IMG/VR virus record: IMGVR_UViG_3300020020_000002
Span: 1-64,000 of that record
Strand: one strand, 5' to 3'
From: a virus
DNA length: 64,000 nucleotides
This document shows, piece after piece, positions 1 through 64,000 of the stretch. A model generated the notes under the pieces. It was not told the origin of the DNA and searched no databases. It worked only from the letters and a program-made list of their open reading frames with translations. The position numbers and the translations under genes were made by a program. Within the stretch, counting starts at the first letter, position 1. The number at the start of each line of letters is the position of its first letter.

Positions 1-426
1 TTCGTTGGCGATCCGGTCCTGCTCGCGCTGGTAACCGGCGAGGAGTTTCTCGACCCGGGCGATCTCTTCGAGCGCCGCCTTGCTCTCTTTCTTTGCGATC
101 TCGTCGATCGCCTTGCCTGCGTTCCAAAAGGGCCGCTTGACCTCTTCCCGGCTCCGCTCGACGCCTTGCGTGAAGGCCTTGAGTATGCTGACGCTCTCGA
201 TGGCCATGGCTTGGTCGTCCGGCCCGTCGATCGCGGTGATGAGGCTGGCCGTTTCGAGGGCCTCCTGCTTGCGATCGATCGCTCCCGGTTTGAAGGTGAC
301 GACCATGTCGCCGACCTTGGCGACCTCGATCGAAAGATCGTCGTATTCGTCGACGTTCTCGAAGTCGAGCGAGACGCTGATGTCGCCTTCGGGCTTGAGG
401 TCGATGGATGTGTGAGTTTTTGGCAT
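1..426 (-). CDS. hypothetical phage protein, 5' portion (3' end beyond window edge)
   Basis: Hand translation of minus strand from ATG 424-426 (MPKTHTSIDLKPEGDISVSLDFENVDEYDD...) stays open to nt 1; G/C-rich third positions; absent from track only because no stop lies in the window. Confidence 0.6.
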   Translation of the reverse strand, partial: MPKTHTSIDLKPEGDISVSLDFENVDEYDDLSIEVAKVGDMVVTFKPGAIDRKQEALETASLITAIDGPDDQAMAIESVSILKAFTQGVERSREEVKRPFWNAGKAIDEIAKKESKAALEEIARVEKLLAGYQREQDRIANE

Positions 427-428
427 GG

Positions 429-731
429 CTAGTTTTTGGCGGGCGCGATGATGACGTGATTGGCGTAGCAGTCGAACAGCTCGCCGCAATTCTCGCGCTG
501 GAGAGTGAGCTTGAGGTCGCCGTCTTTGACGTAGACTGCGCGGACCCGGGCGTAGTCGCCCCAGTAGGCCCACGCACCGCGCGCCTCGTGTTTGTTGCGC
601 TCGCAAAATTCCTTTTGCATCGCGTTGAGTTTATCGGGGTCGGATCCGATGACGACGCGCACTCGCTCGTCGATGAGTGAGGTTGCTACGCCGCCCTTGC
701 CGGGCTTGGTGATTTTCGGTGTGGTGCTCAT
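429..731 (-). CDS. hypothetical protein (100 aa)
   Basis: Track ORF MSTTPKITKPGKGG...; balanced composition; stop lies 3 nt before the next start. Confidence 0.7.
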   Translation of the reverse strand: MSTTPKITKPGKGGVATSLIDERVRVVIGSDPDKLNAMQKEFCERNKHEARGAWAYWGDYARVRAVYVKDGDLKLTLQRENCGELFDCYANHVIIAPAKN

Positions 732-736
732 GGTCG

Positions 737-1012
737 TTATTCTTGAGTTGCGTTGTCGACGGCAGTCAGCACGTCGTCGAGTTCGTTGATGATGTTGTCG
801 AGGCCGTCGACTGCGGTCTGCAGCTCGCTCGCGCCTTCCTCGATCTTCTGGCCCTTCTCGCCCTGCTGGAGGCCTTCGGGAATGTTGTCGAACTTCTCCT
901 GCTCGGCCTCCTGCTCGGTTTCGATCAGGCCCTTGAGCTGGTCGAGTTCGGTCTTCACGTCGTCGAGACGCTTGTGGATCTTGGCGAGGTCTTCGCGCTG
1001 CTGTTTGTTCAT
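737..1012 (-). CDS. acidic coiled-coil protein (91 aa)
   Basis: Track ORF 737..1234 trimmed to internal ATG 1010-1012 (MNKQQREDLAKIHKRLDDVKTELDQLK...); discarded extension is R/P/H-rich; promoter-like module directly upstream. Confidence 0.65.
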   Translation of the reverse strand: MNKQQREDLAKIHKRLDDVKTELDQLKGLIETEQEAEQEKFDNIPEGLQQGEKGQKIEEGASELQTAVDGLDNIINELDDVLTAVDNATQE

Positions 1013-1060
1013 GTGTCGAGGTTGGTAGGTTTGGTGCAACGGCTTGCTGTTAGCAAGTGG
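1013..1060 (-). promoter_or_regulatory. promoter-like module P10 (looser; 15-nt leader)
   Basis: Minus strand: TTGCTA-17 nt containing GCAAGCCGTTGC-CAAACC-15 nt-ATG(1012). Confidence 0.35.
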
Positions 1061-1062
1061 TT

Positions 1063-1284
1063 TTATGCGGGGATGCTGAAAATGTCTCCGAGGAGCGTGT
1101 GCGAGTCGAAGGCCTCGCGGATCCCGTCGCGCTGCATGTCGTCGAACATCGAGGCGCTGATGACGTAGAAGTGACCGGGCCGGGTGCGGGCCACGATGAT
1201 CGGCTCGCCGTGGCGGGCCTTGGTCCACTTGCATTCGAGGCCTGCGGCGCGGAAGGTGCCGACGGTATAGGTGAGTTTTGACAT
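1063..1284 (-). CDS. hypothetical protein (73 aa)
   Basis: Track ORF 1063..1485 trimmed to ATG 1282-1284 (MSKLTYTVGTFRAAGLECKW...); upstream part is R-rich shadow sequence. Confidence 0.65.
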   Translation of the reverse strand: MSKLTYTVGTFRAAGLECKWTKARHGEPIIVARTRPGHFYVISASMFDDMQRDGIREAFDSHTLLGDIFSIPA

Positions 1285-1301
1285 GGTGAGTTGTGGTTGA
1301 A

Positions 1302-1634
1302 TTAGAGCGGCCCGCGCACGGCGCTGTAAGCCGAAACGGGCAGGTTGAATTGCCGGTCGATTTTGTCCTGCTCGGCGACGAGGTTCGCGCCGTAAGCGAT
1401 GCACGTGTCGATCGCTGCGGCCAGCGCCTTGACCGAGGGCAGGCGGATGAAGCCGGTCACGCCGTAGTTGTGGCCACCGTAGCAAACGTGCAGCCCGAAG
1501 CCGTTCTTGTAGGGGTTTGCTGATGCGATCACCACGAAGAGCGGCGCGACGTGCAGAGTGACTGACTTGTAGTTCTCGCGGGAGGAGCAGGCGAGGGCGA
1601 GGGTGATCTCAGCGGGCGTTGGTGTGTTGGTCAT
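1302..1634 (-). CDS. hypothetical protein (110 aa)
   Basis: Track ORF 1302..1748 trimmed to ATG 1632-1634 (MTNTPTPAEITLALACSS...). Confidence 0.65.
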   Translation of the reverse strand: MTNTPTPAEITLALACSSRENYKSVTLHVAPLFVVIASANPYKNGFGLHVCYGGHNYGVTGFIRLPSVKALAAAIDTCIAYGANLVAEQDKIDRQFNLPVSAYSAVRGPL

Positions 1635-1654
1635 GGTCGTTGGTGGTAAAGGTT

Positions 1655-1679
1655 GCCCGCGGGGATCGAACCCGCGGGC
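1655..1679 (-). terminator. GC-rich hairpin with tRNA T-loop-like loop (intercistronic)
   Basis: Minus strand GCCCGCGGG-TTCGATC-CCCGCGGGC, 9-bp stem; no U-tract; 20 nt upstream of ATG 1634. Confidence 0.45.
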
Positions 1680-1692
1680 GGTGTTGGTGAAA

Positions 1693-2298
1693 TTAGCGCC
1701 AAGGACTGACTGCGTAGCCGTGACGCTCGGCCTGCTCTTCCATCGCATAACCGTGCAGGCGCTCTTCGAGGCTGTCGCTGTTGTCGACGTAGGGTTCCCA
1801 GTAGGCCAGATCGATCACGATGTTGTTCTTGATCTTGTCGGCGAACCGCTGGGCGATCTCGCGGGTGTTGCGGATCTTGCGAGCGTTGGCGTAAAACGCC
1901 TTGTGGATCAGCTTCGTGCCGTCGGACAACGTGGCACCCACGAGGCAGTCGAACGTGATCTGCTCCTCGCCGTTCTCGTCGATGAACGAATAGAGCTGGC
2001 CTTCGAGCGGGTAAGCGTCGACCGCTCCGCGCAGGCCTGCGTCCTTGGCTGCCTTGCTGGCCGGGGTGTGCACTGCCACCTCCCAGTTGAACTTCGCCCG
2101 GCGTGCGGCGCTCTGCAGGCCGTCGTGGTCGTTGCCCCTGAGGGGCAGTGCGCAGTAGGCGATCCATGGCCCGTAGGCGGCGAGGCCATCCGGCCCTTTG
2201 CGAAACGCTTCGACGAAGTTGGCGATCGCGTCAGGGTTGATGATGTCGGCCGTGACGACCTTGATCGCTTCGATTCCGGTGATGTTGGTGTTGCTCAT
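1693..2298 (-). CDS. hypothetical protein (201 aa), MSN-type gene behind promoter cassette
   Basis: Track ORF 1693..2346 trimmed to ATG 2296-2298 (MSNTNITGIEAIKVV...); preceded by conserved -35/17 nt/-10/6 nt/ATG cassette. Confidence 0.7.
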   Translation of the reverse strand: MSNTNITGIEAIKVVTADIINPDAIANFVEAFRKGPDGLAAYGPWIAYCALPLRGNDHDGLQSAARRAKFNWEVAVHTPASKAAKDAGLRGAVDAYPLEGQLYSFIDENGEEQITFDCLVGATLSDGTKLIHKAFYANARKIRNTREIAQRFADKIKNNIVIDLAYWEPYVDNSDSLEERLHGYAMEEQAERHGYAVSPWR

Positions 2299-2355
2299 GT
2301 TGGGAGAATGACCCAAGCCGTTGCGGTCGTCAACACCAAATCGCACTTTTTGCGA
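2299..2355 (-). promoter_or_regulatory. promoter cassette P1 (leaderless-type)
   Basis: Minus strand: TCGCAAAAAGTGCGA-7-TTGACG-17 nt (GCAACGGCTTGG)-CATTCT-6-ATGAGCAAC. Confidence 0.6.
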
Positions 2356-2361
2356 AAAGAC

Positions 2362-2386
2362 TCAACTGCGTTTAAAACGCAGTTGA
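2362..2386 (+). promoter_or_regulatory. 25-nt perfect palindrome, copy 1 (TCAACTGCGTTTAAAACGCAGTTGA + T6)
   Basis: Read directly; intergenic between the HNH-like gene stop (2400) and promoter cassette P1. Confidence 0.9.
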
Positions 2387-2399
2387 TTTTTTAAGCGGC

Positions 2400-2762
2400 T
2401 TACGACACTACGCCCCAGTCATTTGCGCTGGCCAGAAGACCGAGTTTGCGCGCCAGCTCGGGATTGTCGTGCGGCCACTCCCGGCACGCCCGGCAGGTCG
2501 GTGCGAAGTAGCGCGTGTCCCACAAAAGCGATCCGTTTCGGCCGCGCATGTGGTGGATCTCGCTCGATCGCATGGAGACACCGAACACAATCGTGCAGAC
2601 CCGGCAGTGCCGGTGGATGCGCAGGTATTCGCGCCGGACTTTCACGTAGATCGCGTCGCGCGTTTTCTGCTTCGCGCTTTTCTTCGCGAGTGGCGTGCGC
2701 TTCAGCTCGGAGGTGCCGCGCTTCATCGGCGTCTTGCGCCGCAGTGATGTGCGCCGGTTCAT
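2400..2762 (-). CDS. small Cys/His-rich nuclease-like protein (HNH/Zn-finger type, tentative)
   Basis: Track ORF trimmed to ATG 2760-2762 (MNRRTSLRRKTPMKRGTSELKRTPLAKK...); basic N-terminus then CRVC...HHMRGR...CRAC cluster as in small phage HNH proteins; ATGA overlap with upstream stop. Confidence 0.4.
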   Translation of the reverse strand: MNRRTSLRRKTPMKRGTSELKRTPLAKKSAKQKTRDAIYVKVRREYLRIHRHCRVCTIVFGVSMRSSEIHHMRGRNGSLLWDTRYFAPTCRACREWPHDNPELARKLGLLASANDWGVVS

Positions 2763-3883
2763 AGCTGATCGCAATACCAGCCGCCGCGCTGCAGGTCGCT
2801 GATCTGCGCGAAGGCCATGGTGTATTGACCCGAGAGATTCCACATCGAGAAGCGATGCGCGGCGACATTGCGGATCACGTCGCGATCCCAGTCGGGGCCT
2901 TTCGTGATAGCCTTCTCGACCGCCGTGATCCAGTCGTCCAGCGTGCGTGGCAGCCAGCCATTGAAGCCGTCCTGAATGTATTCAGGAAACGCTCCGAATG
3001 CAGACGCGATCACGGGTGTGCCGCAGAGCAGTGCCTCGACCGCTACACCACCGAACGGCTCGACGTAGCGCGTTGGACAAATCACGGCGTGCGCGTTGCC
3101 GAGATAATTCGCTCGACCCTCGCTCGGTGGACCGTGGAAGGGCGAAACCGGGTAGACGTTTTTCCTCACCCATGGCGAAGGATCGCCTTGCCCGCAGATC
3201 GTGAAATCGACATGCGGCATTCTCTTCGCGATCTCCTCGATGATCCGCAGGCCCTTGTCCTCGTTGAGTCGACCCATAAACGCGATCGTGGGTTTTTCGT
3301 TGCTGGGCATTTTGCCGATTCCGAGCGGCCAATCCTCGGGCTCGTAGTAGTTCGGGATCGTGAACCAGTAGTCGTAACCCATCACCACGCCGTTCGGAGT
3401 CTCCCGGCCGAGGTGCACGTTCATCCACGCATTGCTCTCGTAGATCCGGTGTCGGGTGAAGGCCTGCCGGTAGCCAATGCCTGTCTCGACCCAAAAGGCC
3501 ATCTTGCAGCGCGGCCCGGTGAGTGCCTCCATGTGCGCCGTGCCGAACGGCAGGCAGATGATGTCACCCGGCTCGACCCGCGCCTCCAGCTCCTGCCCGA
3601 GGTGCCCATTGAACTCTTGATAGAGCTTCGATCCGATCTGCGCGGAGTTGCCATATTGCTCATCGCCCGGCTCGCAGCCGCCGAGCTTTTTGTATTCCTC
3701 CGCGTCGAGGATCTCGACCTGCTCTTTCGCGCCACTCTCGCTGCCTGCATTGCCGTAGTGGATCACGTGGTGGCCCTCATACTGCATCATCGGCGAGAAC
3801 CGGAGCACCTTGCCGGTGAAGGCGCAGCAGGAAAACGATGGGTGGGTGTAAGTGTGCGGGATTCCGAGCAGATGTAGCTTCAT
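2759..3883 (-). CDS. glycosyltransferase, GT-B fold (GT4-like)
   Basis: Track ORF 2759..4567 trimmed to ATG 3881-3883 (MKLHLLGIPHTYTH...); C-terminal EPFGGVAVEALLCGTPVIASAFGAFPEYIQDGFNG matches the GT4 E-x7-E nucleotide-sugar region; promoter cassette upstream. Confidence 0.75.
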   Translation of the reverse strand: MKLHLLGIPHTYTHPSFSCCAFTGKVLRFSPMMQYEGHHVIHYGNAGSESGAKEQVEILDAEEYKKLGGCEPGDEQYGNSAQIGSKLYQEFNGHLGQELEARVEPGDIICLPFGTAHMEALTGPRCKMAFWVETGIGYRQAFTRHRIYESNAWMNVHLGRETPNGVVMGYDYWFTIPNYYEPEDWPLGIGKMPSNEKPTIAFMGRLNEDKGLRIIEEIAKRMPHVDFTICGQGDPSPWVRKNVYPVSPFHGPPSEGRANYLGNAHAVICPTRYVEPFGGVAVEALLCGTPVIASAFGAFPEYIQDGFNGWLPRTLDDWITAVEKAITKGPDWDRDVIRNVAAHRFSMWNLSGQYTMAFAQISDLQRGGWYCDQL

Positions 3884-3942
3884 CGCCTGTCGTCTACCGC
3901 AACGGCTTGCCAGTGTCAAACCGCGCGACCGAGCGCGGTCTG
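3884..3942 (-). promoter_or_regulatory. promoter cassette P9 (leaderless-type) overlapping the fibre gene 3' end
   Basis: Minus strand: ACCGCGC-N6-GCGCGGT inverted repeat, TTGACA (3914-3919, overlaps fibre stop)-17 nt (GCAAGCCGTTGC)-TAGACG-7-ATG(3883). Confidence 0.5.
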
Positions 3943-6798
3943 GAGGTTCTGTGTGGCTGTGTAGAACGCGGCCGCCTCGGCATCGGTCAGGCCCAGCCCG
4001 ATCGACGCCATGCCTAAATATCCGCCATAGGGATAGAGCGGCGAGCCCGCGTTGTTGCGTGCGCCGATGAAGATCGGCCCACCCAGCGGCGTGGGTGGCG
4101 AAACCGTCGTGACCTTGGTCGCCACCGCGACGCCTCGGTTGAAACCTGCGGCGCTGCTGAGCGATCGGCGCGTGACGATGTTGTGCGAGAGTGCATTGGT
4201 CCACGAGCCCGCCATGCGACCGTCGGAAATGAGGTTGCAGTCGAAAGTCACCGAGGTGGCCGTGGCGATGAAGATGCCCTCCATGCTGATGATCGACTGG
4301 TTGCCGTCGTAGAGCCCGATAATGTCGCACGCCGATCCGAAGGCGCTGCGCGCGTAGACTGAAACGTGGAAGTCGGCGAGGTTCATAAACGCCGAGGAGT
4401 TGACCACCGGGTTGCCGTAGCCAGTCGTGCCGTTGAGTAGCACGCCGTTCAAGTCGTGCGTGACGCCGCCGACCCACGTCATCGGGTAACTCGACGACTT
4501 GAGGTTTTGCGCGTGTGTTGCTCCCGTGCCGCCAACAAACGGCCAAAGTGCCTGCATCTTGGTCCACACGCCAGCCGCCTTGAGTTCCGAAATGTAGACG
4601 TTGATTGCCGCCTTCGTTGTGGGTCCAGTGATGCCAGCGCGGGTGAAGAAATCAGCCGCCTCGGCGTGCATCGGAGAGATCGGCACAATGACCTGCACGA
4701 AACCCTGCGTGCCGTTGCCGCCTGCGCCGCTCGGCGTGCCGTTCACACCGCACCCACCGCCACCGCCGCCCGCACCGTAGCCGATACCGTTCGCGCCCGC
4801 GCCGCCCGCGATGCCGCTGCCGCCGCACCTGCCGCCACCGCCGCCAAGGCCGAAGCAATAAACCAAGTCGTTAGAGTTGGCCTGCCCTCCCGGCGTGCCT
4901 TGCGTGGTCAAGCCGCCGATGCCTCCCGGTAAAAGGGTCGAATTGCCGCTGCCCAAGGTGCCCGCGTTGCCGCCGTCGCCGCCGACATTTCCCGTGGTGA
5001 GCCCGCTGCCGCCACCGCCGCCCGTGGTTGCCATAAAAATCGGGATGTCGGCACCCCAACCCGGGGAACCTTGCCCGCCCGCGCCGCCGCCGGACGTGGA
5101 AAGTGCCGCGCCGTAGATGACGATGCCGCTCGTGAGACTCGCGCCGCCTGCCGGGTTGCCACCGCTGCCGCCGCCAGTGCCGAACCCGCCACCCTTGGCT
5201 TGCATGGTCGCGAAAACGCTCGTGCCACCCGCGACGCCGTTGATTCCGTCCGTGCCGGATGCCGCCTGCGCTGCGCCGCCCGCGCCTGCTGGACCGACGG
5301 TAACCGTCACCGTGGATGGCAAAAGCGAAACTTTCATGCGGGTTATCACGACGCCTGCGCCCGCGCCACCTGCGCCGCCTGTTCGCGCCGTGCCCGATCC
5401 ACCCACGCGCCCGCTGCCGCCGCCACCACCGCCGCCGACGAGCGTGACGTCAGCGTATGCGCTAGGGTTAGCGTTCGCCGGTTTCACCCACGTTCCACTT
5501 GTCGTGAAAGTCTGAATGTTCAGGCCCTCGACCGTGTCGACCGATGCACTGCTACCGCTTGGTCCTGTCGCGCCCGTTGGGCCGGTTGCACCCACGCCGC
5601 CTGCCGCGCCGCTTGGTCCCGTTGGGCCGGTCAATCCGGTTGGACCGACGACGCCTTGGATGCCCTGTGGTCCCGTCGCACCCGTCGTGCCCTTGATCCC
5701 GGTGGGTCCGGTCGCGCCACTGGGACCGCTCACGCCTTGTATTCCTTGCGGGCCTTGCAGACCTGTCGGGCCGGTCGGTCCTACCGCGCCCGCTGTTCCT
5801 GTCACGCCCGTTGGCCCGGTTGGACCGGCGACGCCTTGAGGGCCTTGGATGCCGGTCGGTCCCGTTGGTCCTGCCGGGCCTGCGCCACCCGGTGCGCCTG
5901 CCGTGCCGCTCGGGCCAGCCGGGCCGGTTGCGCCAGATGGTCCGATCGCACCTTGAGGGCCTTGAATTCCTGTCGGACCAGTGGGTCCGGCGACCCCTTG
6001 GGGCCCGGTTGGACCCACTGCGCCCGCTGTGCCAGTTACGCCGGTTGGACCCGTCGGACCCGCCGCTCCAGCGGGCCCTTGGGGCCCTGTGGGCCCTACT
6101 GCACCGGCAGGGCCGGTTGCGCCTGTGGGACCGGGCACAGTCGAGTTTGCTCCGGTTGGTCCCTGCGGGCCGGTTGCACCGCTCGGGCCGATCGCACCTT
6201 GGATGCCCTGCGGGCCGGTTGGTCCAGTCGCGCCGGTCAAGCCGATCGGACCAGTCGGACCTACTGGGCCGGTGGCTCCGATCGGACCCGTCACGCCGGT
6301 CGGTCCCATCGGGCCTTGGATGTTGCCCGCGTCGATCCATGTCGCGGTATCGGCATCCCAAATCCAAAGGTGGTCGTTGTCCTCGGACACGTAGGCGTCG
6401 CCATCCTCCATTCCGGCCGTCGGCAGGTCGCCCGCCGTCGGCACGGTGCCTTTGACGTTGATCCCGGTGCCTGCCGCGCCGGTTGCGCCGGTTGGGCCTT
6501 GCGCTCCGCTGGGGCCTTGTGGGCCGGTTGGCCCCTCGGGACCAGTCGCGCCCGTCAACCCGGTTGCCCCGGCTGGCCCGGTTTCACCGATCGGACCAGT
6601 CGCACCTGCCGGGCCGGTTGGTCCAGTCGGTCCTGCGCCGCCTGCGCCACCGCCGCCGAACGGCTCGATGTTGCCCAGCCAGTCGATCGTGTAGAACTCG
6701 TAGTCGGCCTTGCTGAGAAAGACGCGCTTGCGGCCGGTGGCGGGCAGGCTGGGGGGCTTGTTGACCGATTCCCACGTGATTGAGGTTTGTGGATCCAT
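3916..6798 (-). CDS. tail fibre: collagen-like G-X-Y repeats + glycine-rich domain + C-terminal lectin/LamG-like domain
   Basis: Track ORF; two long Gly-X-Y blocks separated by [26 protein letters not shown] (motif common in collagen-like phage fibres), a poly-Gly-rich block, then a ~270-aa globular C-terminus; ATG 6796-6798 shares one nt with the stop of the giant ORF (TGATG); GTG 6799-6801 is an alternative start. Confidence 0.8.
5556..6318 (-). repeat. collagen-like Gly-X-Y triplet repeat block 2 (coding)
   Basis: Continuous GPTG/GATG/GPQG triplets in the fibre translation; 9-nt periodic GGN-CCN-NNN DNA; boundaries approximate. Confidence 0.8.
6463..6657 (-). repeat. collagen-like Gly-X-Y triplet repeat block 1 (coding)
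   Basis: [52 protein letters not shown] in the fibre N-terminal region; boundaries approximate. Confidence 0.8.
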
Positions 6799-9700
6799 CA
6801 CCGAGCAAGGGCACCCTTTTTAGGCTTACCCTTGCCCTCGGACAACTTCAAACCACGCAGCGCAGGCTCCTTACCTTTGGCGCTCGGCGCTAGTCTTCCT
6901 CGTCCCTGTCCTGACCCGGGATTAGGCCTGTCTCCATAACGTAGATTTCCTCCAACGTCATCACCTCGCCGCGCTCGGCCATCGCCTTTTGCGACGCCTT
7001 TAGGTTCTCCACCATGGCTGGCTCTAGCCCACGCTGGAGTAGCGATTCCTCTTCCGATAAGTTGTTGTCGAGCTTTGGCATCAGGAAGAGCTTGCCATGT
7101 TCCGCGCGCCTTTGCAACCGCTGCCTTGTCGCGCCGCATCTTTGGCGAGTAGAGCCCGCGGATCGCTTCCCACGTGATGCTCTGCATCTGCCGGGGCAGA
7201 AGTCCGCGCTCCTCGGCCGCTTTTTTGTAAGCGTCGAGGTAGAGATGGTAGGATCCAGAGATCCCGAGCCCCTCACTGCCGGGCATACCCTTGGATCCGA
7301 AATTGTGCGTGACCTCCAGCGCCGAGGATCCGAGCGGCAGGATGTGCGCGGCCGCGACCGCGTGGGTGTCCATCGTGGCGTCGCCAAACGGCGTGTTGGG
7401 CGCGATGATGTTGTTGTAGAAATTGCGGACCTTGTGCTCGTTCGAGAGGTTGTCCGAAATGCTCGTGAGATCCCCGTTTTTGAGCATGCGCACGCCCTTC
7501 TTGATTTCCTCCATCGAGCCCCAGCCGTTGCGCTGCGGGGTGCCGTCGTCTTTCGCTGCCAGATGCATTGGATCGCCGTCGGGTGACACGACCCGGTAAT
7601 CCCGGCCGTGCAGGCTCTGCGCCAGCGCGCGGATCGCCCACGCCTGCAGGTGCGGATCTGCATCCAGCTCGGCGACACTCTTGCCGAGCATTTGCTCCAA
7701 CAGGGCGCGCCGTTTGTCGCGCGCCTTCTCGTGCAGTTGCTCGTTGTGGCTGCGTCGGCGCAGCGCCCCCACTTTTGTTTCGCCCGGCTTCGCCTTGCGT
7801 AGCTCTCCCGGCTTCGCCACGGCACCGCTAATCATGTCCTCCAGCTCCGCGCCGACTAATTCCGGCGTGATCTTGGTGTCTTGGTGGTTCTTCCACACGT
7901 TCATCAATTGCTCGGCTTGCGCCACGTTCATGAACCAGTCTTTCTGCGGACTGAGCGCCGCCAGCACGCCCGCGGCCTGCTCGGGTGTGTAGCCAAAGCG
8001 GCCGCCAAAGTCCTTCGCGATCTTATTCGCACCATCATACCACCGCGTGGCCGCAGCGCGCACCTCGGCCGGGAATGCGTCGTGCAGCGCGAGCAGGTTT
8101 TTCACCATCCAGTCGATGGTCTTTTGCCGCTTTACCTGCGGATCTTTTTCGCCGCGGATCTCCTGCGAGAGGTGTGGGTAGTTGAAGGCCTCCATCTGCC
8201 GAGCGAGCAGCTCGGGTGGCACGATGCCACCGTGGATGTTCGAGTCCTGCGGGGTTGGCGCTGGCTTGGCCGAGGTGCCTAGCTTGGCGGTGCCGACGCG
8301 CAGCGGATCGTCGACCGGGCTGGGCTCGCTGATCTTGGCCTCGCCGCCACCCGGCATGAGCTGTGCCTCGGGGGCTGTCGCTCTGATTGCATCCCGCGCC
8401 GCGACCGCGTCGTCGTAGCTCTCGTGCAGCGGCACCTGCTCGCGCTCTGCGTTGTAGTCGTAGTTGGGATCAACCGGTCGATTCGGATCGCGCGTCATGA
8501 ACACGATGTCCGGCTCGCCTGCTTTGTCATACGGCCAGCCCTCGGGCGCGTATTCGCGGTTGAACTTAATTCGGCCCGTGGGGCGGAACCCGATGTTCTG
8601 ATACAGGTTGGGGAGAAATCCGTTGATGTCGTAGGCGTCGAGCGTCTCGGCTCCCTGCTCTACCGCCTCTTTCAGGTGGTCGAGAATCTTTGCTTTTGAT
8701 CCCGGCTTTTTGAAGACCGAGACGAGATCCCCATCCGGTGTCACCGCGACGCCTGCGGTGTCGTCGTCTGCAAGGATGAGCTTGTAGCCCTCCTTTTGGT
8801 ATTCGCTTACGTCTTTGATTTCGACGGCGGCACCGAGCGGGTGACCTGCGACAGCTTCTGTGATCGCGCGGTGGAAGCGGTCACCTGTTTCAGCTCCTCC
8901 TGCGTGAGTTCGATACCCAGTGCCAGCGCGTTGTCCGACATCTTGGCCTTGATCTCCTCGGGGCTGTGTTTCTTGGCTGGTTTTTGTGGCTTGCTCATTT
9001 GGTCGAATTGTTTCGGCGGGCACTGTAGCACCTGTGTCAACGGCTTGCGCTAGCGCGCCCTTCTTGGCGGGAAGCGCCATCAGTTGATCGGGCGCGTAGG
9101 AGTCCAGTTCTTGCAGGCTGGTGATTTTGTGTGACGTTTCGTCCTGCTCGTGGAACGCGTAGATCTCCTCGCCCTCGCTCCAGCGACGGTGCGCGTCTTC
9201 CCGGTTCGAGATCGGCTCGCCCTCGCCGCCCCCGGGCATGAAATTGACCTCCTGCTGGCGCGTCATTCGCTCGATCGCTGCGCGCCGCATCTCCGCATCT
9301 CCGCGGGTATAGCTGACGGTCTTGATGCCCTGCTTTTCGAGCATCGATCGCAGCGCGGGATCAATCGAATCGGGCACGACCGCGGCCGCGAATTTTTTAC
9401 CCTCCAGCGGCACGATGTCGGACACCTTGCCCTCGAAATACTCGGTGGGCAGTTTTCGGATCTTGTCGAGAAACTCCTGCGTCATGGCAGCCATGTTCTC
9501 GTAGTTATCGCCGTAGACATTGCGCAGGTGCTTCTCATCACCCTCGATGAAATCGATCACGTCCCGCTCGGTCGTCTCGGGATCCATCTCCTGATCCTCG
9601 CGAATCGATTCGAGGTCTTCGCGCAGGCGTGCGAATTCGCGCGCCGCTTTCTTGGTGACGTTGGTCATCTCCTCCCTTGGGATCACTCTCTCACGGTCTG

Positions 9701-12700
9701 CGCCCATCTCTTCGAGTGCACCGTAGCCCTTGGCCACTCGCGCCCGCATGCCGCCCGCACCAAAGCCTTCACCTTCGCCACCGCGCAACTTTTCCGCCTT
9801 CATCACCGCCATGACGTTGTCGAGCGTGTGCTCGATGTCGGGCTTGCCTTCGACCTTGATGACATCCTTCGGTTTCGCGCCAGCTTCGTCCACCTTTTGC
9901 TGGATCCACTCGGCGACCTTTTCACGTTGGCCGGTCAGTTTTCCGATGAGTTGCATACGCAGCTCGTGCTCCTCCAGCTTCGTCGACGGGGCCTCCAAGA
10001 GCCCGTGCTCGCGCAGGTAGGCGTATTCACCTAGGTGGTTCCAGCTCGCTTCATCGAAGCCTCTGCGATTGATCGAATCGACGATCGATTGCGGCGTCCA
10101 TTCCTTGGGGCCATACGGGTTCTTCTGCGTGATCGGCCGGATCTCTTGCGCGTATTTCTCAAAGGCGTTGGCCACCTTGCTTGCGTTCTCGCCTTCATAC
10201 GTGGCCATCGTGTGCGGATAGCGCGGGCTGTAAATGTCGGCGTCAAACCACTTCATCGCCGGGTTTTTCTGCGGGTCGACCAAGTCCTTCCCGCCGATCA
10301 GCGTGATCTCGCCAAAGCCGCCGAACTTGCTGCGATCGAGCCGCACGCCTGCGACACTAGGCATCGCCAGCCCGCCCATCTTGAATGCGTGACGCAGGGC
10401 ATCCTCGCTTAGGTTGTGCACGGCCCCCATGTTCCGGCGCGCGTCGGCCTCTTCGAGATTCCACTGGTCGGCCACTTTTTGTGCGTCGGCCGCGGTTTCG
10501 CCTTGATAGACAGGTTCTGTCTCGCCCTCGACCTCGACGAAGTGCTTGTCGCCTTTCTTGACCACCTTCGCGATCTCGACCTCGGGTTCCAGTGCACCCT
10601 TCTTGGCTTCGCCATCGCCGCCGCCGGGCATGTAGCTGAAATCGGGCAGCACCTTGCTCGACACGTCGGAATAGGCGACGTCGCCGCGGGCATCGCTTTC
10701 GCTCTCCCTGAATTCGGTGGGGAAGAGTTTATTTCGCACCTTGAACGCTTCTTTCGATGTGACCCACGAGGTTAGTGTGTCCTTGCCTAGGCGCTGCATC
10801 TCCTTGGCCATCTCGCGATACAGCGCCTCGCCGTAGCCCTTGCCGCGGGCGAAGGCCTCGACGTGCGAGCTGTTGACTTGGACGGTCCCGTCCGGCCGGT
10901 GCGTGTAGGCGATGTAGCCGACATCCTTCCCGCTGTCGTCTTGGATCTTGATCTCACCCCAGCCGCGCTTGGTGTCTTCCCGGGTGCTGGTCGTGTAGGG
11001 TGGCAGCTTGGCTTTGCGCTCATCGAGGGCCCGTTGCGATGGACCGCCGAACTCCTCGCCTGCCAACGTGCCTTTCGGCCGCTCTGCGATCGCTTCACCG
11101 CCGCCGGGCATGAAGCCAGCAGCGACGTTGCCCCAGTTGATGCCCTCGGGCGAGAACTCACCGGCCGGTGCTTCGAGGCCGACCTTGCGCACGATCGCAG
11201 GCTCGCCGCTCGGTGCGGTGCGCACGTCCTCGATCATGTCGGGGCTCAGATTCTCCCACACGCTTTCGAGAATGTCGCCCGTGCCAACGCGCGTCTCACC
11301 CGCCTTGTTCGTGTAGGTGAACTTGCCGCCTTTGTTGAGCATTGCGCGGAACGGATTGACGTCACCCGTTTGGTCGTCGACCGCCCACTGGTTTTCCTTG
11401 GCCACGCGTTGCGCGTCCTCGGCCTTGAGTTGCGTTTGCGGCTGCAGCGCGGGACGCTTGCGCACCTTGACGCCCGTCGCCCGGGCTGCTTCGTCGGCTG
11501 CGAGCTTGCGGGCGTGCTCGGCTGGCTTGCCGCTGATGTCGTAGTTCAGCGCCGCGTTGAGAATATCGAAGCGGCCGCGCTCGATCGGTATCGGCACGCC
11601 GGTTTGCGTCATGCCCTCCACCGGCCCGCTGCCGTCACCCTTGTAGCCGTTCTTGTGGTTCTCGACGTAGGCCTTGATGTCCTCGCGGATCGCCGGGTCG
11701 TTGATGTCGGCGTAGATCTTGGCCTTGGCTTGCTGCTCCGGTGTCAGGTGCGTCTTCGCTGCGCCGAGAAGTTTCGAGAGGTTGGCGACCAGCTTGTCGA
11801 GGCTGATGCCCCGCTGCAGCACCTTGCCGTTTTTCGTCACCTCGACGCCCGTGAAAACGATGCCCTTGTTTTCCTGCATGAGCTGGCGCGACTTTTTGCC
11901 TTTATCCAGCTCGTAGTCGCGCTTGCGTTCCTTGCCGGTGATGTCGTCGGGATCCACCGCCTTCTCCGCGCTCCAGTAGTCGACGTAGCGGATGTCGCCG
12001 CCCGAGTCGGCTGCTTGGATCTTCGCGATGTCGCCCTCGCCCATGCCGAGCTGCCGCACGAGCGCCCGGTGCTCGGGTTTGTTGAAGTCGAGGCGGCCGC
12101 TGTAGGCCACCCGGCCGGTGAGCGGATCTGTGCGACGCTGGAAAAGCCGTGGATCGCCCTCGGCGGCCTGATTGGCGAGATCGAGCGCCGCCTGATTGCC
12201 ATCGGGCGCGGCCTTGATGAGCGAATCGGCCGCATCGTCGTCGACCGTGCGTGCTGGCAGGATCCCGGTGGGTCTTCCGACGCCTTCCGATGGTGCTTCG
12301 GCCGGTGCAGGCGAAATTTGGGCCTCTTCGGCCGGTTTTGGCGCTGGGGGTGCCTCGCTGGAAGGGGTCACAGGCTCGCTAGGGCTCGATTCTGACGCTT
12401 TTGGCGCATTTTCCGGTGCTAGAGCGCCCTGACGGGGCTGGGAGGCCATTTCTGGCACCCCACCGGCCAGTGCTCCGCGCCCAAACGGCCCCACGCCGGT
12501 CGGTGTGGGCATTGGAGGCACAGGAACGCGTGCCGGGGCCGCTGGTGGCGCGGCTGGAGGCACCACAGGCGGCGCACCGGGGGCAGGCGGCCCGCCGGTT
12601 GGCGTCGGCGCTGGGGTTGGTCCCGCTGGCGGTGGCGTCGACGGGTCGACATTGAGCGCGGTGCGCGCCGCGGGTGACACGATCTGGCGCAGCGCATCGA

Positions 12701-15104
12701 GGTAGATGCCGGTGACCTCGGCGTTTTCCTTGTGGTTGAAATACGATCGTCCTCCGACCTCCCGCGGATCGATGCCAATCTTGCCGCCGAAAAACTCACC
12801 GATGCCGCGCTGGATCTTGTCGCGGATCCCTTCGGGAATGACGAGATCGGCCGTGCCCTTGGTCGAGAAAATGCGGCCCGCGGTTTCGGCGACGAACTCG
12901 TCGATCGCCTGCGCGTCGGTGAGCGGCCGCGCGCCGCTCTTTGTGAGTTCCTTGTTGTAGCCGTCGATGAACTGCTGGAATTCAGGCGTCGGCTTGCCGC
13001 TTTTGTCGGTGAGCTGCGCCTTGATCTTGCCCATTACGCCGTCGTAGAGCGGGCCTCCCTTGCCGCTGAACGCGCGCAGGATGTTTTGCGCGACGTGGCC
13101 ACCCATCTCGTGGCCTGCGACGTGGCCGAAGACACCTTTGCCCTCGGGCCCCATCATGCTCGGGTGCTCCGCGTTCACGTAGGCCTTGCCGTTATGCATC
13201 GCGAGGCCGCGATCGTTGCCTGCGGGCAGGCCGCGCTCGGCTTTGAAGGCGGCGTAATCGGCCGCGCTCAACGGCACGATCTCGCTCACGCCTTTTTGAC
13301 CCTGCGGGCCGGTCGTTTCCATGCCGCCCAGTGCGTCCGTCAATTCGTAGACCATGTTCTTTCCCGCCTCGGGCAGCCGTTGCACATAGCGTGCGCTGGC
13401 CTGACTCCACTTGTCGCCCCGCTGCGCCATCTCGGTGAAGCGCGCTTGGCCGTTCGCACGCATCGACGGCAGGATCGCCTTGGTGAACTGCGGCTTGAGC
13501 CCGCCGGTCAAGCTGCCCATCGCGCCGAACAGCGGTGCACCCTCGGAGAGCGCCGCAAAGTTACCCCAAAAGTTTTCTTTGTCGCCCGCCGCCATCGCGA
13601 GGTTGAGCGGTGCCGCACCGACTGGCGTCGCCAGCATGTCGATCACCGTGTTGCTGGCTCGCACCTTGGCGTTGGGGATCGCAGTCTTGGCGAATTTCGT
13701 GAGGGCTGGTGCGCCTGCGGTGGCCCGGGCTGCCTTGGCCGCCGCCTCGGTGGCTGGCGCGACCCACGTGCCGTTGGTCAGGGCTTCAAATCCCTGTTGG
13801 CGCAAAACCTTCGCTGCGCCGCCGATCTTCGCCAGCGCGCCCGCGGCGAGGATGCCCGCGCCGATCTTGCCCGCATTCTTCCAGTCGCCCTCGATGATCT
13901 TTTGCGCCGCGGCATAACCACCGCCCGCGGCCGCACCGCCGAGCACCAGCCTGCCGCCTTTCGTTGCGAGCACTTCCCCGGTGCCACCCAAGGCTGTGGC
14001 GAGCGCGCCACCCACGCGGCGCATGCCGGGCAGGCCGGGCGTTTTGATGAGCATGAGGTTCGTCGGATCCATGATCGCGCCGATCGCGGCTGTCGCACCC
14101 GGGTCGACCGGTTCCGCGCCGATGCGTTTCAGGTTTTCGGGCCCAAGGATTTCACTCACCGGCACGCCTTCGTTTCTCCACTTCATGTAGTCGGCCACCG
14201 CGCCTTCATCGAGCGGGATGCCGCTCGCGAGTTTGATGTCTTTGCGCGTCGCGCCGACGGTCTGGCCGAACTTGTTTTTCAGCGCCTCGCGTTTCGCGTC
14301 TTCGGGTTCCAATTGCGCGACCATTACGTTGACCTCGGCGCTTTCCTTGGGCGTCAGCGGCTTGCCTGCGCGCGCTTTCATGAGCGCGGTCGTGAGCATC
14401 GGGCCGTAGATCTGCGCGTAGGGCACCTTCTTGCCCGCCTGCAGGATCTCGCCGCGTCCTTTCAAATAATCGGGCAGCACGCCGACCGCTGCGTCGATGC
14501 GCGCCGGATCGGCCGCGAATTTCTTTTGCGCATAGTCGAGCGGCAGTTGTTCGCCCCAATCGAGCAACCCGCGAGCGAGCCGCTCGCCGCTTTGGCCCGC
14601 CATTTGCACGCCGATCACGTTCTCGGCCGTGGTGGTCGCTGCGTTCGGGTCGCTGAGAATTGCTTGGCCCGCTTGCTTGAACAAGCGCGGCACGCTCATT
14701 GCCATGCCGCGGCCCCAGCTCCCGAATCCGCTGGCCACGTCACCAAACGTCATCTTGTGGCTGTAGTGCGGGTAGGTCTTGCCCTCGGGATCCTTGAAGC
14801 CGCGCGCCGCCCGCGCTTCGTGGACCTTGAACGCGAGATCCTGACTGGCCGGATCCTCATACTTCGCGGCGAACGTGATCTCGTCAAAATTCGGATCGTC
14901 GATCGTCTTTTGCAGGTCGTCCGGTTTTTCGCCGAGCAGATCCTCCAGACTTTGCGACGGTTTCGCCGGGGGTGGGAATTTTTCCTGCGCCGCGGCGGTG
15001 CCTTTGCCGCCTGTGGCGAGGTCGAGTTCAGCGATGTCGGTGATCGGCTCCTGTGGTAGGTCGGCCGCTAGATCATCGTCGAGCAAAGAGGAAAGTTGAG
15101 GCAT
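6798..15104 (-). CDS. giant multidomain virion/ejection (polyvalent-type) protein; 2768 codons as one open frame, 3' limit and internal continuity uncertain
   Basis: Track ORF. Gly/Ala-rich glycine-zipper-like stretch (about 13690-13980), Pro-rich linker (about 12400-12700), GNAT-type motif [15 protein letters not shown], second acetyltransferase-like module ([18 protein letters not shown]...YAPEGW), conserved C-terminal module (RWYDGAN...ALSPQKDW..N; KVRNFYNNI). Sits where T7-like phages place internal core proteins, between internal proteins and the fibre. Confidence 0.7.
6890..7081 (-). CDS. small acidic protein (63 aa) overlapping the 3' end of the giant ORF in another frame
   Basis: C-terminal part of track ORF 6890..7825 from ATG 7079-7081 ([63 protein letters not shown]); natural composition and better G/C third positions than the overlapping giant-ORF frame. 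Confidence 0.5.
   Translation of the reverse strand: MPKLDNNLSEEESLLQRGLEPAMVENLKASQKAMAERGEVMTLEEIYVMETGLIPGQDRDEED
8807..8998 (-). CDS. alternative-frame ORF inside the giant gene (63 aa; [38 protein letters not shown]...)
   Basis: Track ORF 8807..9040 from ATG 8996-8998. Over its first 40 codons I count 31/40 G/C third positions versus 13/40 for the giant-ORF frame over the same DNA. Confidence 0.35.
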   Translation of the reverse strand: MSKPQKPAKKHSPEEIKAKMSDNALALGIELTQEELKQVTASTARSQKLSQVTRSVPPSKSKT

Positions 15105-15108
15105 AGGA

Positions 15109-17193
15109 TCATCGTGCTGGCGTTTTGGGTGTCAGTCGCTCGATTTGCGCACGGATCCGCGCTGCCTCCTCGGGCGTGATCGCTCGACCTTCGTGCATGC
15201 CGGTTGTCAAGATTTCCGTGAGTGCAGTGAGCCGTTGATCGGGGGCCATCGCTGCTGGCTTGGTCGCTGCAGTCTCAGGGACGCCGCCGCTCGTAGCGTT
15301 CTTTTGCATCTCCTCATACCACTTGATCGCCTTGGCTGGGACGCCCACGCGCTGCGGTGTGGTTTTGACTTCCTTCGCGGCCTCGATCGTATCACCGATG
15401 TTCTCCATGTAGTCGCGCTTGGCTGCCTCGTGCACGAGCGTCACCGTGTCGTAGATATCTTTCATCTGCTGCGGCGTCGCCTGCTCGCCGGATTGCGCTT
15501 TTTCCCACGCGAGCTGGATCTGATCGCCGAGGCCGAGGGTGTCGGCCGCTGCCTTGTATTCTCCGCTCAACACTGCGCTGTTGCGATCGTTGAGCTTGTT
15601 CATCTGGAAAACAAACGTGCGCTGCTGCTGCTTGTTTTTGATGTTCTCAAAGCTGTTGCCGTTTTTCGCGAGCATCTCATCGAGCGTTTTCTTGATGTCG
15701 TCGATGCCCTGCATTTGGCCGGATCCGAACAGCGCGACCGTGCTCGGTTGCTTGTAGTAGCCTTCGCGGATGCTGTGGATCGCCGAGATCTTTTCTGCGG
15801 GCTTGAGCGGCACGCTGGTTTCCAAGATCGACGACATCTCCTCCTCGGTCATGCCCTCGGGATTCTTGCCGCGGGCGATCACCGCTTTCTTCAGCGCGAG
15901 GTGCGCAGGCGAATCTTTCCGCGCTGCTTTTTCCATGATCGCCTTGCGCTGATCCTCGCTCATCGACGCGACCTCTCGCGCCGTGTGGCCCTGCTTCATG
16001 ATCGTCTCGTCTTCGAGCTTGCGCAGATCGGCCGAGGTATCTTTGACCGCGGTGACTTTTTTGTCGCCCGGCCGCAGCACTCCGGTCGTCAGGCCGTTGG
16101 TGCGCTCGACGATCGGTTCCATCCGTTTCGGCACCCGGCGCGCGTCCGCACCATCCGAGGCGTAGAAGTAGCCGTTGTCACCAAAGACCGATGGCGGCTT
16201 GACCGTGGGCGGGAGCGCGGCCGGTGCCCTTACCGGTGCAGGTGCGACCTGCGCGGCTGGGCGGGCCGCTGGTGTGGGTGCGACCGCGTTGGCGGGCACG
16301 GGTGGCAGTTCCTCGATGTCGCCTTGGCCCTGCTCTTCGACCGCAGGCGGTGTGACCTGCGCGAGCTGGGCGGCCTCTGCCACTTTCACGTAGGGGCTGG
16401 GATCGATCCGCTGCGCGAGCGGTTGCACGGGCCCGGTGAACTCTTCCGACCCGGGCTTGAGCGCGGCGAGTGTGCCGTTGGCGGCTGCCTCTTGGCCGAT
16501 CTGTGCGAGCGCCTGCTGGCCCTGCGGCGTCTGCGCTGCGGCGAGCGCGGGCTGGGCTGCGGCCGCTTCGGCCGTCGGCGCACCTTTCGGCACTGCAGGC
16601 TCGGGCGGCGGGTTGTAAAAAAGCGCGCTGTCTTGGTCGGTCGCGCTGGCCGGGGCGGCGGATGGTATTTCCGCGCCGATCTCGGGCGAGCTGGTGAGAT
16701 CCGTCGCGGCCGCGGGGAGTTCAGTGGCATCGGTGCCGCCTAGACCTCCGAGCACGTCGATCGGGTAGACCGGCTGCGAGCCACGCATCGCCTTGGCCGC
16801 CTGTGCGCGCCGATATTGAGCGTTGGTGATCGCCTCGTCGTATTTGAGCTGCCGCAGGAGCGGATCCACCGGCTTGTAGCTGATCGTGTCGTCAGCTCCG
16901 AAGGTGAAATCTTCCAGTGCCTTTCCGCCCTCACCAAGTTTGCCCATCTTGTATTCGTGGGCGGCTCGGGCCTGTGTCCGCGTGCGACCGGCCTGCTCGG
17001 CCTTGCTCAACAGCTCGGGTAATTTCGCGATCGTTTCGGCGGCCATGTTCATCGTGGCCGCGCTGCCTGCCAAGGTGGCTGCGCCACGCAGGTCCGGCAC
17101 GATCTCAGTGGGTGTGAACGTGCCCGTTTTCGGCGCGACGTAACGCACGCCGGGCAGGCTGTAAGGTTTGAGGCCGGATCCGAGTTCAGGCAT
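15109..17193 (-). CDS. internal virion protein candidate (694 aa, Ala/Pro/Gln-rich centre)
   Basis: Track ORF; position between a TM-anchored protein and the giant protein; low-complexity middle, helical charged C-terminal half. Confidence 0.45.
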   Translation of the reverse strand: MPELGSGLKPYSLPGVRYVAPKTGTFTPTEIVPDLRGAATLAGSAATMNMAAETIAKLPELLSKAEQAGRTRTQARAAHEYKMGKLGEGGKALEDFTFGADDTISYKPVDPLLRQLKYDEAITNAQYRRAQAAKAMRGSQPVYPIDVLGGLGGTDATELPAAATDLTSSPEIGAEIPSAAPASATDQDSALFYNPPPEPAVPKGAPTAEAAAAQPALAAAQTPQGQQALAQIGQEAAANGTLAALKPGSEEFTGPVQPLAQRIDPSPYVKVAEAAQLAQVTPPAVEEQGQGDIEELPPVPANAVAPTPAARPAAQVAPAPVRAPAALPPTVKPPSVFGDNGYFYASDGADARRVPKRMEPIVERTNGLTTGVLRPGDKKVTAVKDTSADLRKLEDETIMKQGHTAREVASMSEDQRKAIMEKAARKDSPAHLALKKAVIARGKNPEGMTEEEMSSILETSVPLKPAEKISAIHSIREGYYKQPSTVALFGSGQMQGIDDIKKTLDEMLAKNGNSFENIKNKQQQRTFVFQMNKLNDRNSAVLSGEYKAAADTLGLGDQIQLAWEKAQSGEQATPQQMKDIYDTVTLVHEAAKRDYMENIGDTIEAAKEVKTTPQRVGVPAKAIKWYEEMQKNATSGGVPETAATKPAAMAPDQRLTALTEILTTGMHEGRAITPEEAARIRAQIERLTPKTPAR

Positions 17194-18172
17194 AGTATTT
17201 TCCTACGGGTTGCCAAGTTGTTCCGCCGGGGTAAAGCGCCCGCGAGGGTCGGACAGCTCCGCTCACGCTGGTCGCGGCCGGTTGCCTTGTGGCACTCGTC
17301 GCGCCTGCGCCGTATTTCGAGCCATAGGCACCCGCACCCGCTTGCAGGGCGGTCGTAGCTGCGGAGGCGATCGCCGCGTTGCGTGCCGCATCTGCCTCGG
17401 CTTGCGCTTTCGCCATCGCGTTTTGCGAGGTCATCGCCGCGTTGGACTGCTCCATCGCCTGACCGACGCGTGCTTTCTCCGCTTCAAACTCGCGTTCGTA
17501 GTTCGCGGCGGCCCACGCATTTTTGTTCTCCACGTCGGCGATCGAGCTTTGCACGTAGTCCTGACCGGTCATGCCGAAGGTGCGGCGTGGGAAGATCTCC
17601 TCGGCCATCGAGAGTGACTTTTGCCGGTTGGTCCGGTTGCGGTCCTGAAAGCCCATGATGTCGAGCCCAAGGTGCCGGGCGACGTTGGCCTCGCCCGCGC
17701 TGCCCGGGGCCAGCACGCTGCCTGCGCCGGTCGTGCCGAGGCTGCCGAGCGTGTCGGCGATCCCGGCGCGCATGAACTCGCTCTGCAGTTGCGGCATCAG
17801 CTCGTGCTCGCCTGCCCAGTCCTTCGCGACTTCGGCCTCGAAGGCTTTCTCTGCGCCGACGATCGGCTTGTGCCGCTTGCGGAAGTCGGCATCGCTGCGC
17901 GCGTAGGCGTTGGCGTCTTCCTCGATCGCGCGTGCTTGGTTCGACTTGAAATTCCACGGCTGATAACCCGGCAGCTCCGGTGGCGTGAAGAGCGGTTGCC
18001 CCGCGATCGCCGCTTGGCTTTGCGCATTCGTCGCAGCCGCCTGTTTCTTGGCGTCCTTGGCCTGTTTGTTCGCCATGACTGCGCCACCGACGGCCGTGAC
18101 CACCGTGACGCCTGCCATGACCCATGTGAACCACCCACCGATCGTGAAAAAGCGTTTCCAGAAAATGCTCAT
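17186..18172 (-). CDS. internal virion/ejection protein candidate with N-terminal TM helix (328 aa)
   Basis: Track ORF MSIFWKRFFTIGGWFTWVMAGVTVVTAVGGAVMA...; hydrophobic N-terminus, Ala/Gln-rich tail; overlaps neighbours by 4-8 nt. Confidence 0.45.
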   Translation of the reverse strand: MSIFWKRFFTIGGWFTWVMAGVTVVTAVGGAVMANKQAKDAKKQAAATNAQSQAAIAGQPLFTPPELPGYQPWNFKSNQARAIEEDANAYARSDADFRKRHKPIVGAEKAFEAEVAKDWAGEHELMPQLQSEFMRAGIADTLGSLGTTGAGSVLAPGSAGEANVARHLGLDIMGFQDRNRTNRQKSLSMAEEIFPRRTFGMTGQDYVQSSIADVENKNAWAAANYEREFEAEKARVGQAMEQSNAAMTSQNAMAKAQAEADAARNAAIASAATTALQAGAGAYGSKYGAGATSATRQPAATSVSGAVRPSRALYPGGTTWQPVGKYYA

Positions 18173-18705
18173 GCGAGTGCTGGTTTGAGTTGAGTTTTGG
18201 AGGCGAGCAGAACCGCCTCGGTGGTGTTGCGATCGATCAGGCGATCTTCGAGGGTCGCCGTGTCACGACAGTCGTCAGGGTTGGCGTGGATGGTCTGCCA
18301 ACGGCAGGTTTGAAGGACGACGAACATCTTGAGCACGCCCGCACCACTGACGAAGACCTGCGGCGCGTGCAGGGTGGCCGGTTTGCCATTTTCGTCGATG
18401 TAGCGAATCGAGCCGGTGAGCATGATGTTGAAATGCTCGGTTTTGTGCCGCTTGCCGAGGATGAAGGTGCCGAAGGGCATCTCGATCTCGCGCAGGTAGA
18501 CGCCCGGTGCCCAGCGTTCGATCACCGGGCACTTGGCCTGCGGCTCCTTGACGAGTTGAGCGCCCAACGCGAGGGACGCGCCAACCTCGGCGTGTTCGAG
18601 CAACAGCTTGTCGATCGATTCCCGCTGCTTGCGGGTCAATTTTCTCAACTGCGTTTTAAACGCAGTTGATTTTTGTGGTGCCGTAAGTGGTTTGTTGCTG
18701 CTCAT
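18169..18705 (-). CDS. hypothetical protein (178 aa), possible small beta-barrel fold
   Basis: Track ORF 18169..18855 trimmed to ATG 18703-18705 (MSSNKPLTAPQK...), ATGA overlap with the tail-collar gene stop; a palindrome copy lies inside codons 13-20, so a start downstream of it cannot be excluded. Confidence 0.5.
   Translation of the reverse strand: MSSNKPLTAPQKSTAFKTQLRKLTRKQRESIDKLLLEHAEVGASLALGAQLVKEPQAKCPVIERWAPGVYLREIEMPFGTFILGKRHKTEHFNIMLTGSIRYIDENGKPATLHAPQVFVSGAGVLKMFVVLQTCRWQTIHANPDDCRDTATLEDRLIDRNTTEAVLLASKTQLKPALA
18645..18669 (+). promoter_or_regulatory. 25-nt perfect palindrome, copy 2
   Basis: Read directly; TTTCTCAACTGCGTTTTAAACGCAGTTGATTTTT; lies 33 nt below the tail-collar stop, inside the 5' end of ORF 18169..18705. 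Confidence 0.9.
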
Positions 18706-19379
18706 TTGCTGCGGACGATCCAGTTGATGACGAGGTGCGGAGGCATCGCCCGGGTGTAATTTGTGCCGGTCACCCCCGTGTAGACCATGACGTCGCCGGG
18801 GTTGGTGTTGGCCGCAGGTTGGCCGACGTGCTTGCTGTTGAGCCGCCGGGGCCATTCGAGGCCGTCGAATTGGTGCAGGAGCATCTCGCGCATCAGGCCG
18901 CCGGGCACACCTGCGGTGGCGAGCGGGTTGTAGTCGCCCTGCCCTGCGCCGAAAAACGTGCGCCCAGCCATGTTCGGCACGCGGAAGTGCGTGTCGTCAC
19001 CGCTCTCGGTCGATTTGATATAGGTCTTGCCGATCAGCGCGTAGAGTTCCTTGTAGTCGGCCACCAAATGTTGCCCGCCATCGAGCAGGAGATAGTTGGC
19101 CGGAACGACCGAGCCTAGGTAGGGCAGGATCGAGCCGATCGGATGCGTGTTGATCGGCTGATAGGTCGAGGTGTCGGCGTCCCACGTGTAGAGATACGGC
19201 CCGTCGATGTAGAGGCCGACGTTGCTGGTCGGCATCGCGCCGCCGATTTGGCCGGTCATGAAGTCGCCGCTCGCTTGGAAGGTCAGCGTGCTGAAGATCT
19301 GCTGCCTAAACTCGTCCGGCGTGCCCTCCCAGCCCTCGGGGAGTGGCACGCTGATCGGGATGATATTGATGTTGCCCAT
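18702..19379 (-). CDS. tail fibre protein with phage tail-collar domain
   Basis: IGSILPYLGSVVPANYLLLDGGQHLVADYKELYALIGKTY...FRVPNMAGRTFFGAGQG matches the tail-collar pattern (G.I..f.....P.gwl.cdGq.l....y..Lf.liG..y....F.lPd.rGr). Confidence 0.7.
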   Translation of the reverse strand: MGNINIIPISVPLPEGWEGTPDEFRQQIFSTLTFQASGDFMTGQIGGAMPTSNVGLYIDGPYLYTWDADTSTYQPINTHPIGSILPYLGSVVPANYLLLDGGQHLVADYKELYALIGKTYIKSTESGDDTHFRVPNMAGRTFFGAGQGDYNPLATAGVPGGLMREMLLHQFDGLEWPRRLNSKHVGQPAANTNPGDVMVYTGVTGTNYTRAMPPHLVINWIVRSK

Positions 19380-19382
19380 AGG

Positions 19383-20870
19383 TCAGGTGAGGACTCGGTT
19401 CCATGTTTTGCTGAAGCGCACATTGAGGGCCACCTCGGCAGTCTTGGCCTGCTTGACATCGAACTTGAAAGCGAATGGGAAGGTCGAGCTGCCCACATCG
19501 AAGATACCTAGCACCCACCACGCGGTGCCGATCGCGTCGTTGACCCCAAACGTGCCCGTGTAGAGGCGCGTGAAATCGTCGGCCACGTAGGGCTCGGCGG
19601 TCATTTGCACCGTGGCTGCGCCTGCGCCTCGATCGTGCGAGACACCGCCACCCATCACTGCGAGCGTGGCATTGAGCGGGCTGAACCCGGCGCTGGCGGG
19701 ATCGGCCGGTTCCAAGCTGGTGAAGGTTAGATTGCTCGTGCCGTCGTTGTTGACCGAACTCAAAGCTAGGCGCTCGATCGTGTATTTGCCCGACTTGTTG
19801 CCGCTCATCACGTCGGTCGGGTCGCTGATGTTTGCGTTGCCATTCTCGATCGTGATCGGTGAGACAGTGACGTCGAGCTTGTAGGTCACCCGCAATTGCA
19901 TGCTCGGTGCGATCGGCGTTGGTCCCGAGACGTAGATCGGCGCGGAGTTGCCGGATCCATCTTCGAGGCGCACGCGGATGTTGAGGTTGTCGCCTGCGGT
20001 GCCGGTGTGGCTGAATCCGATCTCGCCGTAGTTGATGCCCGGGTAAAGCTCGATCGCGCCAGACGCACCCGCGGAGGTGTAACCGCTGGCTAGCACCACG
20101 GTCGTGGCGTTGGTCACGCTGGCAATGAAGCCGCCTTGGTTAGCGGTGACAAAATGCAGGTATTTGCCTTTGTCGGCCACAGTGAAATCGCGGGCTCCCG
20201 AGCTGCGCGTGACCGTGGCGGTCGCCTGCGAATAGTTGCCGGTCACGACCTCCTTCGGTGTGGTCTGCGCCGGGAAGATGAAGGTGCGCTGCATCGTGCG
20301 CTTGCCGGTCGAAAGCGAGTCGGTCGTCTTGTTGTGGCCGGTCACGCCGCTGTAGTCGTTCGTGCGTGCGCCGAACTCGGCGTCGAGGCCTTTCTGATGC
20401 ACCGAGTAGAGGACGACATCCAACCCGGTGAGATTCGCCAGCACACCGCTCTCGCCCACCGGCCGCACGTAGGCGTTGTCGGCATCGGTGACCGCAGTGA
20501 TAATGCCCTCGATTTTCGCGCCCGTGGTGAACTTGGCTAGCTTTCCGATGTCGCCTTGTGGCTCGCCCGGCACTACCGCGGTGGTGAAGGGTCGACCGCC
20601 GGTTGCAAGGGTGCGGGCGAGATTGCCCGCGATCGTCAGGTTGTAGTTGTTCGAGGTTGGCAGCGCCTCTCGCGTCCGGCTTGTGCCGGTGCCGCCCACT
20701 GCCCACTCGAAGAGCTGCGCGATGTGGTGGTCCGCTAGGTTATTCAGGCCTTGGTCGAGAATGAGGTTGGGCTGCCACGGGCGCTCCTCGATGACCTTGC
20801 CAGCGTGATCGATGACCTCGACCTTGACTTGGCCTTGTAGACCGATGGTGGCTTTTTGCGTGGTTTTCAT
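19383..20870 (-). CDS. tail fibre/spike-like structural protein (495 aa)
   Basis: Track ORF; Thr/Gly/Ser/Val-rich beta-type composition; adjacent to the tail-collar fibre gene. Confidence 0.5.
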   Translation of the reverse strand: MKTTQKATIGLQGQVKVEVIDHAGKVIEERPWQPNLILDQGLNNLADHHIAQLFEWAVGGTGTSRTREALPTSNNYNLTIAGNLARTLATGGRPFTTAVVPGEPQGDIGKLAKFTTGAKIEGIITAVTDADNAYVRPVGESGVLANLTGLDVVLYSVHQKGLDAEFGARTNDYSGVTGHNKTTDSLSTGKRTMQRTFIFPAQTTPKEVVTGNYSQATATVTRSSGARDFTVADKGKYLHFVTANQGGFIASVTNATTVVLASGYTSAGASGAIELYPGINYGEIGFSHTGTAGDNLNIRVRLEDGSGNSAPIYVSGPTPIAPSMQLRVTYKLDVTVSPITIENGNANISDPTDVMSGNKSGKYTIERLALSSVNNDGTSNLTFTSLEPADPASAGFSPLNATLAVMGGGVSHDRGAGAATVQMTAEPYVADDFTRLYTGTFGVNDAIGTAWWVLGIFDVGSSTFPFAFKFDVKQAKTAEVALNVRFSKTWNRVLT

Positions 20871-21880
20871 TAGGTAATTTCCCCGCCGACCAGCGCCACG
20901 CTTAGGCTCGTCGATTCGACTGTCGGCGTCGTGTCGTAATCGATGAGCGGTTTGATGATTGTTCCGCCATCCACCTTGATGTCAATCTTTGCCTGATCGA
21001 CAACGAGGATCTCGGGCGTGTCGATCGTGACGTGATAGACGCCACCATCCTCGCCGGGATCTCCGTTGAGGTCGCCAAATCCGATGCCCAAAAAGGCGCT
21101 TTCGGCGAAAGTCGGAATATGTTCCGCCGTGGTTAGCGTGACATCCCGGCCGCGCACGCTGAGCGCATAGAGTGCCACCTTGCCGCCGATCAGAGCATCC
21201 TCGATCGTCACGACGTTGATGAGCTGCGCAAGACCTAGGCGCAGCGCAGGCATGACGATCCGCTCGGTCGCGAATCCTTCGCTCTCGAAGCGCGCGTAGA
21301 GCACCCTCGGCATCTCGGGGTGCAAGTAGTAGCAGACGAGCTGGCCTTCGCTCGGGTCGCCGTGCAGGACGTGCCCGCTGTAGTAGAGCACGGGCGATCG
21401 GCCGCGCCATGCATAGGTCGCGATCGTGCCTGCGTCGTCGACGTATTGCTTCAGCTCGATGTTGTCCTTGTCCTTCTGGATCGCGATCGCGAGATCGCCC
21501 TTGCCGTTCCACGCGTGGGTCAGTTCCTCGGGCTTAACTTTTAAGTAAAGTGACGAATTCTCACCGAGATCGTTGGCCGGTGGATCCACGTGATCGGCCT
21601 GCCCCACGCGCACACCGATCGTGCCCACCCATACGGCCCACGAAGTGAAGTATGGCTTAGTTTGATTGCCGCGCTGGTCCGGCCCGATGCTGTAGCTAAC
21701 TGTCGCCGGTTGCGTGAAGATCTCGCTCTCCTTGTCGTGCGGCCAAACGCACAGCTCGGTGAACGGCAGCAGGCCATACCACTCGTTGCCGCTTTCCGGC
21801 TCGCAGCCCTCGCGCCCGACGATGGCGTCGTAGTCCATCGGTCGGGGGCGGGGCGTGTAAGTGGCGAAACTCTTGTTCAC
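20870..21880 (-). CDS. structural-module protein (336 aa)
   Basis: Track ORF; 1-nt overlaps with both neighbours. Confidence 0.6.
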   Translation of the reverse strand: MNKSFATYTPRPRPMDYDAIVGREGCEPESGNEWYGLLPFTELCVWPHDKESEIFTQPATVSYSIGPDQRGNQTKPYFTSWAVWVGTIGVRVGQADHVDPPANDLGENSSLYLKVKPEELTHAWNGKGDLAIAIQKDKDNIELKQYVDDAGTIATYAWRGRSPVLYYSGHVLHGDPSEGQLVCYYLHPEMPRVLYARFESEGFATERIVMPALRLGLAQLINVVTIEDALIGGKVALYALSVRGRDVTLTTAEHIPTFAESAFLGIGFGDLNGDPGEDGGVYHVTIDTPEILVVDQAKIDIKVDGGTIIKPLIDYDTTPTVESTSLSVALVGGEIT

Positions 21881-22134
21881 TAGGCAGAGACGTCGGGCGG
21901 TTCGGTTTTGGGTGCCGGTGCTTCCGGCGCTTCGTCACCCACGGCCGAGATGTTGATGAGATACTCCTCGTTGATCTTGAAGCGGCCCTGCTCGCTTTCG
22001 TTGGTGATCTGCAGGTCGATCGTGCCGGTGGGCGATCCGTCGCCACCCTCGGCTTTCAGCGTGACCCACTCCTGCGGGTCAGGGCCCTCGGTGATGTCCG
22101 TGTTGATGCACTTGAATTTGACTTTTAGATACAT
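21880..22134 (-). CDS. small structural-module protein (84 aa)
   Basis: Track ORF MYLKVKFKCINTDITEGPDPQEW...; natural composition. Confidence 0.6.
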   Translation of the reverse strand: MYLKVKFKCINTDITEGPDPQEWVTLKAEGGDGSPTGTIDLQITNESEQGRFKINEEYLINISAVGDEAPEAPAPKTEPPDVSA

Positions 22135-22168
22135 GGCTCTGCGTTTGGTTTACTGGTTGGTTTTGTGG

Positions 22169-22405
22169 TTAGGTTTGGCAGGGGCGAAATTCCACGATAT
22201 AGAACTTGCCGACTTGGAACGTCCCTTTCGCGCCGGGTTGGCTGATCGGGATGGTGATGACCGCGTTGGGCGGCGTGCTCTTGTTGCAGAACGTGTCGTT
22301 CTCGCGGCTGTCGGTGACACTGTTTGTGCCAAGGCTCACCGCTTCGTCGGCACCGCTCGGCGTGACCGCCGTGCACTTCACTTTCATTCGGATTCGATTA
22401 GTCAT
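22169..22405 (-). CDS. small structural-module protein (78 aa)
   Basis: Track ORF MTNRIRMKVKCTAVTPSG...; ATGA overlap with upstream stop; competing frames are R-rich. Confidence 0.6.
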   Translation of the reverse strand: MTNRIRMKVKCTAVTPSGADEAVSLGTNSVTDSRENDTFCNKSTPPNAVITIPISQPGAKGTFQVGKFYIVEFRPCQT

Positions 22406-24132
22406 GATTTGATGGTGTCGCCGCGCTCGCTCACGGCGTTGTGGCTGTCACTCTCGTCGGACGAGCACTGGCCCTTGGTGTCCTTGGGTCCACCGACTGG
22501 ATCGATAAAGAGTCGCACCTCGCGGATCCCCATGCGTCCGCGCCACTGCAGCAGCGTGCTGAAGGCCTTGTCCTGCCCGGCGATGTATTCGCTCTCGGGT
22601 CCGCATTCACCGACGGCCGTCTGGCTGGTCCACTCCTCGCTCTTGACCGTGCGCGCTTGCGGCTTGAAGGCGCGCAGCGTGTCGGTCGTGGTGAACGTCT
22701 CCTGATAGACGCTGCCCATGCTGCCTTTCTCGGCCTGCATGTCGGCTGTGCCCGAGAGATGCCACGGGCCTTTGCTCCCGCCCATGAACATTTCGAGGTG
22801 CACCTTGCCGAGCATCTCGACGACCTCCAGCTCGGTGTATTTGAAGCTCATCGTTTCGTCGTTCGCGATCGGGGCCAGCTCGACTTGGCAATCGATCTGC
22901 CCACCCTCGTCCTCCCGGCGCTCATCGAAGGCCTCCCAAATGTGAATGTGTGTGTCGTTGAAGGGTGAGCGGTCATAGCTAGCAAAGAAGCACCGGTCCT
23001 TGCCGCCGACATAACCGGTCGCCCACTGCACCGGCCGCACGCCGGTCCACACGCCCTGCCACGCCTGCTCGCGTCGGCCGTTCATCACCGACTTGTCGAG
23101 CACCCATGTGTGCGAGTTGTATTTGTCGGCGTAGGGCACGCTCATCAGCAGGTAGTTCTCGAACGCACACCCGGCCGTGCCGCCTAGGTATGGCGAGAGG
23201 CACCGCTTGCTGCGCATCATCGCGCCATCGATGACATCGATGGTCGAGCTTTGCGTCGAGTTGAGCGCCGCGTTCAGGCTGATGATGCCGCCCCGGGTCA
23301 TCCAGTAGGTTTCGCCGTAGGAGTTGACCAAGCTGCGGCCCGCGACGCAACCGATCCCCGGGATGATGACTTTCTGGAAGTCGGGCGTCACGGGCCACTC
23401 AGTGCGATCGAGGATGTTGGCCTTGATGGCGCTCGTGTCGTTCTGGCTGAAGGCCAGCAGGCCGCGCTCATCGGCCGTTTTCATCAGCCCGGTGCAATCG
23501 TCCGGCAGATCCAGCGCACCACGCTCGGCGATGTATTGCTGCTCGCTCCATGCCATCGGGTTGACGAGGTCGCTGGCGAAGACGCGGTTGCCTTGGGATG
23601 CCCACAGGCGGGATCCGATCCACTCCATCCACAGGCAGCCCGACGGCGCGCCGTATTGCGGTGCCGTGGGATCCAGCGATCCGCCGGTCGAGCCCTGCCA
23701 CCAGTGCATCCGGCTCTTGCCGTCGGTGAACATCAGCGTCGGCATCGGCGTGATGAGTTTGATCGAGCCGTCCTCGTTGAGTTTTGCGCTCTGAATGGTC
23801 CGCTCCATCACCACGAACTCGGCGATCGGATCCATCGAGATCCCCGAGATCTGGCTTGGCCCGTAGAGCGGGTATTCGAGCTGGTAGCCCTTGCCGTCCA
23901 CCACCGCCACGAGGCGCGAGGTGCTGTTGCGTGGGGTGAATAATGCAAGCCCTTGCAAACGCTCGCCTGCGATCGAGGCGATCACCCGGTAACCCGGCCG
24001 GGTTTGGATCACCCCACCACGATTGACGACGTTCTCACCCCACGCAAACTGCCCGTCACGCAAATCGGCCGGATGGACCGAGGTGTCGACTCCGTTGATC
24101 CATGCGCGCTGCGTTTTGAAGGTCCGACCCAT
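22402..24132 (-). CDS. tail/nozzle structural protein candidate (576 aa)
   Basis: Track ORF; large beta-rich protein in the post-capsid module. Confidence 0.5.
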   Translation of the reverse strand: MGRTFKTQRAWINGVDTSVHPADLRDGQFAWGENVVNRGGVIQTRPGYRVIASIAGERLQGLALFTPRNSTSRLVAVVDGKGYQLEYPLYGPSQISGISMDPIAEFVVMERTIQSAKLNEDGSIKLITPMPTLMFTDGKSRMHWWQGSTGGSLDPTAPQYGAPSGCLWMEWIGSRLWASQGNRVFASDLVNPMAWSEQQYIAERGALDLPDDCTGLMKTADERGLLAFSQNDTSAIKANILDRTEWPVTPDFQKVIIPGIGCVAGRSLVNSYGETYWMTRGGIISLNAALNSTQSSTIDVIDGAMMRSKRCLSPYLGGTAGCAFENYLLMSVPYADKYNSHTWVLDKSVMNGRREQAWQGVWTGVRPVQWATGYVGGKDRCFFASYDRSPFNDTHIHIWEAFDERREDEGGQIDCQVELAPIANDETMSFKYTELEVVEMLGKVHLEMFMGGSKGPWHLSGTADMQAEKGSMGSVYQETFTTTDTLRAFKPQARTVKSEEWTSQTAVGECGPESEYIAGQDKAFSTLLQWRGRMGIREVRLFIDPVGGPKDTKGQCSSDESDSHNAVSERGDTIKS

Positions 24133-24134
24133 GG

Positions 24135-24947
24135 TTAAAGCAGTGGCCCTCCCACGGGTTCAGGCTCTGGCACGACGATCGTCTCGCCGCAGGCGCACCG
24201 CAGGCTCCTGCTGGCCTCCACCTTGGCGATTTGCCCTGCAGTGGGACTCTCCGCTGACGATACCATGGCCGAGATCTGTAAAAGCCCCGGCATAGTCAAA
24301 TCCTGCATCTCACCGGGTTGCAGGTTGAAGAGGATTAAGACGTCACCTTCATAGATATCCAACGCAAGCTGTCCGGTGTTGTGCACGCGCGACACCTTGG
24401 CTAGCCGGTTGGCTGGCAGGATCGGTGTGGTTTGCGTCGACTCCACGACCACGGGCTGGAACGAGATTTCGAGGTAGTTGGTATTGCTCGGCAGGTTGAC
24501 GTTGCTGTAGTAGACGTTGTGCAACCAGCCGTTGAAGCTGGTCAGTTCTGGATAGTGCACGCCGAGGTCTGCACGGGTGAGTTCAAACTGAATATCGTCA
24601 GACATCGGCGGGAGCGTGAATTCTTTGACGAGGCCGGTGAAGTCGTCGTTGTAGAAGAATCGGAGGATGGTAGACGTCACTGTTTTGTAGACCCGAGCGT
24701 AGATCTCCAGCGTGTCTAGGGCGGGACCAACCACGCTCGTGGTTTCGATGGTGAAAGCATCGCGTGGGCTGCCGCCAAGGATGGCCTCGTAGTCGCCGAG
24801 CTGCAGGACGATCGGCTCGGTGTGGATCTCGACGCCGCTATCGCAGGTCATCAGGCACCGCAATTTTTGGATCTTCGGATAGATCATGCGCAGCCAGTGA
24901 TTGGCGGGCGGCCGGTAGAGCGGCATGATGTGCTGCGTAGAAATCAT
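24135..24947 (-). CDS. structural-module protein (270 aa)
   Basis: Track ORF; 4-nt overlap with the upstream gene. Confidence 0.6.
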   Translation of the reverse strand: MISTQHIMPLYRPPANHWLRMIYPKIQKLRCLMTCDSGVEIHTEPIVLQLGDYEAILGGSPRDAFTIETTSVVGPALDTLEIYARVYKTVTSTILRFFYNDDFTGLVKEFTLPPMSDDIQFELTRADLGVHYPELTSFNGWLHNVYYSNVNLPSNTNYLEISFQPVVVESTQTTPILPANRLAKVSRVHNTGQLALDIYEGDVLILFNLQPGEMQDLTMPGLLQISAMVSSAESPTAGQIAKVEASRSLRCACGETIVVPEPEPVGGPLL

Positions 24948-27241
24948 TGGACGTTGCCGGTAAAACCCGGGGCTGTTGACTCGTCGAATTGAAACATGCC
25001 AGTGACGCTCGGGCCGATGTTGATGCGCTCGTCGCGCAGGTAGTTCAGTGCAGTCGCCTCGAATTGCGCGGCGAGCTGTGGTTCGCCTGCGCTCTTGATC
25101 GCGCGCAGTTGCTGCTCGATCGCGAAGCGCGAACGCAGTGGGATCGGCTCGGTGAGGCTGGTCACCTTGGGCGTGCGTTTGCGATACGCCACGCGGATTC
25201 GCTTAGGTGCCGCGTGTGGTAGCTTAATTGCGCGATACTTGGGTTCCAGCTCGTCGGGATACCACATTCCGAACAGATCGTCCGTCACCCACAAAGCAGG
25301 CACACCAATCGTGCCGGGAATTTCCGCGATGTTGCGCACGGTTTCATCGCCGAAGATCACCGTGACTTGGAAGCTGTAATCGCCCCACGCCACCAGCGTC
25401 GGCGCGTTGAGTGCCAGCACTTGGTTGTGCACGTAGACGTCGCCAGCGTCGCCCACCGAGGCGTAGAGGTGCACGGTGCCCGGGCCGCTCGTGTTGCTGA
25501 AGACGAACGTCACGTCGCGCGGGATCATCGGGTCGAGCGGCCACGTCGGCTCGATCTCGACGATGCGATCGGCCCCGTTTGTGTAGTCGATGGGCGTGCC
25601 CATGAACGTCCACTGCGTGATGACCGTCTGCACGTTGGCTGTCGGCACCTCGGGCACCTCGGGTGTTCCGGTGGTCGTAAAGAGCCGGATGAATCCCCTG
25701 CTCTCGCCTTTGGTGATCCGCTCGATCGAGGTGAAGAGCGGCGCGTGGATCCCCGGGTTGTAGTTGCCCGGGATGCACGGGCAAGCCCATCCGCGCTTGC
25801 CGCCGCGCCAGACCTCAACATCGCGATCATTGAGGTCGCGCTCGGTGCCGTAGAGCATGACCGGCACGTTCTCGTCCACCGGGTCGTCGGGCACCGCCAC
25901 GAACTGGAGCGGCAGCGGGCGGCGTTTTTTCGGCTCTTCCAGCGGGTTGAGTGGCCACTTGCGAATGATGCACGTCTCGCCTTGGTCATCCCACGTGTGG
26001 CAGGACGAGCGATCGCGCATGCCACCGTCGCCGTTCATGTGGAACTCGAACCAGCGGTTGCGCGGGATCGATGCGCCGCAGCGATCGGTGATCGCCACTG
26101 GGATCTCGACGTGGCGTGGCAGGACATAGTAGCCATGGCCCTTGCCGTTCTGAGCCAGTGGCGTGTCGTAGGTCACCTCGCCGCGGTTGTCGGCGCTGAA
26201 CACATCGACCCAACCGAGCCGCGCGTCCCATTGCCCGCGGTTGCTCAAGATCTCGATCGCGCTGGTGATCTTATCGAAGAGCTTGCGCTTGCCGATCGGC
26301 CCGAAGATCTCGGCCGCCACGTCGTAGACGTCGGCCACGATGATCGAGTCGCGCACGTAGGTCGAGGCGTCGATCGCCGGTTGCGTCTCCTGATTCTCGG
26401 CGATCGTGTTGTGCTCCTCGCGGCTGGCCTGCTCCTCCTTGAGGAACATCTCGGCCATCGTCAGCGAAGCGGCGGCTTTGTCGTTCTCGTCGGTGCCCAT
26501 GAAGCGCACCGCCTTGCACGCTTGGATGACCGCCAGCTCCGAGTGCATCGGGATGAAGTCGTCCAGCGTCTTCAGTGTGAATACGTGCCGCCGGAACATC
26601 ACCCGCACGTTGCTCGCGCTCTTGCTTAGCTTGATGACCCGATACTCGGGCGTCAGCTCGTCGCCGTAGTATTGCGCGGCGAGGTTCGTGCCGTTGCAGA
26701 GCAGGAACGTCTCTCCGATCGTCTCCAGCCGCTGCACAACCTCGATCCGATGGAAGATCTTCTCACCTGCGTTTGTGCCTTCGCGCGTGCCGCTGAGAGA
26801 CTCGATGACCGTCCGACCATTCTCGTCCTTGCCGGTGACGATGATCGTCTTGCCGATATCGGCGTCATTGGTCACTTGGTAGGCCAGCGTGCCCGGCAGC
26901 GCCTTTTCGTTCTGAATGGGCGAGTAGCCCCGATCGCTCCAGCTTAGGCCCGGCTCCTCGCCGATCTGCGTGCCCATCGAGTTGATGTGGAACTCGTAGA
27001 TCCGCGAGCGCGAGAAGGTCGGCTCCTTGTTGATGTTGACCCGCAGCGGTGTTTTGACCTCCCGAGGCAGCGCGACAAAGAAGTCGTTGCTAACCGAGAA
27101 GTCGAAATAGCCAACCAAGGGATCGATGAGGCCCTTGTTGGCTAGCAACTGCACGGCGCGCGTGATCGTTTTAATCGCAAACGCGTCGCTGCATTTGCCG
27201 ATGCCTTCCTTGACCTCATCGATGATTTCCCTGACGAGCAT
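24944..27241 (-). CDS. large structural protein built from two homologous halves (765 aa)
   Basis: Track ORF; internal repeat seen by eye (FFVALPREV..SRSRIYEFHINSMG..DELTPEYRVIKL versus YYVLPRHV..PRNRWFEFHMNGDG..DELEPKYRAIKL). Confidence 0.6.
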   Translation of the reverse strand: MLVREIIDEVKEGIGKCSDAFAIKTITRAVQLLANKGLIDPLVGYFDFSVSNDFFVALPREVKTPLRVNINKEPTFSRSRIYEFHINSMGTQIGEEPGLSWSDRGYSPIQNEKALPGTLAYQVTNDADIGKTIIVTGKDENGRTVIESLSGTREGTNAGEKIFHRIEVVQRLETIGETFLLCNGTNLAAQYYGDELTPEYRVIKLSKSASNVRVMFRRHVFTLKTLDDFIPMHSELAVIQACKAVRFMGTDENDKAAASLTMAEMFLKEEQASREEHNTIAENQETQPAIDASTYVRDSIIVADVYDVAAEIFGPIGKRKLFDKITSAIEILSNRGQWDARLGWVDVFSADNRGEVTYDTPLAQNGKGHGYYVLPRHVEIPVAITDRCGASIPRNRWFEFHMNGDGGMRDRSSCHTWDDQGETCIIRKWPLNPLEEPKKRRPLPLQFVAVPDDPVDENVPVMLYGTERDLNDRDVEVWRGGKRGWACPCIPGNYNPGIHAPLFTSIERITKGESRGFIRLFTTTGTPEVPEVPTANVQTVITQWTFMGTPIDYTNGADRIVEIEPTWPLDPMIPRDVTFVFSNTSGPGTVHLYASVGDAGDVYVHNQVLALNAPTLVAWGDYSFQVTVIFGDETVRNIAEIPGTIGVPALWVTDDLFGMWYPDELEPKYRAIKLPHAAPKRIRVAYRKRTPKVTSLTEPIPLRSRFAIEQQLRAIKSAGEPQLAAQFEATALNYLRDERINIGPSVTGMFQFDESTAPGFTGNVQ

Positions 27242-27253
27242 GGGCGTGAGTGG

Positions 27254-27601
27254 TTAGACCAGTTCCTCCTCCTCTGCAGCACCCTTGCCGGTGAGGTAGC
27301 TGTCGATCGCCTCCTCGGCCGAGGCGTCGCTCGGTTCACCGCTGGGCGTGAGACTGACCAGTTCCAGCTCGACGTTGCCGTCTTCGCCGATCGAGGTGAC
27401 GCGGAAGGCTCCGGTGCCGTTGAAGTCGTCGCCGACCGCGTAGTCACGCGCGATCGGTGCGGCCAATTCGCCGCTTAGGCTGATCGTCGGTGCGGCCGGG
27501 GTGATCGGGGAGAGCGGCGTGATCGGCTCCTCCTCGGAGACGCCTGCGACCAGCGCGGGGCCGGGGGCGGTGATGGGTTCTTTTTTGGCAAATGCGTTCA
27601 T
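27254..27601 (-). CDS. acidic structural-module protein (115 aa)
   Basis: Track ORF MNAFAKKEPITAPGP... Confidence 0.6.
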   Translation of the reverse strand: MNAFAKKEPITAPGPALVAGVSEEEPITPLSPITPAAPTISLSGELAAPIARDYAVGDDFNGTGAFRVTSIGEDGNVELELVSLTPSGEPSDASAEEAIDSYLTGKGAAEEEELV

Positions 27602-27606
27602 GGTGG

Positions 27607-27837
27607 TTAGCGTTGTTTGAAGTTATCGAAACGAAGGCGCTGGTCGACGACTAGGCGCGTCGTGTCCCTCGGTTCCGGTGCTGTGAACACCGGGCTGCCC
27701 GAGACATTGACTAGGCCCCATTGCGTAATGCTCAAACCCCGGGAGCGTAGGCTGCCGGATTCCGAGTCGTTCCGCCCGGCGCAGCCGGTTAGCAATGCAA
27801 TGGCGATGGTGATGATGGTGGAGCGTGTGTAGTTCAT
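27607..27837 (-). CDS. small lipoprotein (possible o-spanin)
   Basis: MNYTRSTIITIAIALLTGCAGRNDS: signal peptide with L-T-G-C lipobox; lies directly downstream of a TM plus coiled-coil gene. Confidence 0.55.
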   Translation of the reverse strand: MNYTRSTIITIAIALLTGCAGRNDSESGSLRSRGLSITQWGLVNVSGSPVFTAPEPRDTTRLVVDQRLRFDNFKQR

Positions 27838-27897
27838 GGGAGCTGTTGTTTAGAGCAACAGCTTGCCGTGAAATGTAGATGATAGGCAAGGGCGCAG

Positions 27898-28206
27898 TCA
27901 TTTGGGTTTGCCGTTGCGGTTTTCGTAGGACTCCAGCCGCCTACTTAGGATTGCGACCTCGCCGCGGATCTTCGCCAGCTCGGTGCGCAGCTCGATCGCC
28001 TCGTTGCGGATCAGGTTGCCTTTCTCGATGAGTTCCGCGCGCGAGAACTGGCCGGTCTTGAGATGGGCCAGCTCGGTCTTCACCTCGATCATCGACTTGG
28101 TGAGATAGATGCCGAGTGGCACCATCACCGCGGCGAGAAGCGCGTCGCCGATCGCGATCAGAAACGTGTTAAAGGATCCTCGTTTGCTTTGTTCCTCGGG
28201 CGTCAT
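27898..28206 (-). CDS. N-terminal TM + coiled-coil protein (possible i-spanin)
   Basis: Track ORF trimmed to ATG 28204-28206 (MTPEEQSKRGSFNTFLIAIGDALLAAVMVPLGIYL... then heptad-like EL/IR-rich helix); ATGA overlap with upstream stop. Confidence 0.5.
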   Translation of the reverse strand: MTPEEQSKRGSFNTFLIAIGDALLAAVMVPLGIYLTKSMIEVKTELAHLKTGQFSRAELIEKGNLIRNEAIELRTELAKIRGEVAILSRRLESYENRNGKPK

Positions 28207-28571
28207 CCTTTCACATAGGTAGCGATCGTGACGCTGGTGGGAAATCCGAAGTCGATCGTGACCGTGATCTTGCCCTTGCCGGACAGTGGGCTCGCCCACG
28301 TCCCTGCGGTCTTGAGTTTATACACGAGCACGTCGTCCTCGAAGATGTTTGCCGGGTTGTCAAACCGGTTGGTGACGAGCGTCTTCACGGCTCGGTCGTT
28401 CGGTGCCCGTTGGGCCGGTGATACGTCGGTGATGTCGTGCTCGATCTTTTCGATCCCGATGTATTCCTCGCGCAGGATGTCATCCAGCAGGCGCACCTCG
28501 CCGAGGATCTCGCGCAAGGCTTGGTTGTCGTCCATCTCCTCGGCGATGGTTGCTGTTTCGATGGTGTGCAT
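28203..28571 (-). CDS. hypothetical head-module protein (122 aa)
   Basis: Track ORF MHTIETATIAEEMDDNQALREILG...; first gene after the capsid terminator hairpins. Confidence 0.6.
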   Translation of the reverse strand: MHTIETATIAEEMDDNQALREILGEVRLLDDILREEYIGIEKIEHDITDVSPAQRAPNDRAVKTLVTNRFDNPANIFEDDVLVYKLKTAGTWASPLSGKGKITVTIDFGFPTSVTIATYVKG

Positions 28572-28587
28572 AGTTAGTTAAAGATCG

Positions 28588-28636
28588 CCCGCCACCGCTT
28601 TGCGTGTTCCCCATGAGAACGCTAGGCGGTGGCGGG
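28588..28636 (-). terminator. second hairpin downstream of the capsid gene (11-bp stem, 27-nt loop)
   Basis: CCCGCCACCGC ... GCGGTGGCGGG; on the minus strand followed by CGATCTTTAACTAACT then ATG 28571. Confidence 0.45.
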
Positions 28637-28648
28637 TTTGTATTGCAT

Positions 28649-28679
28649 AGCCCCTGACGGCTCGACTCCGTCAGGGGCT
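28649..28679 (-). terminator. strong hairpin immediately after the capsid stop
   Basis: AGCCCCTGACGG-7 nt-CCGTCAGGGGCT, 12-bp stem, 13 nt below stop 28692. Confidence 0.6.
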
Positions 28680-28691
28680 AGCGGCAAGCGA

Positions 28692-30080
28692 TTAGAGTGA
28701 ACCGGTGGCGCTCCAGTCACCGAAGTCGGTGATCGGAACGAGGCCGAAGTCGGTCTGCTTGCGAGCGTAGGCCACGGCGCAAACCGCGTGCGGACGCTCG
28801 GGCTTGTAAGCCCGGCTGAACTGGTAGTAGTGGCGACCAAAGTCCTGCCAGACGTTGCGGTCGTTGTCCGCAAGGTTGCGCCACATCAGCTCGCCGCTGA
28901 TGCCCTGCGCCGGGAACTTGAAGCTGCCCTCGCCCGTGTAGGTTTCGGGTGCCAGCTTGCGGAAGGATCCCTTGCCGATCACGAGCAGCACCTCGTATTT
29001 GGCGTGCACCCATGCGGCGCTCGGCCGACTGCCGACCGAGTTGTCGACCTCGACCGCGATCTCGGGCTCGATGTAGACCGGCTGGCCGCTCGCGGTGACC
29101 GTGTTGAAGCGCAGCGGCTGTGGATCCACACCAAACGCCATGCCGCGGTAGGGGCCTTCCCACAGATAGCGGATGAGTGTGTTCTTGCCGAGGTCGTAGC
29201 TGCCCGCGGCAATGTAGCGGTGATCGTCGCGCACCTCGGCGTCGTCACGCAGGAAGTCGACGGCTTCGTGGCTCGCGATGACCTTCATCACCGGCTCGCC
29301 CTGCTTGCCTTCCCACGGTTCGACGAGCAGCACCTCGCGCATCATTCTGCATAGATGCTGCATAAGTTTGATCGTCGGCATCGCGTTCGGCAGGCCGATG
29401 TTCGGGAACGGGGTGTCGATCGACTGCATGTTGCCCTCGAACATGTCGGAAAACGACTTGCCTGCCTGCACGACCATTTTGCAACCCGAGCGGTCGACGA
29501 GCGTGATGCGCACGTCGGCGTTGTTGAGCTGCACGAGCTGGCCGCGGAGTGATTGCTCAGCCGCGGAGTAGGCGGTCTTGAAGGCCGACCACATGCCCTT
29601 GATGCAGACCAGCGGCCCCATGCCGCGATTGGTCGCCAGCTCATAGCTGTATTCGGTGCTGCCGACCTCGGCGCTGGGACCGACGGTGCCGCAGACATTG
29701 CGATCGAGGGTGAACGTGGGCCGCACGAGCGACTGGTTGAGCACGGCGCGCTCCTGCACGACCACGCGCTGCACGTCGCTGATGCCTGCCTCCAACGTGC
29801 CGCCCTCAAGGACGTCGACGTAGGGGCTCTTCTGCACGACGGCGCGGATGACTTGGCCGCGGATGCGGTTCTCGTCCTTGGCCGCGAAGTCGCTGACGTC
29901 GGCCGGGTCGATCGAATACGCGCCGCGGTTGCTGTCGCCGCTGCCGTAGTAGGTGTAACCGTAGGCCGGTGTTGGTGTGCCGATATAGCACGGAGCCGCG
30001 AGCAGGATTGCCGCGGCCAGAATGGTTTTTTGTTTCAAGATTGGATGCTTTGTAACGCGGATCCGATGCCGGGGATCCAT
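28692..30080 (-). CDS. major capsid protein candidate (462 aa; N-terminus and start uncertain)
   Basis: Position after portal/scaffold; own sigma70-like promoter with ~100-nt leader; two strong hairpins right after the stop; size fits HK97-type capsids. No family recognised by eye. N-terminus KQKTILAAAILLAAPC looks like a signal peptide; in-frame TTG at 30036-30038 is an alternative start. Confidence 0.5.
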   Translation of the reverse strand: MDPRHRIRVTKHPILKQKTILAAAILLAAPCYIGTPTPAYGYTYYGSGDSNRGAYSIDPADVSDFAAKDENRIRGQVIRAVVQKSPYVDVLEGGTLEAGISDVQRVVVQERAVLNQSLVRPTFTLDRNVCGTVGPSAEVGSTEYSYELATNRGMGPLVCIKGMWSAFKTAYSAAEQSLRGQLVQLNNADVRITLVDRSGCKMVVQAGKSFSDMFEGNMQSIDTPFPNIGLPNAMPTIKLMQHLCRMMREVLLVEPWEGKQGEPVMKVIASHEAVDFLRDDAEVRDDHRYIAAGSYDLGKNTLIRYLWEGPYRGMAFGVDPQPLRFNTVTASGQPVYIEPEIAVEVDNSVGSRPSAAWVHAKYEVLLVIGKGSFRKLAPETYTGEGSFKFPAQGISGELMWRNLADNDRNVWQDFGRHYYQFSRAYKPERPHAVCAVAYARKQTDFGLVPITDFGDWSATGSL

Positions 30081-30180
30081 TGCGGGGCGCGACTGCGCCT
30101 TTTACAAAGTCCGTTGTTGTGGTGGCGACTCACCCACCTTGCTCGATCGTTTGAGTAGAGTCGAGCGCGCTACTGATCCC

Positions 30181-30210
30181 GGTATAGAAGCGTTTCCTAG
30201 GAGTGGTCAA
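30181..30210 (-). promoter_or_regulatory. sigma70-like promoter for the capsid gene
   Basis: Minus strand TTGACC (30205-30210)-18 nt-TATACC (30181-30186), directly after terminator-oriented palindrome copy 3; about 100-nt leader to ATG 30080. Confidence 0.55.
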
Positions 30211-30222
30211 CGACCAAAAAAA

Positions 30223-30247
30223 TCAACTGCGTTTTAAACGCAGTTGA
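30223..30247 (-). terminator. 25-nt perfect palindrome, copy 3 (only copy with the T-run on the coding strand)
   Basis: Minus strand reads GAAATTCTCAACTGCGTTTAAAACGCAGTTGATTTTTTTGG, i.e. hairpin + T7, immediately upstream of the capsid promoter. Confidence 0.7.
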
Positions 30248-30359
30248 GAATTTCCGCTCGACGTCGCAGGATTTACGAATAACAGTGTCCTCATTAACGC
30301 CCGGCAGCGCGACTATGCTGCCGCGCTAGGTGCAGTCTATAGGCGCACCGCAGAGAGTT

Positions 30360-30398
30360 GAACGGCCCGGGTTTTTGCAAGCCCGGGCCGTTCTTTTT
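30360..30398 (+). terminator. canonical intrinsic terminator oriented on the plus strand (no plus-strand gene evident)
   Basis: GAACGGCCCGGG-10 nt-CCCGGGCCGTTC followed by TTTTT on the plus strand. Confidence 0.6.
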
Positions 30399-30491
30399 CC
30401 ACCGCTGGCAACCGAGATTAGGTGCCCACCCCGAGCGGATCACGGCGGGAGCACCGACTAGGCACATCGCTCCCCGCCCGAGGTGGACATT

Positions 30492-30626
30492 TCATTTGCG
30501 CTTTCGATGCGTGCCTTTGATCGTCCCTGCGTTTTGGCTCGCATGGAAGACCTGTTTCCCTTTTTTCGCGCCGTAAGTTTTCGTCATCGCTTTCTGGATC
30601 TTTTTGCCTTTGGGCGTGAGTGGCAT
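30492..30626 (-). CDS. small basic protein (44 aa)
   Basis: Track ORF trimmed to ATG 30624-30626 (MPLTPKGKKIQKAMTKTYGAKKGKQVFHASQNAGTIKGTHRKRK); strong SD GAGGAGGTG 7 nt upstream. Confidence 0.65.
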   Translation of the reverse strand: MPLTPKGKKIQKAMTKTYGAKKGKQVFHASQNAGTIKGTHRKRK

Positions 30627-30642
30627 GGTTCTCACCTCCTCT

Positions 30643-30993
30643 CTATTGTCCGTCGAGGAAACCACCGCTGCCGATGATCCGTTTGACCTCGTAGCGGTTG
30701 ACTGTGTCGAACACCGGGATCTTCTCACCGCTTTCGATGAGGTGGGCTAGTTCAATGAAACCGATCGCCAGTTCTTCGCGCTCGCCGTGGCAGGTCACAC
30801 GCGCCAGCACGATGCCCTCGCCTGCGATCGGTTTACCGTCGGCCCCGCCTTTGTGCATGGCGGTCGTTTCGAGCATGTAGGGCTGCTTGCGGCATTTCAC
30901 GCAGTAGAGGTGCCGCTGGCGCAGGTCCGGCCGCAGGCTCTTGAGATCGCTCGTGAAGTCTGCGGGCTGATCTTCGTGGATATCTTCGGGCAT
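30643..30993 (-). CDS. hypothetical protein (116 aa)
   Basis: Track ORF 30643..31815 trimmed to ATG 30991-30993 (MPEDIHEDQPADFTSDLKSLRPDLRQRHLYCVKCRKQ...); the long upstream extension is R/P/S-rich shadow. Confidence 0.6.
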   Translation of the reverse strand: MPEDIHEDQPADFTSDLKSLRPDLRQRHLYCVKCRKQPYMLETTAMHKGGADGKPIAGEGIVLARVTCHGEREELAIGFIELAHLIESGEKIPVFDTVNRYEVKRIIGSGGFLDGQ

Positions 30994-30995
30994 GA

Positions 30996-31367
30996 CTAAC
31001 CTCGGCGTGGATCTTGCGCTTCCTTTGGTGCCATTACTTCGGCGCACTTGCTGCAGTAGCGATCGAGCGGCACGTCGTGCGTGCACAGCGGCACCGGGTC
31101 CAGTTGGGTCACGGGCGGCACGTTGGCGAATCGCTTTTGCGCGGCCTTGATCCGCTCCTCCTGTGCTTGGATCTCCTCGACCGTGCGCAGCGCCATCCAC
31201 TTGCCGTGTGGATCCAGCGCGTGCTCGCGACCGCAGTCCTTGCAGGCGTAGTAGCGCACGCGGCCGTCGCGGATCGCTTTCTCGCGGTAGCGCAGCGCGG
31301 TGATGATGACGCCCATCAGGAAGCTGATGCAGGCGATGGTCAGTGGGTGGTCGAGGTATGGGTTCAT
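30996..31367 (-). CDS. membrane-anchored Cys-rich protein (123 aa)
   Basis: Trimmed to ATG 31365-31367 (MNPYLDHPLTIACISFLMGVIITAL...CKDCG...CSKC); ATGA overlap with upstream stop. Confidence 0.6.
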   Translation of the reverse strand: MNPYLDHPLTIACISFLMGVIITALRYREKAIRDGRVRYYACKDCGREHALDPHGKWMALRTVEEIQAQEERIKAAQKRFANVPPVTQLDPVPLCTHDVPLDRYCSKCAEVMAPKEAQDPRRG

Positions 31368-32935
31368 GGGATGTAGATCGAGAGCATGCGCGGATTGATG
31401 TAGAGGGCGGCGGTCGCCATATTGCTCGCTGGGTGGATGAGTGCAACGGCTTTTGACATGATAAGCACCTCGACGAAACAATTGATCGCGTCCTCGAATG
31501 TTTGGGGGTTTTCCACGTGGAAATCGTGCGCGCGATTCTCCGACCGGCGGGTCTTCGTGTAGGTCGCCGCGTTGAACTCCTTGGCGAAGTGCTGGAGCGT
31601 CTCCTCGTCGCTCGCGGCCACGAAGACGCGGGGCACGACGCCGAGGTCGCGCTTAGCCACGACCAGTGCGGCGCGGATCGCACCCTCGTATTGCTCGATC
31701 GTCTGCAGGTTGCCGGTGATCTGCTCGTTGGCGTGGTTGGCGCTCGCGCGGATCTGCACCGCGATGTAGGGCTTGTTGCCGAAGGCTGCGTCGGTGAAGG
31801 CCTCGGCCTCGGCAACCAGCTCGTCGCGCACCTGCCAGCCTAGCCAGTGCTGGTGGTAGATTTGTCGCCACGGGTCGTTCTTGTTCAAGTAGTGATCGGC
31901 CACGTATTGCGCGGTGAGGTGCCAGTCGGGATACATCGTGAGCAGCTCGAAGTTGTCGCGCGTGAAATCGAGCTGGCCCTTGGCTGGGTTGTTCGCGAAG
32001 AGCACGTCCCACAGGTTGCTCTTGTCCTCGGTGGCGTAGAGGTGATCGCCGGACCAGTTGACCAGCACGTTGTCGAAGATCTCGCAGCAGGTGGCCACGT
32101 TGTTGACGAGGCTGAAGAGCCCGCCTTCGTGGGGTTGAATGACGCAGTTGCGCATGACGTGTTTCTCTTTGTGTTTGGAGTAGACGCGGTGGTAGCCGCG
32201 GCTGGTCTTGGCGTTGGCGGCGAGCGTGCCGTCCTCGTGCATCTCGCGCACGAAGCGCACCGCGTTGGGCCCTTTGGCCCCGTGGAAGAGCGCCGGGATC
32301 GTGCCGTTCTTGCGCACTGCCTGCAGGTCGTCGCGGGTGTATTTGGTGATGTGGTAGTGCTGCACGATCGCGTCGACGTCCTCGCCGATCGAGAGCATCA
32401 GATGCCCGTGGAAGTGATCCCAGCCGCGGCGCAGGTTGGTCCCGTTGAGCTGCGGGTAGGTGCGCAGCAGGCCGATGCGGAAGATCGCGTTGCCGTTCAA
32501 GTGATCGACCGGCATGTTGTGCCCGTGGCCGACGGCCAGCTTGCCCCGGGCCTCGGCGTCCTTCCAGCAGGCCTTGAGCACGTCGATCCAGTCGCTGCGC
32601 AGCGGCACGCAGTCCGGCTCGAAGGTCAGCACACCGGTCTGGCTGCGATCCTTTTTGAAGGCCATCGAGATCCGCATCATCGTCTCGGCCCACAGGTCGT
32701 TCGGGCCCTCGGGCCAGCCCACGCCTGCGCGCTCGCCCTTGACGGACATCACCGTGCCGAATTTGGTCGAAGCTGCCCGGCACATTTCGCTGATGTGGAC
32801 CGGGTCGGTGTCGCGACGGTGTGCGACGCAGAAGACGTCGTCCTTGCGCATCGTGGGCTCGATGTCGCAGATCAGGCGCGTGAGTTCGACAGCTTGCGCG
32901 CTATCGGTTGGGCAGCATTGCAGGGCGAGGATCAT
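31364..32935 (-). CDS. two-domain glycosyltransferase-like protein (523 aa)
   Basis: Trimmed to ATG 32933-32935 (MILALQCCPTD...). C-terminal half (KPYIAVQIRASANH...VFVAASDEE...EVLIMSKAVALIHPASNMATAA) resembles fucosyltransferase/NodZ-type GT-B motifs; N-terminal half unassigned; ATGA overlap. Confidence 0.45.
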   Translation of the reverse strand: MILALQCCPTDSAQAVELTRLICDIEPTMRKDDVFCVAHRRDTDPVHISEMCRAASTKFGTVMSVKGERAGVGWPEGPNDLWAETMMRISMAFKKDRSQTGVLTFEPDCVPLRSDWIDVLKACWKDAEARGKLAVGHGHNMPVDHLNGNAIFRIGLLRTYPQLNGTNLRRGWDHFHGHLMLSIGEDVDAIVQHYHITKYTRDDLQAVRKNGTIPALFHGAKGPNAVRFVREMHEDGTLAANAKTSRGYHRVYSKHKEKHVMRNCVIQPHEGGLFSLVNNVATCCEIFDNVLVNWSGDHLYATEDKSNLWDVLFANNPAKGQLDFTRDNFELLTMYPDWHLTAQYVADHYLNKNDPWRQIYHQHWLGWQVRDELVAEAEAFTDAAFGNKPYIAVQIRASANHANEQITGNLQTIEQYEGAIRAALVVAKRDLGVVPRVFVAASDEETLQHFAKEFNAATYTKTRRSENRAHDFHVENPQTFEDAINCFVEVLIMSKAVALIHPASNMATAALYINPRMLSIYIP

Positions 32936-33150
32936 TTTTTCTTTTTGGGTTTGTGGTTTTGGTGGATCTTCATCAGGCCGCAGATGATCTCGATGCCAGC
33001 CTCGGAGAAGCACGCCCTGACGGCTGCTGCGCGCCGGAACTCTTCGTCTAACCACGGCGTCGACGCGTTGGCAATGTGCACATTGTAGGCACGGTCCAAC
33101 GCATCGATCGCCGTTTCACAGTCTGCGGGCAGGATGATCGGCCCGCTCAC
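32932..33150 (-). CDS. hypothetical protein (72 aa)
   Basis: Track ORF MSGPIILPADCETAIDALDRAYNV... Confidence 0.6.
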   Translation of the reverse strand: MSGPIILPADCETAIDALDRAYNVHIANASTPWLDEEFRRAAAVRACFSEAGIEIICGLMKIHQNHKPKKKK

Positions 33151-33153
33151 GGG

Positions 33154-33606
33154 TTAGAGCTTGAGGTTGTCGGCCGTCGGCTCGATGCGCGGCGAGTCGG
33201 GGTTGTAACTCTCGGGGTATGGGTTCGCGCCGATGCCTGTCTCGTCCTTGATGCGCTTGAGGTCCATACCTAACCACATGACGCCTTCCTGCAGCTTCAT
33301 GATGGCGGCGCTGCGCTCGGGTGTGTTCACCATCGCGCGCAAGGTTTGGATGATTTGATCGATGTTGACCCGCGCTTGCTTGATGGCGCGAATCTCGTTC
33401 TCGATCGGGTTGGTTTCGGGGCGTGGTAGCTCGTTGGATACTTCGGTTTCTTCGCTCATGGTGTTGGTTGGTTGATTGGCGCACTCTTCGGATTGGAGGA
33501 ACGTGCCGGGTCTTTGGTCGTAGTCGGACGAGCCGCACGCGTAGACGGTTCGTGGGCTATTATGATCGATCTCTGCGGCTCCGCAGCTTGGGCAGGTGTC
33601 GGGCAT
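33154..33606 (-). CDS. Zn-ribbon + helical-hairpin protein (150 aa); C-terminal half resembles the N4 gp49/Sf6 gp66 (Acb2-like) family
   Basis: N-terminal CPSCG...YACG; C-terminal RSAAIMKLQEGVMWLGMDLKRI...NPYPESYNPDSPRIEPTADNLKL recalls the T.LEEA.MW motif of that family (from memory, unverified); internal ATG at 33457-33459 is an alternative start. Confidence 0.4.
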   Translation of the reverse strand: MPDTCPSCGAAEIDHNSPRTVYACGSSDYDQRPGTFLQSEECANQPTNTMSEETEVSNELPRPETNPIENEIRAIKQARVNIDQIIQTLRAMVNTPERSAAIMKLQEGVMWLGMDLKRIKDETGIGANPYPESYNPDSPRIEPTADNLKL

Positions 33607-33608
33607 GG

Positions 33609-33785
33609 CTAGTATTGCTCGCCTTTGTAGGTGCCGTTGTTGATCTCCCGGGCGTATTTGATCGCGGTCGCAGCGCGCGACATCTGGCGCTCGGCCTCGC
33701 CGTAGTCAGGCAGCTCTTTCTGCATCGCGATCGCGGCGGCTTCGAGACAGATCGCCGCCTCCCGTTCGTATTGCTTGGCCTTCAT
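33609..33785 (-). CDS. small helical protein (58 aa)
   Basis: Last 58 codons of track ORF 33609..34511 from ATG 33783-33785 (MKAKQYEREAAICLEAAAIAMQKELPDYGEAERQ...); the rest of that ORF is R/P-rich; TAATG junction. Confidence 0.55.
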   Translation of the reverse strand: MKAKQYEREAAICLEAAAIAMQKELPDYGEAERQMSRAATAIKYAREINNGTYKGEQY

Positions 33786-34969
33786 TAGACCGGCTCGGGG
33801 AAGTAGGCGAAGTTGCCGAGGTGCGCGACCCAGCAGCCGAGGTCGAGATAGCTTTGGTGGCCTGCTTCCTTGGCTAGCTTGCAGAAGGCTGCGTCCTCGC
33901 CGCCTCGGCCGACCTCGTGGCCGAAGAAATTCCACGGTGCCTCGGGATTCTCGGGCGCGAGATCCGGCCGGGAGCGTTTGATGTCGTCGTAGACGCTGCG
34001 GTGCACGAGCAGGCACCCGGTGGCGCACCAGTCGACCTCCAAGAGCTTGTCCTTCGGCCCGCGCGATCGGATCGAGCTGATCGCGTCCTTCTCGTCGAGC
34101 GATGGCTGCGGCCGCAGGTCGGCCGGTGAGCAGATCGCACCCTTCACCCGGCGCTGCTGGTAGACTGCGCCGACGATCTTGCGGCCGTGCTTCATCAGGC
34201 GCTCCAGCGTCTTCTGCCGCAGGAAGTCGGGCGAGATCCGGTTCTGCGGGATCGCGAGGCGCTTCAGGTCGTAGAAGAAGGCCGGGTCGCCCCAGCTCGG
34301 CACGATATCGCCGTCGACCCACCACGACCACTCGGCCTCGCTCTTGAGGAAGTGATGCGCGCACAGGTTGCGCGCCTTCTGCACCAGCGTGTCGGTTTCT
34401 TGGAAGTAGCCAAGCCACGGCTGGCTTCGCAGTTGCGCCATGTGGGCGAAGTGCACCCACGGCAGGATCGGTAGCGCGAGCGGGGTGAGCATCATCGCCT
34501 TGCGCGACCACGAGCCGTTGAGCACCGCCTCCAGCACCGCGGCGAGGTTGTCGCTGCCGTTGAGCCGGACCTTGGGCCGCAGCTTGTCGATCAGCTCGGT
34601 GAGATCGCTGATCTTGTCAGCGTGCATCGGGATCGGCTCGTCCTTCGGTGCCGGTGGGAACTTCTCCTCCGGTGGGTGAAGGCCCGCTTGCGTCTCGCCT
34701 TCCGCTTCGAGGTCGAAGTCGTCGGCGTTAGGATTGAACTTGCTCTCGGTTTGCTCGGGTGTGTTGGGCTCGGGTGTGTCGGGCAACGTGTCGAGCACTG
34801 ACTGGGCCAGCTCGTAATTGACGATGACCTGCGCGGCGTCGACGCCGGGCTCGATCTTTTTCAGCCACGCCGCCGTCGGCTTGGCGCGCATGTTGAAGAA
34901 TACTTTCGCAGCGTCGGGATCGGTCATCACCCGGTCGCTGATATCTTGATAGAGGTCTTTGAGTGGCAT
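33785..34969 (-). CDS. glycosyltransferase-like protein (394 aa)
   Basis: Trimmed to ATG 34967-34969 (MPLKDLYQDISDRV...). C-terminal half has WWVDGDIV (DxD-like) and GEDAAFCKLAKEAGHQSYLD, as in GT-A type transferases. Confidence 0.45.
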   Translation of the reverse strand: MPLKDLYQDISDRVMTDPDAAKVFFNMRAKPTAAWLKKIEPGVDAAQVIVNYELAQSVLDTLPDTPEPNTPEQTESKFNPNADDFDLEAEGETQAGLHPPEEKFPPAPKDEPIPMHADKISDLTELIDKLRPKVRLNGSDNLAAVLEAVLNGSWSRKAMMLTPLALPILPWVHFAHMAQLRSQPWLGYFQETDTLVQKARNLCAHHFLKSEAEWSWWVDGDIVPSWGDPAFFYDLKRLAIPQNRISPDFLRQKTLERLMKHGRKIVGAVYQQRRVKGAICSPADLRPQPSLDEKDAISSIRSRGPKDKLLEVDWCATGCLLVHRSVYDDIKRSRPDLAPENPEAPWNFFGHEVGRGGEDAAFCKLAKEAGHQSYLDLGCWVAHLGNFAYFPEPV

Positions 34970-34974
34970 GGGAT

Positions 34975-35253
34975 TTACTTGGTTAGTTTTTCGTTGGTGA
35001 TGACACGCACAGCGTCGCCCATGCCTTCCGGCCATGGGCCAGCTTCGAGCAGGTTCACGTAGGGCGAGCTGCGCGTGATGGTTTTGATGAGGTCGCCTTT
35101 CAGTGGGTTGGCGACCACGATGTCCCACACAGTCATGCGCCGAGCAGGAGCCGTCACCTTGGCCAGCTCGACTAGCTGCGGCGCTAGTTTGGCCGCAACC
35201 GGTGCGCCGCAGATGACGGCAGCTAGCTTGAAGATGAAGCCCCGGCGATTCAT
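34975..35253 (-). CDS. 92-aa protein with twin-arginine-like signal; paralog of the capsid N-terminal segment
   Basis: Trimmed to ATG 35251-35253 (MNRRGFIFKLAAVICGAPVAAKLA...); ATGA overlap with scaffold stop; KGDLIKTITRSSPYVNLLEAGPWPEGMGDAVRVITNEK aligns with capsid RGQVIRAVVQKSPYVDVLEGGTLEAGISDVQRVVVQER. Confidence 0.6.
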   Translation of the reverse strand: MNRRGFIFKLAAVICGAPVAAKLAPQLVELAKVTAPARRMTVWDIVVANPLKGDLIKTITRSSPYVNLLEAGPWPEGMGDAVRVITNEKLTK

Positions 35254-36749
35254 GCGCGTCGGCCGTATTTGTTTTCGAGGTAGGCGTCGGCTGCTTCCTC
35301 GGCCGTCACGTTGAGGTTGCTGTTGGGGATCTTGGTGCCGTCGACCGGCGCGCTCTCTTCGCGGGTCGGGTCGCTGATTCGCTGCACGCCGCGCGCGGTG
35401 TCCTCCAGCTCGGCGATGCGCTGCTTGGCTTGGTCGAGTTCGGCCTGCATCGAGGCGACCTGCCGGTGGGCGTGGTCGACCGCGTGTGCCTTGGCGATGT
35501 ATTCCATCGCGGCCGGGTCGCGACTCCACACTGCTTGGATCCCCTTGCGGATCTCGGGCACGATCACGTCGCGCAGGTGCGTGTTGTGCTTCTCTGCTTC
35601 GAGCTTGGCGGCCTCGTCCATGTCGGCGGTGATCGACTTGTAGTGGCCCCACTCGTAGCCCGGCTGATCGAAGAGGCTGATAAGCTTCTTGTCGGACTCA
35701 CCGGCCCAGCTCTTGCGCTCCTCCTCCTCGCGCTGCTGCTGGCCTTCCCAGTATTTGCCCGCCTTCTCTTGGATCTCGGCCAGCTTCTGCTCGTGGCCCT
35801 CGACCACCGCCTTGCGGTTGCGGAACATGTCCTTGACCCGGTCGAGCAAGAGCTGGTCGCCGGTCTTCGCGATCGCGTTCAGGATCCCGTTTATCATGTT
35901 CCGACCTTGCGGGCTGTCGAAGCCGATCGCCTTGAGCCTTGCGGCCTGATCCGCGGGCATCATGAGGTCTTCGTCGGTCGTCAGCACCTCGATGATCTTG
36001 TCCTCGGCCGAGTCGAGCGTCTTTTTGAACTCCTCGGCGATCTTCGGGTCACTCTGCGCCTCGAAAGTCGCCTTGAACTCACGCAGTTCGGCGAGTTCGG
36101 CCTCGACCTGCGGGTCGCTCTTCGGTCCTTTCTCCAATTCGGCGATCTTGGCCGACAATTCCTTGTTCCGGCCGATCGCGGCGCGGGTGATCTCCTTGAT
36201 CTCCTTGAAACCATTGAGCGTTTTTTCGCTCGCGTTGGGTTTGGGCTGGATCGCGTCGAGTTTTTTGAGCGCCGCCTCGGGATCGAAGGGTGCCGGGCCG
36301 CTGGGACCGCTCGCCCCGGCCGGTTTTGGCACTACCCCGCTTGGACCAGTCGCTCCAGAAGGGGCAAATGTGCCGTCTGCGCGCCTCGCCCTGCCCGTTT
36401 CGTCGACTTTTGGGCCCGTGGGGCCAGTCGGGGCGGTTTCAGGCGGTTTTTGCGGTTTTTGCGTCTCGCCCTTGGCCGGATCCGGCGCGGCCGGGATCTG
36501 ATCGGGCTGGCGATCGGGCGGCTGAGCCTGTTGGTGGTCGCCTCCCTCGCCGTATTTCTTGTCGAAGTCGCCCCAGTCGGGCTTTTGGTCGCCCGTGACC
36601 TCGCCGATGTCGGGGAAGTTGGTCACCGGTTGCACTGCAGGCGGATCGACGGCCGGTGGCGCTTCGCCCGGGCCAAAGGCCGGTTGCGGGCGTCCGATGT
36701 GGCAGGGCGGGATGAGTGAGCTTGCGCTAGTCGTGAGGATATTTTGCAT
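35250..36749 (-). CDS. scaffolding-like protein (499 aa)
   Basis: Track ORF; Pro/Gly-rich N-terminal third then long charged helical region (AELEKGPKSDPQVEAELAELREFKATFEAQ...); lies between portal and capsid. Confidence 0.45.
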   Translation of the reverse strand: MQNILTTSASSLIPPCHIGRPQPAFGPGEAPPAVDPPAVQPVTNFPDIGEVTGDQKPDWGDFDKKYGEGGDHQQAQPPDRQPDQIPAAPDPAKGETQKPQKPPETAPTGPTGPKVDETGRARRADGTFAPSGATGPSGVVPKPAGASGPSGPAPFDPEAALKKLDAIQPKPNASEKTLNGFKEIKEITRAAIGRNKELSAKIAELEKGPKSDPQVEAELAELREFKATFEAQSDPKIAEEFKKTLDSAEDKIIEVLTTDEDLMMPADQAARLKAIGFDSPQGRNMINGILNAIAKTGDQLLLDRVKDMFRNRKAVVEGHEQKLAEIQEKAGKYWEGQQQREEEERKSWAGESDKKLISLFDQPGYEWGHYKSITADMDEAAKLEAEKHNTHLRDVIVPEIRKGIQAVWSRDPAAMEYIAKAHAVDHAHRQVASMQAELDQAKQRIAELEDTARGVQRISDPTREESAPVDGTKIPNSNLNVTAEEAADAYLENKYGRRA

Positions 36750-36876
36750 GGCTTTTTTGGTATGTGCGGCGGCGGCCGCGGCGGCGCAGAAATGGGCGTG
36801 CGATCGCCCAAAGGGACATCACGATGCCGCCGAAGAGCGCGGCGATCGTCGCGACAATGGTGTAGTCGGCTCTCAT
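36727..36876 (-). CDS. small membrane protein (49 aa)
   Basis: ATG 36874-36876 in ATGA overlap with upstream stop; MRADYTIVATIAALFGGIVMSLWAIARPFLRRRGRRR; overlaps the scaffold start by 23 nt. Confidence 0.4.
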   Translation of the reverse strand: MRADYTIVATIAALFGGIVMSLWAIARPFLRRRGRRRTYQKSHAKYPHD

Positions 36877-37148
36877 TCGTTCTCTCTCCCGATGAAGGGT
36901 GAGTTTTCGGTGATGGTCGTGGCTCCGCTGGCGAGCTGGATGACTGCCTCGATCATGTGCTCCGCGCCGCGCACCTCGCTGCCGGACATGGCTCGTGCTT
37001 CGAGCGTCTCGGTGGTGGTGAAGCGCGGCCGTCGGGCGCGCATCGCGGGCAGGAACTTCGGGCTTTTGTCGAGATACGCGCGGAGAGCTTGCGCGTCGTT
37101 CTCCGTCCACACGATGTGAACGGGTTCGGGTCGAGTTTGTTCAGGCAT
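36873..37148 (-). CDS. hypothetical protein (91 aa)
   Basis: Track ORF MPEQTRPEPVHIVWTENDAQALRAYLDK...; preceded by palindrome copy 4 and a looser promoter cassette. Confidence 0.6.
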   Translation of the reverse strand: MPEQTRPEPVHIVWTENDAQALRAYLDKSPKFLPAMRARRPRFTTTETLEARAMSGSEVRGAEHMIEAVIQLASGATTITENSPFIGRENE

Positions 37149-37191
37149 ATCGAGGACCGACTATGTAAGGCAAGCCGTTGCTAGCTGGCAA
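37149..37191 (-). promoter_or_regulatory. promoter-like module P2 (short leader)
   Basis: Minus strand: TTGCCA-17 nt (GCAACGGCTTGC)-TTACAT-14 nt-ATG(37148). Confidence 0.4.
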
Positions 37192-37204
37192 GCCTAACGA
37201 ATTC

Positions 37205-37229
37205 TCAACTGCGTTTTAAACGCAGTTGA
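37205..37229 (+). promoter_or_regulatory. 25-nt perfect palindrome, copy 4
   Basis: Read directly; starts 6 nt after the portal stop codon (37235-37237), followed by a promoter-like module. Confidence 0.9.
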
Positions 37230-37234
37230 GTTTT

Positions 37235-39709
37235 TTACACCTTCGTCGCGGTCTGTCCCAAGTCGATCTTCGCCTCTTCGAGCCCTTGCGCTTTGCTGCC
37301 TTCCGCGGCCTTGGCGAGGATGCGCATGTTCTCCTGCTGGATCTGCAGCGCGTCCTTGTTCACTTGGTGGCCGAGCTTCGCTTCCTCGATCGACAGCTCG
37401 CGATCTTTTTGGTCGGCCTTCTTCGCTTCGAGGCCGAGGTAGCCTGCTTCGGTTTGCTGCTCGGGTGGCAGGCCGGGGGATCCCGGGGCAACCGGCTGCG
37501 CACCGGCACCCGCACCGGGCTGGCCCCCGGCTGCCATTTGGGCTTGAGCATCGGCCTGCGCTTTCTGCAGCGCCTGCTCGGCCTTGGTCACAATTTGGAA
37601 CCATCCGCGGATCACGTCCTCTTCCTGCTTCTTCTGCTCGGGCAGGAGCATCGGATCCATCTGGATGTGCATGTCGTAGTGCTGCAGGCAGAGCTTCGCG
37701 CCACCGATCAGCTCGGGCTGCGGGTTCTGCGCGATCGCCTGCACCATGCCGTCGAGGTTAGGTGCCAGTGCCTGCCGGTGGATCGCGTGGTTGTCGAATC
37801 CAACCACGGGCATCGGGTTGCCATCGAGCATCTCGGATAGCTCGATCGTCTGCTGGCGGATCGCGGCGTCGCGCACGTTGGTGTCCTCGTCGGGAATGAC
37901 CAGCTCGGTTGCCCGGGCCTCGCCGAGCACGATGCGCGCTTCCATCTGCGTCGCCTTGTTCTGATCGATGCGCGGGTTGATCTTGTTCGCGGCGATGAAT
38001 TGCAGCGTCGCTTGGTCCTTGGCTGCGCCCTCGTTCTCGTTGCTCGCGCCGGACGGCACCACGGCCAGCATGGCGATCTCCTCGATCGTCAGGCCGCTGT
38101 CCATCAGCTCGACCACCGCTTGCACTGCGGCTTCGTCGGCGATCGACGTCTCCATGATCGGCTCGACGCCCGGGGTTTTGCCGAAGGCTTTCTTGAGGAG
38201 TTTCCACGCCTGCTGGATCACGACCACGATCTTCGCGCTCATCTTGCGCTTTTTCTCCTCGTAGGCGCGCTTGCCCTCGCGCAGCACCAACGGGCTGAAC
38301 ATGCCGCGGACCATCATGTCGACTAGCTCTTTCGCTTGGTTAGTGAACCGGGTCAGCACGCCCTGCCTAACTGCGATGTCCCGCTCGGCTTTCTGCGCGG
38401 CCTCGATCTTCGTCTTGCTGCTGCCGCTTTGATCGACGTTGGGTGGAATGAACGCACCTGCGATCGATTCCGCGATGCCGACGAGCTTGTTGTCGAGGCC
38501 CTCGCTCGCTTCCCAGTTGATCTGAAAGTTTTCGACCAGCACGTCGGTGCCGGTGGGTGCGACCATGAACGGGTAGCGAAGCTGTAACTGCACCGCCGTC
38601 GGATCGTCACTCTTGAGCACGGGGAACCCGGCGAAGTTAATCTTGTCGGCCGTGAAGTTGCGGCCGCGCTCGATCGCCACATGCAGGTTGGTTAGGAGTC
38701 GGCCGAGGCCCTTGGATCCATAGAACTTTCGGTTGCCCGCCTGCATGGTGAAAAGCGTCATGCACTCAGGCATCGAGCCGTGCACGTTCTTCGCCTGCCG
38801 GACCTCGGTGCCGTCGTCCTCGCTCGTCGTCCAGAGATCGATCTCGCCTGTGTAGTCGCGCACCAGCACGTGAAAGCAGCGCACCTGCCGAGTTTGGTTC
38901 TCGGTCGCATAGCTGTAACCTAGTGGGCTCAGCTCGCGGATCGCGTCCTGCTCCTCCAGCGGCGTCTGCTCGGTGTTGTTGAACCCACCGGCCGTGTTGG
39001 CCGTCTTGATGCACCCGGCGTAGTTGTAGCCCGCGCGCTCGGCGATCATGCGATCGCGGAACAGGTCCATGAACTCGTGCATGAGGAAGGGCTGGCGGAA
39101 GGCGCAGACCTGCACCTTGCTCGCGTGCTGGCCGGTGCCCTCGGGCAGGAACACTTCGTCGTAGCGCCACATGCGCGGCCGCCAGTCTTCGCCCAGTTTC
39201 GTGGCGACCGCGTTCCCATGCGTGACGACCTCTTGGGCAAGGCCCGACAGGAAGTCTTTCCACTCGACCCATGCCCGAATGGTTTTGGTGCAAACCTCGT
39301 TGAACTTGCGGCTCTTCTTGACGCCTTCGGGGTGCCCGGGCGGAAGCGCCTTCTGGCAGAGGAGGTCGGCCACTTCGAGTGGCTCGGTGAGCTGGGGTTT
39401 CACCCGATCGATGATCGAGGCGAGGAAATTGGTGGAGAAATTGTTGCGCCAGCCTTGCCCGGTGCGCGTCAGATCTCGCGCGAAAAATGGTGGATCACCA
39501 TTGTAGGCCTTGCCGATGAACGCTGCCGTGCGCAGGCGTCCATCGATCGCGCGATCTCGCAAGCTCTTGGCGATGCCGTAGGCCTGCTTGCAGTTGTTGA
39601 TCGCTCTACTGGTCGGCTTGCCCGTTGCCGGACTTATGTTGGGCGGATTGAGCTGCTGATCTCCGGTTGGTTCCTTGTTGCTGTCCTGTGCTGGATAGAT
39701 CGCGCTCAT
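37235..39709 (-). CDS. portal protein candidate (824 aa)
   Basis: Size, position upstream of scaffold and capsid, central FYGSKGLGRLL region and long Gln/Ala/Glu-rich helical C-terminal tail as in podoviral connectors; no HMM run. Confidence 0.6.
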   Translation of the reverse strand: MSAIYPAQDSNKEPTGDQQLNPPNISPATGKPTSRAINNCKQAYGIAKSLRDRAIDGRLRTAAFIGKAYNGDPPFFARDLTRTGQGWRNNFSTNFLASIIDRVKPQLTEPLEVADLLCQKALPPGHPEGVKKSRKFNEVCTKTIRAWVEWKDFLSGLAQEVVTHGNAVATKLGEDWRPRMWRYDEVFLPEGTGQHASKVQVCAFRQPFLMHEFMDLFRDRMIAERAGYNYAGCIKTANTAGGFNNTEQTPLEEQDAIRELSPLGYSYATENQTRQVRCFHVLVRDYTGEIDLWTTSEDDGTEVRQAKNVHGSMPECMTLFTMQAGNRKFYGSKGLGRLLTNLHVAIERGRNFTADKINFAGFPVLKSDDPTAVQLQLRYPFMVAPTGTDVLVENFQINWEASEGLDNKLVGIAESIAGAFIPPNVDQSGSSKTKIEAAQKAERDIAVRQGVLTRFTNQAKELVDMMVRGMFSPLVLREGKRAYEEKKRKMSAKIVVVIQQAWKLLKKAFGKTPGVEPIMETSIADEAAVQAVVELMDSGLTIEEIAMLAVVPSGASNENEGAAKDQATLQFIAANKINPRIDQNKATQMEARIVLGEARATELVIPDEDTNVRDAAIRQQTIELSEMLDGNPMPVVGFDNHAIHRQALAPNLDGMVQAIAQNPQPELIGGAKLCLQHYDMHIQMDPMLLPEQKKQEEDVIRGWFQIVTKAEQALQKAQADAQAQMAAGGQPGAGAGAQPVAPGSPGLPPEQQTEAGYLGLEAKKADQKDRELSIEEAKLGHQVNKDALQIQQENMRILAKAAEGSKAQGLEEAKIDLGQTATKV

Positions 39710-39908
39710 GGTGGTGGTCCTTTGTAGCGGGATTTACTTCGCCACACCACTTCCAAAAACATAGCGCGCAGCAAAAGGCCCGCTCTTGCAATTCGGCAGG
39801 CAATCGCAATCCGCGGCCGTCGTCAATGCCGGTGACAAATATGCACGGCCCGAGGATGTCCTCGTTGCACATGTCGCAGACCTCGGGGTTAGCTTTCTTC
39901 CGACTCAT
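39606..39908 (-). CDS. Cys-rich small protein (100 aa; 3' end overlaps portal start by 104 nt)
   Basis: Track ORF MSRKKANPEVCDMCNEDILGPC...CCALCFWKWCGE; ATGA overlap with upstream stop; the C-terminal 35 aa look low-complexity, so the true end is uncertain. Confidence 0.4.
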   Translation of the reverse strand: MSRKKANPEVCDMCNEDILGPCIFVTGIDDGRGLRLPAELQERAFCCALCFWKWCGEVNPATKDHHHERDLSSTGQQQGTNRRSAAQSAQHKSGNGQADQ

Positions 39909-40351
39909 AGGTCAGTGCGTCGGCGAACGATAAGATCGGGCCCCAGTTCGTAGATCGCTCGATGCCAGTCGGGGTTTTCGATCCAGCGATAGCCGTCGGC
40001 GTCGACGGTGAGTTTGTGGCTTTCCAGCTCGACGTAGTTCTCCTCGTCGTTCTCCAGATCGATCGCCACGTTGACAAAGCGCGGCGGTGTGAGCTTCGGC
40101 GGCCGGGCGGCCTTCAGCAGCGCGAGGAAGGCCTGCGCGATCGCTACGCCCAGCCCGGGCACGGCCGAGGCAGCACCACCGCTCGTGCAGATGCGCACGC
40201 CTCGCACTGGGTTGAGGCCTTCGTCGGTCGTCGCAACGTAGAAGTCGCCATTGCCACCGAGGGTGATGTGCAAGACCTGACGCCTTTCTTGGTCGCGGTC
40301 GTCGGTTAGGTAGTGGACGGAGTGGATCGGGATGTCTTTTTCGGGGTTCAT
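39905..40351 (-). CDS. hypothetical protein (148 aa)
   Basis: Trimmed to ATG 40349-40351 (MNPEKDIPIHSVHYLTDD...); ATGA overlaps at both ends. Confidence 0.65.
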   Translation of the reverse strand: MNPEKDIPIHSVHYLTDDRDQERRQVLHITLGGNGDFYVATTDEGLNPVRGVRICTSGGAASAVPGLGVAIAQAFLALLKAARPPKLTPPRFVNVAIDLENDEENYVELESHKLTVDADGYRWIENPDWHRAIYELGPDLIVRRRTDL

Positions 40352-40974
40352 AGTGCTGAGTCTTGCGGCGGCACCCAGCATTCGATGGGCGCGTCGACGT
40401 GTCGGTTGGGTAGGAAGTCGCGGTCGAGGTGGACCGCACTAGGCAAGTGCAGGCGATGCAGTCGGCAGGCGCGCAGGGCCTCGTCCTCGGGCACGCTGCG
40501 CGCTTGGCGCAATAGATAGCTGCGGCGATGGATCTCGTCGTTGCAGGATCCGCAGCCTTCTGTTTCCCAGCGGATGTTCTGCGGGCAGAGCATGCAGACG
40601 ATCGCGCGCTTGTGTGCCTCCTCGTTGAGCACGAAGCGTGGCTTGGCCATGGCGGTGCGATCGCACCACTCGCGCATGTGTTGGATCATGGGTGTGATTT
40701 CTCGGACGCGCACCGAGCCCTTCACGCGGCCCTTCCAGCGATCGTTGGGTGGTGACACTTTCAGGATGAAGTCGCAGACGTCGCGGAATGGATCGCCCAG
40801 CTCGATCCCGGCGCTGACGCGGAAGTCGATGACCTGCTTGACCAGCACCTCGGCGCTCTTCGCGGATCCTTCAGCCGGGATCCGCCACGTCTCGCCTTGG
40901 TGGACCTGCAGGTAGCGCCAGCCGCCGCCGATCGGCTTGACGCCATCGATCACGCCAGCTTCGAGGAAATTCAT
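40348..40974 (-). CDS. hypothetical Cys-cluster protein (208 aa)
   Basis: Track ORF MNFLEAGVIDGVKPIGGGW...CMLCPQN...CGSCND. Confidence 0.65.
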   Translation of the reverse strand: MNFLEAGVIDGVKPIGGGWRYLQVHQGETWRIPAEGSAKSAEVLVKQVIDFRVSAGIELGDPFRDVCDFILKVSPPNDRWKGRVKGSVRVREITPMIQHMREWCDRTAMAKPRFVLNEEAHKRAIVCMLCPQNIRWETEGCGSCNDEIHRRSYLLRQARSVPEDEALRACRLHRLHLPSAVHLDRDFLPNRHVDAPIECWVPPQDSAL

Positions 40975-41399
40975 CCGAGGATGCGATCGACGATGCTGCC
41001 GCCAGCATCGCGGCGGTTAGCTTCGGCCAGCCGGGTGGCGAGTGCGGTGAGTAGGTTGCGGGCGTGGCCGCCGACGCCGTGCGGCACCAGCGCGCCCTTG
41101 GCGTCGAGGGAGAGCAGCGCCTCGGTGCAGGCGATCAAGTGCCGGTCGGTGCCTCTGAAGCTGTCGGGTGGCGGGCTGCTGAGTATGGCCATGAATTCGT
41201 TGTGCGGGTTGACGCCGGGCTTTTCGGTCGCGTCGTCGAAGGTCCAGTTGGGTTCGATGTCGGCGTAAGACCAGTCAGCCTTGCCGTCGACGTGCAGCTT
41301 GAAGCGGGGCTTTTCGGTCGGCATCTCGGGGTGGCCGATCTCCAAGAGGAGTCGTTCAATCTTCGCGGCGATGTAGCGTTTCTGTTGCAATGAGAACAT
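40971..41399 (-). CDS. hypothetical protein (142 aa)
   Basis: Track ORF MFSLQQKRYIAAKIERLLLEIGHPEM... Confidence 0.65.
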   Translation of the reverse strand: MFSLQQKRYIAAKIERLLLEIGHPEMPTEKPRFKLHVDGKADWSYADIEPNWTFDDATEKPGVNPHNEFMAILSSPPPDSFRGTDRHLIACTEALLSLDAKGALVPHGVGGHARNLLTALATRLAEANRRDAGGSIVDRILG

Positions 41400-41607
41400 A
41401 GCGTTTGGTTGGTGGTTTTATGGTGAGGTTGAGTTTGATTTTGCCGTAGCGATCGATCAGCGACATGCGCCAGATCGCGATCGTGGTTCCCTGCTCTACA
41501 CTGATCCCGCGCTGCTTGGCGATGACCTTCCCGACTAGCTTGAGGAAGTCGACGTCATACATCCCCCAGCCTTGGTCGTAGCAGTAGAGCAGTTGAGCTC
41601 CGGTCAT
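41356..41607 (-). CDS. hypothetical protein (83 aa)
   Basis: Trimmed to ATG 41605-41607 (MTGAQLLYCYDQGWGMYDVDFLK...); ATGA overlap with upstream stop; 44-nt overlap downstream. Confidence 0.55.
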   Translation of the reverse strand: MTGAQLLYCYDQGWGMYDVDFLKLVGKVIAKQRGISVEQGTTIAIWRMSLIDRYGKIKLNLTIKPPTKRYVLIATETLHRRED

Positions 41608-41888
41608 TCTTGCGTTTCTTGTCCCTCCTCGCCGGGGATCTCGGCGAAGCCGTCGGCTGCTTGGCGTGGGTCGTGGTGCTCGATGACGTCGACGCCTACC
41701 GGGTAAAAGGACCGCTTGAGCAGGTAGCACGGGCAGTAGGGCAGCTCGCGCACCGCCTCCTCGAATAGCTTGCGCGCTGCTCGGTAGGTGTAGAACGGGA
41801 TGCCGGGCGCGAAGTTTGATCCCGGGCTTACGGCGTAGCGCCAAAACGGCAGGACAGCGGCGATGTTGAATTGGTCGGGTGTTTTCAT
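41604..41888 (-). CDS. hypothetical protein (94 aa)
   Basis: Track ORF MKTPDQFNIAAVLPFWRYAVSPG... Confidence 0.6.
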   Translation of the reverse strand: MKTPDQFNIAAVLPFWRYAVSPGSNFAPGIPFYTYRAARKLFEEAVRELPYCPCYLLKRSFYPVGVDVIEHHDPRQAADGFAEIPGEEGQETQE

Positions 41889-42178
41889 TAGTCGACTGGG
41901 TAGCCAGTGCCTTGCACGGGCGGGTAAGCGTAACCACTGAGTTCGTTGAGTTCGCGCTTCGCGGGTTTTGGTGGTGCGACTTTGCTGCTGTAGCGGATCA
42001 GGATCTCAGTGCCTTCGGGCACGCTGAAGATCTCGGCCTTGCAGCCGTGGGGCACGAGGATGCGCACCGGGATGCTGGCCTGCGCGACGGTGATGCCCTT
42101 GGCTGGTGCGCGCTTGATCGTGATGCCCGCCTCCTCTTTGACGACGAGCGTGGCCAGTGGCTTTTCGCTGCGCTTCAT
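41888..42178 (-). CDS. hypothetical protein (96 aa)
   Basis: Track ORF MKRSEKPLATLVVKEEAGITIKR... Confidence 0.6.
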   Translation of the reverse strand: MKRSEKPLATLVVKEEAGITIKRAPAKGITVAQASIPVRILVPHGCKAEIFSVPEGTEILIRYSSKVAPPKPAKRELNELSGYAYPPVQGTGYPVD

Positions 42179-42450
42179 CGTGGTCCTCGTTGCATGACGG
42201 TGTCGACGGCGCGGTCGATCGCGGCCCAGCAGTCAGGGTCGGACTTCCACTCCTCCAGCGTCTCGCGGTCAGGCAGCGCGAGGCTCATGTCGGGCATGAA
42301 CACGGCGATCCCGGCGCAGCGGTTGCAGATGCTCGGGTCGCCCGGTTGTGGTCCTCGGTCGCCATCGTCGGCGTTGGTTGAGGAGTCGAGCAGCTTCCCG
42401 CAGTGCGGGCAGGGCGTCTCGTCGAAGGCTTTATCGTAGATCGTTTTCAT
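42175..42450 (-). CDS. Zn-ribbon protein (91 aa)
   Basis: Track ORF MKTIYDKAFDETPCPHCGKLLDSS...CNRCAG. Confidence 0.6.
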   Translation of the reverse strand: MKTIYDKAFDETPCPHCGKLLDSSTNADDGDRGPQPGDPSICNRCAGIAVFMPDMSLALPDRETLEEWKSDPDCWAAIDRAVDTVMQRGPR

Positions 42451-42617
42451 TTTCGGCGTTTTCTGGTGAGTGGTTTTCTTCGAGCGAAGTATCGGGCGCG
42501 CTCAGCCGCCCACGTGATGCAGGCCATCCAGTCGCTGCCGGTGTCCATGAACGACTCGTAGCACGAGTCGCACAGACGACCTTTTTTCAGCGGCGTCTCG
42601 CATACGACGCATTTCAT
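42447..42617 (-). CDS. small Zn-ribbon protein (56 aa, below track cutoff)
   Basis: Hand translation: MKCVVCETPLKKGRLCDSCYESFMDTGSDWMACITWAAERARYFARRKPLTRKRRK; ATGA overlaps at both ends (42614-42617, 42447-42450). Confidence 0.6.
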   Translation of the reverse strand: MKCVVCETPLKKGRLCDSCYESFMDTGSDWMACITWAAERARYFARRKPLTRKRRK

Positions 42618-42838
42618 GCTTTGGCTTCGTTCGCTTGGTAGAGCGCCAGCTCGACCACATAGGCGAGGTAGCGCGCGTCGTTCTCTTGGCCGAGGCGCGC
42701 GTTGATCGCTTTGAGGTTCGGCGCGATCACCTGCTCGGCCAGTCGGCGGGCGAATGTATTGTCGTCCTTGTGGTCGCGCCAGAGCTGCGTCGCGGTAAGG
42801 ATCGCTTCGTCAGTTTGCAGGATGTCGAGGATGGTCAT
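42614..42838 (-). CDS. hypothetical protein (74 aa)
   Basis: Trimmed to ATG 42836-42838 (MTILDILQTDEAILTATQLWRDHKDD...). Confidence 0.6.
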   Translation of the reverse strand: MTILDILQTDEAILTATQLWRDHKDDNTFARRLAEQVIAPNLKAINARLGQENDARYLAYVVELALYQANEAKA

Positions 42839-43046
42839 CGTTTGAAGGCTTGAAGTATTCGTCGAGTGTTTTGGATTGGCGCGGGTCAGCCGGGTAGACG
42901 TTGGCGACCGGCGCTCGGCAGCCGTGGCCGTCCTTGCAGATCTTCCAGAGCGAGATCCAGCCATCGCAGATCGGGTGCCCGGGGTTGTAGTAGTGGCAAC
43001 CATTGTAGCGCACCCAGCGGGGCAGTTTGTTGTCGGTGACGATCAT
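42810..43046 (-). CDS. Cys/His-rich protein (78 aa)
   Basis: Trimmed to ATG 43044-43046 (MIVTDNKLPRWVRYNGCHYYNPGHPICDGW...); ATGA overlap upstream. Confidence 0.55.
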   Translation of the reverse strand: MIVTDNKLPRWVRYNGCHYYNPGHPICDGWISLWKICKDGHGCRAPVANVYPADPRQSKTLDEYFKPSNDDHPRHPAN

Positions 43047-43204
43047 TCGAGTAGTCGAGCGGTTCTGATCTCCACGCAGAGATCGTATAGTTCGCGGATG
43101 CTGTAGCGTTCGGTTTGTCCGGTGTGAGTGCAGATGAAAAAGGCCACCGACAAATCGGGCCAGATGATTATCGAGGAGCCCTCGAAGTCGATGGTCACTT
43201 TCAT
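43043..43204 (-). CDS. hypothetical protein (53 aa)
   Basis: Trimmed to ATG 43202-43204 (MKVTIDFEGSSIIIWPDLSVAFFICTH...); ATGA overlap. Confidence 0.55.
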   Translation of the reverse strand: MKVTIDFEGSSIIIWPDLSVAFFICTHTGQTERYSIRELYDLCVEIRTARLLE

Positions 43205-43500
43205 GGCGTGTAGAACGGGTCGAGTCGTGGATCCGGTAGACACCACGCCGCATCGAGCTGGTTGATGCGGTCCTGCGAGTCGCGCAGGAGCAGCATGCGC
43301 TGCGTCTGGCTGTGGTGGCGGTTGCCAATGCCGATCACCTCGACCTCGGGACCGAGGCCTTGACCGCCCTCGGTGGGCCACGACTTGCGCAGCCGCAGCT
43401 TCATCCCGAGCGTGATGTTCGCCGCTTCTTCGCGGGTGATATAGGGCGGCTCGCCGGGCGGCGGATCGCGGGGCGGCGGGGCTTGGTCTTCGATGGGCAT
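43201..43500 (-). CDS. hypothetical protein (99 aa)
   Basis: Trimmed to ATG 43498-43500 (MPIEDQAPPPRDPPPGEPPYITREEAANITLGMK...). Confidence 0.55.
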   Translation of the reverse strand: MPIEDQAPPPRDPPPGEPPYITREEAANITLGMKLRLRKSWPTEGGQGLGPEVEVIGIGNRHHSQTQRMLLLRDSQDRINQLDAAWCLPDPRLDPFYTP

Positions 43501-43508
43501 GGTTTGGT

Positions 43509-43733
43509 TTAGCTGGACCCTCGCTGGCCGATCAGGATCGGTGTTTCGTAGCGCGCTTGGTGGCAGATTGTTTTCGCGTTGGGGATGACCATGCCGCCGA
43601 GGGTCAGTGTGTCGAAGCCGGGGCCAGTGTGGACCATCACCCACCAGTCGCGGGGTTCGTGGTAGTAGGCGATGAGCTTCTCGTCCTTCTCGATCGGCAT
43701 GCCGCAGGTCGGGCATTTGTTGAATTTGGCCAT
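43509..43733 (-). CDS. Zn-ribbon protein (74 aa)
   Basis: Track ORF MAKFNKCPTCGMPIEKDEKLIAYYHEPRDWW... Confidence 0.65.
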   Translation of the reverse strand: MAKFNKCPTCGMPIEKDEKLIAYYHEPRDWWVMVHTGPGFDTLTLGGMVIPNAKTICHQARYETPILIGQRGSS

Positions 43734-43739
43734 GGGATT

Positions 43740-43967
43740 CTATCTTTTCTGTTTTGGTTCGGTGACCTTCTCAAGGGTGAACCTGTGCTCTGCATCATCC
43801 CAAGGCAGGCCGAAGATGCATTCGGTGTGAATGGAGGCAACAGGCTTGCCGTGGCGACCTTTGCGAAACGCCCTGACCCGGTCGCAGCCATTGGTGCTGC
43901 GGTTGCAGACGATGCACATGTGCTCGTGCGTGGGAGGGTGCTCGGCGATGTTGGTGGTCTTGCTCAT
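43740..43967 (-). CDS. Cys/His-rich protein (75 aa)
   Basis: Track ORF MSKTTNIAEHPPTHEHMCIVCNRSTNGCD... Confidence 0.6.
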   Translation of the reverse strand: MSKTTNIAEHPPTHEHMCIVCNRSTNGCDRVRAFRKGRHGKPVASIHTECIFGLPWDDAEHRFTLEKVTEPKQKR

Positions 43968-44062
43968 GGGCGGCGGAAGATGGTGAAGGTGCAGGTGATG
44001 ATGATCGCGACCGAGCCGAGGCAGGCGGCGATGAAGAGGTAGAGGCCGTAGTCGTCGTTCAT
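43964..44062 (-). CDS. small membrane peptide (32 aa)
   Basis: ATG 44060-44062 in ATGA overlap; MNDDYGLYLFIAACLGSVAIIITCTFTIFRRP. Confidence 0.45.
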   Translation of the reverse strand: MNDDYGLYLFIAACLGSVAIIITCTFTIFRRP

Positions 44063-44388
44063 TGGATGTAGAGTGTGCCGTTCTTGGCGATGACGCGCTT
44101 GCCAGACGCGTTGCTGATGACTTTGGCGAGGAAGGCCCCGAACTCGATCTCGGCGCGGCGCTGGACCGATTTGGCGGCTTGGCTGCGGCCGTGCCGGTAG
44201 TCGGTGACCTTCACGTTGGCGAGGCCGAGGCGGTAGTTGACTTGGCCCTCGGTGTAGCCGGTTTCGCTGGCGATGTGCCGGGCGGCGAATCCGAGCATCC
44301 CGAGGAGGACGCAGCGGAGATCTTGGCGGTTGTCGAGGAAGTCGATTCCCCGGGTGGTCTGGCGCTTGTAGGCGGTAGGTGTGTGCAT
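44059..44388 (-). CDS. HTH DNA-binding protein (109 aa)
   Basis: Track ORF; GFAARHIASETGYTEGQVNYRL resembles a LuxR/sigma region-4 type helix-turn-helix. Confidence 0.5.
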   Translation of the reverse strand: MHTPTAYKRQTTRGIDFLDNRQDLRCVLLGMLGFAARHIASETGYTEGQVNYRLGLANVKVTDYRHGRSQAAKSVQRRAEIEFGAFLAKVISNASGKRVIAKNGTLYIQ

Positions 44389-44393
44389 GGGTT

Positions 44394-44651
44394 TTAGAAT
44401 TGGATGTGCTGCTGCTCGCCGAGGAGCAGCCTGCTGCTGCCGGTGCGCTGGCCGGTGTCCCAGCCGACGATCTTGCGGGCGACGGCGAAGGCGGTGGGCA
44501 GGTCTTTTTCGGCGCGCTCCTTGCGGATCCGGTTGGCCTCGGTGATCGCATCGGTCATCGTGCGGACTTGGAAGGTGGCGATCGGTTTCTTGATCGCGTA
44601 GACCGTGACCTGAAAGTCGCCGATCGTGTCGTTGTTGGTGATGGTGTTCAT
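44394..44651 (-). CDS. hypothetical protein (85 aa)
   Basis: Trimmed to ATG 44649-44651 (MNTITNNDTIGDFQVTVYAIKKP...); ATGA overlap. Confidence 0.6.
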   Translation of the reverse strand: MNTITNNDTIGDFQVTVYAIKKPIATFQVRTMTDAITEANRIRKERAEKDLPTAFAVARKIVGWDTGQRTGSSRLLLGEQQHIQF

Positions 44652-44857
44652 CGGAAGTTGATGAGGGCGGCGCGCTGGTCGACGGCCCGGCCGCGCAGCG
44701 CGCGGTAGCACAGGGCGTCCTTGCGGCAGGTGAACTTCTGGATCTCCTCGCCGGGGCCTTTCACGGCCCACTTGAGCGGGCGTTTATTTGGCCAGCCGCC
44801 GGGCGGCTTTTCGAGTTTGACGAGTCGGATAGTGGCGCGGACTTGGTGGTTGGGCAT
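44648..44857 (-). CDS. hypothetical protein (69 aa), paralog of 47708..47920
   Basis: Trimmed to ATG 44855-44857 (MPNHQVRATIRLVKLEKPPGGWPNKRPLKWAVKGPGEEIQKF...); 17 nt downstream of palindrome copy 5. Confidence 0.6.
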   Translation of the reverse strand: MPNHQVRATIRLVKLEKPPGGWPNKRPLKWAVKGPGEEIQKFTCRKDALCYRALRGRAVDQRAALINFR

Positions 44858-44874
44858 AAGGTCAGTCGATTTTC

Positions 44875-44899
44875 TCAACTGCGTTTAAAACGCAGTTGA
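44875..44899 (+). promoter_or_regulatory. 25-nt perfect palindrome, copy 5
   Basis: Read directly; 17 nt upstream of ATG 44857. Confidence 0.9.
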
Positions 44900-44903
44900 T
44901 TTT

Positions 44904-45110
44904 TTAGTTCCTGCCGGGCTTTGGGTTATGCGGCGGGTTGCTGTGTTTTACCGTCAATTCGCCCCCGGTTTCGCGGAAGGCCTGCTCGATCGCGACCTTG
45001 ATGACCCGGTAGCACAGGGCCTCGATGTGCGTCGCCTCGCCGGGCGGGCTCTGGATGGTGACGCCGAGGCCGCTGGGCTCCTGCTGGATGGTGATGAGGA
45101 CTTCGATCAT
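44904..45110 (-). CDS. hypothetical protein (68 aa), tandem paralog A
   Basis: Track ORF MIEVLITIQQEPSGLGVTIQSPPGEATHIEALCYRVIKVAIEQAF... Confidence 0.6.
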   Translation of the reverse strand: MIEVLITIQQEPSGLGVTIQSPPGEATHIEALCYRVIKVAIEQAFRETGGELTVKHSNPPHNPKPGRN

Positions 45111-45111
45111 G

Positions 45112-45321
45112 TCAGTTGCGTGCGGGGTTGGCTTTCATCTCCTTGGTCACTGGGATCTCGACCGGGTTGCCGCCCTGCATGGCCAGCATGACGTTCACGG
45201 CATGCGAGATCGACTGGTAGACGAGCTGCTCAAAGACCGTGGCTTGGCCCTCGGGCGACGAGAAGGTGACGTTCATCTGGCCGTCCTCGGCCTGTTCGAT
45301 GGTGATGGCGATGTGGATCAT
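45112..45321 (-). CDS. hypothetical protein (69 aa), tandem paralog B
   Basis: Trimmed to ATG 45319-45321 (MIHIAITIEQAEDGQMNVTFSSPEGQATVFEQLVYQSISHAVNVML...), clearly similar to 44904..45110. Confidence 0.6.
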   Translation of the reverse strand: MIHIAITIEQAEDGQMNVTFSSPEGQATVFEQLVYQSISHAVNVMLAMQGGNPVEIPVTKEMKANPARN

Positions 45322-45410
45322 TTCATGTCTCGGTTGATGGCGTAGCCGAAGGTGGCGAGGATCAGCATCAGGATCCACAGCACCAGTTCGCAGTCGCATT
45401 GGGCGATCAT
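45318..45410 (-). CDS. small membrane peptide (30 aa)
   Basis: Hand translation MIAQCDCELVLWILMLILATFGYAINRDMK; ATGA overlaps at both ends link the XRE gene to paralog B. Confidence 0.4.
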   Translation of the reverse strand: MIAQCDCELVLWILMLILATFGYAINRDMK

Positions 45411-45679
45411 TTGTTGGAGGTGTGGCCTGCGGCAGCGTGGCGGCGCACCATGGCGTCGCTACGGGCCTCGCTACGGCGCTTGCGCAGCCGGTCCATGGCC
45501 GTCTCGCTCTTGGTCGATTCGAGCAGCGGGATGATCCCATACTGCTCAATGCGGCTCGGTGGTTTCCCGTTCTCCCACGCCCACAGTTTGCGGGGTGAGA
45601 TGTCGAGGATCTTGGCGCACTCGGCTTGTGAGAGGCCGAGCTTCTCGCGCAGGGTTTTGATTTCTTTGGCGATGTTCAT
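45407..45679 (-). CDS. XRE-family HTH transcriptional regulator (90 aa)
   Basis: Trimmed to ATG 45677-45679; MNIAKEIKTLREKLGLSQAECAKILDISPRKLWAWENGK is a classic Cro/CI-type HTH. Confidence 0.8.
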   Translation of the reverse strand: MNIAKEIKTLREKLGLSQAECAKILDISPRKLWAWENGKPPSRIEQYGIIPLLESTKSETAMDRLRKRRSEARSDAMVRRHAAAGHTSNK

Positions 45680-45924
45680 TTGTGACGGTTGATGGTGTTG
45701 AAAGATTTGGCGATCGCGGTGCCGATCTTGGTCCTCGGCGTCCACGTGATGGTCTGCATCAGGATGACGCCCGGGTTGCTCTTCACGATGCCCTTGGCGC
45801 GGCGCTGGACGGCCGCCCACGCGCCCGAGGCGTGCTTGTGGTGCTGGCCGGTCGTCTCGTTGAGCCAGCCGGTGGCCAACTCGCGAATCGCCTCGACGCG
45901 TTTGATGATGCGGACAGTGGTCAT
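45676..45924 (-). CDS. hypothetical protein (82 aa)
   Basis: Trimmed to ATG 45922-45924 (MTTVRIIKRVEAIRELATGWLNETTG...); ATGA overlaps. Confidence 0.6.
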   Translation of the reverse strand: MTTVRIIKRVEAIRELATGWLNETTGQHHKHASGAWAAVQRRAKGIVKSNPGVILMQTITWTPRTKIGTAIAKSFNTINRHK

Positions 45925-46442
45925 TGGGCGAGGACGGTTGCGCCGAATAGCACGGCAGGCTGCGGGAGGTAGGGCTTCGAGCGCAGGCCACCCTGCGGGC
46001 ACCCGATCCACGTGACCTCGTTCTCGATCAGGATGGTCTGCCAGCGTTTCGACAGCGAGCGGTAGGCCACCGAGCGGTAGCGGCCGCCGGGATCCTCCAT
46101 CGACACCTCGTTGAGCGAGGTCGAGCCGTTGGGCATCTCGTATTCGATGAGCATGCGCAGACCATCCACGGCCAGCACGGTCGCGTCGCGGTCGCCTTGG
46201 TTGCGCTCGACAGTCAGCGGCTCGCCGACACGATACGCTTCGATCGTGTATTCGGCCGGGATCGTGCGGTGGAAGAAGAGATCGATCGCATTGTCGCTTT
46301 CCAGCACCACGCGCAGGTTGATCGGCGTAGTGGTCTTGCCGTTGGCGTCGGTCACCGGGTTGCAGGGGATGCGGTCCACCACAGTGAAGCGCGTGCCCTT
46401 CGTGTAGGTGGCCCAGTCTTTGATTAGGATGACGGTTTTCAT
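45921..46442 (-). CDS. hypothetical protein (173 aa)
   Basis: Track ORF MKTVILIKDWATYTKGTRFTVVDRIP... Confidence 0.65.
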   Translation of the reverse strand: MKTVILIKDWATYTKGTRFTVVDRIPCNPVTDANGKTTTPINLRVVLESDNAIDLFFHRTIPAEYTIEAYRVGEPLTVERNQGDRDATVLAVDGLRMLIEYEMPNGSTSLNEVSMEDPGGRYRSVAYRSLSKRWQTILIENEVTWIGCPQGGLRSKPYLPQPAVLFGATVLAQ

Positions 46443-46459
46443 AGCAGTTGTCGGTTGAA

Positions 46460-46771
46460 TTACTTGGCGACGCTGGCGGTGGGCCTGTCGACGAGGATAA
46501 CCCGGCCGTGAAAGTCGCGAGCCATCGAGGCGATGTAGCAGGTGTTGCCCGCGGCGACGTCTTTGAGCCAGATCGCCTTGGAGAGCGCGTAGACCGTGCC
46601 GTTCGGCTGGCGCTGGAGGGCTCCGTTCCAGATCCGGCCGAACTTATCGCTGAACGTGTAGTCGACGTTGTTGCGGGATTTGAAGCTGACGCGCAGCACG
46701 GTGTGCCCGGCGTCGGCGAGGGCCTTGGCGATCAGTGCTTTTGTTTCGGCGATGTTGGCGGTGTTGCTCAT
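46460..46771 (-). CDS. hypothetical protein (103 aa), MSN-type gene behind promoter cassette
   Basis: Trimmed to ATG 46769-46771 (MSNTANIAETKALIAKALADAGH...). Confidence 0.7.
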   Translation of the reverse strand: MSNTANIAETKALIAKALADAGHTVLRVSFKSRNNVDYTFSDKFGRIWNGALQRQPNGTVYALSKAIWLKDVAAGNTCYIASMARDFHGRVILVDRPTASVAK

Positions 46772-46830
46772 GTCGGTGAATGTGGTGCAAGCGGTTGCGG
46801 TATGCAAGATCTATTTCGCAAAAGTTGCGA
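46772..46830 (-). promoter_or_regulatory. promoter cassette P3 (leaderless-type)
   Basis: Minus strand: TCGCAACTTTTGCGA-8-TTGCAT-17 nt (GCAACCGCTTGC)-CACATT-7-ATGAGCAAC. Confidence 0.6.
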
Positions 46831-47046
46831 TTACTTGGTGTCAGATTCGTCGGCTGCTTTCTGCGCTCTCACGACGCGGAGATTCGCCCTCGTGGCAGCT
46901 TCGAGGATAGGGCCGTGCTTGGCGCACCACGAAAAACCGTGGCGCTTCTCGGCGCGGCGTGCGCATTGCTTGCCGGTGGTGAACATCGCGCAGCAGCGCC
47001 GGACGCCCTGTGCTTCGAGTTCCTTCCACGTGAGTGGGGTGCTCAT
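46831..47046 (-). CDS. Cys-rich protein (71 aa)
   Basis: Trimmed to ATG 47044-47046 (MSTPLTWKELEAQGVRRCCAMFTTGKQCARRAEKRHGFSWCAKHG...); ATGA overlap. Confidence 0.6.
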   Translation of the reverse strand: MSTPLTWKELEAQGVRRCCAMFTTGKQCARRAEKRHGFSWCAKHGPILEAATRANLRVVRAQKAADESDTK

Positions 47047-47378
47047 TGCGCGACCTCCCGCAGGATGGGGTGGAACCCTTTGGAGGTGACGGTGGTCACC
47101 TCGCCGAACTTGAGCGGGCTGCTGATCTCCCAGCGTTCCCACACGCACTCGCCCTTCTCGTTCTCGTCGACGCCGACGTAGAGGCGGCTCTTGAGCAGCC
47201 GGGCGGGGCGGGTGCCGCGGCCGGGGCCTTCGCCGAGCCACAGGGTGTGGGTCGCGCCGCGCTCGGCCGACCACGCGCAGGGTGCGCCTTCGCGGACCTC
47301 GTGGCGCTTGCCCCACGAGTTTTCGCGGACGATCGTGACGTTGTGCTTATCCATGGCGGTGGTGATGCGGTTGCTCAT
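47043..47378 (-). CDS. hypothetical protein (111 aa), MSN-type gene behind promoter cassette
   Basis: Trimmed to ATG 47376-47378 (MSNRITTAMDKHNVTIVRENSWGK...). Confidence 0.7.
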   Translation of the reverse strand: MSNRITTAMDKHNVTIVRENSWGKRHEVREGAPCAWSAERGATHTLWLGEGPGRGTRPARLLKSRLYVGVDENEKGECVWERWEISSPLKFGEVTTVTSKGFHPILREVAQ

Positions 47379-47436
47379 GTCGGGAAGGTGGCGCAAGCGG
47401 TTGCAGTGGTCAAACACTATTTCGCACTATTTGCGA
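47379..47436 (-). promoter_or_regulatory. promoter cassette P4 (leaderless-type)
   Basis: Minus strand: TCGCAAATAGTGCGA-8-TTGACC-17 nt (GCAACCGCTTGC)-CACCTT-6-ATGAGCAAC. Confidence 0.6.
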
Positions 47437-47695
47437 TCTGCCGGGCGTTTGCCCAGTTGATGTAGATGATGCTCGCGGCCTCGTCGCGGGTCTTGCCCAG
47501 CTTGCGCTGAGTCTTGGCGTCCTGCCAGCCGCCGTATGGCGAGCGGCTCACATAGCCGATCGTAAACTCGCTGATGTTGGTGATGTCGCGGTGCCTCCCG
47601 GGGATAATTTCGACGCTGTAGACCCCCTCGACGCCGCTCGGGCCGAAGCCGAAGCCGTAGATCTCTGCGTAGGTTTTGATGTTGATGCGTTTCAT
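47417..47695 (-). CDS. hypothetical protein (92 aa)
   Basis: Track ORF MKRINIKTYAEIYGFGFGPSGVEG...; its last codons contain the upstream inverted repeat of the next cassette. Confidence 0.65.
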   Translation of the reverse strand: MKRINIKTYAEIYGFGFGPSGVEGVYSVEIIPGRHRDITNISEFTIGYVSRSPYGGWQDAKTQRKLGKTRDEAASIIYINWANARQIANSAK

Positions 47696-47707
47696 GGTCG
47701 TGGTCGG

Positions 47708-47920
47708 TTAGGCAGTCATCGCGAACTTGCGGATCGCTTCGGTCTGCAGGCCGCTTTTGCGGCGGATCCGGCGGTAAATCTCGGAGTCGCGTTTGGTGGC
47801 GAAGAGCTGGCGCTCGCCCGCAGGTCCGACGACCTCCCAGCGCAGTGGCTTGTCGTGCCAGTCGCCCGAGAGGATGCCGTTGGGCAGTTTATTGATGATG
47901 ACGGTCGGTGTGTTGCTCAT
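47708..47920 (-). CDS. hypothetical protein (70 aa), MSN-type; paralog of 44648..44857
   Basis: Trimmed to ATG 47918-47920 (MSNTPTVIINKLPNGILSGDWHDKPLRWEVVGPAGERQLFATKRD...). Confidence 0.7.
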   Translation of the reverse strand: MSNTPTVIINKLPNGILSGDWHDKPLRWEVVGPAGERQLFATKRDSEIYRRIRRKSGLQTEAIRKFAMTA

Positions 47921-47979
47921 ACGGTGAAGGTGGCGCAAGCGGTTGCAGTGGTCAAATACTTTCTCGCATTATTTGCGAG
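47921..47979 (-). promoter_or_regulatory. promoter cassette P5 (leaderless-type)
   Basis: Minus strand: CTCGCAAATAATGCGAG-7-TTGACC-17 nt (GCAACCGCTTGC)-CACCTT-6-ATGAGCAAC; the stop codon of the upstream gene lies in the loop of the inverted repeat. Confidence 0.6.
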
Positions 47980-48241
47980 GCATCTTTGAGTGCCGCCAGC
48001 CCATCCACGCGTGACGCTTCTTGGCCTGCTTGGCGATCGCGGGCGCGCAGTCCTTGCAGTCGCAGCGCATGACCTGCTCGCGGTAGGCCTGCGCCCGGGT
48101 GGGCTCGTGGATCGCGTGCACCGGGCCGTCAGGATCGCTGGCGCACTTGTAGCCGGGCTTGAGCAGGATCCAGTAGCCGTCGTCGCCTTCGGTCCACTGC
48201 TCCTTGATGTGCCGGGCGTGGAGTTTGATCGGGTTACTCAT
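47969..48241 (-). CDS. Cys-rich protein (90 aa)
   Basis: ATG 48239-48241 (MSNPIKLHARHIKEQWTEGDDGYW...CDCKDC) in ATGA overlap with upstream stop; ATG at 48256 is an alternative start. Confidence 0.6.
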   Translation of the reverse strand: MSNPIKLHARHIKEQWTEGDDGYWILLKPGYKCASDPDGPVHAIHEPTRAQAYREQVMRCDCKDCAPAIAKQAKKRHAWMGWRHSKMPRK

Positions 48242-48456
48242 TGGATCTCGGGCCATGAGGCGCGTTTTTCTGCCACGGCTGCGGCCATGTAGCAGATCGG
48301 CTCGACGCCCAGTTCCTTCAGCGCCTCGCAGTAGCGCCGGTGGGCGGTGATGAGCGACTGGTGCTCGACGGATCCTTCGTCTTTCCTCGGCCAGTAGTGG
48401 AGGTCGGAGGCGGCTCGCTGTTGCGCGAGCTGCAGGGCTCGGGTGACGTGTTTCAC
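48238..48456 (-). CDS. hypothetical protein (72 aa, GTG start)
   Basis: Track ORF 48238..48510 trimmed to GTG 48454-48456, which overlaps the upstream TGA (GTGA); VKHVTRALQLAQQRAASDLHYWPRKDEG... Confidence 0.5.
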   Translation of the reverse strand: MKHVTRALQLAQQRAASDLHYWPRKDEGSVEHQSLITAHRRYCEALKELGVEPICYMAAAVAEKRASWPEIQ

Positions 48457-48638
48457 TTGGCGGCAATGTCGGGTTTGGGCTTGGGATCGACCGAGTCGAC
48501 GACGCTCCACGACTCGATGTAAGCGCGCGAATCGCTTTGGTTGGCGACTTTCTTGGCTCTGCGGCGCGCACCCTCGATGGTGCTGCTTGTGGCGACGATC
48601 TCGCCGAGGACGGTGATGCGGTATTCTGGCATTTTCAT
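48453..48638 (-). CDS. hypothetical protein (61 aa)
   Basis: Trimmed to ATG 48636-48638 (MKMPEYRITVLGEIVATSSTIEGARRRAKK...). Confidence 0.6.
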   Translation of the reverse strand: MKMPEYRITVLGEIVATSSTIEGARRRAKKVANQSDSRAYIESWSVVDSVDPKPKPDIAAK

Positions 48639-48898
48639 GGTGTTGGTTTTGGTGAGTTGAGGTTGGTTTTGGTGCGGGTGATCTTGTGGTAGTAGCGGCC
48701 GTCGTCGCCGAGGATGATCGACAGCTCGTCGCGTGGGACCATCTGCTCGGTGAGCCATTTGATCGTGCTGCGGAACATGCGCTCCTGCGAGGGTGACATG
48801 GCCTTGTAGCTCGGGCGGTAGCCCAGTGGTGGTTCGTATTTGGTGCTCATTGTGTCAGGATTTATCCACTCGAATCGCGCCCATGATTCGATAGTCAT
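48635..48898 (-). CDS. hypothetical protein (87 aa)
   Basis: Trimmed to ATG 48896-48898 (MTIESWARFEWINPDTMSTKYEPPLGYRP...); ATGA overlap. Confidence 0.6.
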   Translation of the reverse strand: MTIESWARFEWINPDTMSTKYEPPLGYRPSYKAMSPSQERMFRSTIKWLTEQMVPRDELSIILGDDGRYYHKITRTKTNLNSPKPTP

Positions 48899-49110
48899 TT
48901 GCGCTCGGTGATGATGTAGGTGTCGCGGCCTGCGCGCTGCAGAATGTAGGTTTTTGGTGGCGGTGGTTTCTGGATCTCCTCGATCGTCTCGTTGGCCCAC
49001 TTGGTGACCGCAGGTGCGGCTTTAGTGAGGCCTTGGGCGATGAGGACCATGACACCGATGATAAGGTATCCGACGACGATCCCGGCGAGGATCACGAGGG
49101 CGTCCTTCAT
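48895..49110 (-). CDS. membrane protein (71 aa)
   Basis: Trimmed to ATG 49108-49110 (MKDALVILAGIVVGYLIIGVMVLIAQGL...); ATGA overlap. Confidence 0.6.
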   Translation of the reverse strand: MKDALVILAGIVVGYLIIGVMVLIAQGLTKAAPAVTKWANETIEEIQKPPPPKTYILQRAGRDTYIITERK

Positions 49111-49391
49111 GCCGCTACCTCCACGAGCTTGGCCCGCAGTTTGGCGAGCGTGTCGCCATAGATTACCTTGTCGTTGACCACTGCGGCCCAGCCCTGCGCC
49201 TTGAAATAGTTGTGGTGACGCCCGAGAACCACCGCCCAAGTGTATTCAAAGATCTTCACGGCGATGACGTCGCCGATCAGGCGCTCGCCGCGCAGATCAA
49301 AACCGAGCCGCGCGAGGCGCGGGTGCTTGACGCCTAGCGCGGCGCGGTAGGCGATCTCGTGCTCGAAGTCGCGGATCTTGAGAAGTGGCAT
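49107..49391 (-). CDS. hypothetical protein (94 aa)
   Basis: Trimmed to ATG 49389-49391 (MPLLKIRDFEHEIAYRAALGVKHPRL...). Confidence 0.6.
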   Translation of the reverse strand: MPLLKIRDFEHEIAYRAALGVKHPRLARLGFDLRGERLIGDVIAVKIFEYTWAVVLGRHHNYFKAQGWAAVVNDKVIYGDTLAKLRAKLVEVAA

Positions 49392-49417
49392 GGTCGTGGT
49401 GAAGTTGAGGTGGCGAT

Positions 49418-50041
49418 TTAGATTTTCCCGGCGATCGCCTTGATGGCGTCCTTGAATCCGCCTTCGCCCTTCAGCTCGGCGGTCACCTTGCGGCTCGCCT
49501 CGTCCCAGCGGATCGCGCGCCATTCGGTGATGATGCGGGCCTTCTTGAAGCGGTCGGTAGGCTTGTGGCGGAAGGTGGACACGTAGAGGTGTAGGTTCCC
49601 GCTTTGGTAGTGGCGCTCGGTGCCGCTCTTGCGGCCCGTGCGGCTGTCACTGACCTTGGTGAACTTCTCGACCGGAGCGGCCGCGCCGCCGTTGTTGCAG
49701 ATCAGGCGAACGGTGGTCGTCGTGACGACTTCGTTCGGGGCCGGGACCACCGCCAGCTTGCCCGTGCCGTGGCAGCGGGAGCAGCAGTGTGAGTCGGGAT
49801 CGGAGCGGCGAACCGAGCGGGAGAAGTCGCGGCTGAATGCGCCCAGTCCGTCGCAGTCTTCGCATTCGGTCACTGGCGCGTCCACCACTTCGATCTCGAC
49901 CTCACAGGACCACGAGTGGCGGAAGTCTTCGGCTTTGGTGCCGGGGCGAAGGGCGAGGGCCTCGGCGGCTGTCTTGGCCTCGAAGGCCCGGCCGTTGAAG
50001 TAGAGGCCGGTGCTGGTCGCTTTTGCGTAGGTGTTGCTCAT
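49418..50041 (-). CDS. protein with DnaJ-type CxxCxGxG zinc-finger pair (207 aa), MSN-type
   Basis: Trimmed to ATG 50039-50041 (MSNTYAKATSTGLYFNG...); CEDCDGLG ... CSRCHGTG; promoter cassette upstream. Confidence 0.65.
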   Translation of the reverse strand: MSNTYAKATSTGLYFNGRAFEAKTAAEALALRPGTKAEDFRHSWSCEVEIEVVDAPVTECEDCDGLGAFSRDFSRSVRRSDPDSHCCSRCHGTGKLAVVPAPNEVVTTTTVRLICNNGGAAAPVEKFTKVSDSRTGRKSGTERHYQSGNLHLYVSTFRHKPTDRFKKARIITEWRAIRWDEASRKVTAELKGEGGFKDAIKAIAGKI

Positions 50042-50099
50042 GGGGTGACCTTGGCGCAACCGCTTGCCCCTGTCAACACCCATGTCGCATTTTCTGCGA
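50042..50099 (-). promoter_or_regulatory. promoter cassette P6 (leaderless-type)
   Basis: Minus strand: TCGCAGAAAATGCGA-8-TTGACA-17 nt (GCAAGCGGTTGC)-CAAGGT-6-ATGAGCAAC. Confidence 0.6.
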
Positions 50100-50100
50100 A

Positions 50101-50337
50101 TTATTTTCGGGTGACCTCGATCACCACGTGCGGCTCGTAGTAGCTGGGCGGGTTCGGCACGAAGAGCACGCGCAGGCGCTTATCACCCTTGTAGGCCTTG
50201 CGTGCCACGGCCACGAGTGCGGCCTCGGCCGTCGGGTAGCGGCGCGTGATCGTCTGCCAGTGGTGCCGATACGCCTGCCTGCGCTGGCCGATGTAGCGGC
50301 CGGGCGTCCGTAGGATGTGGATCGTCGGCTCGATCAT
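50101..50337 (-). CDS. hypothetical protein (78 aa)
   Basis: Trimmed to ATG 50335-50337 (MIEPTIHILRTPGRYIGQRRQAYRHHW...); ATGA overlap. Confidence 0.6.
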   Translation of the reverse strand: MIEPTIHILRTPGRYIGQRRQAYRHHWQTITRRYPTAEAALVAVARKAYKGDKRLRVLFVPNPPSYYEPHVVIEVTRK

Positions 50338-50513
50338 TTGCGTGGTCTTCGGAAAAGCATCGTCGTCTTGTAGCCGAGCGCATCCTCTTTGATGACCATG
50401 CACGGCTCCCATTCATCGAGTGATAGCTCGTTCACTTTCTGGATCCCGCTGCCGTTGCGGTTGAGGAAGTCGAGCGCGGGCTCAAGCCGGTATTCCCAAA
50501 TGATCGTGTTCAT
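50334..50513 (-). CDS. hypothetical protein (59 aa, below track cutoff)
   Basis: Hand translation MNTIIWEYRLEPALDFLNRNGSGIQKVNELSLDEWEPCMVIKEDALGYKTTMLFRRPRK; ATGA overlap downstream. Confidence 0.5.
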   Translation of the reverse strand: MNTIIWEYRLEPALDFLNRNGSGIQKVNELSLDEWEPCMVIKEDALGYKTTMLFRRPRK

Positions 50514-50973
50514 AGTCAGGGGCGTGGAATGCTTGCAGAATCACGGCGCGATCGGCGACCGCGGTGGATGAGATGATGAGGTTAATCATCCAGTCGTGGA
50601 CCTGCTCCTTGGTGATCTCGTAGAACTTCGCCCGGGGCATCTCCTTCGCATCGAAGACGAGGAAGCGATGGAAGCGTCTGAGCCCTTTCATGAACGCGTC
50701 GAAGCTGAAGTTGCGGCCGACTCCCTTCGCGGCCGACTCGCTGAAGGCCACGTGATCGGTCAGCACGCGCAGCTTGTAGATCACGCCCGCGCGCCGGAAT
50801 AAGTGCCCTGAGAGGTTCGGGAGTTTTTGGAACCCGTGGCAGGCTAGGTAGTCGCCTGCATACATGATCGCCTTGCGGCCGTCTTCGCGCATCGAGATGT
50901 ATTCGTCGATCGTGATGCCGAGGCCCCGGGCTGCCTCGCTCGGGTCCACGTCCATGGTGGCGATCGGGATCAT
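50482..50973 (-). CDS. hypothetical protein (163 aa)
   Basis: Trimmed to ATG 50971-50973 (MIPIATMDVDPSEAARGLGITIDEYISMRE...); ATGA overlap. Confidence 0.6.
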   Translation of the reverse strand: MIPIATMDVDPSEAARGLGITIDEYISMREDGRKAIMYAGDYLACHGFQKLPNLSGHLFRRAGVIYKLRVLTDHVAFSESAAKGVGRNFSFDAFMKGLRRFHRFLVFDAKEMPRAKFYEITKEQVHDWMINLIISSTAVADRAVILQAFHAPDYEHDHLGIPA

Positions 50974-51599
50974 GTCTCCTGCATGTGGCCGAGGTTGCGA
51001 TCGAGGCCTTGCTGGCGCAGCTTCTCGGCCGTCTCGGCCTGCCGCATCAGCTCGCCGCTGGGATCCGCCGTGCTGCACATGTGGAGCATCGCGGCGACCT
51101 TCTCGCCCGCGGTAGCGAAACCATCGAGGGCCTTGCGGCGATCGAGTAGCCGCTCGATGTCGGCGTATTTGTTCGCTGGCCCTTCGAGTTCTTTGATCCG
51201 ATCGCGCTGGGCCACGATCGTCGCGCCGAGCAGATCCTCGGTGCCGCCGCTGGCCAAGTCGTCGCGCAGGTTTGAGATCTCGTGCGAGAGTTCGGCGCAA
51301 CGGTTTTCGAGTCGCTGGATCGTCTTGAGCTGCCCGTCGATGACCTGCGCGCTGAAGGCGTCGCTGAACGGGCGTTTGCCCTTGTCGAGGCTTTCCTTGT
51401 AGTAGACGAGGTCGGCGTTGCACTTCTCGACGATCTTCTCGCAGTCCTCCTCAGTCTTGCGGATCGCCTCGATGGCTTTCTGCCAGCTCGCGACCATGAA
51501 CTTCACGCGCTCCTCGATCGGGCGATCGGCGTAGTATGTCTCGGGGATCAGCTTGGTGATCGCTTCGAGCGTTTCGCTGGGTTGGTAGGCGCTATCCAT
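50970..51599 (-). CDS. coiled-coil protein (209 aa)
   Basis: Trimmed to ATG 51597-51599 (MDSAYQPSETLEAITKLIPETYYADRPIEE...). Confidence 0.6.
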   Translation of the reverse strand: MDSAYQPSETLEAITKLIPETYYADRPIEERVKFMVASWQKAIEAIRKTEEDCEKIVEKCNADLVYYKESLDKGKRPFSDAFSAQVIDGQLKTIQRLENRCAELSHEISNLRDDLASGGTEDLLGATIVAQRDRIKELEGPANKYADIERLLDRRKALDGFATAGEKVAAMLHMCSTADPSGELMRQAETAEKLRQQGLDRNLGHMQET

Positions 51600-51852
51600 T
51601 TGCGGCGAGGTGGCGGGTGGCTGGTTTCGGAGCGGGGCAATTGCTTTGGCGCTCGTTGCATTTGGCGCAGCGCAGGCCGCTGTCGACCTCGTCGGACATA
51701 GGATGCGTGGCATTGCGCACGACGCGCTTGCACAGGCTGATGTTGTCCGCGCCTTTGAAGTAGTGGAAGATCCGCACGGCGTGGCGCGGTTTGGCGCGGC
51801 CGAGGGACCAGCCGGGGCCCATGGTGTTGGTTGGTGCTGTTGTCGAGTTCAT
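51592..51852 (-). CDS. Cys-rich protein (86 aa)
   Basis: Track ORF MNSTTAPTNTMGPGWSLGRAKPRHAVRIFHYFKGADNISLCKR...CAKC. Confidence 0.55.
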   Translation of the reverse strand: MNSTTAPTNTMGPGWSLGRAKPRHAVRIFHYFKGADNISLCKRVVRNATHPMSDEVDSGLRCAKCNERQSNCPAPKPATRHLAANG

Positions 51853-51859
51853 TTGAAAG

Positions 51860-52042
51860 TTAGCCGGGACCGGGCGCGCGGGACATCAGCATGTTCGTGA
51901 ATTGCGCCGTGGTCATGATGAGGTCGAGGACTTGGTTGCCGTCCTTGGTGATGCTGGCCGCGATGCGGTCGAGCGCGGTTAGGTGAACGACTTTCACTTT
52001 GTAGCCGTCACCCTCGTATTGGAATGTTTCGTCGTCTTTCAT
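51860..52042 (-). CDS. hypothetical protein (60 aa)
   Basis: Trimmed to ATG 52040-52042 (MKDDETFQYEGDGYKVKVVHLTALDR...); ATGA overlap. Confidence 0.55.
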   Translation of the reverse strand: MKDDETFQYEGDGYKVKVVHLTALDRIAASITKDGNQVLDLIMTTAQFTNMLMSRAPGPG

Positions 52043-52251
52043 TTGATGTGTTGCATCCATGCCTCTTGTTCGCCGCAAGCGAAGAGGAACTCTTTCAGAA
52101 CTTTGATCGCATCTTCACGCTGCATGCTGGACACGTAGCTAAGCTTTCCACCAGCGCCGAGCGGGGCCGTGAGCAGGATGAATGCGTGGTTGTCCGGCAG
52201 GTGTTGCTCGATCGCTTTGGCTGCATCTTTGAGGTAAGTTTTATCGGGCAT
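52039..52251 (-). CDS. hypothetical protein (70 aa)
   Basis: Trimmed to ATG 52249-52251 (MPDKTYLKDAAKAIEQHLPDNHAFILLTAPLGAGG...). Confidence 0.55.
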   Translation of the reverse strand: MPDKTYLKDAAKAIEQHLPDNHAFILLTAPLGAGGKLSYVSSMQREDAIKVLKEFLFACGEQEAWMQHIK

Positions 52252-53629
52252 CAGGTGGCGCGGTTGCGTCGAGTGGTTTGTCTGGCACCTCGGCGATCGG
52301 CTCACCGCCGGGTTGATAGTCTTCAATGCATAGGTGGCCCAGCCATCGAGCAGTGTAGTCGACGATCGAGTTGGCGACCCTGATGTCGGGGTTGGTGGTG
52401 ATCCCGCGGGGCTCGAACTTATGCCACGCGAACATGCGCGCGATCTCCCTGACCGGCACGCCGTATTGCAGGAGCATGCTTAGGCTGCGCGCCCACGCGT
52501 CGGCGAAACCCTGCAGGGTTGAGCCCTGCTTCTGGATCACGATGAAGACCTCGCCCGGGCGGCTTGGATCCACGTCGTCGCCCTCGCCGTAAAAGCCCAC
52601 GGTGATGTAGCCCTTCTGCCCGGCGATATCGAACTTGTGGGTGACCGCGTTGCGTGTGTCGGGCAGGCGGTGCCGTTGCTCGATCGGCGCAGGCCCGTCC
52701 GCTTGCACGGGCATCGTCTCGGTGAGTTGCTGGGCGAGGCCCTTGGTGAAGACCTGCCCACAGTTGTGGCATTGCACGACCCTGTTGAACTCGTTCCAAA
52801 AGATCGGGCCGACCTCGATGTCGTGGATCGGGTAGCCACAGCACGGCGTTACCCCGGTGCGCTTGATTGCGTTCGGGTTGGCGGCTTCGGCGGCGGTGCG
52901 GGCGGGGCGCTGTTGGCGCAGGTCGGCTTCAACGTAGTTTTTAATCGCGCTATCGAGCCCGTCATCGTCGCGCACCATGTTGGTCAGGTTTTTGATCGTG
53001 CACGCGTTGATGCGATGATCGAAGTCGCGGCGCGTGCATGGATCGCCCAAGTAGCGCCCGCCGATCTCGCCCTGCGGGCCTACCGGGCCTCGGGCGTCGT
53101 TCCAGCCGTCCCAGTCCATCACCTCGAAGCCGAGCAGCGTGGCCCACACCTCGGGCAGCAGGAGCACGTCCGGCGTGAGCTTGTCGACGTTGATCCGCGA
53201 GCCACGGCGCAGCTTTAACTTTTTGACCTCTTCGCGCATTTCACCGAATGCGTCGCAGATGTCCTCGACGCACTCGGCCAGCGGGATCGAATTCCCACCG
53301 CGCTCTTTCTCCCACCCGACCCGGTCGAGCGCCGCGCCGATGCGCTTGGCGATGTGACCCAGCACGATCGCTGCGCCGTGGTCGTCGAACTGCAGCTCGC
53401 CTAGGTCGAAGGCATGCGTGACGTCGATCTGCTTGTTCATCGCGCTGGTGGGCGTGCGGCGGTTGATGACCGGCACGATCGCGGTGTAGCCGGTGACGCG
53501 GACGCGGGTGCCGGGCGAGATCTCAGGATCTCTCGCGGTCAGCACGGTGGCGATCGGATCTTGAAAGCGTGGCGGTCCTACTTCGAGGTTGAGTGGGTCG
53601 GGTGGTGTTTGCATCGGTTGAGTGTTCAT
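52241..53629 (-). CDS. protein with stand-alone NrdJ C-terminal (TSCPD-like) domain, Zn-ribbon and novel N-terminal region (462 aa)
   Basis: C-terminal THKFDIAGQKGYITVGFYGEGDD...PGEVFIVIQKQGSTLQGFADAWARSLSMLLQYGVPVREIARMFAWHKFEPRGITTNPDIRVANSIVDYTARWLG parallels the C-terminal segment of long class II (B12) ribonucleotide reductases; no catalytic barrel upstream. Confidence 0.6.
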   Translation of the reverse strand: MNTQPMQTPPDPLNLEVGPPRFQDPIATVLTARDPEISPGTRVRVTGYTAIVPVINRRTPTSAMNKQIDVTHAFDLGELQFDDHGAAIVLGHIAKRIGAALDRVGWEKERGGNSIPLAECVEDICDAFGEMREEVKKLKLRRGSRINVDKLTPDVLLLPEVWATLLGFEVMDWDGWNDARGPVGPQGEIGGRYLGDPCTRRDFDHRINACTIKNLTNMVRDDDGLDSAIKNYVEADLRQQRPARTAAEAANPNAIKRTGVTPCCGYPIHDIEVGPIFWNEFNRVVQCHNCGQVFTKGLAQQLTETMPVQADGPAPIEQRHRLPDTRNAVTHKFDIAGQKGYITVGFYGEGDDVDPSRPGEVFIVIQKQGSTLQGFADAWARSLSMLLQYGVPVREIARMFAWHKFEPRGITTNPDIRVANSIVDYTARWLGHLCIEDYQPGGEPIAEVPDKPLDATAPPDAR

Positions 53630-54336
53630 AAGCTTCCTGCCTCCATTTCATCGATCGATTTGTCGCCGCTAGTGAGCGGCAGCGGGCCGACGGTCTTGAC
53701 GTGGCCGTTGCTGCCGGTGGAGATGTTGTTGGTGATGGCCTGAAAGATCAGTGTCTGCATCCGGTTCTCAGTGAGCTTGGCCTCGTCCTCCCCCTTCTCG
53801 TTGATCCCGATGCCTAGTAGCTTGCGGGCCTGCTCGGTGACTTTCACGATCGTCTCGGCCGCCTTGGCCTGCTCGGCGAATGCGTTCTCATCGAGCACCT
53901 CGACCTCCATCCCGAATTGCTTCACCACCCGCTTGACGTAGAGCGGTCCCTGCGCGCCCTCAACCGTGTTGGTGGCGATCGGCAGGAACTCGCGGATGAT
54001 GCTTTCGAGCCTAGGCAGCGCGATGGCGAGATAGGCATCGCGCTGATCCGCGATCGACTCCTTGCGATAGGTGACGGCCCCGCGGATGAACCCGGCGATC
54101 GTTGTGTGCGAGGGCACGATCTGGAGGTTGAATTTCTTGGCCAGCGCCTGCGCGATATCGCGCTGGTGCCAGCCCTTGGTGACTAGGTCAAAGCAGAACT
54201 CTTGAAACTCGACGCGGCGCTCGTCCTCGCCAGTGCCGTTCGGTGCGCCGGGCAGGTGCTCCTTTTTTTGCACGACTGCCTTGCCTTGGTTGTTACCTTT
54301 ATTCGGCGGCTTTTTGCTGTCCTTCTTTTTGGCCAT
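53626..54336 (-). CDS. HTH DNA-binding protein, possible small terminase subunit (236 aa)
   Basis: Track ORF; Lys-rich N-terminus, HTH-like GWHQRDIAQALAKKFNLQIVPSHTTIAGFI, helical centre, acidic C-terminus; about 4.4 kb from terL, so the assignment is weak. Confidence 0.3.
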   Translation of the reverse strand: MAKKKDSKKPPNKGNNQGKAVVQKKEHLPGAPNGTGEDERRVEFQEFCFDLVTKGWHQRDIAQALAKKFNLQIVPSHTTIAGFIRGAVTYRKESIADQRDAYLAIALPRLESIIREFLPIATNTVEGAQGPLYVKRVVKQFGMEVEVLDENAFAEQAKAAETIVKVTEQARKLLGIGINEKGEDEAKLTENRMQTLIFQAITNNISTGSNGHVKTVGPLPLTSGDKSIDEMEAGSL

Positions 54337-54673
54337 CGGTGTCGAGAGATGGGTTGCTAGGCACGAAGTCGGAGAGGTAGAGATCGGCGTAGAGGTAGCC
54401 TTTGCAGTCTTTGCGCGGGCAGTTGATCCGCACCTCCAGCCGGTCCTCCTGATCGGTCTTGTGCACGCTTAGGTCGGCGATCAGTTGGTGGCGCGGGATG
54501 TTGCGCCTGCAGGTGGGGCAGTTGATCGCGCCGGGATCCTGACACGGGCAGGTCTGGCCGGGCTTGATGATCGCGCCGCAGCCTAGGCAGAGGCGCGAGA
54601 CGTTCTTGGCGGCGCGGATGGCCATCTCGGCCGCGGTGACCGACTGGCCGGTGAAGTTGAGATTGAGCGGCAT
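54299..54673 (-). CDS. Cys-rich Zn-finger protein (124 aa)
   Basis: Track ORF MPLNLNFTGQSVTAAEMAIRAAKNVSRLCLGCG...CPCQ...CPTC...CPRKDC. Confidence 0.6.
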   Translation of the reverse strand: MPLNLNFTGQSVTAAEMAIRAAKNVSRLCLGCGAIIKPGQTCPCQDPGAINCPTCRRNIPRHQLIADLSVHKTDQEDRLEVRINCPRKDCKGYLYADLYLSDFVPSNPSLDTDGQKEGQQKAAE

Positions 54674-54718
54674 AAAAAGGATGCGGGTTTATTGAGCGAG
54701 AGCGCCGGAAAACCCGCA
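54674..54718 (-). terminator. intrinsic terminator-like hairpin + U-tract
   Basis: Minus strand TGCGGGTTT-19 nt-AAACCCGCA followed by TCCTTTTTATG; lies between stop 54733 and ATG 54673. Confidence 0.5.
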
Positions 54719-54732
54719 AAACGGCGACGTGG

Positions 54733-55293
54733 TTAGCGCCGTGGACGTGCGCCGCGGGATTTGGCTTTCTCGACCGCCTTGCTGCGCTTGGCGGCCGCCT
54801 TGGCCTTCTTGTTGGCCTCGCGGTTGCGATCGGCCGTGCTGGGCACGGTGTTCGCCCGGGTGCCTGCCTTCTCGGGCTCTTCCTCCTCCAGCACCGGCTT
54901 GTCACCCCCGGCGAGTCGGCCGTCCTTGTTGTCGTCACGGCCGACGGGCGTGCGCACCGGCTGATCGGCCTGCGCGTTCGCTTGACTCCCGTCGCGGTTG
55001 TCGGGGTCGTCGCCGCCCTCTTGGTGGATCCCCCGGTGCTGCTCGCTGAACGTGATCGTGCCCCCGGTGGAGCGCACCACGCGGTCGATCTCCGCGGCGA
55101 TCGCGGCCCCGGCCTTGACTAGGTTGCGCACGTATTCCTGCGGGTTGGCAGGATCCGCCTCGTCGAGGTAATGCTCGGCGAGGTCGGTTAGCTCACCGTT
55201 GATGAGTTCGTTGTCGTGCTCATCGGTGAAGGTGAACGTCGGGCCGCGCTGCCGTGAACGCTCTTCTTGGATTAGGACAATTCCGCTTTTCAT
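54733..55293 (-). CDS. hypothetical protein with basic disordered tail (186 aa)
   Basis: Track ORF MKSGIVLIQEERSRQRGPTFTFTDEHDNELINGELTDLAEHYL... Confidence 0.6.
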   Translation of the reverse strand: MKSGIVLIQEERSRQRGPTFTFTDEHDNELINGELTDLAEHYLDEADPANPQEYVRNLVKAGAAIAAEIDRVVRSTGGTITFSEQHRGIHQEGGDDPDNRDGSQANAQADQPVRTPVGRDDNKDGRLAGGDKPVLEEEEPEKAGTRANTVPSTADRNREANKKAKAAAKRSKAVEKAKSRGARPRR

Positions 55294-55333
55294 GTTGGTA
55301 TGTTGGTTTGTTTTTAACTCTCGAACGCTGCGA

Positions 55334-55735
55334 TCATACGCAGATTTTCGGCGGTGCGGGCAGCTCTTTGTTGATCGGCCTCCAAAGGTGCAAAACGTGA
55401 TCGTGCACGTTCACATAGTTCTCCTCGGGCGGGTGGTATTGCACGACCGTTTCGTGGCGCTCCCAAAAGAGCTGCTTGACCTTGCACATCTCGTCCCACG
55501 TGGGGATGCGCGCCTCGATCGAGCCATCGAGCTTGGGCTGCCTAGCATGCACTGAGACGTGCTCCCACTCGCCGGTTTCGAGTGTATTGGGGTCGCCGTC
55601 GGTGGCGATCATGACGAGGGTGACGCCGTTGTCCATGAGGTGCGAGAAAACACCGAACGTGTCGCCGGTCTTGCTTGACCACGGGCCGTTCTGGCGCACG
55701 CGATCGCCTTCGAGGTGAGTCCAGTCTTTCTTCAT
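55334..55735 (-). CDS. conserved phage protein (133 aa)
   Basis: Track ORF; WEHVSVHARQPK...IPTWDEMCKVKQLFWERHETVVQYHPPEENYVNVHDHVLHLW resembles a widespread phage DUF (from memory). Confidence 0.6.
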   Translation of the reverse strand: MKKDWTHLEGDRVRQNGPWSSKTGDTFGVFSHLMDNGVTLVMIATDGDPNTLETGEWEHVSVHARQPKLDGSIEARIPTWDEMCKVKQLFWERHETVVQYHPPEENYVNVHDHVLHLWRPINKELPAPPKICV

Positions 55736-55965
55736 GCGACCTTTTTGAACACGTAGTTGCCCTTGATGTATTTCTGGAAATAGCTGCCCTTGCTGGGTGC
55801 ACGCATCAGCTCGGTGTAAGTCTCGGCCGCGACGTTGTCGTAGATGTAGACGGATGAGGATGTCTGCCCGGCGAAAGGTTTGAACTCGATCTCCAGACGC
55901 AGGATGCTGGGGTCATAGCCGATCGACAGGATCTGGCTGCTATTTGCTACGGGTATGCGTTCCAT
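55732..55965 (-). CDS. KTSC-domain protein (77 aa)
   Basis: Trimmed to ATG 55963-55965; SSQILSIGYDPSILRLEIEFKP....VYIYDNVAAETYTELMRAPSKGSYFQKYIKGNYVFKK fits the KTSC pattern (S.I..vgYd...L.veF....Y.Y..V....y..l..A.S.G.yf...I). Confidence 0.65.
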   Translation of the reverse strand: MERIPVANSSQILSIGYDPSILRLEIEFKPFAGQTSSSVYIYDNVAAETYTELMRAPSKGSYFQKYIKGNYVFKKVA

Positions 55966-56269
55966 TGGTTGTGACTGGTTGCTTTGGGCACTTGGCAAAT
56001 CCGCTGACGTGCACCCATGCGTTCTCTTCGTAAGTTTGGACGCCGCCGCACTTGGGGCAGACGCGTTTTTCGGGCTCGTGTTTGACCCACGGGCGCTTGG
56101 GCCGCGTGGATTTGGTTTTGCTGTGCCGGGCCTTCGCACCTAGCTTGCCGATCTTCTTGTAGAAGCTGGCAGGCCGACGCTTGGCCTTGCCGGTGCCTGC
56201 TTTGCCGCCCATGCGGCCAAACGCAGACGCCGCGGCGCTGATATCGGGGTTGATCTCGGGCTCATTCAT
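55940..56269 (-). CDS. basic Zn-ribbon protein (109 aa)
   Basis: Trimmed to ATG 56267-56269 (MNEPEINPDISAAASAFGRMGGKAG...CPKCGG); promoter cassette upstream. Confidence 0.6.
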   Translation of the reverse strand: MNEPEINPDISAAASAFGRMGGKAGTGKAKRRPASFYKKIGKLGAKARHSKTKSTRPKRPWVKHEPEKRVCPKCGGVQTYEENAWVHVSGFAKCPKQPVTTNGTHTRSK

Positions 56270-56305
56270 AGATGGATAGCTAGTGCAAGCGGTTGCTTGT
56301 GTCAA
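56270..56305 (-). promoter_or_regulatory. promoter cassette P7 (leaderless-type)
   Basis: Minus strand: TTGACA-17 nt (GCAACCGCTTGC)-TAGCTA-7-ATG(56269). Confidence 0.55.
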
Positions 56306-56676
56306 TGCGCCGCCTGACGTCGTGACTTGCGTGGTGGTGTCACTTGGGGTGGCGGTGATTGGCGTGGTTTGTCGCGGTGAATGCGTCGCTTTACAGGTCG
56401 GCGCAGGTAGGCCTCCAGCTCGGGCGTGAACTTGATGCGCAGGATCCGGCCGGTCGAGCCATACTCGGCGTAGAATGCCGGGCAAGACGCCGAGTAGATG
56501 CGGCGGTGGAGCGTGTTGGCCCGCAGATCGCATCGCTTGGCGACGTCCTGCGGCGTGAGCATGTGGCCCGGCGCGTCCTTGGGCGGCAGGCATACCCAGC
56601 CGTGGGTTTGCAGGATGTGGATGGCGAGGCGGATTACTTCGCCCTCGTCGGTGTGGACCGGCGGCTTGGTGCTCAT
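56302..56676 (-). CDS. HTH (excisionase/MerR-like) DNA-binding protein (124 aa)
   Basis: Trimmed to ATG 56674-56676; MLTPQDVAKRCDLRANTLHRRIY resembles an HTH_17-type motif; ATGA overlap. Confidence 0.45.
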   Translation of the reverse strand: MSTKPPVHTDEGEVIRLAIHILQTHGWVCLPPKDAPGHMLTPQDVAKRCDLRANTLHRRIYSASCPAFYAEYGSTGRILRIKFTPELEAYLRRPVKRRIHRDKPRQSPPPQVTPPRKSRRQAAH

Positions 56677-56906
56677 AGCGGGAGTTTCGGGTTGTTCGCT
56701 TGGGTTGTCTCCACGGGCGTGGCGATCTTGAGGCTGTAGACGTAGCCAGCCCGGGTGCGCCAGTTGCTGCCGCAGCGCAGGCAGCGGACCTCCGAGTATT
56801 CGCTGGGCGTCCACTTGTAGCCGTTGAAGGCGCTGTGATTGCAGCGGTATTGCGTGACCCGCCAGTAGCGGCGGGATTTACAGGTGCAGGCGACGCCTTG
56901 GCTCAT
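56673..56906 (-). CDS. Cys-rich protein (77 aa)
   Basis: Trimmed to ATG 56904-56906 (MSQGVACTCKSRRYWRVTQYRCNHSAFNGYKW...CLRCGS); ATGA overlap. Confidence 0.6.
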   Translation of the reverse strand: MSQGVACTCKSRRYWRVTQYRCNHSAFNGYKWTPSEYSEVRCLRCGSNWRTRAGYVYSLKIATPVETTQANNPKLPL

Positions 56907-57106
56907 CGGTAGAGTTTCCGGTAGTAGCGGATGTCGAGGTTGCGCCCGGCCTTGTTGGCCGATTGCTGCGACTCGCCGAGTTGGTTGCCGTCGATGTCGA
57001 CGACCCGGGTGAACCACACGCGGCAGTGACGGTCATACCACCACTCGATGGTGACGCCGCTTTTGCCTGCGGGCTTGCGGTAGATCTTCCACGGTGCGGT
57101 GCTCAT
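56903..57106 (-). CDS. hypothetical protein (67 aa)
   Basis: Trimmed to ATG 57104-57106 (MSTAPWKIYRKPAGKSGVTIEWWYDRHCRVWF...); ATGA overlap. Confidence 0.6.
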   Translation of the reverse strand: MSTAPWKIYRKPAGKSGVTIEWWYDRHCRVWFTRVVDIDGNQLGESQQSANKAGRNLDIRYYRKLYR

Positions 57107-57426
57107 GTCAGGAGAGGTTGCTTGAGACGCTTCTCGGCCCGGTCGAGAGCCCGGCGCTCCCGGGCGGCGGCTTTGCGCTCCTTGGTGGCCCGTGCGCGCT
57201 CCAGAAGGGCCCGGTTGGCCTGCGCCCGCAGTGCGGAGCGGTAAACGTCGCACAGGGCGATCTGGACGCCTCTACGGGTGCCCTCAGGTCGGAGTTCGAT
57301 CAGGTCAGGCACGTCGTCGGTGCCGGGGATCAGGGTGGCGACCAGCCTGCGACGCTTGTCGAGGCCGAAGGAGCCATCGAGGGCGTTATTCGACCGGCGG
57401 CTGATTTTGCTTTTGAGCGGTGTCAT
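57103..57426 (-). CDS. hypothetical basic protein (107 aa)
   Basis: Track ORF MTPLKSKISRRSNNALDGSFGLDKRRRLVATLIPG... Confidence 0.55.
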   Translation of the reverse strand: MTPLKSKISRRSNNALDGSFGLDKRRRLVATLIPGTDDVPDLIELRPEGTRRGVQIALCDVYRSALRAQANRALLERARATKERKAAARERRALDRAEKRLKQPLLT

Positions 57427-57580
57427 GTGATTGCTGGCGAAGGATGGCGGCGGCTGCGGCGTAGTCGCCGGACAGTTCGGTTTGACTGCGAGCGATGCTG
57501 TCGCAGTAGGCGATGGCAGCTTCGCGGCTGGATAGGTCGGTCAGGCAGCAACGGGCGATTTCGTTTGGTGATGATCTCAT
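57386..57580 (-). CDS. hypothetical protein (64 aa)
   Basis: Track ORF MRSSPNEIARCCLTDLSSREAAIAYCDSIARSQ...; 41-nt overlap downstream. Confidence 0.5.
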   Translation of the reverse strand: MRSSPNEIARCCLTDLSSREAAIAYCDSIARSQTELSGDYAAAAAILRQQSHDTAQKQNQPPVE

Positions 57581-57928
57581 TTATCGGAGTGCTTTGCGAT
57601 GTTCGGTGTCGGCCACGTGCTGGAACCATTTGTCGACGGCCTCTTCGACCGGCAGGCCCATGCCGTGATACATGTGCGCGTTGGCCCACATGCCCATCTT
57701 CCAGCGGGACGGGTCGATCTTCGCGGCGAGGCACCGCTTGCGAAACGCGTCCTCGAACGCGTAGAGGTATTTGGTTTTTTCGTCGTTGAGCATGTGCTTT
57801 GGTTCGTTGATCGGCAGCCACCCGCAGAAGGGCGCTCCGAGGTCACTGTTGTGCCACGCGAGCCAGCCGTGCTTCTTGCTGAAGCCGTATTTGCGGCCCT
57901 TGTGCCGGTGGATTTGGGTGACCTTCAT
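57581..57928 (-). CDS. hypothetical protein (115 aa)
   Basis: Track ORF MKVTQIHRHKGRKYGFSKKHGWLAWHNSDLG... Confidence 0.65.
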   Translation of the reverse strand: MKVTQIHRHKGRKYGFSKKHGWLAWHNSDLGAPFCGWLPINEPKHMLNDEKTKYLYAFEDAFRKRCLAAKIDPSRWKMGMWANAHMYHGMGLPVEEAVDKWFQHVADTEHRKALR

Positions 57929-57931
57929 GGA

Positions 57932-58276
57932 TTACTTGCGGGAGACACGCTTGTGGTTGAAGTCGAGCAGGCCGAGGCTCTGGCGATCGGCGCGCCACTG
58001 CAGGTGATCGTAGGCCTCCTGCATGTTGTCGTAGTAGTTCCCGCAGTAGTAGGCCGCACCGTCGGTGAAAGGATCGGTTTCGGTGTGCACCACGTAGGGC
58101 GTCGTCGCGTTGCCACGCAGGAGGCGCAGCACGTAGCGGAACGGCCGGGTGGCCTCGGTGGCGGGGTGGATCTCGGAGCTGCCGAGGATGTCCTTGGCTT
58201 GGTCGGCCGCGGCGTTTTCCTTCGCGCGGTCGGCGATCGACTTGAAGTTGTCGGAGAGTTTGACGGTGTTTTTCAT
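57932..58276 (-). CDS. hypothetical protein (114 aa)
   Basis: Track ORF MKNTVKLSDNFKSIADRAKENAAADQAKD... Confidence 0.65.
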   Translation of the reverse strand: MKNTVKLSDNFKSIADRAKENAAADQAKDILGSSEIHPATEATRPFRYVLRLLRGNATTPYVVHTETDPFTDGAAYYCGNYYDNMQEAYDHLQWRADRQSLGLLDFNHKRVSRK

Positions 58277-58293
58277 GGTGTGAGAAAGAGGTT

Positions 58294-58318
58294 GGGGCGG
58301 GGGATTGAACCCCGCCCC
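58294..58318 (-). terminator. GC-rich hairpin with tRNA T-loop-like loop (intercistronic)
   Basis: Minus strand GGGGCGGGG-TTCAATC-CCCCGCCCC; followed by AACCTCTTTCTCACACC then ATG 58276; same layout as the hairpin at 1655. Confidence 0.45.
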
Positions 58319-58329
58319 GGGTGAGAGTG

Positions 58330-58719
58330 TTAGCCGACGATCATCAGCGACTGGGCGATCAGCTTGCGCATCGCTGGGGTCTTGGGGAGGATGCGCTTCG
58401 AGAAGCGGATCTCGGTGTCGGTGATCGTCACCTCGGCGAAGTTGGAGTTGTCGAGGCAGGCGCTGAAGGGCTCGAACTTGTTCAGGAGGCGAATGTCGGC
58501 GCGGTAGAGGAAGTAGACGCCGTCGCTGGTGACGAACGCTTCGCCGCTCTTGCAGTCTGTGCCGAACATGCGGTGGCCGCGCTCGGTGTTGGCGATCGTG
58601 CGCTTGGCCTCGGCCTCGTTGTAGGAGAGGTCCATGCCGCTCGCGGCGACTGCCTCGCCGAGGCTGGCGTGGCGGCTGATGATTTGGATCGCGGTGTTGG
58701 TCTTGGTCGTGTTGCTCAT
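58330..58719 (-). CDS. hypothetical protein (129 aa), MSN-type gene behind promoter cassette
   Basis: Last 129 codons of track ORF 58330..60009 from ATG 58717-58719 (MSNTTKTNTAIQIISRHASLGEAVAASG...); the rest of that ORF is an R-rich shadow of terL. Confidence 0.7.
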   Translation of the reverse strand: MSNTTKTNTAIQIISRHASLGEAVAASGMDLSYNEAEAKRTIANTERGHRMFGTDCKSGEAFVTSDGVYFLYRADIRLLNKFEPFSACLDNSNFAEVTITDTEIRFSKRILPKTPAMRKLIAQSLMIVG

Positions 58720-58778
58720 GGGGTGACTATGGGGGCAAGCCGTTGTGCTTGCAAGCCCTTTTTCGCTTTTTTTGCGAA
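58720..58778 (-). promoter_or_regulatory. promoter cassette P8 (leaderless-type)
   Basis: Minus strand: TTCGCAAAAAAAGCGAA-7-TTGCAA-17 nt (ACAACGGCTTGC)-CATAGT-6-ATGAGCAAC; begins 7 nt after the terL stop. Confidence 0.6.
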
Positions 58779-58784
58779 TTCTTT

Positions 58785-60641
58785 TTAGATGCCGCTTTCG
58801 GTGGGCATCCAGACCACGTTGTCGACGTCCCGGGGATCGAACTGCAGGCCTCGATCGCGGCGCTTGACGTCGGTCATCGCGGGCTTGGGTGCTTTGCCGT
58901 GCTGGCCGGTGCGGATCTTGTGTAGCCAGATCGAGAAGCTGTCGGCGTAGTCCGGCGATCGGCCGAGCCGCTTCTTGTATTCCTTCTTGTCCTCGACTTT
59001 CAGCGTCTCCCCGGTGCCGAGCTTGTAGCGTCGGCCGACCAGCTCGCGCTCCAGCTCGGTGCTCGATGCGGTCGGGGAGATCGCGAGGTAGCCGAACTCG
59101 CCCCAGCGTGTGATCGCGAAGAGCACCTCGGAGACGAGGCCGTCGAACTGCTGCGCCGCGGTCAGGCGATCCTCTTCGAGAATACGCAGCTCGGTGGCGT
59201 CGTCGCCGAAGCGGATCCCGCTGACTTTCGGCGACCAAAAGGTGTCGGTGTGCAGGAGGAGGAACACGGGCTCGCCGTTGCCGGTCGCGTCGAGCATGAA
59301 CCACTCCGGTGCGATGCGCAGTTGCAGGCAGTGTTTTTTGAACTCGCTGGCGACGATCTCGGTGCTGCCCTTTTTGACGATGAACTGCTGGTCGAGCTGG
59401 GCCACGAGGCGCTCGCGCTTGAAGGTCACGAGCTGGCGGATCAGCTCGCCGTCGGGACCGCGCTTCATCGCGTTGAAAGCCCGGGCGAGGCCGAACCGGC
59501 CGACCGAGAAGATCGCGTCGTCGCGGCCGTCGATCGCGGTATCCCCGCCGCCGACCGTGGTGGTCGGGCCGCTGAAGATGAACTCGCCGCGCATGGCCGT
59601 CAGCACGCGCTGGGGCGTGACGGTGTTCAACGCCGAGTCGGGTGGATAGCAGCCACGGCCGAAGACGTAGGAGTGCTGCGAATTCCCGCCGTCGCGCTCC
59701 TCGTAGCCGCGGAAGGCCTCGTAGGTCTGGAACCCGGGATAGACCTCGCGGCGCTGCTCGATGTTCTCCGTTTTTTTCGGGTCGAGGCGGATCACATACC
59801 AGCCCTGCGTGGAGATCCACTCGTCGCTGCCCCGCACGCCCGTCTCGACGTCGAACTCGCCCCAGCCGCCGGGCGGCTCGGCGAAGCGCGCGGGCGGTGC
59901 CGTGATGTCCTTGGGGTTGTAAAACGCCATGACTTTCACGTGGTGCTTGTCGCCTGCTGCCTCGGCATTCGCGACGCCGGTCCAGACGCCGCCCGGGATG
60001 CCCTCGCACTCATCCAAGGCCGCCAGCACGCTCGTGGTCGCGCCAAAGATCGGGTGGGGTGGTCCGATCCTTGGCAGCGGGTGAAAGCCCTGCAGCACCT
60101 CGCTGTTGTCCTCGCCCTGCCGGATCCGCACGATCTGGATCCCGGCCCGCTTGTCGCCCTCATGGAAGGCGATTTGGTCGCTGCCGATCACGCCCGGCAT
60201 CTTGACGCAGGTCGCCTCGAAGAGCCGCTTCATCGTGCCCATGATGTTGCTCTCGGTGTGGCGGCCGGTGGTCGAGATCAGCTTGATCGTTGTGCCCTCA
60301 GGATCCTGCCACCAGCGCGTCGCGAGCCAGCAGACGGCCGTATACGTTTTGCCCTCGGCCGCGCCTCCCGGGATGATGATTTTCTGATGCGCATTGAGTC
60401 CTTTCCAGACGGTGCGGACGACGCGCGGCCGCGGGTTGAAGACGCTCTCGCCCCACAGGACCAGCCCGGCGCTGGCGGTCTTGCCTGCCATGAGCAGGCT
60501 CTGCACGTAGAGCCGGATCAGCGGCGCAGCCTCCTCGTCGGTCGTGCACGACGGGTTGAGATACTTGCCCGCCTCGGTGAGGCCGTGCGTTTCGAGGTAG
60601 CGCCGGAACTCTAGTGCACCGTTAGGCTTTTGGGTTGGCAT
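58785..60641 (-). CDS. terL: terminase large subunit
   Basis: Walker A IIPGGAAEGKTYTA, Walker B VLAALDE, nuclease-domain acidic motifs GGGDTAIDGRDD, MLDATGNG, RSPDYADS; start set at ATG 60639-60641 (MPTQKPNG..., TAATG junction with upstream stop); track start 60668 is possible. Confidence 0.85.
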   Translation of the reverse strand: MPTQKPNGALEFRRYLETHGLTEAGKYLNPSCTTDEEAAPLIRLYVQSLLMAGKTASAGLVLWGESVFNPRPRVVRTVWKGLNAHQKIIIPGGAAEGKTYTAVCWLATRWWQDPEGTTIKLISTTGRHTESNIMGTMKRLFEATCVKMPGVIGSDQIAFHEGDKRAGIQIVRIRQGEDNSEVLQGFHPLPRIGPPHPIFGATTSVLAALDECEGIPGGVWTGVANAEAAGDKHHVKVMAFYNPKDITAPPARFAEPPGGWGEFDVETGVRGSDEWISTQGWYVIRLDPKKTENIEQRREVYPGFQTYEAFRGYEERDGGNSQHSYVFGRGCYPPDSALNTVTPQRVLTAMRGEFIFSGPTTTVGGGDTAIDGRDDAIFSVGRFGLARAFNAMKRGPDGELIRQLVTFKRERLVAQLDQQFIVKKGSTEIVASEFKKHCLQLRIAPEWFMLDATGNGEPVFLLLHTDTFWSPKVSGIRFGDDATELRILEEDRLTAAQQFDGLVSEVLFAITRWGEFGYLAISPTASSTELERELVGRRYKLGTGETLKVEDKKEYKKRLGRSPDYADSFSIWLHKIRTGQHGKAPKPAMTDVKRRDRGLQFDPRDVDNVVWMPTESGI

Positions 60642-61111
60642 TAAGTATCCCAATGGGCGTGCGCCCAATCGCCCAAGCGTTCATCCATTTCGTCGTTGCT
60701 TTCAGGTGTTAGGTGCATGTCGTCGCACGCCATGTAGTAGAACTGCCGCCAGCGTTCGGCAAAGCGATTGTCGGGGTGTTTGTAGCCGAGGATTTGCGCG
60801 CCGTGCATTAGGTGCATCACGAAGTGGTGCGGCAAGCTGTCGACGGTGTGGAAAAACGCCTTCACCGCCGCGATCCAACCGTCGGTGTCGGCAAAGACGT
60901 TGAGGCCCATGAAACTGTCGGCTTTCTCGCCAAACTTGAGCAGCCGACCATATTTGGCCGCGAGGAAAACCGTGCCGCGGTAGGCACGCTGGATCTCTTT
61001 GCAAGGATGGTCCTTCGCAATTCCATCGGGGCCGCGGGCGGCGAGCAAGAGGACGCTTTGCTGTTGCAACGGCAAGGCCGTGCACCAATCGGGCTGGACT
61101 GATTTGTGCAT
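60641..61111 (-). CDS. hypothetical protein upstream of terL (156 aa)
   Basis: Trimmed to ATG 61109-61111 (MHKSVQPDWCTALPLQQQSVLLLAARGPDG...); the position could fit a small terminase but no motif supports it. Confidence 0.55.
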   Translation of the reverse strand: MHKSVQPDWCTALPLQQQSVLLLAARGPDGIAKDHPCKEIQRAYRGTVFLAAKYGRLLKFGEKADSFMGLNVFADTDGWIAAVKAFFHTVDSLPHHFVMHLMHGAQILGYKHPDNRFAERWRQFYYMACDDMHLTPESNDEMDERLGDWAHAHWDT

Positions 61112-61113
61112 AA

Positions 61114-62241
61114 TTAGAGGTTGGCACCGTCGCGGACGAGCATGATGACGCACGAGGCCTCATCGGTAAATGTGCAAAGCATATTGCGATCGGGCAGGTA
61201 GCTCATCGTGATCTCGTCGGCGGTGGAAGTGGCGATCAGCTCGGCTAGGTAGCGCGCGTTGCAGCGCAGGTGGTGGTCGGTGCCATACATCGTCGCAGCG
61301 ACCTCGTGACCTAGTTTTGCGCCGTGCTGGTTGTCGCCGATCACCTCCACGCCCATCGCCGAGAGTTTGATCGAGAGGATCCGGCCGTCTTGGAAACCGA
61401 GCGGGGCCGCGGTGCGCACGGCGCGCAGCAGTTCGTGGCGCAGGCAGGTGAAGCGGTTGGGGTAGACGACGGCGGCCGGTGGGATGACCGAGGACATGTC
61501 TGGCGGCTGGTCCTCGCTCAGCGGCAGGTGCGCCTCGGTGTCGCTGGTGATGACGTGCAGCACGCCGTCGCTGAAGCTCAAGCTGACCCGGCAGTCGTCG
61601 TCGGTCAGGATCTTTTGGATCGCGGCGATCGAGTCGTTCACGATCATGTGGCCGTTGTCCTTCGTGCCGTTCGGATTCACCGGGGCGTAGACGCCCTCGA
61701 TGTAGGCGATGTGCACCCGCTTGCGATCGACGCCGAAGAGCGTGAGGTCTTCGTTTTGCACGCGCAGGCACAGGCCGGAAAACTTGGGTTCGTGCACGGC
61801 GTTGGCGGCCGCGGGCGAGGCGATCTTGATCCACTTGAGAAGATCGCTCGCGGTGAAGCTAAGCGAGTCGCCTTCGGTGGCTGGCACTGGCGGCGGCAGC
61901 AGCTCGGCCTCGGGGAACTGATTCAGCTCGGCCTTGGTCTTGTTGCTGCGGATCACGAGCGCCTTGCCGTTGTTCTCGATCGACGTCTCTTCCCCCGGCA
62001 TGGCGAGGATCGCGTCGTGCAGGAGTTGGTAGTCGACGCCGCACTGGCCTGACTCGAAGGCCTCGCACTCGATGTCGATCGCCACCGAGGCGTGTGGGGT
62101 GGTGCGCCGTAATCGCACACTGAAGTCGTCGGATTCGATCACGACCGCCTGCGTGGCGAGGTTGGTGCTCTGGATCCCGGGCACGACCGCCAGACGAGCG
62201 AGCGCCTTGCGTAAAGTGTCGGTGTTTATGCTCAGTTTCAT
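61114..62241 (-). CDS. dnaN: DNA polymerase III beta-type sliding clamp
   Basis: 375 aa; collinear by eye with E. coli DnaN along its length (KALVIRSNKTKAELNQFPEAELLPPP vs ERMLVRSGRSRFSLSTLPAADFPNL; LFGVDRKRVHIAY vs TVATDGHRLAV; LRCNARYLAELI vs IGFNVSYVLDVL; C-terminal VIMLVR vs YVVMPMRL). Confidence 0.8.
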   Translation of the reverse strand: MKLSINTDTLRKALARLAVVPGIQSTNLATQAVVIESDDFSVRLRRTTPHASVAIDIECEAFESGQCGVDYQLLHDAILAMPGEETSIENNGKALVIRSNKTKAELNQFPEAELLPPPVPATEGDSLSFTASDLLKWIKIASPAAANAVHEPKFSGLCLRVQNEDLTLFGVDRKRVHIAYIEGVYAPVNPNGTKDNGHMIVNDSIAAIQKILTDDDCRVSLSFSDGVLHVITSDTEAHLPLSEDQPPDMSSVIPPAAVVYPNRFTCLRHELLRAVRTAAPLGFQDGRILSIKLSAMGVEVIGDNQHGAKLGHEVAATMYGTDHHLRCNARYLAELIATSTADEITMSYLPDRNMLCTFTDEASCVIMLVRDGANL

Positions 62242-62259
62242 GGGTGTTCAATCGAGATT

Positions 62260-62284
62260 TCAACTGCGTTTAAAACGCAGTTGA
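62260..62284 (+). promoter_or_regulatory. 25-nt perfect palindrome, copy 6
   Basis: Read directly; 18 nt upstream of the sliding-clamp ATG (62241). Confidence 0.9.
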
Positions 62285-62288
62285 TTTT

Positions 62289-62507
62289 TTACTTCTTGGT
62301 TTTGTTGGTTTTACGCTGGAGTGGCCGGACGAACTCGGGGATGTAGGACCGTCGCTGACGCTCGCGTGGCAGGCGGATCATCCAGCAGCCCGAGTCGCGA
62401 GCGTGCAGGTATGGGACGGTGCCGATGTAGTTGGCCGCTACCCACTGGTCCCGGGTGGGATCGTAGACCTCGCAGGCTTCGCCGATTTTTGGTTTCCAGT
62501 TGCTCAT
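62289..62507 (-). CDS. hypothetical protein (72 aa)
   Basis: Track ORF MSNWKPKIGEACEVYDPTRDQWVAANYIG...; ATGA overlap with upstream stop. Confidence 0.6.
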   Translation of the reverse strand: MSNWKPKIGEACEVYDPTRDQWVAANYIGTVPYLHARDSGCWMIRLPRERQRRSYIPEFVRPLQRKTNKTKK

Positions 62508-63244
62508 TTCTTGGATTTGGCTTTGTGGATCGCGTAGTCCTCGACGTTGCGGAGCGTGACGCGCCGGTTCTCGTCGCGCAGGATGCGACTGCTGATGCGG
62601 GCGTCCAGCTCGCGCTCGATGCCCTCGATGTCAGCGTTCGCGGTTAGGATAGTCCAGCGCCGGGCGTGCCTAGCTTCGATGATGTCGAACAGCTTGGTGG
62701 CGCTCATCTCGCGCAGCTTGGAACTCTCGGCAAGGATGTCGTCGATCGCGAGGAAGTAGTCGTTGCGATAGAATCCCATCCGCGTGTAGTCGCCGCTGTC
62801 GAGCATCTCGCGCAGAGCGACGCCCCACTCAGCGAGGCCTCCCTTCATCCGCCAGTCATTGCCATTGCCGCTGATCGCGTTGTCGCGCATGTCGCTGCGA
62901 TCGCACATGAACTCTTGGAAGAAGCGATCGACCAGCTTCGCGAGGAAACTCTTTCCGACGCCCGGGACACCGAGGATCGTCAGGCAGTAGGGCGTGCGGT
63001 CGTTATACATGTCCTCCAGAAATTGCGCGACTAGGTTGCGCGCCTTCACGAGGTCAGGGCAGTAGGCGTCGAACGATTTCAGCGGGTGCTTGATCGCGCT
63101 GGCGGCAGTCCACTGCGTGCCGTCCTTACGCGTCCTCCACGCCTTTGTAGATTCCTTGCCGCATGTGGGTGGAGTTGCGAGGATTTTGGGCAGCAGCTTT
63201 TTGGGTTCCGTTGGTTCTTTCATGGGTAGTTTTGACGATCTCAT
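62504..63244 (-). CDS. DnaC/IstB-like AAA+ helicase loader
   Basis: Walker A ILGVPGVGKSFLA, Walker B YFLAIDDI, sensor region WTILTAN; start uncertain (63244, or ATG at 63223) because it overlaps the initiator 3' end. Confidence 0.75.
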   Translation of the reverse strand: MRSSKLPMKEPTEPKKLLPKILATPPTCGKESTKAWRTRKDGTQWTAASAIKHPLKSFDAYCPDLVKARNLVAQFLEDMYNDRTPYCLTILGVPGVGKSFLAKLVDRFFQEFMCDRSDMRDNAISGNGNDWRMKGGLAEWGVALREMLDSGDYTRMGFYRNDYFLAIDDILAESSKLREMSATKLFDIIEARHARRWTILTANADIEGIERELDARISSRILRDENRRVTLRNVEDYAIHKAKSKK

Positions 63245-63881
63245 CTTGCCAGCGGCCTTGGTTGAGCCACGTGGCTGGGTGTGGAATGAAGCGGGGCTCT
63301 TCGGTGCGGAACATGCCAGCGCGCTTCTGCTCGGCGAGCGCGGGCAGGATGACGTCGGCCTTGTTGTCGAGGTTCATGCGCGTCCACGAGCGCAGCGCGG
63401 CGTCCTTGCCGGTGTGGCGTGGGTAGAGGCGGTAGAAGGCCTCGAAGGGTGGTTCTGGAGGATTACCGTCGGCATCGCCGAACTCGCTGTCAGGCGCGCC
63501 AGCGCCGGTAGTGTTATTTTTGCGGTTAGCTTTATTGGTTAAGCATGGTGGCCGCACGGGTGCGGCTAGGGTGGCCGCAGAGCTTTGCGGCTGGGGTGGC
63601 CGCACTGGTGCGGCTACCCCGGGGAGCAAATAGGCGTTGGAGGTCTTGTCGCCTTTGTCGCTAGTGCGGGGCTCCTTGATGAGCAAACCGCGCTCGCAAA
63701 GGAGCGCGATCTTGCGGTCCACGGTGTCGACTGTGCGGTCGATGTATTCGGCCAGACGCTTGCGGCCGGGCCAGCAAACGCCGTCGTGATTGCAGTGGTT
63801 AGCGATGCCGATGAGCAACAGCTTAGCGATAGGGTCGCCGACCTTTTGTTTGAATGCCCACGTCAGTGCTTCGACGCTCAT
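63126..63881 (-). CDS. replication initiator/organiser with N-terminal winged-HTH
   Basis: Trimmed to ATG 63879-63881 (MSVEALTWAFKQKVGDPIAKLLLIGIANHCNHDGVCWPGRKRLAEYIDRTVDTVDRKIALLCERGLLI = HTH_36-like); C-terminal FIPHPATWLNQGRWQDE as in phage O/DnaD-like proteins; iterons lie inside its linker. Confidence 0.7.
   Translation of the reverse strand: MSVEALTWAFKQKVGDPIAKLLLIGIANHCNHDGVCWPGRKRLAEYIDRTVDTVDRKIALLCERGLLIKEPRTSDKGDKTSNAYLLPGVAAPVRPPQPQSSAATLAAPVRPPCLTNKANRKNNTTGAGAPDSEFGDADGNPPEPPFEAFYRLYPRHTGKDAALRSWTRMNLDNKADVILPALAEQKRAGMFRTEEPRFIPHPATWLNQGRWQDEIVKTTHERTNGTQKAAAQNPRNSTHMRQGIYKGVEDA
63509..63546. other. AT-rich block adjacent to iterons (candidate unwinding element)
   Basis: TAGTGTTATTTTTGCGGTTAGCTTTATTGGTTAAGCA stands out in GC-rich DNA; encodes the N/K-rich linker TNKANRKNNT of the initiator. 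Confidence 0.45.
63547..63617. repeat. three tandem ~24-bp iteron-like repeats, each an inverted repeat (candidate origin)
   Basis: GGTGGCCGCACGGGTGCGGCTAG / GGTGGCCGCAGAGCTTTGCGGCTGG / GGTGGCCGCACTGGTGCGGCTAC at 63547, 63570, 63595; GCCGCAC/GTGCGGC dyads; inside the initiator gene. Confidence 0.55.
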
Positions 63882-64000
63882 GTTGGTAGAAAAAAATACC
63901 CGCCCCCGGTGGTCGAAAGCTTGCACACGATCGACCGCCCGAGGACGGGCGTTATGGCAACAATTGGTATACGCGGTGCAAGGCGCGCCCGGCCTCGTGC

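Follow-up and report, generated by a model that had tools for sequence, protein, structure and literature searches.

Genes in the window

The window, that is the whole stretch of DNA analysed here, spans 64 kb of the 74-kb genome of a phage known from metagenomes only. Its G+C content is 62%, and essentially all genes are carried by the minus strand according to GC3 analysis. About 70 open reading frames (ORFs) of the window were scanned against Pfam and PHROGs. A sliding clamp, a DnaC-like loader and a tail-collar protein were recognized, together with two clear helix-turn-helix (HTH) proteins, one of the Xre type (45407-45679) and an O-like replication initiator (63126-63926). A virion protein of 2768 aa contains GNAT, PBECR5 and DUF7178 domains, and a weak match to T7 gp14 was found in a T7-like internal-core gene order. 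The HNH-like gene near position 2362 matched HNH weakly. No HMM confirmed the label of the putative capsid gene (28692-30080), whose conservation in relative L003 is 82%. PDB sequence searches with the 563-, 627- and 499-aa proteins gave nothing useful, and scans of the window for Rfam families and tRNAs returned no matches. Neither a repressor nor an integrase was recognized, and the phage is apparently lytic.

An AlphaFold model of the 824-aa gene product, built from 22 homologues (pLDDT 71.5), matched the podovirus portals of SU10, cyanopodophages, N4 and T7 (Foldseek, E = 1e-11 to 1e-8). On this predicted structure the product is a portal and the label holds. In the relatives, replication genes lie near the portal gene, for which reason the assignment had been doubted; a non-portal identity was ruled out by the structure prediction.

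Six copies of a 25-nt palindrome

The 25-mer TCAACTGCGTTTWAAACGCAGTTGA has six exact matches in the window, at positions 2362, 18645, 30223, 37205, 44875 and 62260, as stated in a preliminary description of this DNA. The palindrome reads TCAACTGCGTTT-W-AAACGCAGTTGA; both arms are identical in all copies and the centre is A or T in six out of six. Allowing up to three mismatches added no site in the window, and 100 dinucleotide-preserving shuffles of the window contained no match. Single half-sites and degenerate inner palindromes of the 25-mer were both absent from the window, which makes the family all-or-none; its occurrence is genuine and not a product of chance. The copies and the signals around them are listed below.

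2362-2392: copy 1, palindrome and T6 (at 2387) on the + strand; the coding strand has GTCTTTTC, a weaker U-rich tail
18645-18674: copy 2, palindrome and T5 (at 18670) on the + strand, 32 nt past the tail-collar stop
30216-30247, - strand: copy 3, with A7 at 30216 of the + strand, on the opposite side of the palindrome; the sole copy with T7 after the stem on the coding strand
37204-37236: copy 4, palindrome with 13-bp arms and T6 (at 37231, after one intervening G) on the + strand, 4-5 nt past the portal stop
44875-44905: copy 5, palindrome and T6 (at 44900) on the + strand
62260-62290: copy 6, palindrome and T6 (at 62285) on the + strand; the coding (-) strand reads TAA-AAAA-palindrome
2290-2356, - strand: promoter-like module with a TCGCA-N5-TGCGA dyad, TTGACG, a GCAACGGCTTGG spacer dyad and a ATGAGCAAC start
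30181-30210, - strand: sigma-70-like promoter TTGACC-N18-TATACC, upstream of the putative capsid gene
30360-30398, + strand: other strong hairpin with T-run, a 15-bp stem followed by T5

Each copy thus adjoins a single homopolymer run, on one side. The opposite flank is A/T-rich. The preliminary description had given this flank as GAWTTTC in five copies and the run as T5-7; the run was recovered throughout, whereas GAWTTTC is exact at 44875 and, mirrored, at 30223 alone, the remaining copies having AATTTTC, GAATTC, GAGATT or GAAAAGAC. Taken with their flanks as 40-nt units, the copies are 75-95% alike. As RNA, the 25-mer folds into a stem of 11-12 bp with a 3-nt loop; the energy of this hairpin is about -15 kcal/mol (z from -4.2 to -5.6 against shuffles). 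On the coding strand the copies have A-rich single-stranded flanks. The gaps between stop codon and palindrome are 4, 4, 5, 13, 32 and 244 nt. Three copies begin 4-5 nt past a TAA, so that stop codon and A-run form one stretch on the coding strand. Logan contigs of this phage end exactly at palindrome copies.

The copy at 62260 lies 4 nt past the stop of ORF 62289-62507 and 18 nt ahead of the sliding-clamp ATG (62241), and that at 44875 is placed almost identically, 4 nt past the stop of ORF 44904-45110 and 17 nt ahead of an ATG at 44857. Behind the portal gene, copy 37205 is followed by a promoter-like module (TTGCCA-GCTA-GCAACGGCTTGC-CTTACAT) and then by a 91-aa gene. Copy 30223 lies 5 nt ahead of the -35 hexamer TTGACC, in a conserved non-coding region of 410 nt that precedes the putative capsid gene; the hairpin at 30360-30398 sits in the same region. 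By its anatomy, copy 30223 is predicted to be a canonical sense terminator. Copy 2362 is found 13 nt past the stop of the HNH-like gene and adjoins the early-type promoter module at 2290-2356, which is directly downstream of it and belongs to a family of five copies in the window.

The boundary genes named in the preliminary description were the portal, sliding clamp, tail collar, capsid and HNH-like genes, of which the first three were confirmed. Copy 18645, also placed at a boundary, does follow the tail-collar gene but most likely lies inside the next ORF: a short-tail-fibre-like ORF that begins with an ATGA overlap (18705) continues across the palindrome, which probably occupies its codons 12-20.

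Terminator-like structures and promoters

When both strands of the window were scanned for a T-rich tail behind a stem of 7 or more pairs, the 25-mer family and the hairpin at 30360-30398 were the only strong structures. In the 25-mer family the T5-7 run begins 0-1 nt past the stem, as in the hairpin and U-tract of an intrinsic terminator. With respect to the genes, copy 30223 is fully in the sense orientation and copy 2362 partly so, through its GTCTTTTC tail, and promoter-like sequence follows both; the other four are antisense to all genes. The homopolymer positions and the GC3 gene strand agree with the earlier statement that five T-runs are antisense and that of copy 30223 alone is on the coding strand, to which the partial U-rich tail of copy 2362 is now added. 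This 5:1 orientation is on its own weak evidence for an antisense function, because the bias is genome-wide: runs of at least five on the + strand of the window number 81 for T and 14 for A, with A exceeding T on the coding strand.

Sigma-70-like promoters are present in the phage and suggest that it uses the host RNA polymerase. An obligate pairing of the palindrome with a promoter module of the clade was rejected, as the clade promoter motif occurs within 100 nt of 9 out of 55 palindromes only. A programmed frameshift or readthrough at TAAAAAA plus hairpin was likewise rejected, with a 0-nt spacer and no extended ORFs.

Each relative carries a palindrome of its own

The portal has 68 metagenomic homologues. 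Nine relatives (L003 and L006 to L013), with portal identities of 39-87% to the window phage, were compared over at most about 22 kb around the portal, with an outgroup at 28-35% portal identity. All nine have their own repeated palindrome, differing from the 25-mer; no recurrent palindrome was found in the outgroup.

L003: TGTCACCTCGTAA-T-TTACGAGGTGACA, 2 sites in 13 kb
L006: CTTCG(T/C)-N5-ACGAAG, 5 sites
L007: CTCCGCGC-S-GCGCGGAG, 6-10 sites
L008: ACTTCGATT-N-AATCGAAGT, 11 sites in 22 kb
L009: CTACACTTTCGAG-N4-CTCGAAAGTGTAG, 4 sites
L010: CATCTTATGCC-G-GGCATAAGATG, 1 site
L011: CTTCGTCA-N-TGACGAAG, 6 sites
L012: CTTCGAT-N3-ATCGAAG, 8 sites
L013: CTTCGATA-N-TATCGAAG, 6 sites

The layout is shared. 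Gene junctions hold 30 of 48 sites in the loci of the relatives, where intergenic DNA makes up 3-9% of the sequence, and most sites begin 0-11 nt past the stop codon of the gene upstream; the next start codon is 2 to 228 nt away. A post-portal copy is present in eight genomes and a pre-clamp copy in the window phage and L011. In L003 the palindrome occupies two positions orthologous to those in the window, after the portal and before the conserved capsid promoter (TTGCCT-N17-TACACC), which stands behind L003's own palindrome.

The sequences follow one register, C-Y-N-C-G N7 C-G-N-R-G, at positions -8 to -4 from the centre and mirrored; L009 departs from it by a shift of about one base. Five genomes have CTTCG as the core; the window phage has CTGCG, L003 CCTCG, L007 CTCCG and L010 CTTAT. 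CTTCG, CTGCG, CCTCG and CTCCG are one step from each other, and the variant of a genome is fixed in both arms of all its copies. Between phages with 83-87% portal identity the 12-nt arm has been wholly replaced. The earlier suggestion that the arm sequence itself is selected is strongly supported by these loci, in which each genome has one palindrome of its own, uniform among its copies, in the common register and often at orthologous junctions.

The form of the element varies. Perfect symmetry spans 25-39 bp and stems in the relatives measure 5-13 bp, those of L006 being 5-6 bp with C-A or A-A mismatches. In L006 and L011 inner positions do not pair and the half-sites CTTCG and CGAAG are kept. 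The centre of L007 is exclusively G or C, one L008 copy lacks the central base, and in L006, L011 and L012 the loop or centre is asymmetric in a constant orientation. Decayed copies exist among the relatives. Copies of the CTTCGAT type also occur within genes; all translated ones are in the frame encoding F-D-x-I-E, and one is orthologous between L008 and L012. T-runs accompany the palindrome in the window phage and its closest relatives only (the L003 palindrome is flanked symmetrically, by an A-run and, on the opposite side, a T-run). Since distant relatives have palindromes without T-runs, termination would be a lineage-specific addition and cannot be the conserved function; judging from these loci, what the clade conserves is the concerted change of the sequence.

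Database searches

Megablast and tblastn found no relatives of the window phage among GenBank phages, and single-protein scans found none in IMG/VR, where a profile scan recovered a distant outgroup without palindromes and nothing else. A scan of JGI metagenomes with the portal profile gave one short locus. In GTDB one 4-kb contig of a Verrucomicrobiota MAG was obtained, too weak a match for assigning a host.

The exact 25-mer was absent from IMG/VR and from 185,579 GTDB species-representative bacterial and archaeal genomes, among which the true host may be missing, and CTTCGATNNNATCGAAG gave single, chance-level matches only in IMG/VR. A host REP-like repeat, the case which the preliminary description had named as fatal to a phage signal, was thus not encountered, and because of these zero counts an origin as a host REP or a common mobile element appears unsupported. 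Likewise, no Pfam match to a RAYT (Y1 HUH) gene was obtained among the window ORFs, and the window 25-mer contains neither a GTAG nor a CGTC tag. GTAG does occur in the palindromes of L007 and L009 and CGTC in that of L011, possibly by chance.

Search for a reader protein

No protein reading the palindrome was identified among the roughly 70 scanned ORFs, nor was a RAYT/HUH, ParB, RNase III, RNA polymerase or transposase gene found among them; no RNA-binding protein or nuclease candidate was confirmed in this set either. Of three HTH proteins proposed earlier as possible binders, the Xre-type protein at 45407-45679 was confirmed, while those at 44059-44388 and 56302-56676 were not by the Pfam and PHROG scans. 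The Xre-type protein would be the candidate repressor if the sites were stoperator-like, and nothing ties it to the palindrome.

Two other candidates were considered. The 91-aa gene downstream of copy 37205 was rejected, since it is present in the outgroup too and is not DNA-binding-like. ORF 53626-54336 encodes a clade-conserved protein of 236 aa with a basic tail and an HTH-like segment; its PHROG label is 'RNase E', and it looks like an HTH protein rather than RNase E. As a reader it is unsupported: L008 and L011 have the same core but not the same putative recognition helix, and the protein shows no simple covariation with the palindrome core.

Comparison with known repeat systems

Cluster A mycobacteriophages such as L5 and Bxb1 have stoperators scattered in large number over short intergenic regions and nearly identical to each other. 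These sites are 13 bp long, asymmetric and oriented with transcription, and are read by one phage protein, the immunity repressor of these temperate phages, with which the motif co-evolves between subclusters. The common logic is that of dispersed sites for a single protein; the sites in the window differ in being perfect 25-bp palindromes with asymmetry in the flanks only. Intrinsic terminators share the G+C-containing hairpin followed by T5-7, and copy 30223 has their position between the end of a module and the next promoter. Ordinary terminators, however, are not sequence-identical, five of the six copies here face the non-coding strand, and the homologous elements of distant relatives have no T-run.

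REP and REPIN elements are short extragenic palindromes of genome-specific sequence, present in many copies and often 3' of stop codons. Anatomy and stop-codon-adjacent position are shared with the 25-mer, which differs in its absence from the 185,579 genomes, in the lack of a RAYT gene and of GTAG or CGTC, and in numbering six copies instead of hundreds. The promoter-early stem-loops (PeSL) of T4-type phages are reportedly repeated stem-loop cassettes between genes and beside promoters, and are said to flank small ORFs in hyperplastic regions and to mediate shuffling. Here, by comparison, a promoter motif within 100 nt is the exception, as described above, and no shuffling was seen.

The closest precedent is the dyad of Cluster O mycobacteriophages, a 17-bp sequence (TGTTCGG-NNN-CCGAACA) with 34 copies in Corndog (PMC4351075). 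It is invariant with a free, A/T-rich centre, lies mostly in intergenic regions or near gene ends with some copies in genes, and has no copy in the host genome; the dyad is of unknown function, with a dimeric protein suspected of binding it (PMC4351075). The five Cluster O phages are close relatives with one dyad sequence in common (PMC4351075). The likeness consists in an invariant inverted repeat with variable centre, dispersed, enriched at junctions and absent from the host, although the true host of the window phage may be unrepresented in the database. Cluster O genomes are about 70 kb with tens of copies each, and the palindromes of L012 and L013 have nearly the same format. Unlike that dyad, the present clade changes the sequence from genome to genome and keeps register and positions, and at 25 bp the window element exceeds the dyad in length; its copies are few, joined to T-runs and anchored by stop codons. 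The 25-mer can be counted among genome-wide dyad repeats of this type, a descriptive class and not a mechanistically defined family.

Possible functions of the palindrome

The palindrome could be purely a duplex-DNA operator or roadblock for a dimeric phage regulator, in which case hairpin and T-run would be incidental. Its 5-bp half-sites lie 12 bp apart from centre to centre with a fixed spacing of 7 nt and a free central base, they outlast the loss of inner pairing in L006 and L011, and copies within genes are tolerated; the 34 invariant copies of the 17-bp dyad in Cluster O are a precedent (PMC4351075). A binding site for a dimeric protein, as raised in the preliminary description, is plausible. 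A mere operator, on the other hand, does not sit easily with an anchor on the upstream stop codon at no fixed promoter distance, with perfect symmetry over 25-39 bp and a homopolymer at every copy, which is more than a dimer needs, or with the L008 copy without central base and the orientation-consistent asymmetries of several genomes. No cognate protein was found in the scanned ORFs, and we consider this function rather unlikely. The copies might also have no reader at all and be young duplicates or homogenised copies, either of a MITE- or REPIN-like selfish palindrome or of terminator hairpins that are gene-converted and self-corrected. Descent plus flipping predicts just such perfect copies with similar flanks (75-95% over 40 nt) and restricted centres, A/T here and G/C in L007. 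A target duplication could account for the A-rich sequence on both sides, decayed copies exist in relatives, and recombination-made deletions have been inferred for the Cluster O dyad copies (PMC4351075). We nevertheless hold this to be distinctly unlikely: no transposase, RAYT or HUH gene is present among the window ORFs, the 25-mer is absent from representative bacterial genomes and IMG/VR, positional orthology lasts across 39-87% divergence despite replaced sequence, the C-Y-N-C-G register is conserved in the clade, and 17-bp units would be very short substrates for gene conversion.

At the RNA level, a REP-like 3'-UTR hairpin might stabilise or process the mRNA or couple to translation termination, possibly read by an RNA-binding protein or nuclease. 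As sites begin 0-11 nt past stops, a ribosome terminating there would need to open the 5' arm; E. coli REPs are similarly positioned, and the stable fold, the A-rich single-stranded flanks on the coding strand and the orientation-consistent asymmetries in L006, L011 and L012 agree with such a role. The short, mismatched stems of L006 do not, cleavage at in-gene copies would damage the phage's own mRNA, structure alone leaves the sequence identity unexplained, and among the ORFs no RNA-binding protein or nuclease was confirmed, the 'RNase E' candidate looking like an HTH protein. The chances of this hairpin function are small. Processing by RNase III in polycistronic minus-strand RNA, as between T7 genes, had been proposed earlier and would suit intercistronic hairpins in a podovirus with T7-like internal-core order (weak gp14 match, portal fold). 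RNase III generally needs about 20 bp, some two helical turns, and the stems of 11-12 bp here and 5-13 bp in the relatives are too short. The RNase III sites of T7 moreover differ from one another in sequence, unlike the copies of the 25-mer, and this role is highly improbable. Just as improbable is an N4-like hairpin promoter for a phage RNA polymerase, whose flipped copy would drive a small + strand RNA ending at 30360-30398. The portal is similar in fold to those of N4 and SU10, five copies are oriented towards downstream genes, and the only other strong + strand terminator lies 113 nt after the flipped copy 30223; yet Pfam and PHROGs revealed no RNA polymerase, not even in the 2768-aa virion protein with its GNAT, PBECR5 and DUF7178 domains, sigma-70-like promoters exist, the palindrome-to-start distance varies from 2 to 228 nt and Rfam gave no match.

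Our preferred explanation, put forward tentatively and with the odds somewhat against it, is that the 25-mer is the private form of a junction palindrome of the clade, serving here as a terminator cassette and co-evolving with a sequence-specific reader. This clade of uncultivated podoviruses would place palindromic 'punctuation' at gene junctions, typically just past the stop codon. The 25-mer with its one-sided T5-7 would act as a standard intrinsic-terminator cassette for the host RNA polymerase, with the orientation of the cassette setting the effect. Copy 30223, and more weakly copy 2362, may stop coding-strand transcription at a module boundary with a promoter directly after it, the former between the replication/portal block and the capsid promoter, the latter, less strongly, by ending the structural block before an early-type promoter. 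Sense transcription would pass through the other four copies, and only polymerases travelling backwards, from divergent or spurious antisense initiation, would be stopped. In the window phage the element would have become long, rare and fused to the T-run, and would supply all canonical terminators. The antisense-terminator role proposed in the preliminary description thus fits the anatomy in this phage, and without a T-run in distant relatives it is not the conserved function.

Besides the hairpin, the sequence itself would be read in our preferred explanation, by a co-evolving sequence-specific factor. The anatomy of the sites, the identity of the copies, their positions and the concerted divergence across the clade were observed directly; from them we infer termination activity, the existence of a reader and its DNA or RNA target. 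One sequence per genome, arms that change together and positions that are kept while sequences are replaced argue for a sequence-specific reader with two-fold symmetry. Structure alone would be insufficient, because it cannot keep 6-11 dispersed copies identical, and independent terminators are disfavoured by the register common across 39-87% divergence. Phage promoters track their polymerase and stoperators their repressor, and by analogy the co-evolution of reader and site would follow the same principle. The antisense orientation of five of the six T-runs speaks against this explanation, and turnover of a 12-nt arm at 83-87% portal identity is fast for protein-DNA co-evolution. A related proposal, that the clade encodes an unrecognised reader of dispersed palindromes acting in RNA processing, in termination/antitermination or as a roadblock, with its specificity re-set in each lineage, is in our estimate quite unlikely.

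Genome-wide dyad repeats have been described in few phage groups and without known function. The present feature is best counted as one such poorly understood repeat, to which are added the concerted divergence of a clade in a fixed register and a terminator cassette in two orientations, with a mechanism that we infer. The ten genomes form a natural experiment, with the same layout and partly the same positions and a different sequence in each, and this comparative design makes the reader discoverable by setting palindrome cores against protein families. The window phage is a simple case for asking whether phages employ one standard part as both sense terminator and antisense insulator. If the private reader is real, the palindrome would be a compact orthogonal part for synthetic biology, and the clade would have a natural system, quickly re-programmable, by which a phage genome coded on a single strand insulates and doses its cistrons.

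The likeliest reader would be a dimeric phage protein on DNA or a hairpin-specific protein on the transcript. Reading at the DNA level is favoured by the 5-bp half-sites and their fixed 7-nt spacing, kept in L006 and L011 despite lost inner pairing, and reading at the RNA level by the stop-codon anchoring, the orientation-consistent asymmetries and the L008 copy without a central base.

Repeats, hairpins and non-coding regions

A second repeat family of the window, with five copies, looks like an early promoter module.

2290-2356, minus strand, promoter-like module
46764-46830, minus strand, promoter-like module
47370-47436, minus strand, promoter-like module
47912-47978, minus strand, promoter-like module
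50033-50099, minus strand, promoter-like module

The module consists of a TCGCA-N5-TGCGA dyad, TTGAC(C), a spacer with a 12-bp dyad, GCAA(G/C)CG(G/C)TTGC, and, after about 20 nt, ATGAGCA(A/C), a placement that may give leaderless or near-leaderless starts. It was also present in the metagenomic relatives L006, L007, L008, L010, L012 and L013. The spacer dyad is common to most relatives of the clade, in contrast to the palindromes, which are private to each phage.

Further non-coding elements were located around the putative capsid gene and elsewhere.

30250-30492, minus strand, non-coding region of about 400 nt 5' of the putative capsid gene (counterpart in relative L003, 10905-11230)
28648-28680, perfect hairpin
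58294-58318, perfect hairpin
1655-1679, perfect hairpin

Before the putative capsid gene, the window and L003 share 74% identity across this non-coding region, which contains a strong hairpin at 30360-30393 as well as the stem GGCGGGGAG...CTCCCGCC, the loop of which differs between the two phages. It had no Rfam match and may be a structured leader or small RNA. None of the three perfect hairpins, which have arms of 9-13 bp and loops of 7 nt, is accompanied by a coding-strand U-run. One of them sits immediately 3' of the putative capsid gene, where T7 has its T-phi terminator.

Runs of at least five nucleotides on the plus strand of the whole window are strongly asymmetric, with 81 T-runs versus 14 A-runs, and the coding strand is therefore almost free of U-runs. 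The asymmetry agrees with the A>T composition and may also reflect avoidance of accidental terminators.

Palindromes within genes and at contig ends

CTTCGAT-type palindromes, named for the arm sequence seen in L012, were found inside genes.

L008, 18399, 20111 and 22047, in-gene copies
L012, 18956 and 9197, in-gene copies
L013, 5142 and 13848, in-gene copies

All of these are translated as Phe-Asp-x-Ile-Glu. One copy is orthologous between L008 and L012, lying at a matching point of the variable linker in a 447-aa protein family; L009 reads NFEQSE there.

In independent Logan short-read assemblies of the window phage itself (L001, L002 and L021), contigs end exactly at palindrome copies, namely those at 62260, 44875 and 30223. 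Assemblies built from k-mers break up at this repeat, which may hide genomes of this kind in metagenomes.

Predicted proteins

6798-15104, minus strand, 2768-aa virion-type polyvalent protein with GNAT, PBECR5 nuclease and DUF7178 domains
15109-17193, minus strand, 694-aa ORF preceding the 2768-aa protein gene
17186-18172, minus strand, weakly T7 gp14-like ORF, also preceding it
3916-6801, minus strand, 961-aa collagen-repeat protein
2759-4567, minus strand, group-1 glycosyltransferase ORF adjoining the collagen-repeat ORF
53626-54336, minus strand, 236-aa protein conserved in the clade, PHROGs family label 'RNase E'
33154-33606, minus strand, anti-defence sponge-fold match (others in L012, 15782-16273, and L007, 19785-20375; weak or precomputed)

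The first three look like a T7-style ejection-protein trio with effector domains. Among the tandem families of the window, those formed by the Gly-X-Y repeats of the collagen-repeat protein are the largest; since its ORF overlaps that of the glycosyltransferase, the start of one of them is miscalled. The N-terminus of the 236-aa protein is rich in lysine, and the protein also has an HTH-like segment, KGWHQRDIAQALAKKF..PSHTTIAGFIRG. It resembles a DNA-binding protein, small-terminase-like or regulatory, more than its label suggests. The sponge-fold match in the window is to the Acb2/Tad1 hairpin domain (E = 8e-4, short of the Pfam cut-off), and a relative gave a weak or precomputed match to Tad5.

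Follow-up and report, generated by a model that had tools for sequence, protein, structure and literature searches.

What is the role of a unit of about 60 nt that recurs, in much the same arrangement, in front of many different genes of one phage? The question is raised by the circular, 74-kb genome of an uncultured tailed phage. A stretch of 64,000 nt (the window) was analysed, and 10,178 bp of the genome lie beyond it. A preliminary description of the window had listed ten such cassettes, eight strict and two looser, and had taken them for promoters giving leaderless mRNAs from a co-regulated class of genes, perhaps early or host-takeover ones. All ten are present, on the minus strand and at the listed positions (Table 1). 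Two more full cassettes lie beyond the window, each opening with ATGAGCAAC, which brings the number on this strand to about a dozen per genome.

Each cassette is fitted into the gap between two genes. Downstream of an A/T-rich stretch come a -35 hexamer, which is TTGACA-like in all window copies, a spacer of 17-18 nt, a weak -10 hexamer (CAnnnT), 6-7 nt, and the ATG. The spacer is made up of 3-4 nt, a 12-nt pseudo-palindrome GCAA(C/G)NN(C/G)TTGC (the dyad) and 2 nt, and thus fits the 17 +/- 1 nt of sigma-70 promoters. The spacing given in the preliminary description is borne out in the eight strict copies: with a spacer of 17-18 nt, the ATG comes 6-7 nt after the end of the -10 hexamer. The -10 hexamers of the window match TATAAT at only 2-3 of the six positions. 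ATGAGCAAC opens eight cassette genes, six in the window and two beyond it. The upstream inverted repeat of the TCGCA type, described as a general part of the unit, was found in six window copies (with a degenerate stem, TCGC/GCGA, at 58763-58777); it is absent at 56270, and a different repeat stands at 3884.

Table 1. Cassettes and related features in the window. (-), minus strand; (.), no strand assigned; distances in the -10 column run from the hexamer to the start codon unless given otherwise.
Position	Type and score	Upstream repeat	-35	Dyad	-10 and distance	Start	Gene or context
47918-47980 (-)	full, 23.6 bits	TCGCAAATAATGCGA 47964-47978, then A/T-rich linker	TTGACC 47950-47955	GCAACCGCTTGC 47935-47946	CACCTT, 6 nt	ATGAGCAAC (ATG 47918-47920)	heads 70-aa ORFan
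47376-47438 (-)	full, 23.6 bits	TCGCAAATAGTGCGA 47422-47436	TTGACC 47408-47413	47393-47404	CACCTT, 6 nt	ATGAGCAAC (ATG 47376-47378)	heads 111-aa ORFan; contains stop codon of upstream gene
46769-46832 (-)	full, 24.9 bits	TCGCAACTTTTGCGA 46816-46830	TTGCAT 46802-46807	46787-46798	CACATT, 7 nt	ATGAGCAAC (ATG 46769-46771)	heads 103-aa ORFan
50039-50101 (-)	full, 21.5 bits	50085-50099	TTGACA 50071-50076	GCAAGCGGTTGC 50056-50067, reversed in orientation	CAAGGT, 6 nt	ATGAGCAAC	heads 207-aa protein
58717-58779 (-)	full	TTCGCAAAAAAAGCGAA	TTGCAA 58749-58754	ACAACGGCTTGC 58735-58746	CATAGT, 6 nt	ATGAGCAAC	directly 3' of terminase-like gene
56267-56330 (-)	no TCGCA repeat, 22.4 bits		TTGACA 56300-56305	56285-56296	TAGCTA, 7 nt	ATGAATGAG	heads 109-aa protein
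2296-2358 (-)	full, 21.8 bits	2341-2355, preceded by strong palindrome 2362-2386	TTGACG 2328-2333	GCAACGGCTTGG 2313-2324	CATTCT, 6 nt	ATGAGCAAC	
3881-3944 (-)	cassette, 18.9 bits	GC-rich, ACCGCGC-N6-GCGCGGT	TTGACA 3914-3919	GCAAGCCGTTGC 3899-3910	TAGACG, 7 nt	ATG	heads glycosyltransferase gene 2759-3883
37146-37229 (-)	structural-operon promoter, 16.6 bits	strong palindrome 37205-37229	TTGCCA 37186-37191	37170-37181	TACATA, 13 nt	ATGCCTGAA	just after portal gene
1010-1081 (-)	looser, 18.7 bits		TTGCTA 1051-1056	GCAAGCCGTTGC 1036-1047	23 nt from dyad to start	ATGAACAAA	
27838-27897 (.)	eleventh dyad		poor (minus strand)	GCAAGCTGTTGC 27855-27866	read on minus strand: 2 nt after dyad, TAAACA, 9 nt	ATG	gap before lipoprotein-like gene 27607-27837
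44875-44899 (.)	strong palindrome, one of six copies	TCAACTGCGTTT(T/A)AAACGCAGTTGA					other copies: 62260-62284, 37205-37229, 30223-30247, 18645-18669, 2362-2386

The repetition is far above chance. In the window, GCAASNNSTTGC has 10 matches against 0.39 expected from dinucleotide-preserving shuffles, TCGCA-N5-TGCGA has 5 against 0.20 and ATGAGCAAC has 8 against 0.41, which is a 20- to 25-fold enrichment of the motif elements. Seven of the eight ATGAGCAAC matches are on the minus strand, and six of these seven are cassette starts. A position weight matrix trained on 25 cassettes of related phages only recovers nine of the ten window sites, with scores of 16.6-24.9 bits; in Markov simulations (n=30) the best score was 10.4 on average and never above 16.2. 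The eleventh dyad in Table 1 scores higher on the plus strand. A generic promoter and terminator scan for sigma-70 promoters did not call the cassettes and gave no excess of canonical sigma-70 promoters anywhere. The cassettes are the sole recognisable repeated promoter motif in the genome. Since they include the one at 37191 that precedes the structural operon, which has an ortholog in the relative L101, they do not mark a special early class. The idea of a dedicated set of early or host-takeover genes is not supported; the glycosyltransferase gene is headed by a cassette as well.

We compared 12 related phages, with a terminase-like protein 36-81% identical to that of the present phage, and collected 44 cassettes from them. 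In about 33 of these 44, the ATG that opens the reading frame lies 14-18 nt past the dyad, and in about a quarter it lies 21-29 nt past it. Gene calls made independently on the contigs of the relatives mostly begin at the cassette ATG. In an alignment of 36 sites from seven phages, position 2 of the -10 hexamer is A in 32 sites, both T's of the -35 hexamer are kept in some 27-31 sites each and its G in 23; the TTG sits 7-9 nt ahead of the dyad. The weak -10 hexamer of the window had been taken as a possible sign of dependence on a phage factor; that of the relatives, TAAAAN, is better, yet lacks the usual final T, and is 8-10 nt away from the ATG. The promoter and the dyad are separable, because at three sites of L097 the dyad has moved 4 bp toward the -35 hexamer while the order -35, 17 nt, -10, 8-9 nt, ATG is unchanged, and because L014 keeps TTGACG-17-CATAAC-7-ATG and TTGCCG-17-TAGCGT-7-ATG with no dyad. 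The cassette directly 3' of the terminase-like gene has an orthologous counterpart in eight of nine phages (the present one and seven of its eight close relatives). The L101 ortholog of the structural-operon promoter is just 7 nt ahead of its ATG.

The explanation that we favour, and hold to be fairly probable, is that each cassette is a promoter for the primary (sigma-70-type) RNA polymerase of the host, giving a leaderless or near-leaderless transcript of the first gene. Where the upstream gene ends, a short hairpin would insulate the unit or terminate incoming transcription, and the A/T-rich stretch would occupy the position of an UP element. The TTGACA-like hexamer would serve as -35 element, and the spacer of 17-18 nt behind it would carry a 12-bp pseudo-palindromic operator for a dimeric DNA-binding regulator. 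The weak -10 element retains the key A at position 2. Transcription would start at the A of the ATG in the present phage and 1-3 nt earlier in the relatives, and the first gene would be translated from an mRNA that, in its leaderless form, begins with 5'-AUGAGCAAC. The whole unit, including ATGAGCA(A/C), behaves as a portable 5' module, placed in front of ORFans that are unrelated to one another and lie in hypervariable regions. The varied cargo, the changing length of the interval between the terminase-like and portal genes and the L096 fusion described below speak for this. Of these points, the build of the cassette, its enrichment and conservation, the constant geometry and the changing cargo are observed, and promoter activity, the precise transcription start, binding of a regulator, the function of the hairpin and a part in recombination are inferred.

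The claim of leaderless mRNAs stands in part. The -10 element abuts the ATG and this geometry is kept in the relatives, so a leaderless or near-leaderless transcript is the most economical reading. Strict leaderlessness is not conserved: given TAAAAN without its final T and 8-10 nt to the ATG, a leader of 1-4 nt would be equally likely in the relatives. The looser copy at 1010-1081 predicts a short leader. A distance of 6-8 nt from the -10 element to the ATG is the signature of bacterial leaderless genes used by GeneMarkS-2 (PMC6028130), the same spacing is described in PMC12340547, and the 6-7 nt of the window fit it. The cassettes thus resemble the leaderless genes of Actinobacteria and Deinococcus-Thermus (PMC6028130, PMC12340547, PMC4633059) in the position of the -10 element, in the missing Shine-Dalgarno sequence and in the predicted coincidence of transcription and translation starts. 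They differ in having a strong -35 element and an embedded putative operator, and in that the geometry belongs to a cassette repeated within a phage. The internal genes differ too: in the phage they are free of Shine-Dalgarno sequences, whereas those of the bacteria named presumably rely on ribosome-binding sites (PMC6028130).

The missing Shine-Dalgarno sequence had been presented as a contrast with other genes of the phage, but it is uninformative. A convincing Shine-Dalgarno sequence is found in about 7 of 101 genes, cassette or no cassette, and since some 93% of the phage genes have none, its lack is not specific to the cassette genes. These all start with ATG and have duplex energies with the anti-Shine-Dalgarno sequence between +1.4 and -3.8 kcal/mol. 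As nearly all genes of the phage do without a Shine-Dalgarno sequence, translation here needs no 5'-terminal AUG.

Among known systems, the promoter-early stem-loop (PeSL) elements found in T4-like phages come nearest to the cassette (Arbiol et al. 2010, PMC2839356; Comeau et al. 2014, PMC4122927). Both are small repeated intergenic units with a sigma-70-like promoter, A/T-rich sequence upstream of the -35 hexamer and a dyad or stem-loop, both are concentrated in hyperplastic regions beside ORFans, and both end at the downstream start codon. The differences are also clear. PeSLs hold a Shine-Dalgarno sequence between the -10 element and the ATG, whereas here there is none and the ATG follows 6-10 nt past the -10 element. 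The PeSL stem is a G/C-rich terminator; the dyad of the cassette is short, conserved in sequence and weakly folding, and the hairpin upstream is a separate element. The cassette also takes in the first three codons (ATGAGCAAC), and it is carried by an unrelated podovirus-like lineage and not by a T4-like myovirus. Finally, PeSLs are proposed to mediate modular gene shuffling, and a role of the cassettes in recombination is putative; by analogy with PeSLs, they would probably provide homology for such shuffling.

This analogy leads to an alternative that we regard as unlikely, namely that the cassettes serve chiefly in recombination, as mobile modules of the PeSL type, with a promoter function that is secondary or variable. 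Their conservation, including that of ATGAGCAAC, would then come from repeated copying and from homologous exchange that shuffles ORFans. The cassettes do concentrate in hypervariable regions, where they flank ORFans that are not conserved. Six of those in the window sit between the terminase-like and portal genes, an interval of 1.4 kb in L014 and of 19 kb in the present phage, and the proteins that they head are neither paralogous nor conserved in the relatives. Copies 47379 and 47921 are 82% identical over 72 nt. Left junctions match a cassette: in L096, a cassette is fused directly past ATGAGCAAC to a truncated gene, the protein opening with MSNQ-LELRPEG and continuing with residues 39-104 of what is the homologue of an internal gene of the window, and the genes 3' of the conserved post-terminase cassette differ among the window, L095 and L096. 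The composition of PeSLs, with stem-loops often between -35 and -10, also agrees. However, the right-hand junctions examined have no cassette, and no indel with cassettes at both ends was found. Moreover, it is particular positions (the -35 hexamer, the dyad, the A of the -10 element, the distance to the ATG) that are conserved and not the unit evenly, and this holds between phages that are just 36-50% identical in the terminase-like protein, which argues for selection on function and against recent copying. Recombination at the cassettes is in any case compatible with the promoter explanation and not exclusive of it.

Phage morons are independent transcription units inserted between conserved genes, usually with idiosyncratic promoters and terminators acquired with the gene. 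The present accessory genes resemble them in having their own promoter and an adjacent hairpin between the terminase-like and portal genes. They differ in that one standard cassette, specific to the phage family, heads many different cargos.

A still less probable alternative places the function in the RNA: within polycistronic mRNAs, the conserved sequence running from the dyad through ATGAGCA would be a signal for Shine-Dalgarno-independent initiation or for processing, and the sigma-70-like hexamers would be incidental. Some other initiation signal is needed in a phage almost free of Shine-Dalgarno sequences, the -10 element is weak, and conservation crosses the ATG into codons 2 and 3. The start-associated sequences (SAS) of Cluster K mycobacteriophages also adjoin start codons; about half have an inverted repeat just upstream, and they are conserved across the phage cluster (Pope et al. 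2011, PMC3203893). SAS and their extended form (ESAS) share with the cassette a repeated motif immediately before many start codons, but the SAS is a 13-bp translation-start motif without -35/-10 geometry, and the ESAS has 17-bp repeats with variable spacers; their hosts are Actinobacteria. An RNA signal would not lead one to expect TTGACA at 17 nt, an A/T-rich upstream stretch and a conserved A in the -10 element, and some 90 other genes of the phage are evidently translated without the cassette element. The use of the dyad in both orientations points to recognition as double-stranded DNA. A transcript of the dyad would fold weakly, its stem having only 4 bp, and the search for Rfam families gave no match.

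Use of the cassettes or hairpins as promoters by phage-encoded machinery, either a virion RNA polymerase of the N4 type, which recognises DNA hairpins, or a sigma factor of the phage, is highly improbable. In its favour, the -10 element is weak, hairpins with stems of 5-9 bp and loops of 3-5 nt recur upstream and a 2768-aa virion-type protein weakly matches a 3513-position PHROG profile. Against it, this match lies on a nuclease domain (PBECR5), the other large uncharacterised protein is the portal, the hairpin stands some 51 nt off the ATG and is also found where there is no cassette, and the hexamers suit sigma-70 geometry. The 2768-aa protein was rejected as an N4-like virion RNA polymerase: it is a polyvalent protein whose domains are GNAT, PBECR5 and DUF7178, and it gave no match to any solved structure, that of the N4 polymerase included. 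The 824-aa protein was excluded as a polymerase by its AlphaFold2 model (mean pLDDT 80) and a Foldseek search, which identify it as the portal. Neither the 74-kb genome nor the flanks of the relatives yielded a polymerase or sigma domain (Pfam scans in the early region, precomputed Pfam marks elsewhere).

To return to the cassettes as probable sigma-70 promoters, the dyad in their spacer looks like an operator. This part of the preliminary description has held up: the sequence of the dyad is conserved, both orientations are used and its position shifts within the spacer. Its core is GCAAGC/GCTTGC, it extends to 18 bp in some relatives and is a perfect palindrome in L013 and L097, and it is constant across phages while the adjacent hairpin varies. 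As every phage promoter carries the dyad, one regulator would control all promoters jointly. In repressor-controlled phages, one regulator may act on several promoters with palindromic sites. The present dyads likewise form a palindrome between or over the -35 and -10 elements of several promoters, but no cognate repressor gene was found in the phage and no integrase was detected in the 74-kb genome (Pfam). Conservation of the dyad across phages that are 36-80% identical in the terminase-like protein would also be unusual for an immunity-type operator, and may point to a reader that is supplied by the host or conserved among the phages. The XRE protein at 45407-45679, which had been suggested as a binder, is a poor candidate because it is not conserved whereas the dyad is family-wide: it has only two homologues among 5.8 billion proteins and, as the sole XRE-type protein, is not conserved in relatives that retain the dyad. 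Other candidate binders are a conserved HTH-like protein of 236 aa (53626-54336) and an HTH_36 protein (63126-63881). The dyad presumably resembles operators of the LacI/PurR type (ACGCAAGCGCTTGCGT in L097 against the PurR box); no LacI-family gene was found in the phage. A sigma-54 reading of TGCAAC-N3-TTGC was discarded by eye, with its wrong spacing and the dyad in both orientations. Activation of the MerR type was rejected, the spacer being 17-18 nt and not 19-20. With a stem of only 4-5 bp, the dyad is also unlikely to be a terminator hairpin like that of PeSLs.

The upstream inverted repeat had been read as an activator site. It is better seen as a member of a family of intergenic hairpins, which in the relatives also occur without any promoter and which covary, in a count that fits an RNA hairpin and a palindromic protein site alike as the sequences were chosen for pairing. 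The strong palindrome present in six copies is the window form of this family-wide hairpin. It probably marks the limits of transcription units, as a terminator, an insulator or a hairpin for processing.

The phage is podovirus-like and not a T4-like myovirus. Its portal resembles the podovirus portals of T7, Pan3 and SU10, and a T7 gp14-like protein is also encoded. No relatives were found among 50,697 phage records (megablast with the 8-kb early region, tblastn with the 622-aa terminase-like protein), and no tRNA genes were found. The host is apparently poor in Shine-Dalgarno sequences. The one hint at its taxonomy is weak: among the genome contigs scanned, a single one of 3.3 kb, binned into a Verrucomicrobiota genome, was found.

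Taken together, these data raise a possibility that we put forward tentatively and consider doubtful as a whole: a podovirus-like family, possibly infecting Shine-Dalgarno-poor Verrucomicrobiota, may use a standard plug-and-play module, from the hairpin to ATGAGCA, that expresses captured ORFans from leaderless mRNAs under a common regulator and whose copies also serve as recombination sites. If so, the portable element would include the start codon and the codons next to it, captured ORFans would be expressed at once, leaderless and under one regulator, and the operator, conserved as it is across very divergent phages, would have as its reader a factor of the host or else a conserved, unrecognised DNA-binding protein of the phage. 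Such a family-wide operator would mark a regulator able to switch the whole transcription programme of the phage. A cassette that includes the start codon and carries interchangeable ORFans would widen the idea of PeSL shuffling beyond T4-like myoviruses. If mapping places the transcription starts at the ATG, each genome of this phage family would offer about a dozen near-identical leaderless promoters, which vary naturally among the relatives, as a set for studying how initiation works on leaderless mRNAs and without Shine-Dalgarno sequences in groups other than Actinobacteria and Deinococcus-Thermus. The cassette matrix also helps to call gene starts and transcription units in such metagenomic phages. 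Finally, a scan of viral contigs for TTGAC-N4-GCAACCGCTTGC gave nine single matches, about four of which resemble true dyad-bearing promoters; L006 and L009 have genes in common with the phage family, and the L008 site is the same as the L009 site.

The promoter-like cassette is real, strongly non-random and evolutionarily conserved. Reading the minus strand, we found the layout claimed in the preliminary description (inverted repeat, TTGACA-like -35 hexamer, dyad-bearing spacer, weak -10 hexamer, ATG) borne out at all ten of its sites, the eight strict copies having the order -35, 3–4 nt, dyad, 2 nt, hexamer, 6–7 nt, ATG. The TCGCA-type inverted repeat stands at most of them, but is absent at 56270 and replaced by another GC-rich repeat at 3884. 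GCAASNNSTTGC occurs 10 times (0.39 expected), TCGCA-N5-TGCGA 5 times (0.20 expected) and ATGAGCAAC 8 times (0.41 expected), six of these eight being cassette starts. Trained solely on 25 cassettes from other phages, a weight matrix gave nine of the ten window sites 16.6–24.9 bits; the best scores in 30 Markov simulations averaged 10.4 and peaked at 16.2. Two further full cassettes, both with the ATGAGCAAC start, lie outside the window. The gene downstream of the gap holding an eleventh dyad copy (Table) encodes a product beginning MNYTRSTIITIAIALLTGCAG, with a lipoprotein-type signal, which is possibly a spanin. The promoter matrix scores this site higher on the plus strand. A 50-aa ORF (27879–28031) begins there, and the site could be an antisense or bidirectional promoter.

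The phage belongs to a large family of uncultured phages. For its 622-aa ATPase-nuclease, the product of the terminase-like gene, 62 homologues were found, on contigs as long as about 76 kb, and IMG/VR has 257 more distant relatives of it. Neighbourhoods were compared in nine closer relatives (viral contigs L011–L014, L095–L098 and L101), and the cassette was found in nearly all of them. At the orthologous position after the terminase-like gene it is present in 8 of 9 phages, i.e. this phage and 7 of 8 close relatives. A recognisable variant also occurs in contigs L016 and L026, only about 36–37% identical, and the cassette is found in IMG/VR contigs picked by DNA pattern alone. Of these, L006 and L009 have genes in common with the family, and the L008 site is identical to that of L009. 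In about 33 of the 44 cassettes collected from 12 phages, an ORF-opening ATG lies 14–18 nt past the dyad. Of 36 sites in 7 phages, 32 have A at position 2 of the hexamer at +3 to +8 past the dyad. On the relatives' contigs, genes called by the pipeline usually open at the cassette ATG.

Comparison of the relatives shows that promoter and dyad are separable. At three L097 sites the dyad lies 4 bp nearer the -35 element and overlaps it, with the arrangement -35, 17 nt, -10, 8–9 nt, ATG unchanged; in L014 the dyad is lost, and TTGACG-17-CATAAC-7-ATG and TTGCCG-17-TAGCGT-7-ATG are kept. The invariant would therefore be a sigma-70-type promoter abutting the start codon, and the dyad an element added within the spacer of this predicted promoter. 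Generic promoter scans gave no second promoter population. In our phage the -10 hexamer ends 6–7 nt upstream of the ATG, which puts the canonical +1 on the A of ATG; a spacing of 6–8 nt is a signature of bacterial leaderless genes (PMC6028130; see also PMC12340547). In the relatives the distance is 8–10 nt, predicting leaders of 1–4 nt, and in one in four of all cassettes it is longer, so we infer transcripts that are leaderless or near-leaderless. The preliminary description had drawn on a contrast with a gene bearing a Shine-Dalgarno sequence. This contrast fails as support, as a convincing anti-Shine-Dalgarno duplex (-7 kcal/mol or stronger) precedes only about 7 of 101 genes, cassette-headed or not, among them the one that starts at 30626 (GAGGAGGTG). 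With or without a cassette, the majority of starts follow sequence rich in A and C and poor in G (e.g. AACCAACATACCAAC-ATG), suggesting that the host initiates independently of Shine-Dalgarno sequences. Genomes with scarce Shine-Dalgarno sequences are typical of Bacteroidota and some Verrucomicrobia (PMC10783764). The sole taxonomic hint for the host, a weak one, is a 3.3-kb relative binned into a Verrucomicrobiota genome.

The upstream inverted repeat had been proposed as an operator or activator site. In the window it always starts 57–59 nt before the ATG, with folding energies of -5 to -6 kcal/mol in most copies and -9.5 in one. Every relative has its own abundant intergenic hairpin (Table), which in close relatives stands beside promoters and also alone directly past stop codons, and in L014 only alone. 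From phage to phage, 7 of 10 stem pairs are changed on both sides with pairing kept, although the sequences had been chosen for their pairing, and a palindromic protein site would look alike. The clearest counterpart in the window is a strong palindrome (Table), with all six copies just past stop codons and two of them directly upstream of cassettes. An A-run before the copies on the coding strand gives a T-run after them on the plus strand; a coding-strand T7 run is found only at the 30223–30247 copy, the other hairpins having no downstream U-run on that strand. We read the hairpins as transcription-unit boundary elements (putative terminator, insulator or processing sites) in preference to activator sites.

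Table. Genes, dyad copy and hairpins of the window and its relatives
Feature	Coordinates	Strand	Remarks
961-aa protein	3916–6801	minus	long collagen-like Gly-X-Y repeats, Gly-rich C-terminal part
2768-aa protein	6798–15104	minus	residues: GNAT acetyltransferase 1377–1449, PBECR5 nuclease 1555–1746, DUF7178 2325–2403
Portal gene	37235–39709	minus	
Terminase-like gene	58785–60653	minus	adjoins replication genes (clamp, loader)
Eleventh dyad copy	27855–27866		GCAAGCTGTTGC, in gap 27838–27897
Strong palindrome	62260–62284, 44875–44899, 37205–37229, 30223–30247, 18645–18669, 2362–2386		TCAACTGCGTTT(T/A)AAACGCAGTTGA; perfect, 25 nt, -15 kcal/mol
Relatives' intergenic hairpins			ACTTCGCAC.GTGCGAAGT; CATCTTCGTTT.AAACGAAGATG; CTCCGCGC.GCGCGGAG; CCACTTCGATT.AATCGAAGTGG; CTTCGTCA.TGACGAAG

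The dyad core is GCAA(C/G)NN(C/G)TTGC. It is a perfect palindrome in L013 and L097 (GCAAGCGCTTGC), reaching 18 bp in some copies, and a single genome can carry it in both orientations. As a hairpin it would form only 4–5 pairs, and its best reading is therefore a site recognised as double-stranded DNA by a dimeric protein. Its sequence is kept across phages that differ widely elsewhere, with the neighbouring hairpin changed; in this conservation it is unlike immunity operators, which evolve fast. The XRE protein (45407–45679), suggested earlier as one possible binder, is a poor candidate because it has only two homologues among 5.8 billion proteins. More probably the binder is a host factor or a phage protein that is conserved but unrecognised. 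Every recognisable promoter has the dyad, that of the structural operon at 37191 included; the L101 orthologue of this one has a TATATG -10 and 7 nt to the ATG. Therefore the dyad does not mark the early gene class initially supposed.

Past MSN(T), the cassette-headed proteins have nothing in common; they are not conserved in the relatives and, the glycosyltransferase excepted, were assigned to no family. The interval between the terminase-like and portal genes contains six of the window's cassette copies. Its length is 1.4 kb in L014, where it has no cassette, about 5.5 kb in both L012 and L013, 9.6 kb in L011 and, filled with small ORFans, 19 kb in our phage, and it is thus a hyperplastic region. 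Past the conserved cassette after the terminase-like gene, the window has three ORFans before a 107-aa gene (57103–57426), L095 has a single 230-aa gene that is unrelated, and L096 has no such gene, its cassette being fused as MSNQ-LELRPEG to residues 39–104 of the 107-aa homologue. This variable cargo and the fusion indicate that the cassette, ATGAGCAAC included, is a portable 5' module. ATGAGCA starts stay with cassettes in distant relatives. This points to selection in addition to copying, whether it acts on initial transcription, on leaderless translation or on both.

The nearest described system is the PeSL of T4-like phages, repeated composite cassettes of a strong sigma-70-like promoter, an A/T-rich upstream stretch and a stem-loop, often between -35 and -10, that lie beside ORFans in hyperplastic regions and are proposed to shuffle genes as modules (PMC2839356, PMC4122927). 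Unlike PeSLs, the present cassettes have no Shine-Dalgarno sequence, an ATG abutting the -10, a sequence-conserved operator-like dyad with a separate hairpin, and first codons that are part of the unit, and the podovirus-like lineage that carries them is unrelated. Partial analogues can also be seen in leaderless genes of phages and bacteria, in the SAS/ESAS motifs of Cluster K mycobacteriophages (PMC3203893) and in morons. The cassette would best be explained as the promoter that this phage uses as its standard for the host polymerase, with an operator inside it and the start codon at or adjoining +1, serving accessory genes as a portable head. It is of interest mainly because it offers a clean, naturally occurring model in which to study leaderless expression and gene capture by cassettes, and does so in a phage-host group that is still unexplored.

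The window (62% G+C) is 64 kb of a contig of 74,319 bp whose assembly is circular (ERZ27268065 k141_1410868, exact protein matches), and has about 100 genes, nearly back to back and all on the minus strand. On the other 10,178 bp are genes for an ERF recombinase, an SNF2 helicase and a DUF932 protein, together with small ORFs. Phage records gave no match to an 8-kb stretch (megablast) or to the 622-aa protein (tblastn), and the window has no tRNA genes or Rfam families. Encoded proteins include a DnaC-like loader, a sliding-clamp homologue and an HTH_36 protein. Neither the genome nor the relatives' flanks showed an RNA polymerase, a sigma factor or an integrase. The 622-aa protein has weak but coherent profile matches to large terminases. 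From its AlphaFold2 model (mean pLDDT 80), which Foldseek matches to Pan3, SU10 and T7 portals (E about 1e-10), the 824-aa protein was identified as a predicted podovirus-type portal. A weakly T7 gp14-like protein is followed by proteins of 694 and 2768 aa. The latter looks like a polyvalent ejected internal virion protein; its domains (Table) led us to reject a virion RNA polymerase. The 961-aa protein is probably a fibre, and its gene lies directly upstream of the cassette-driven glycosyltransferase gene (2759–3883).

In L016 (IMGVR_UViG_3300025918_000016) a different near-palindromic element, ATAATT(A)GCAAATTTGTCAATTAT, is repeated between genes and occurs in both orientations (e.g. at 9613, 11808, 13876 and 16521), some copies directly preceding ATGAGCA starts. 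The only opposite-strand ORF of our genome, encoding a 53-aa hydrophobic peptide, is at 9665–9826 of L099, the DNA just outside the window, upstream of window position 63881. It lies within a 330-bp gap before the HTH_36 gene, and this gap may be a regulatory or origin region.
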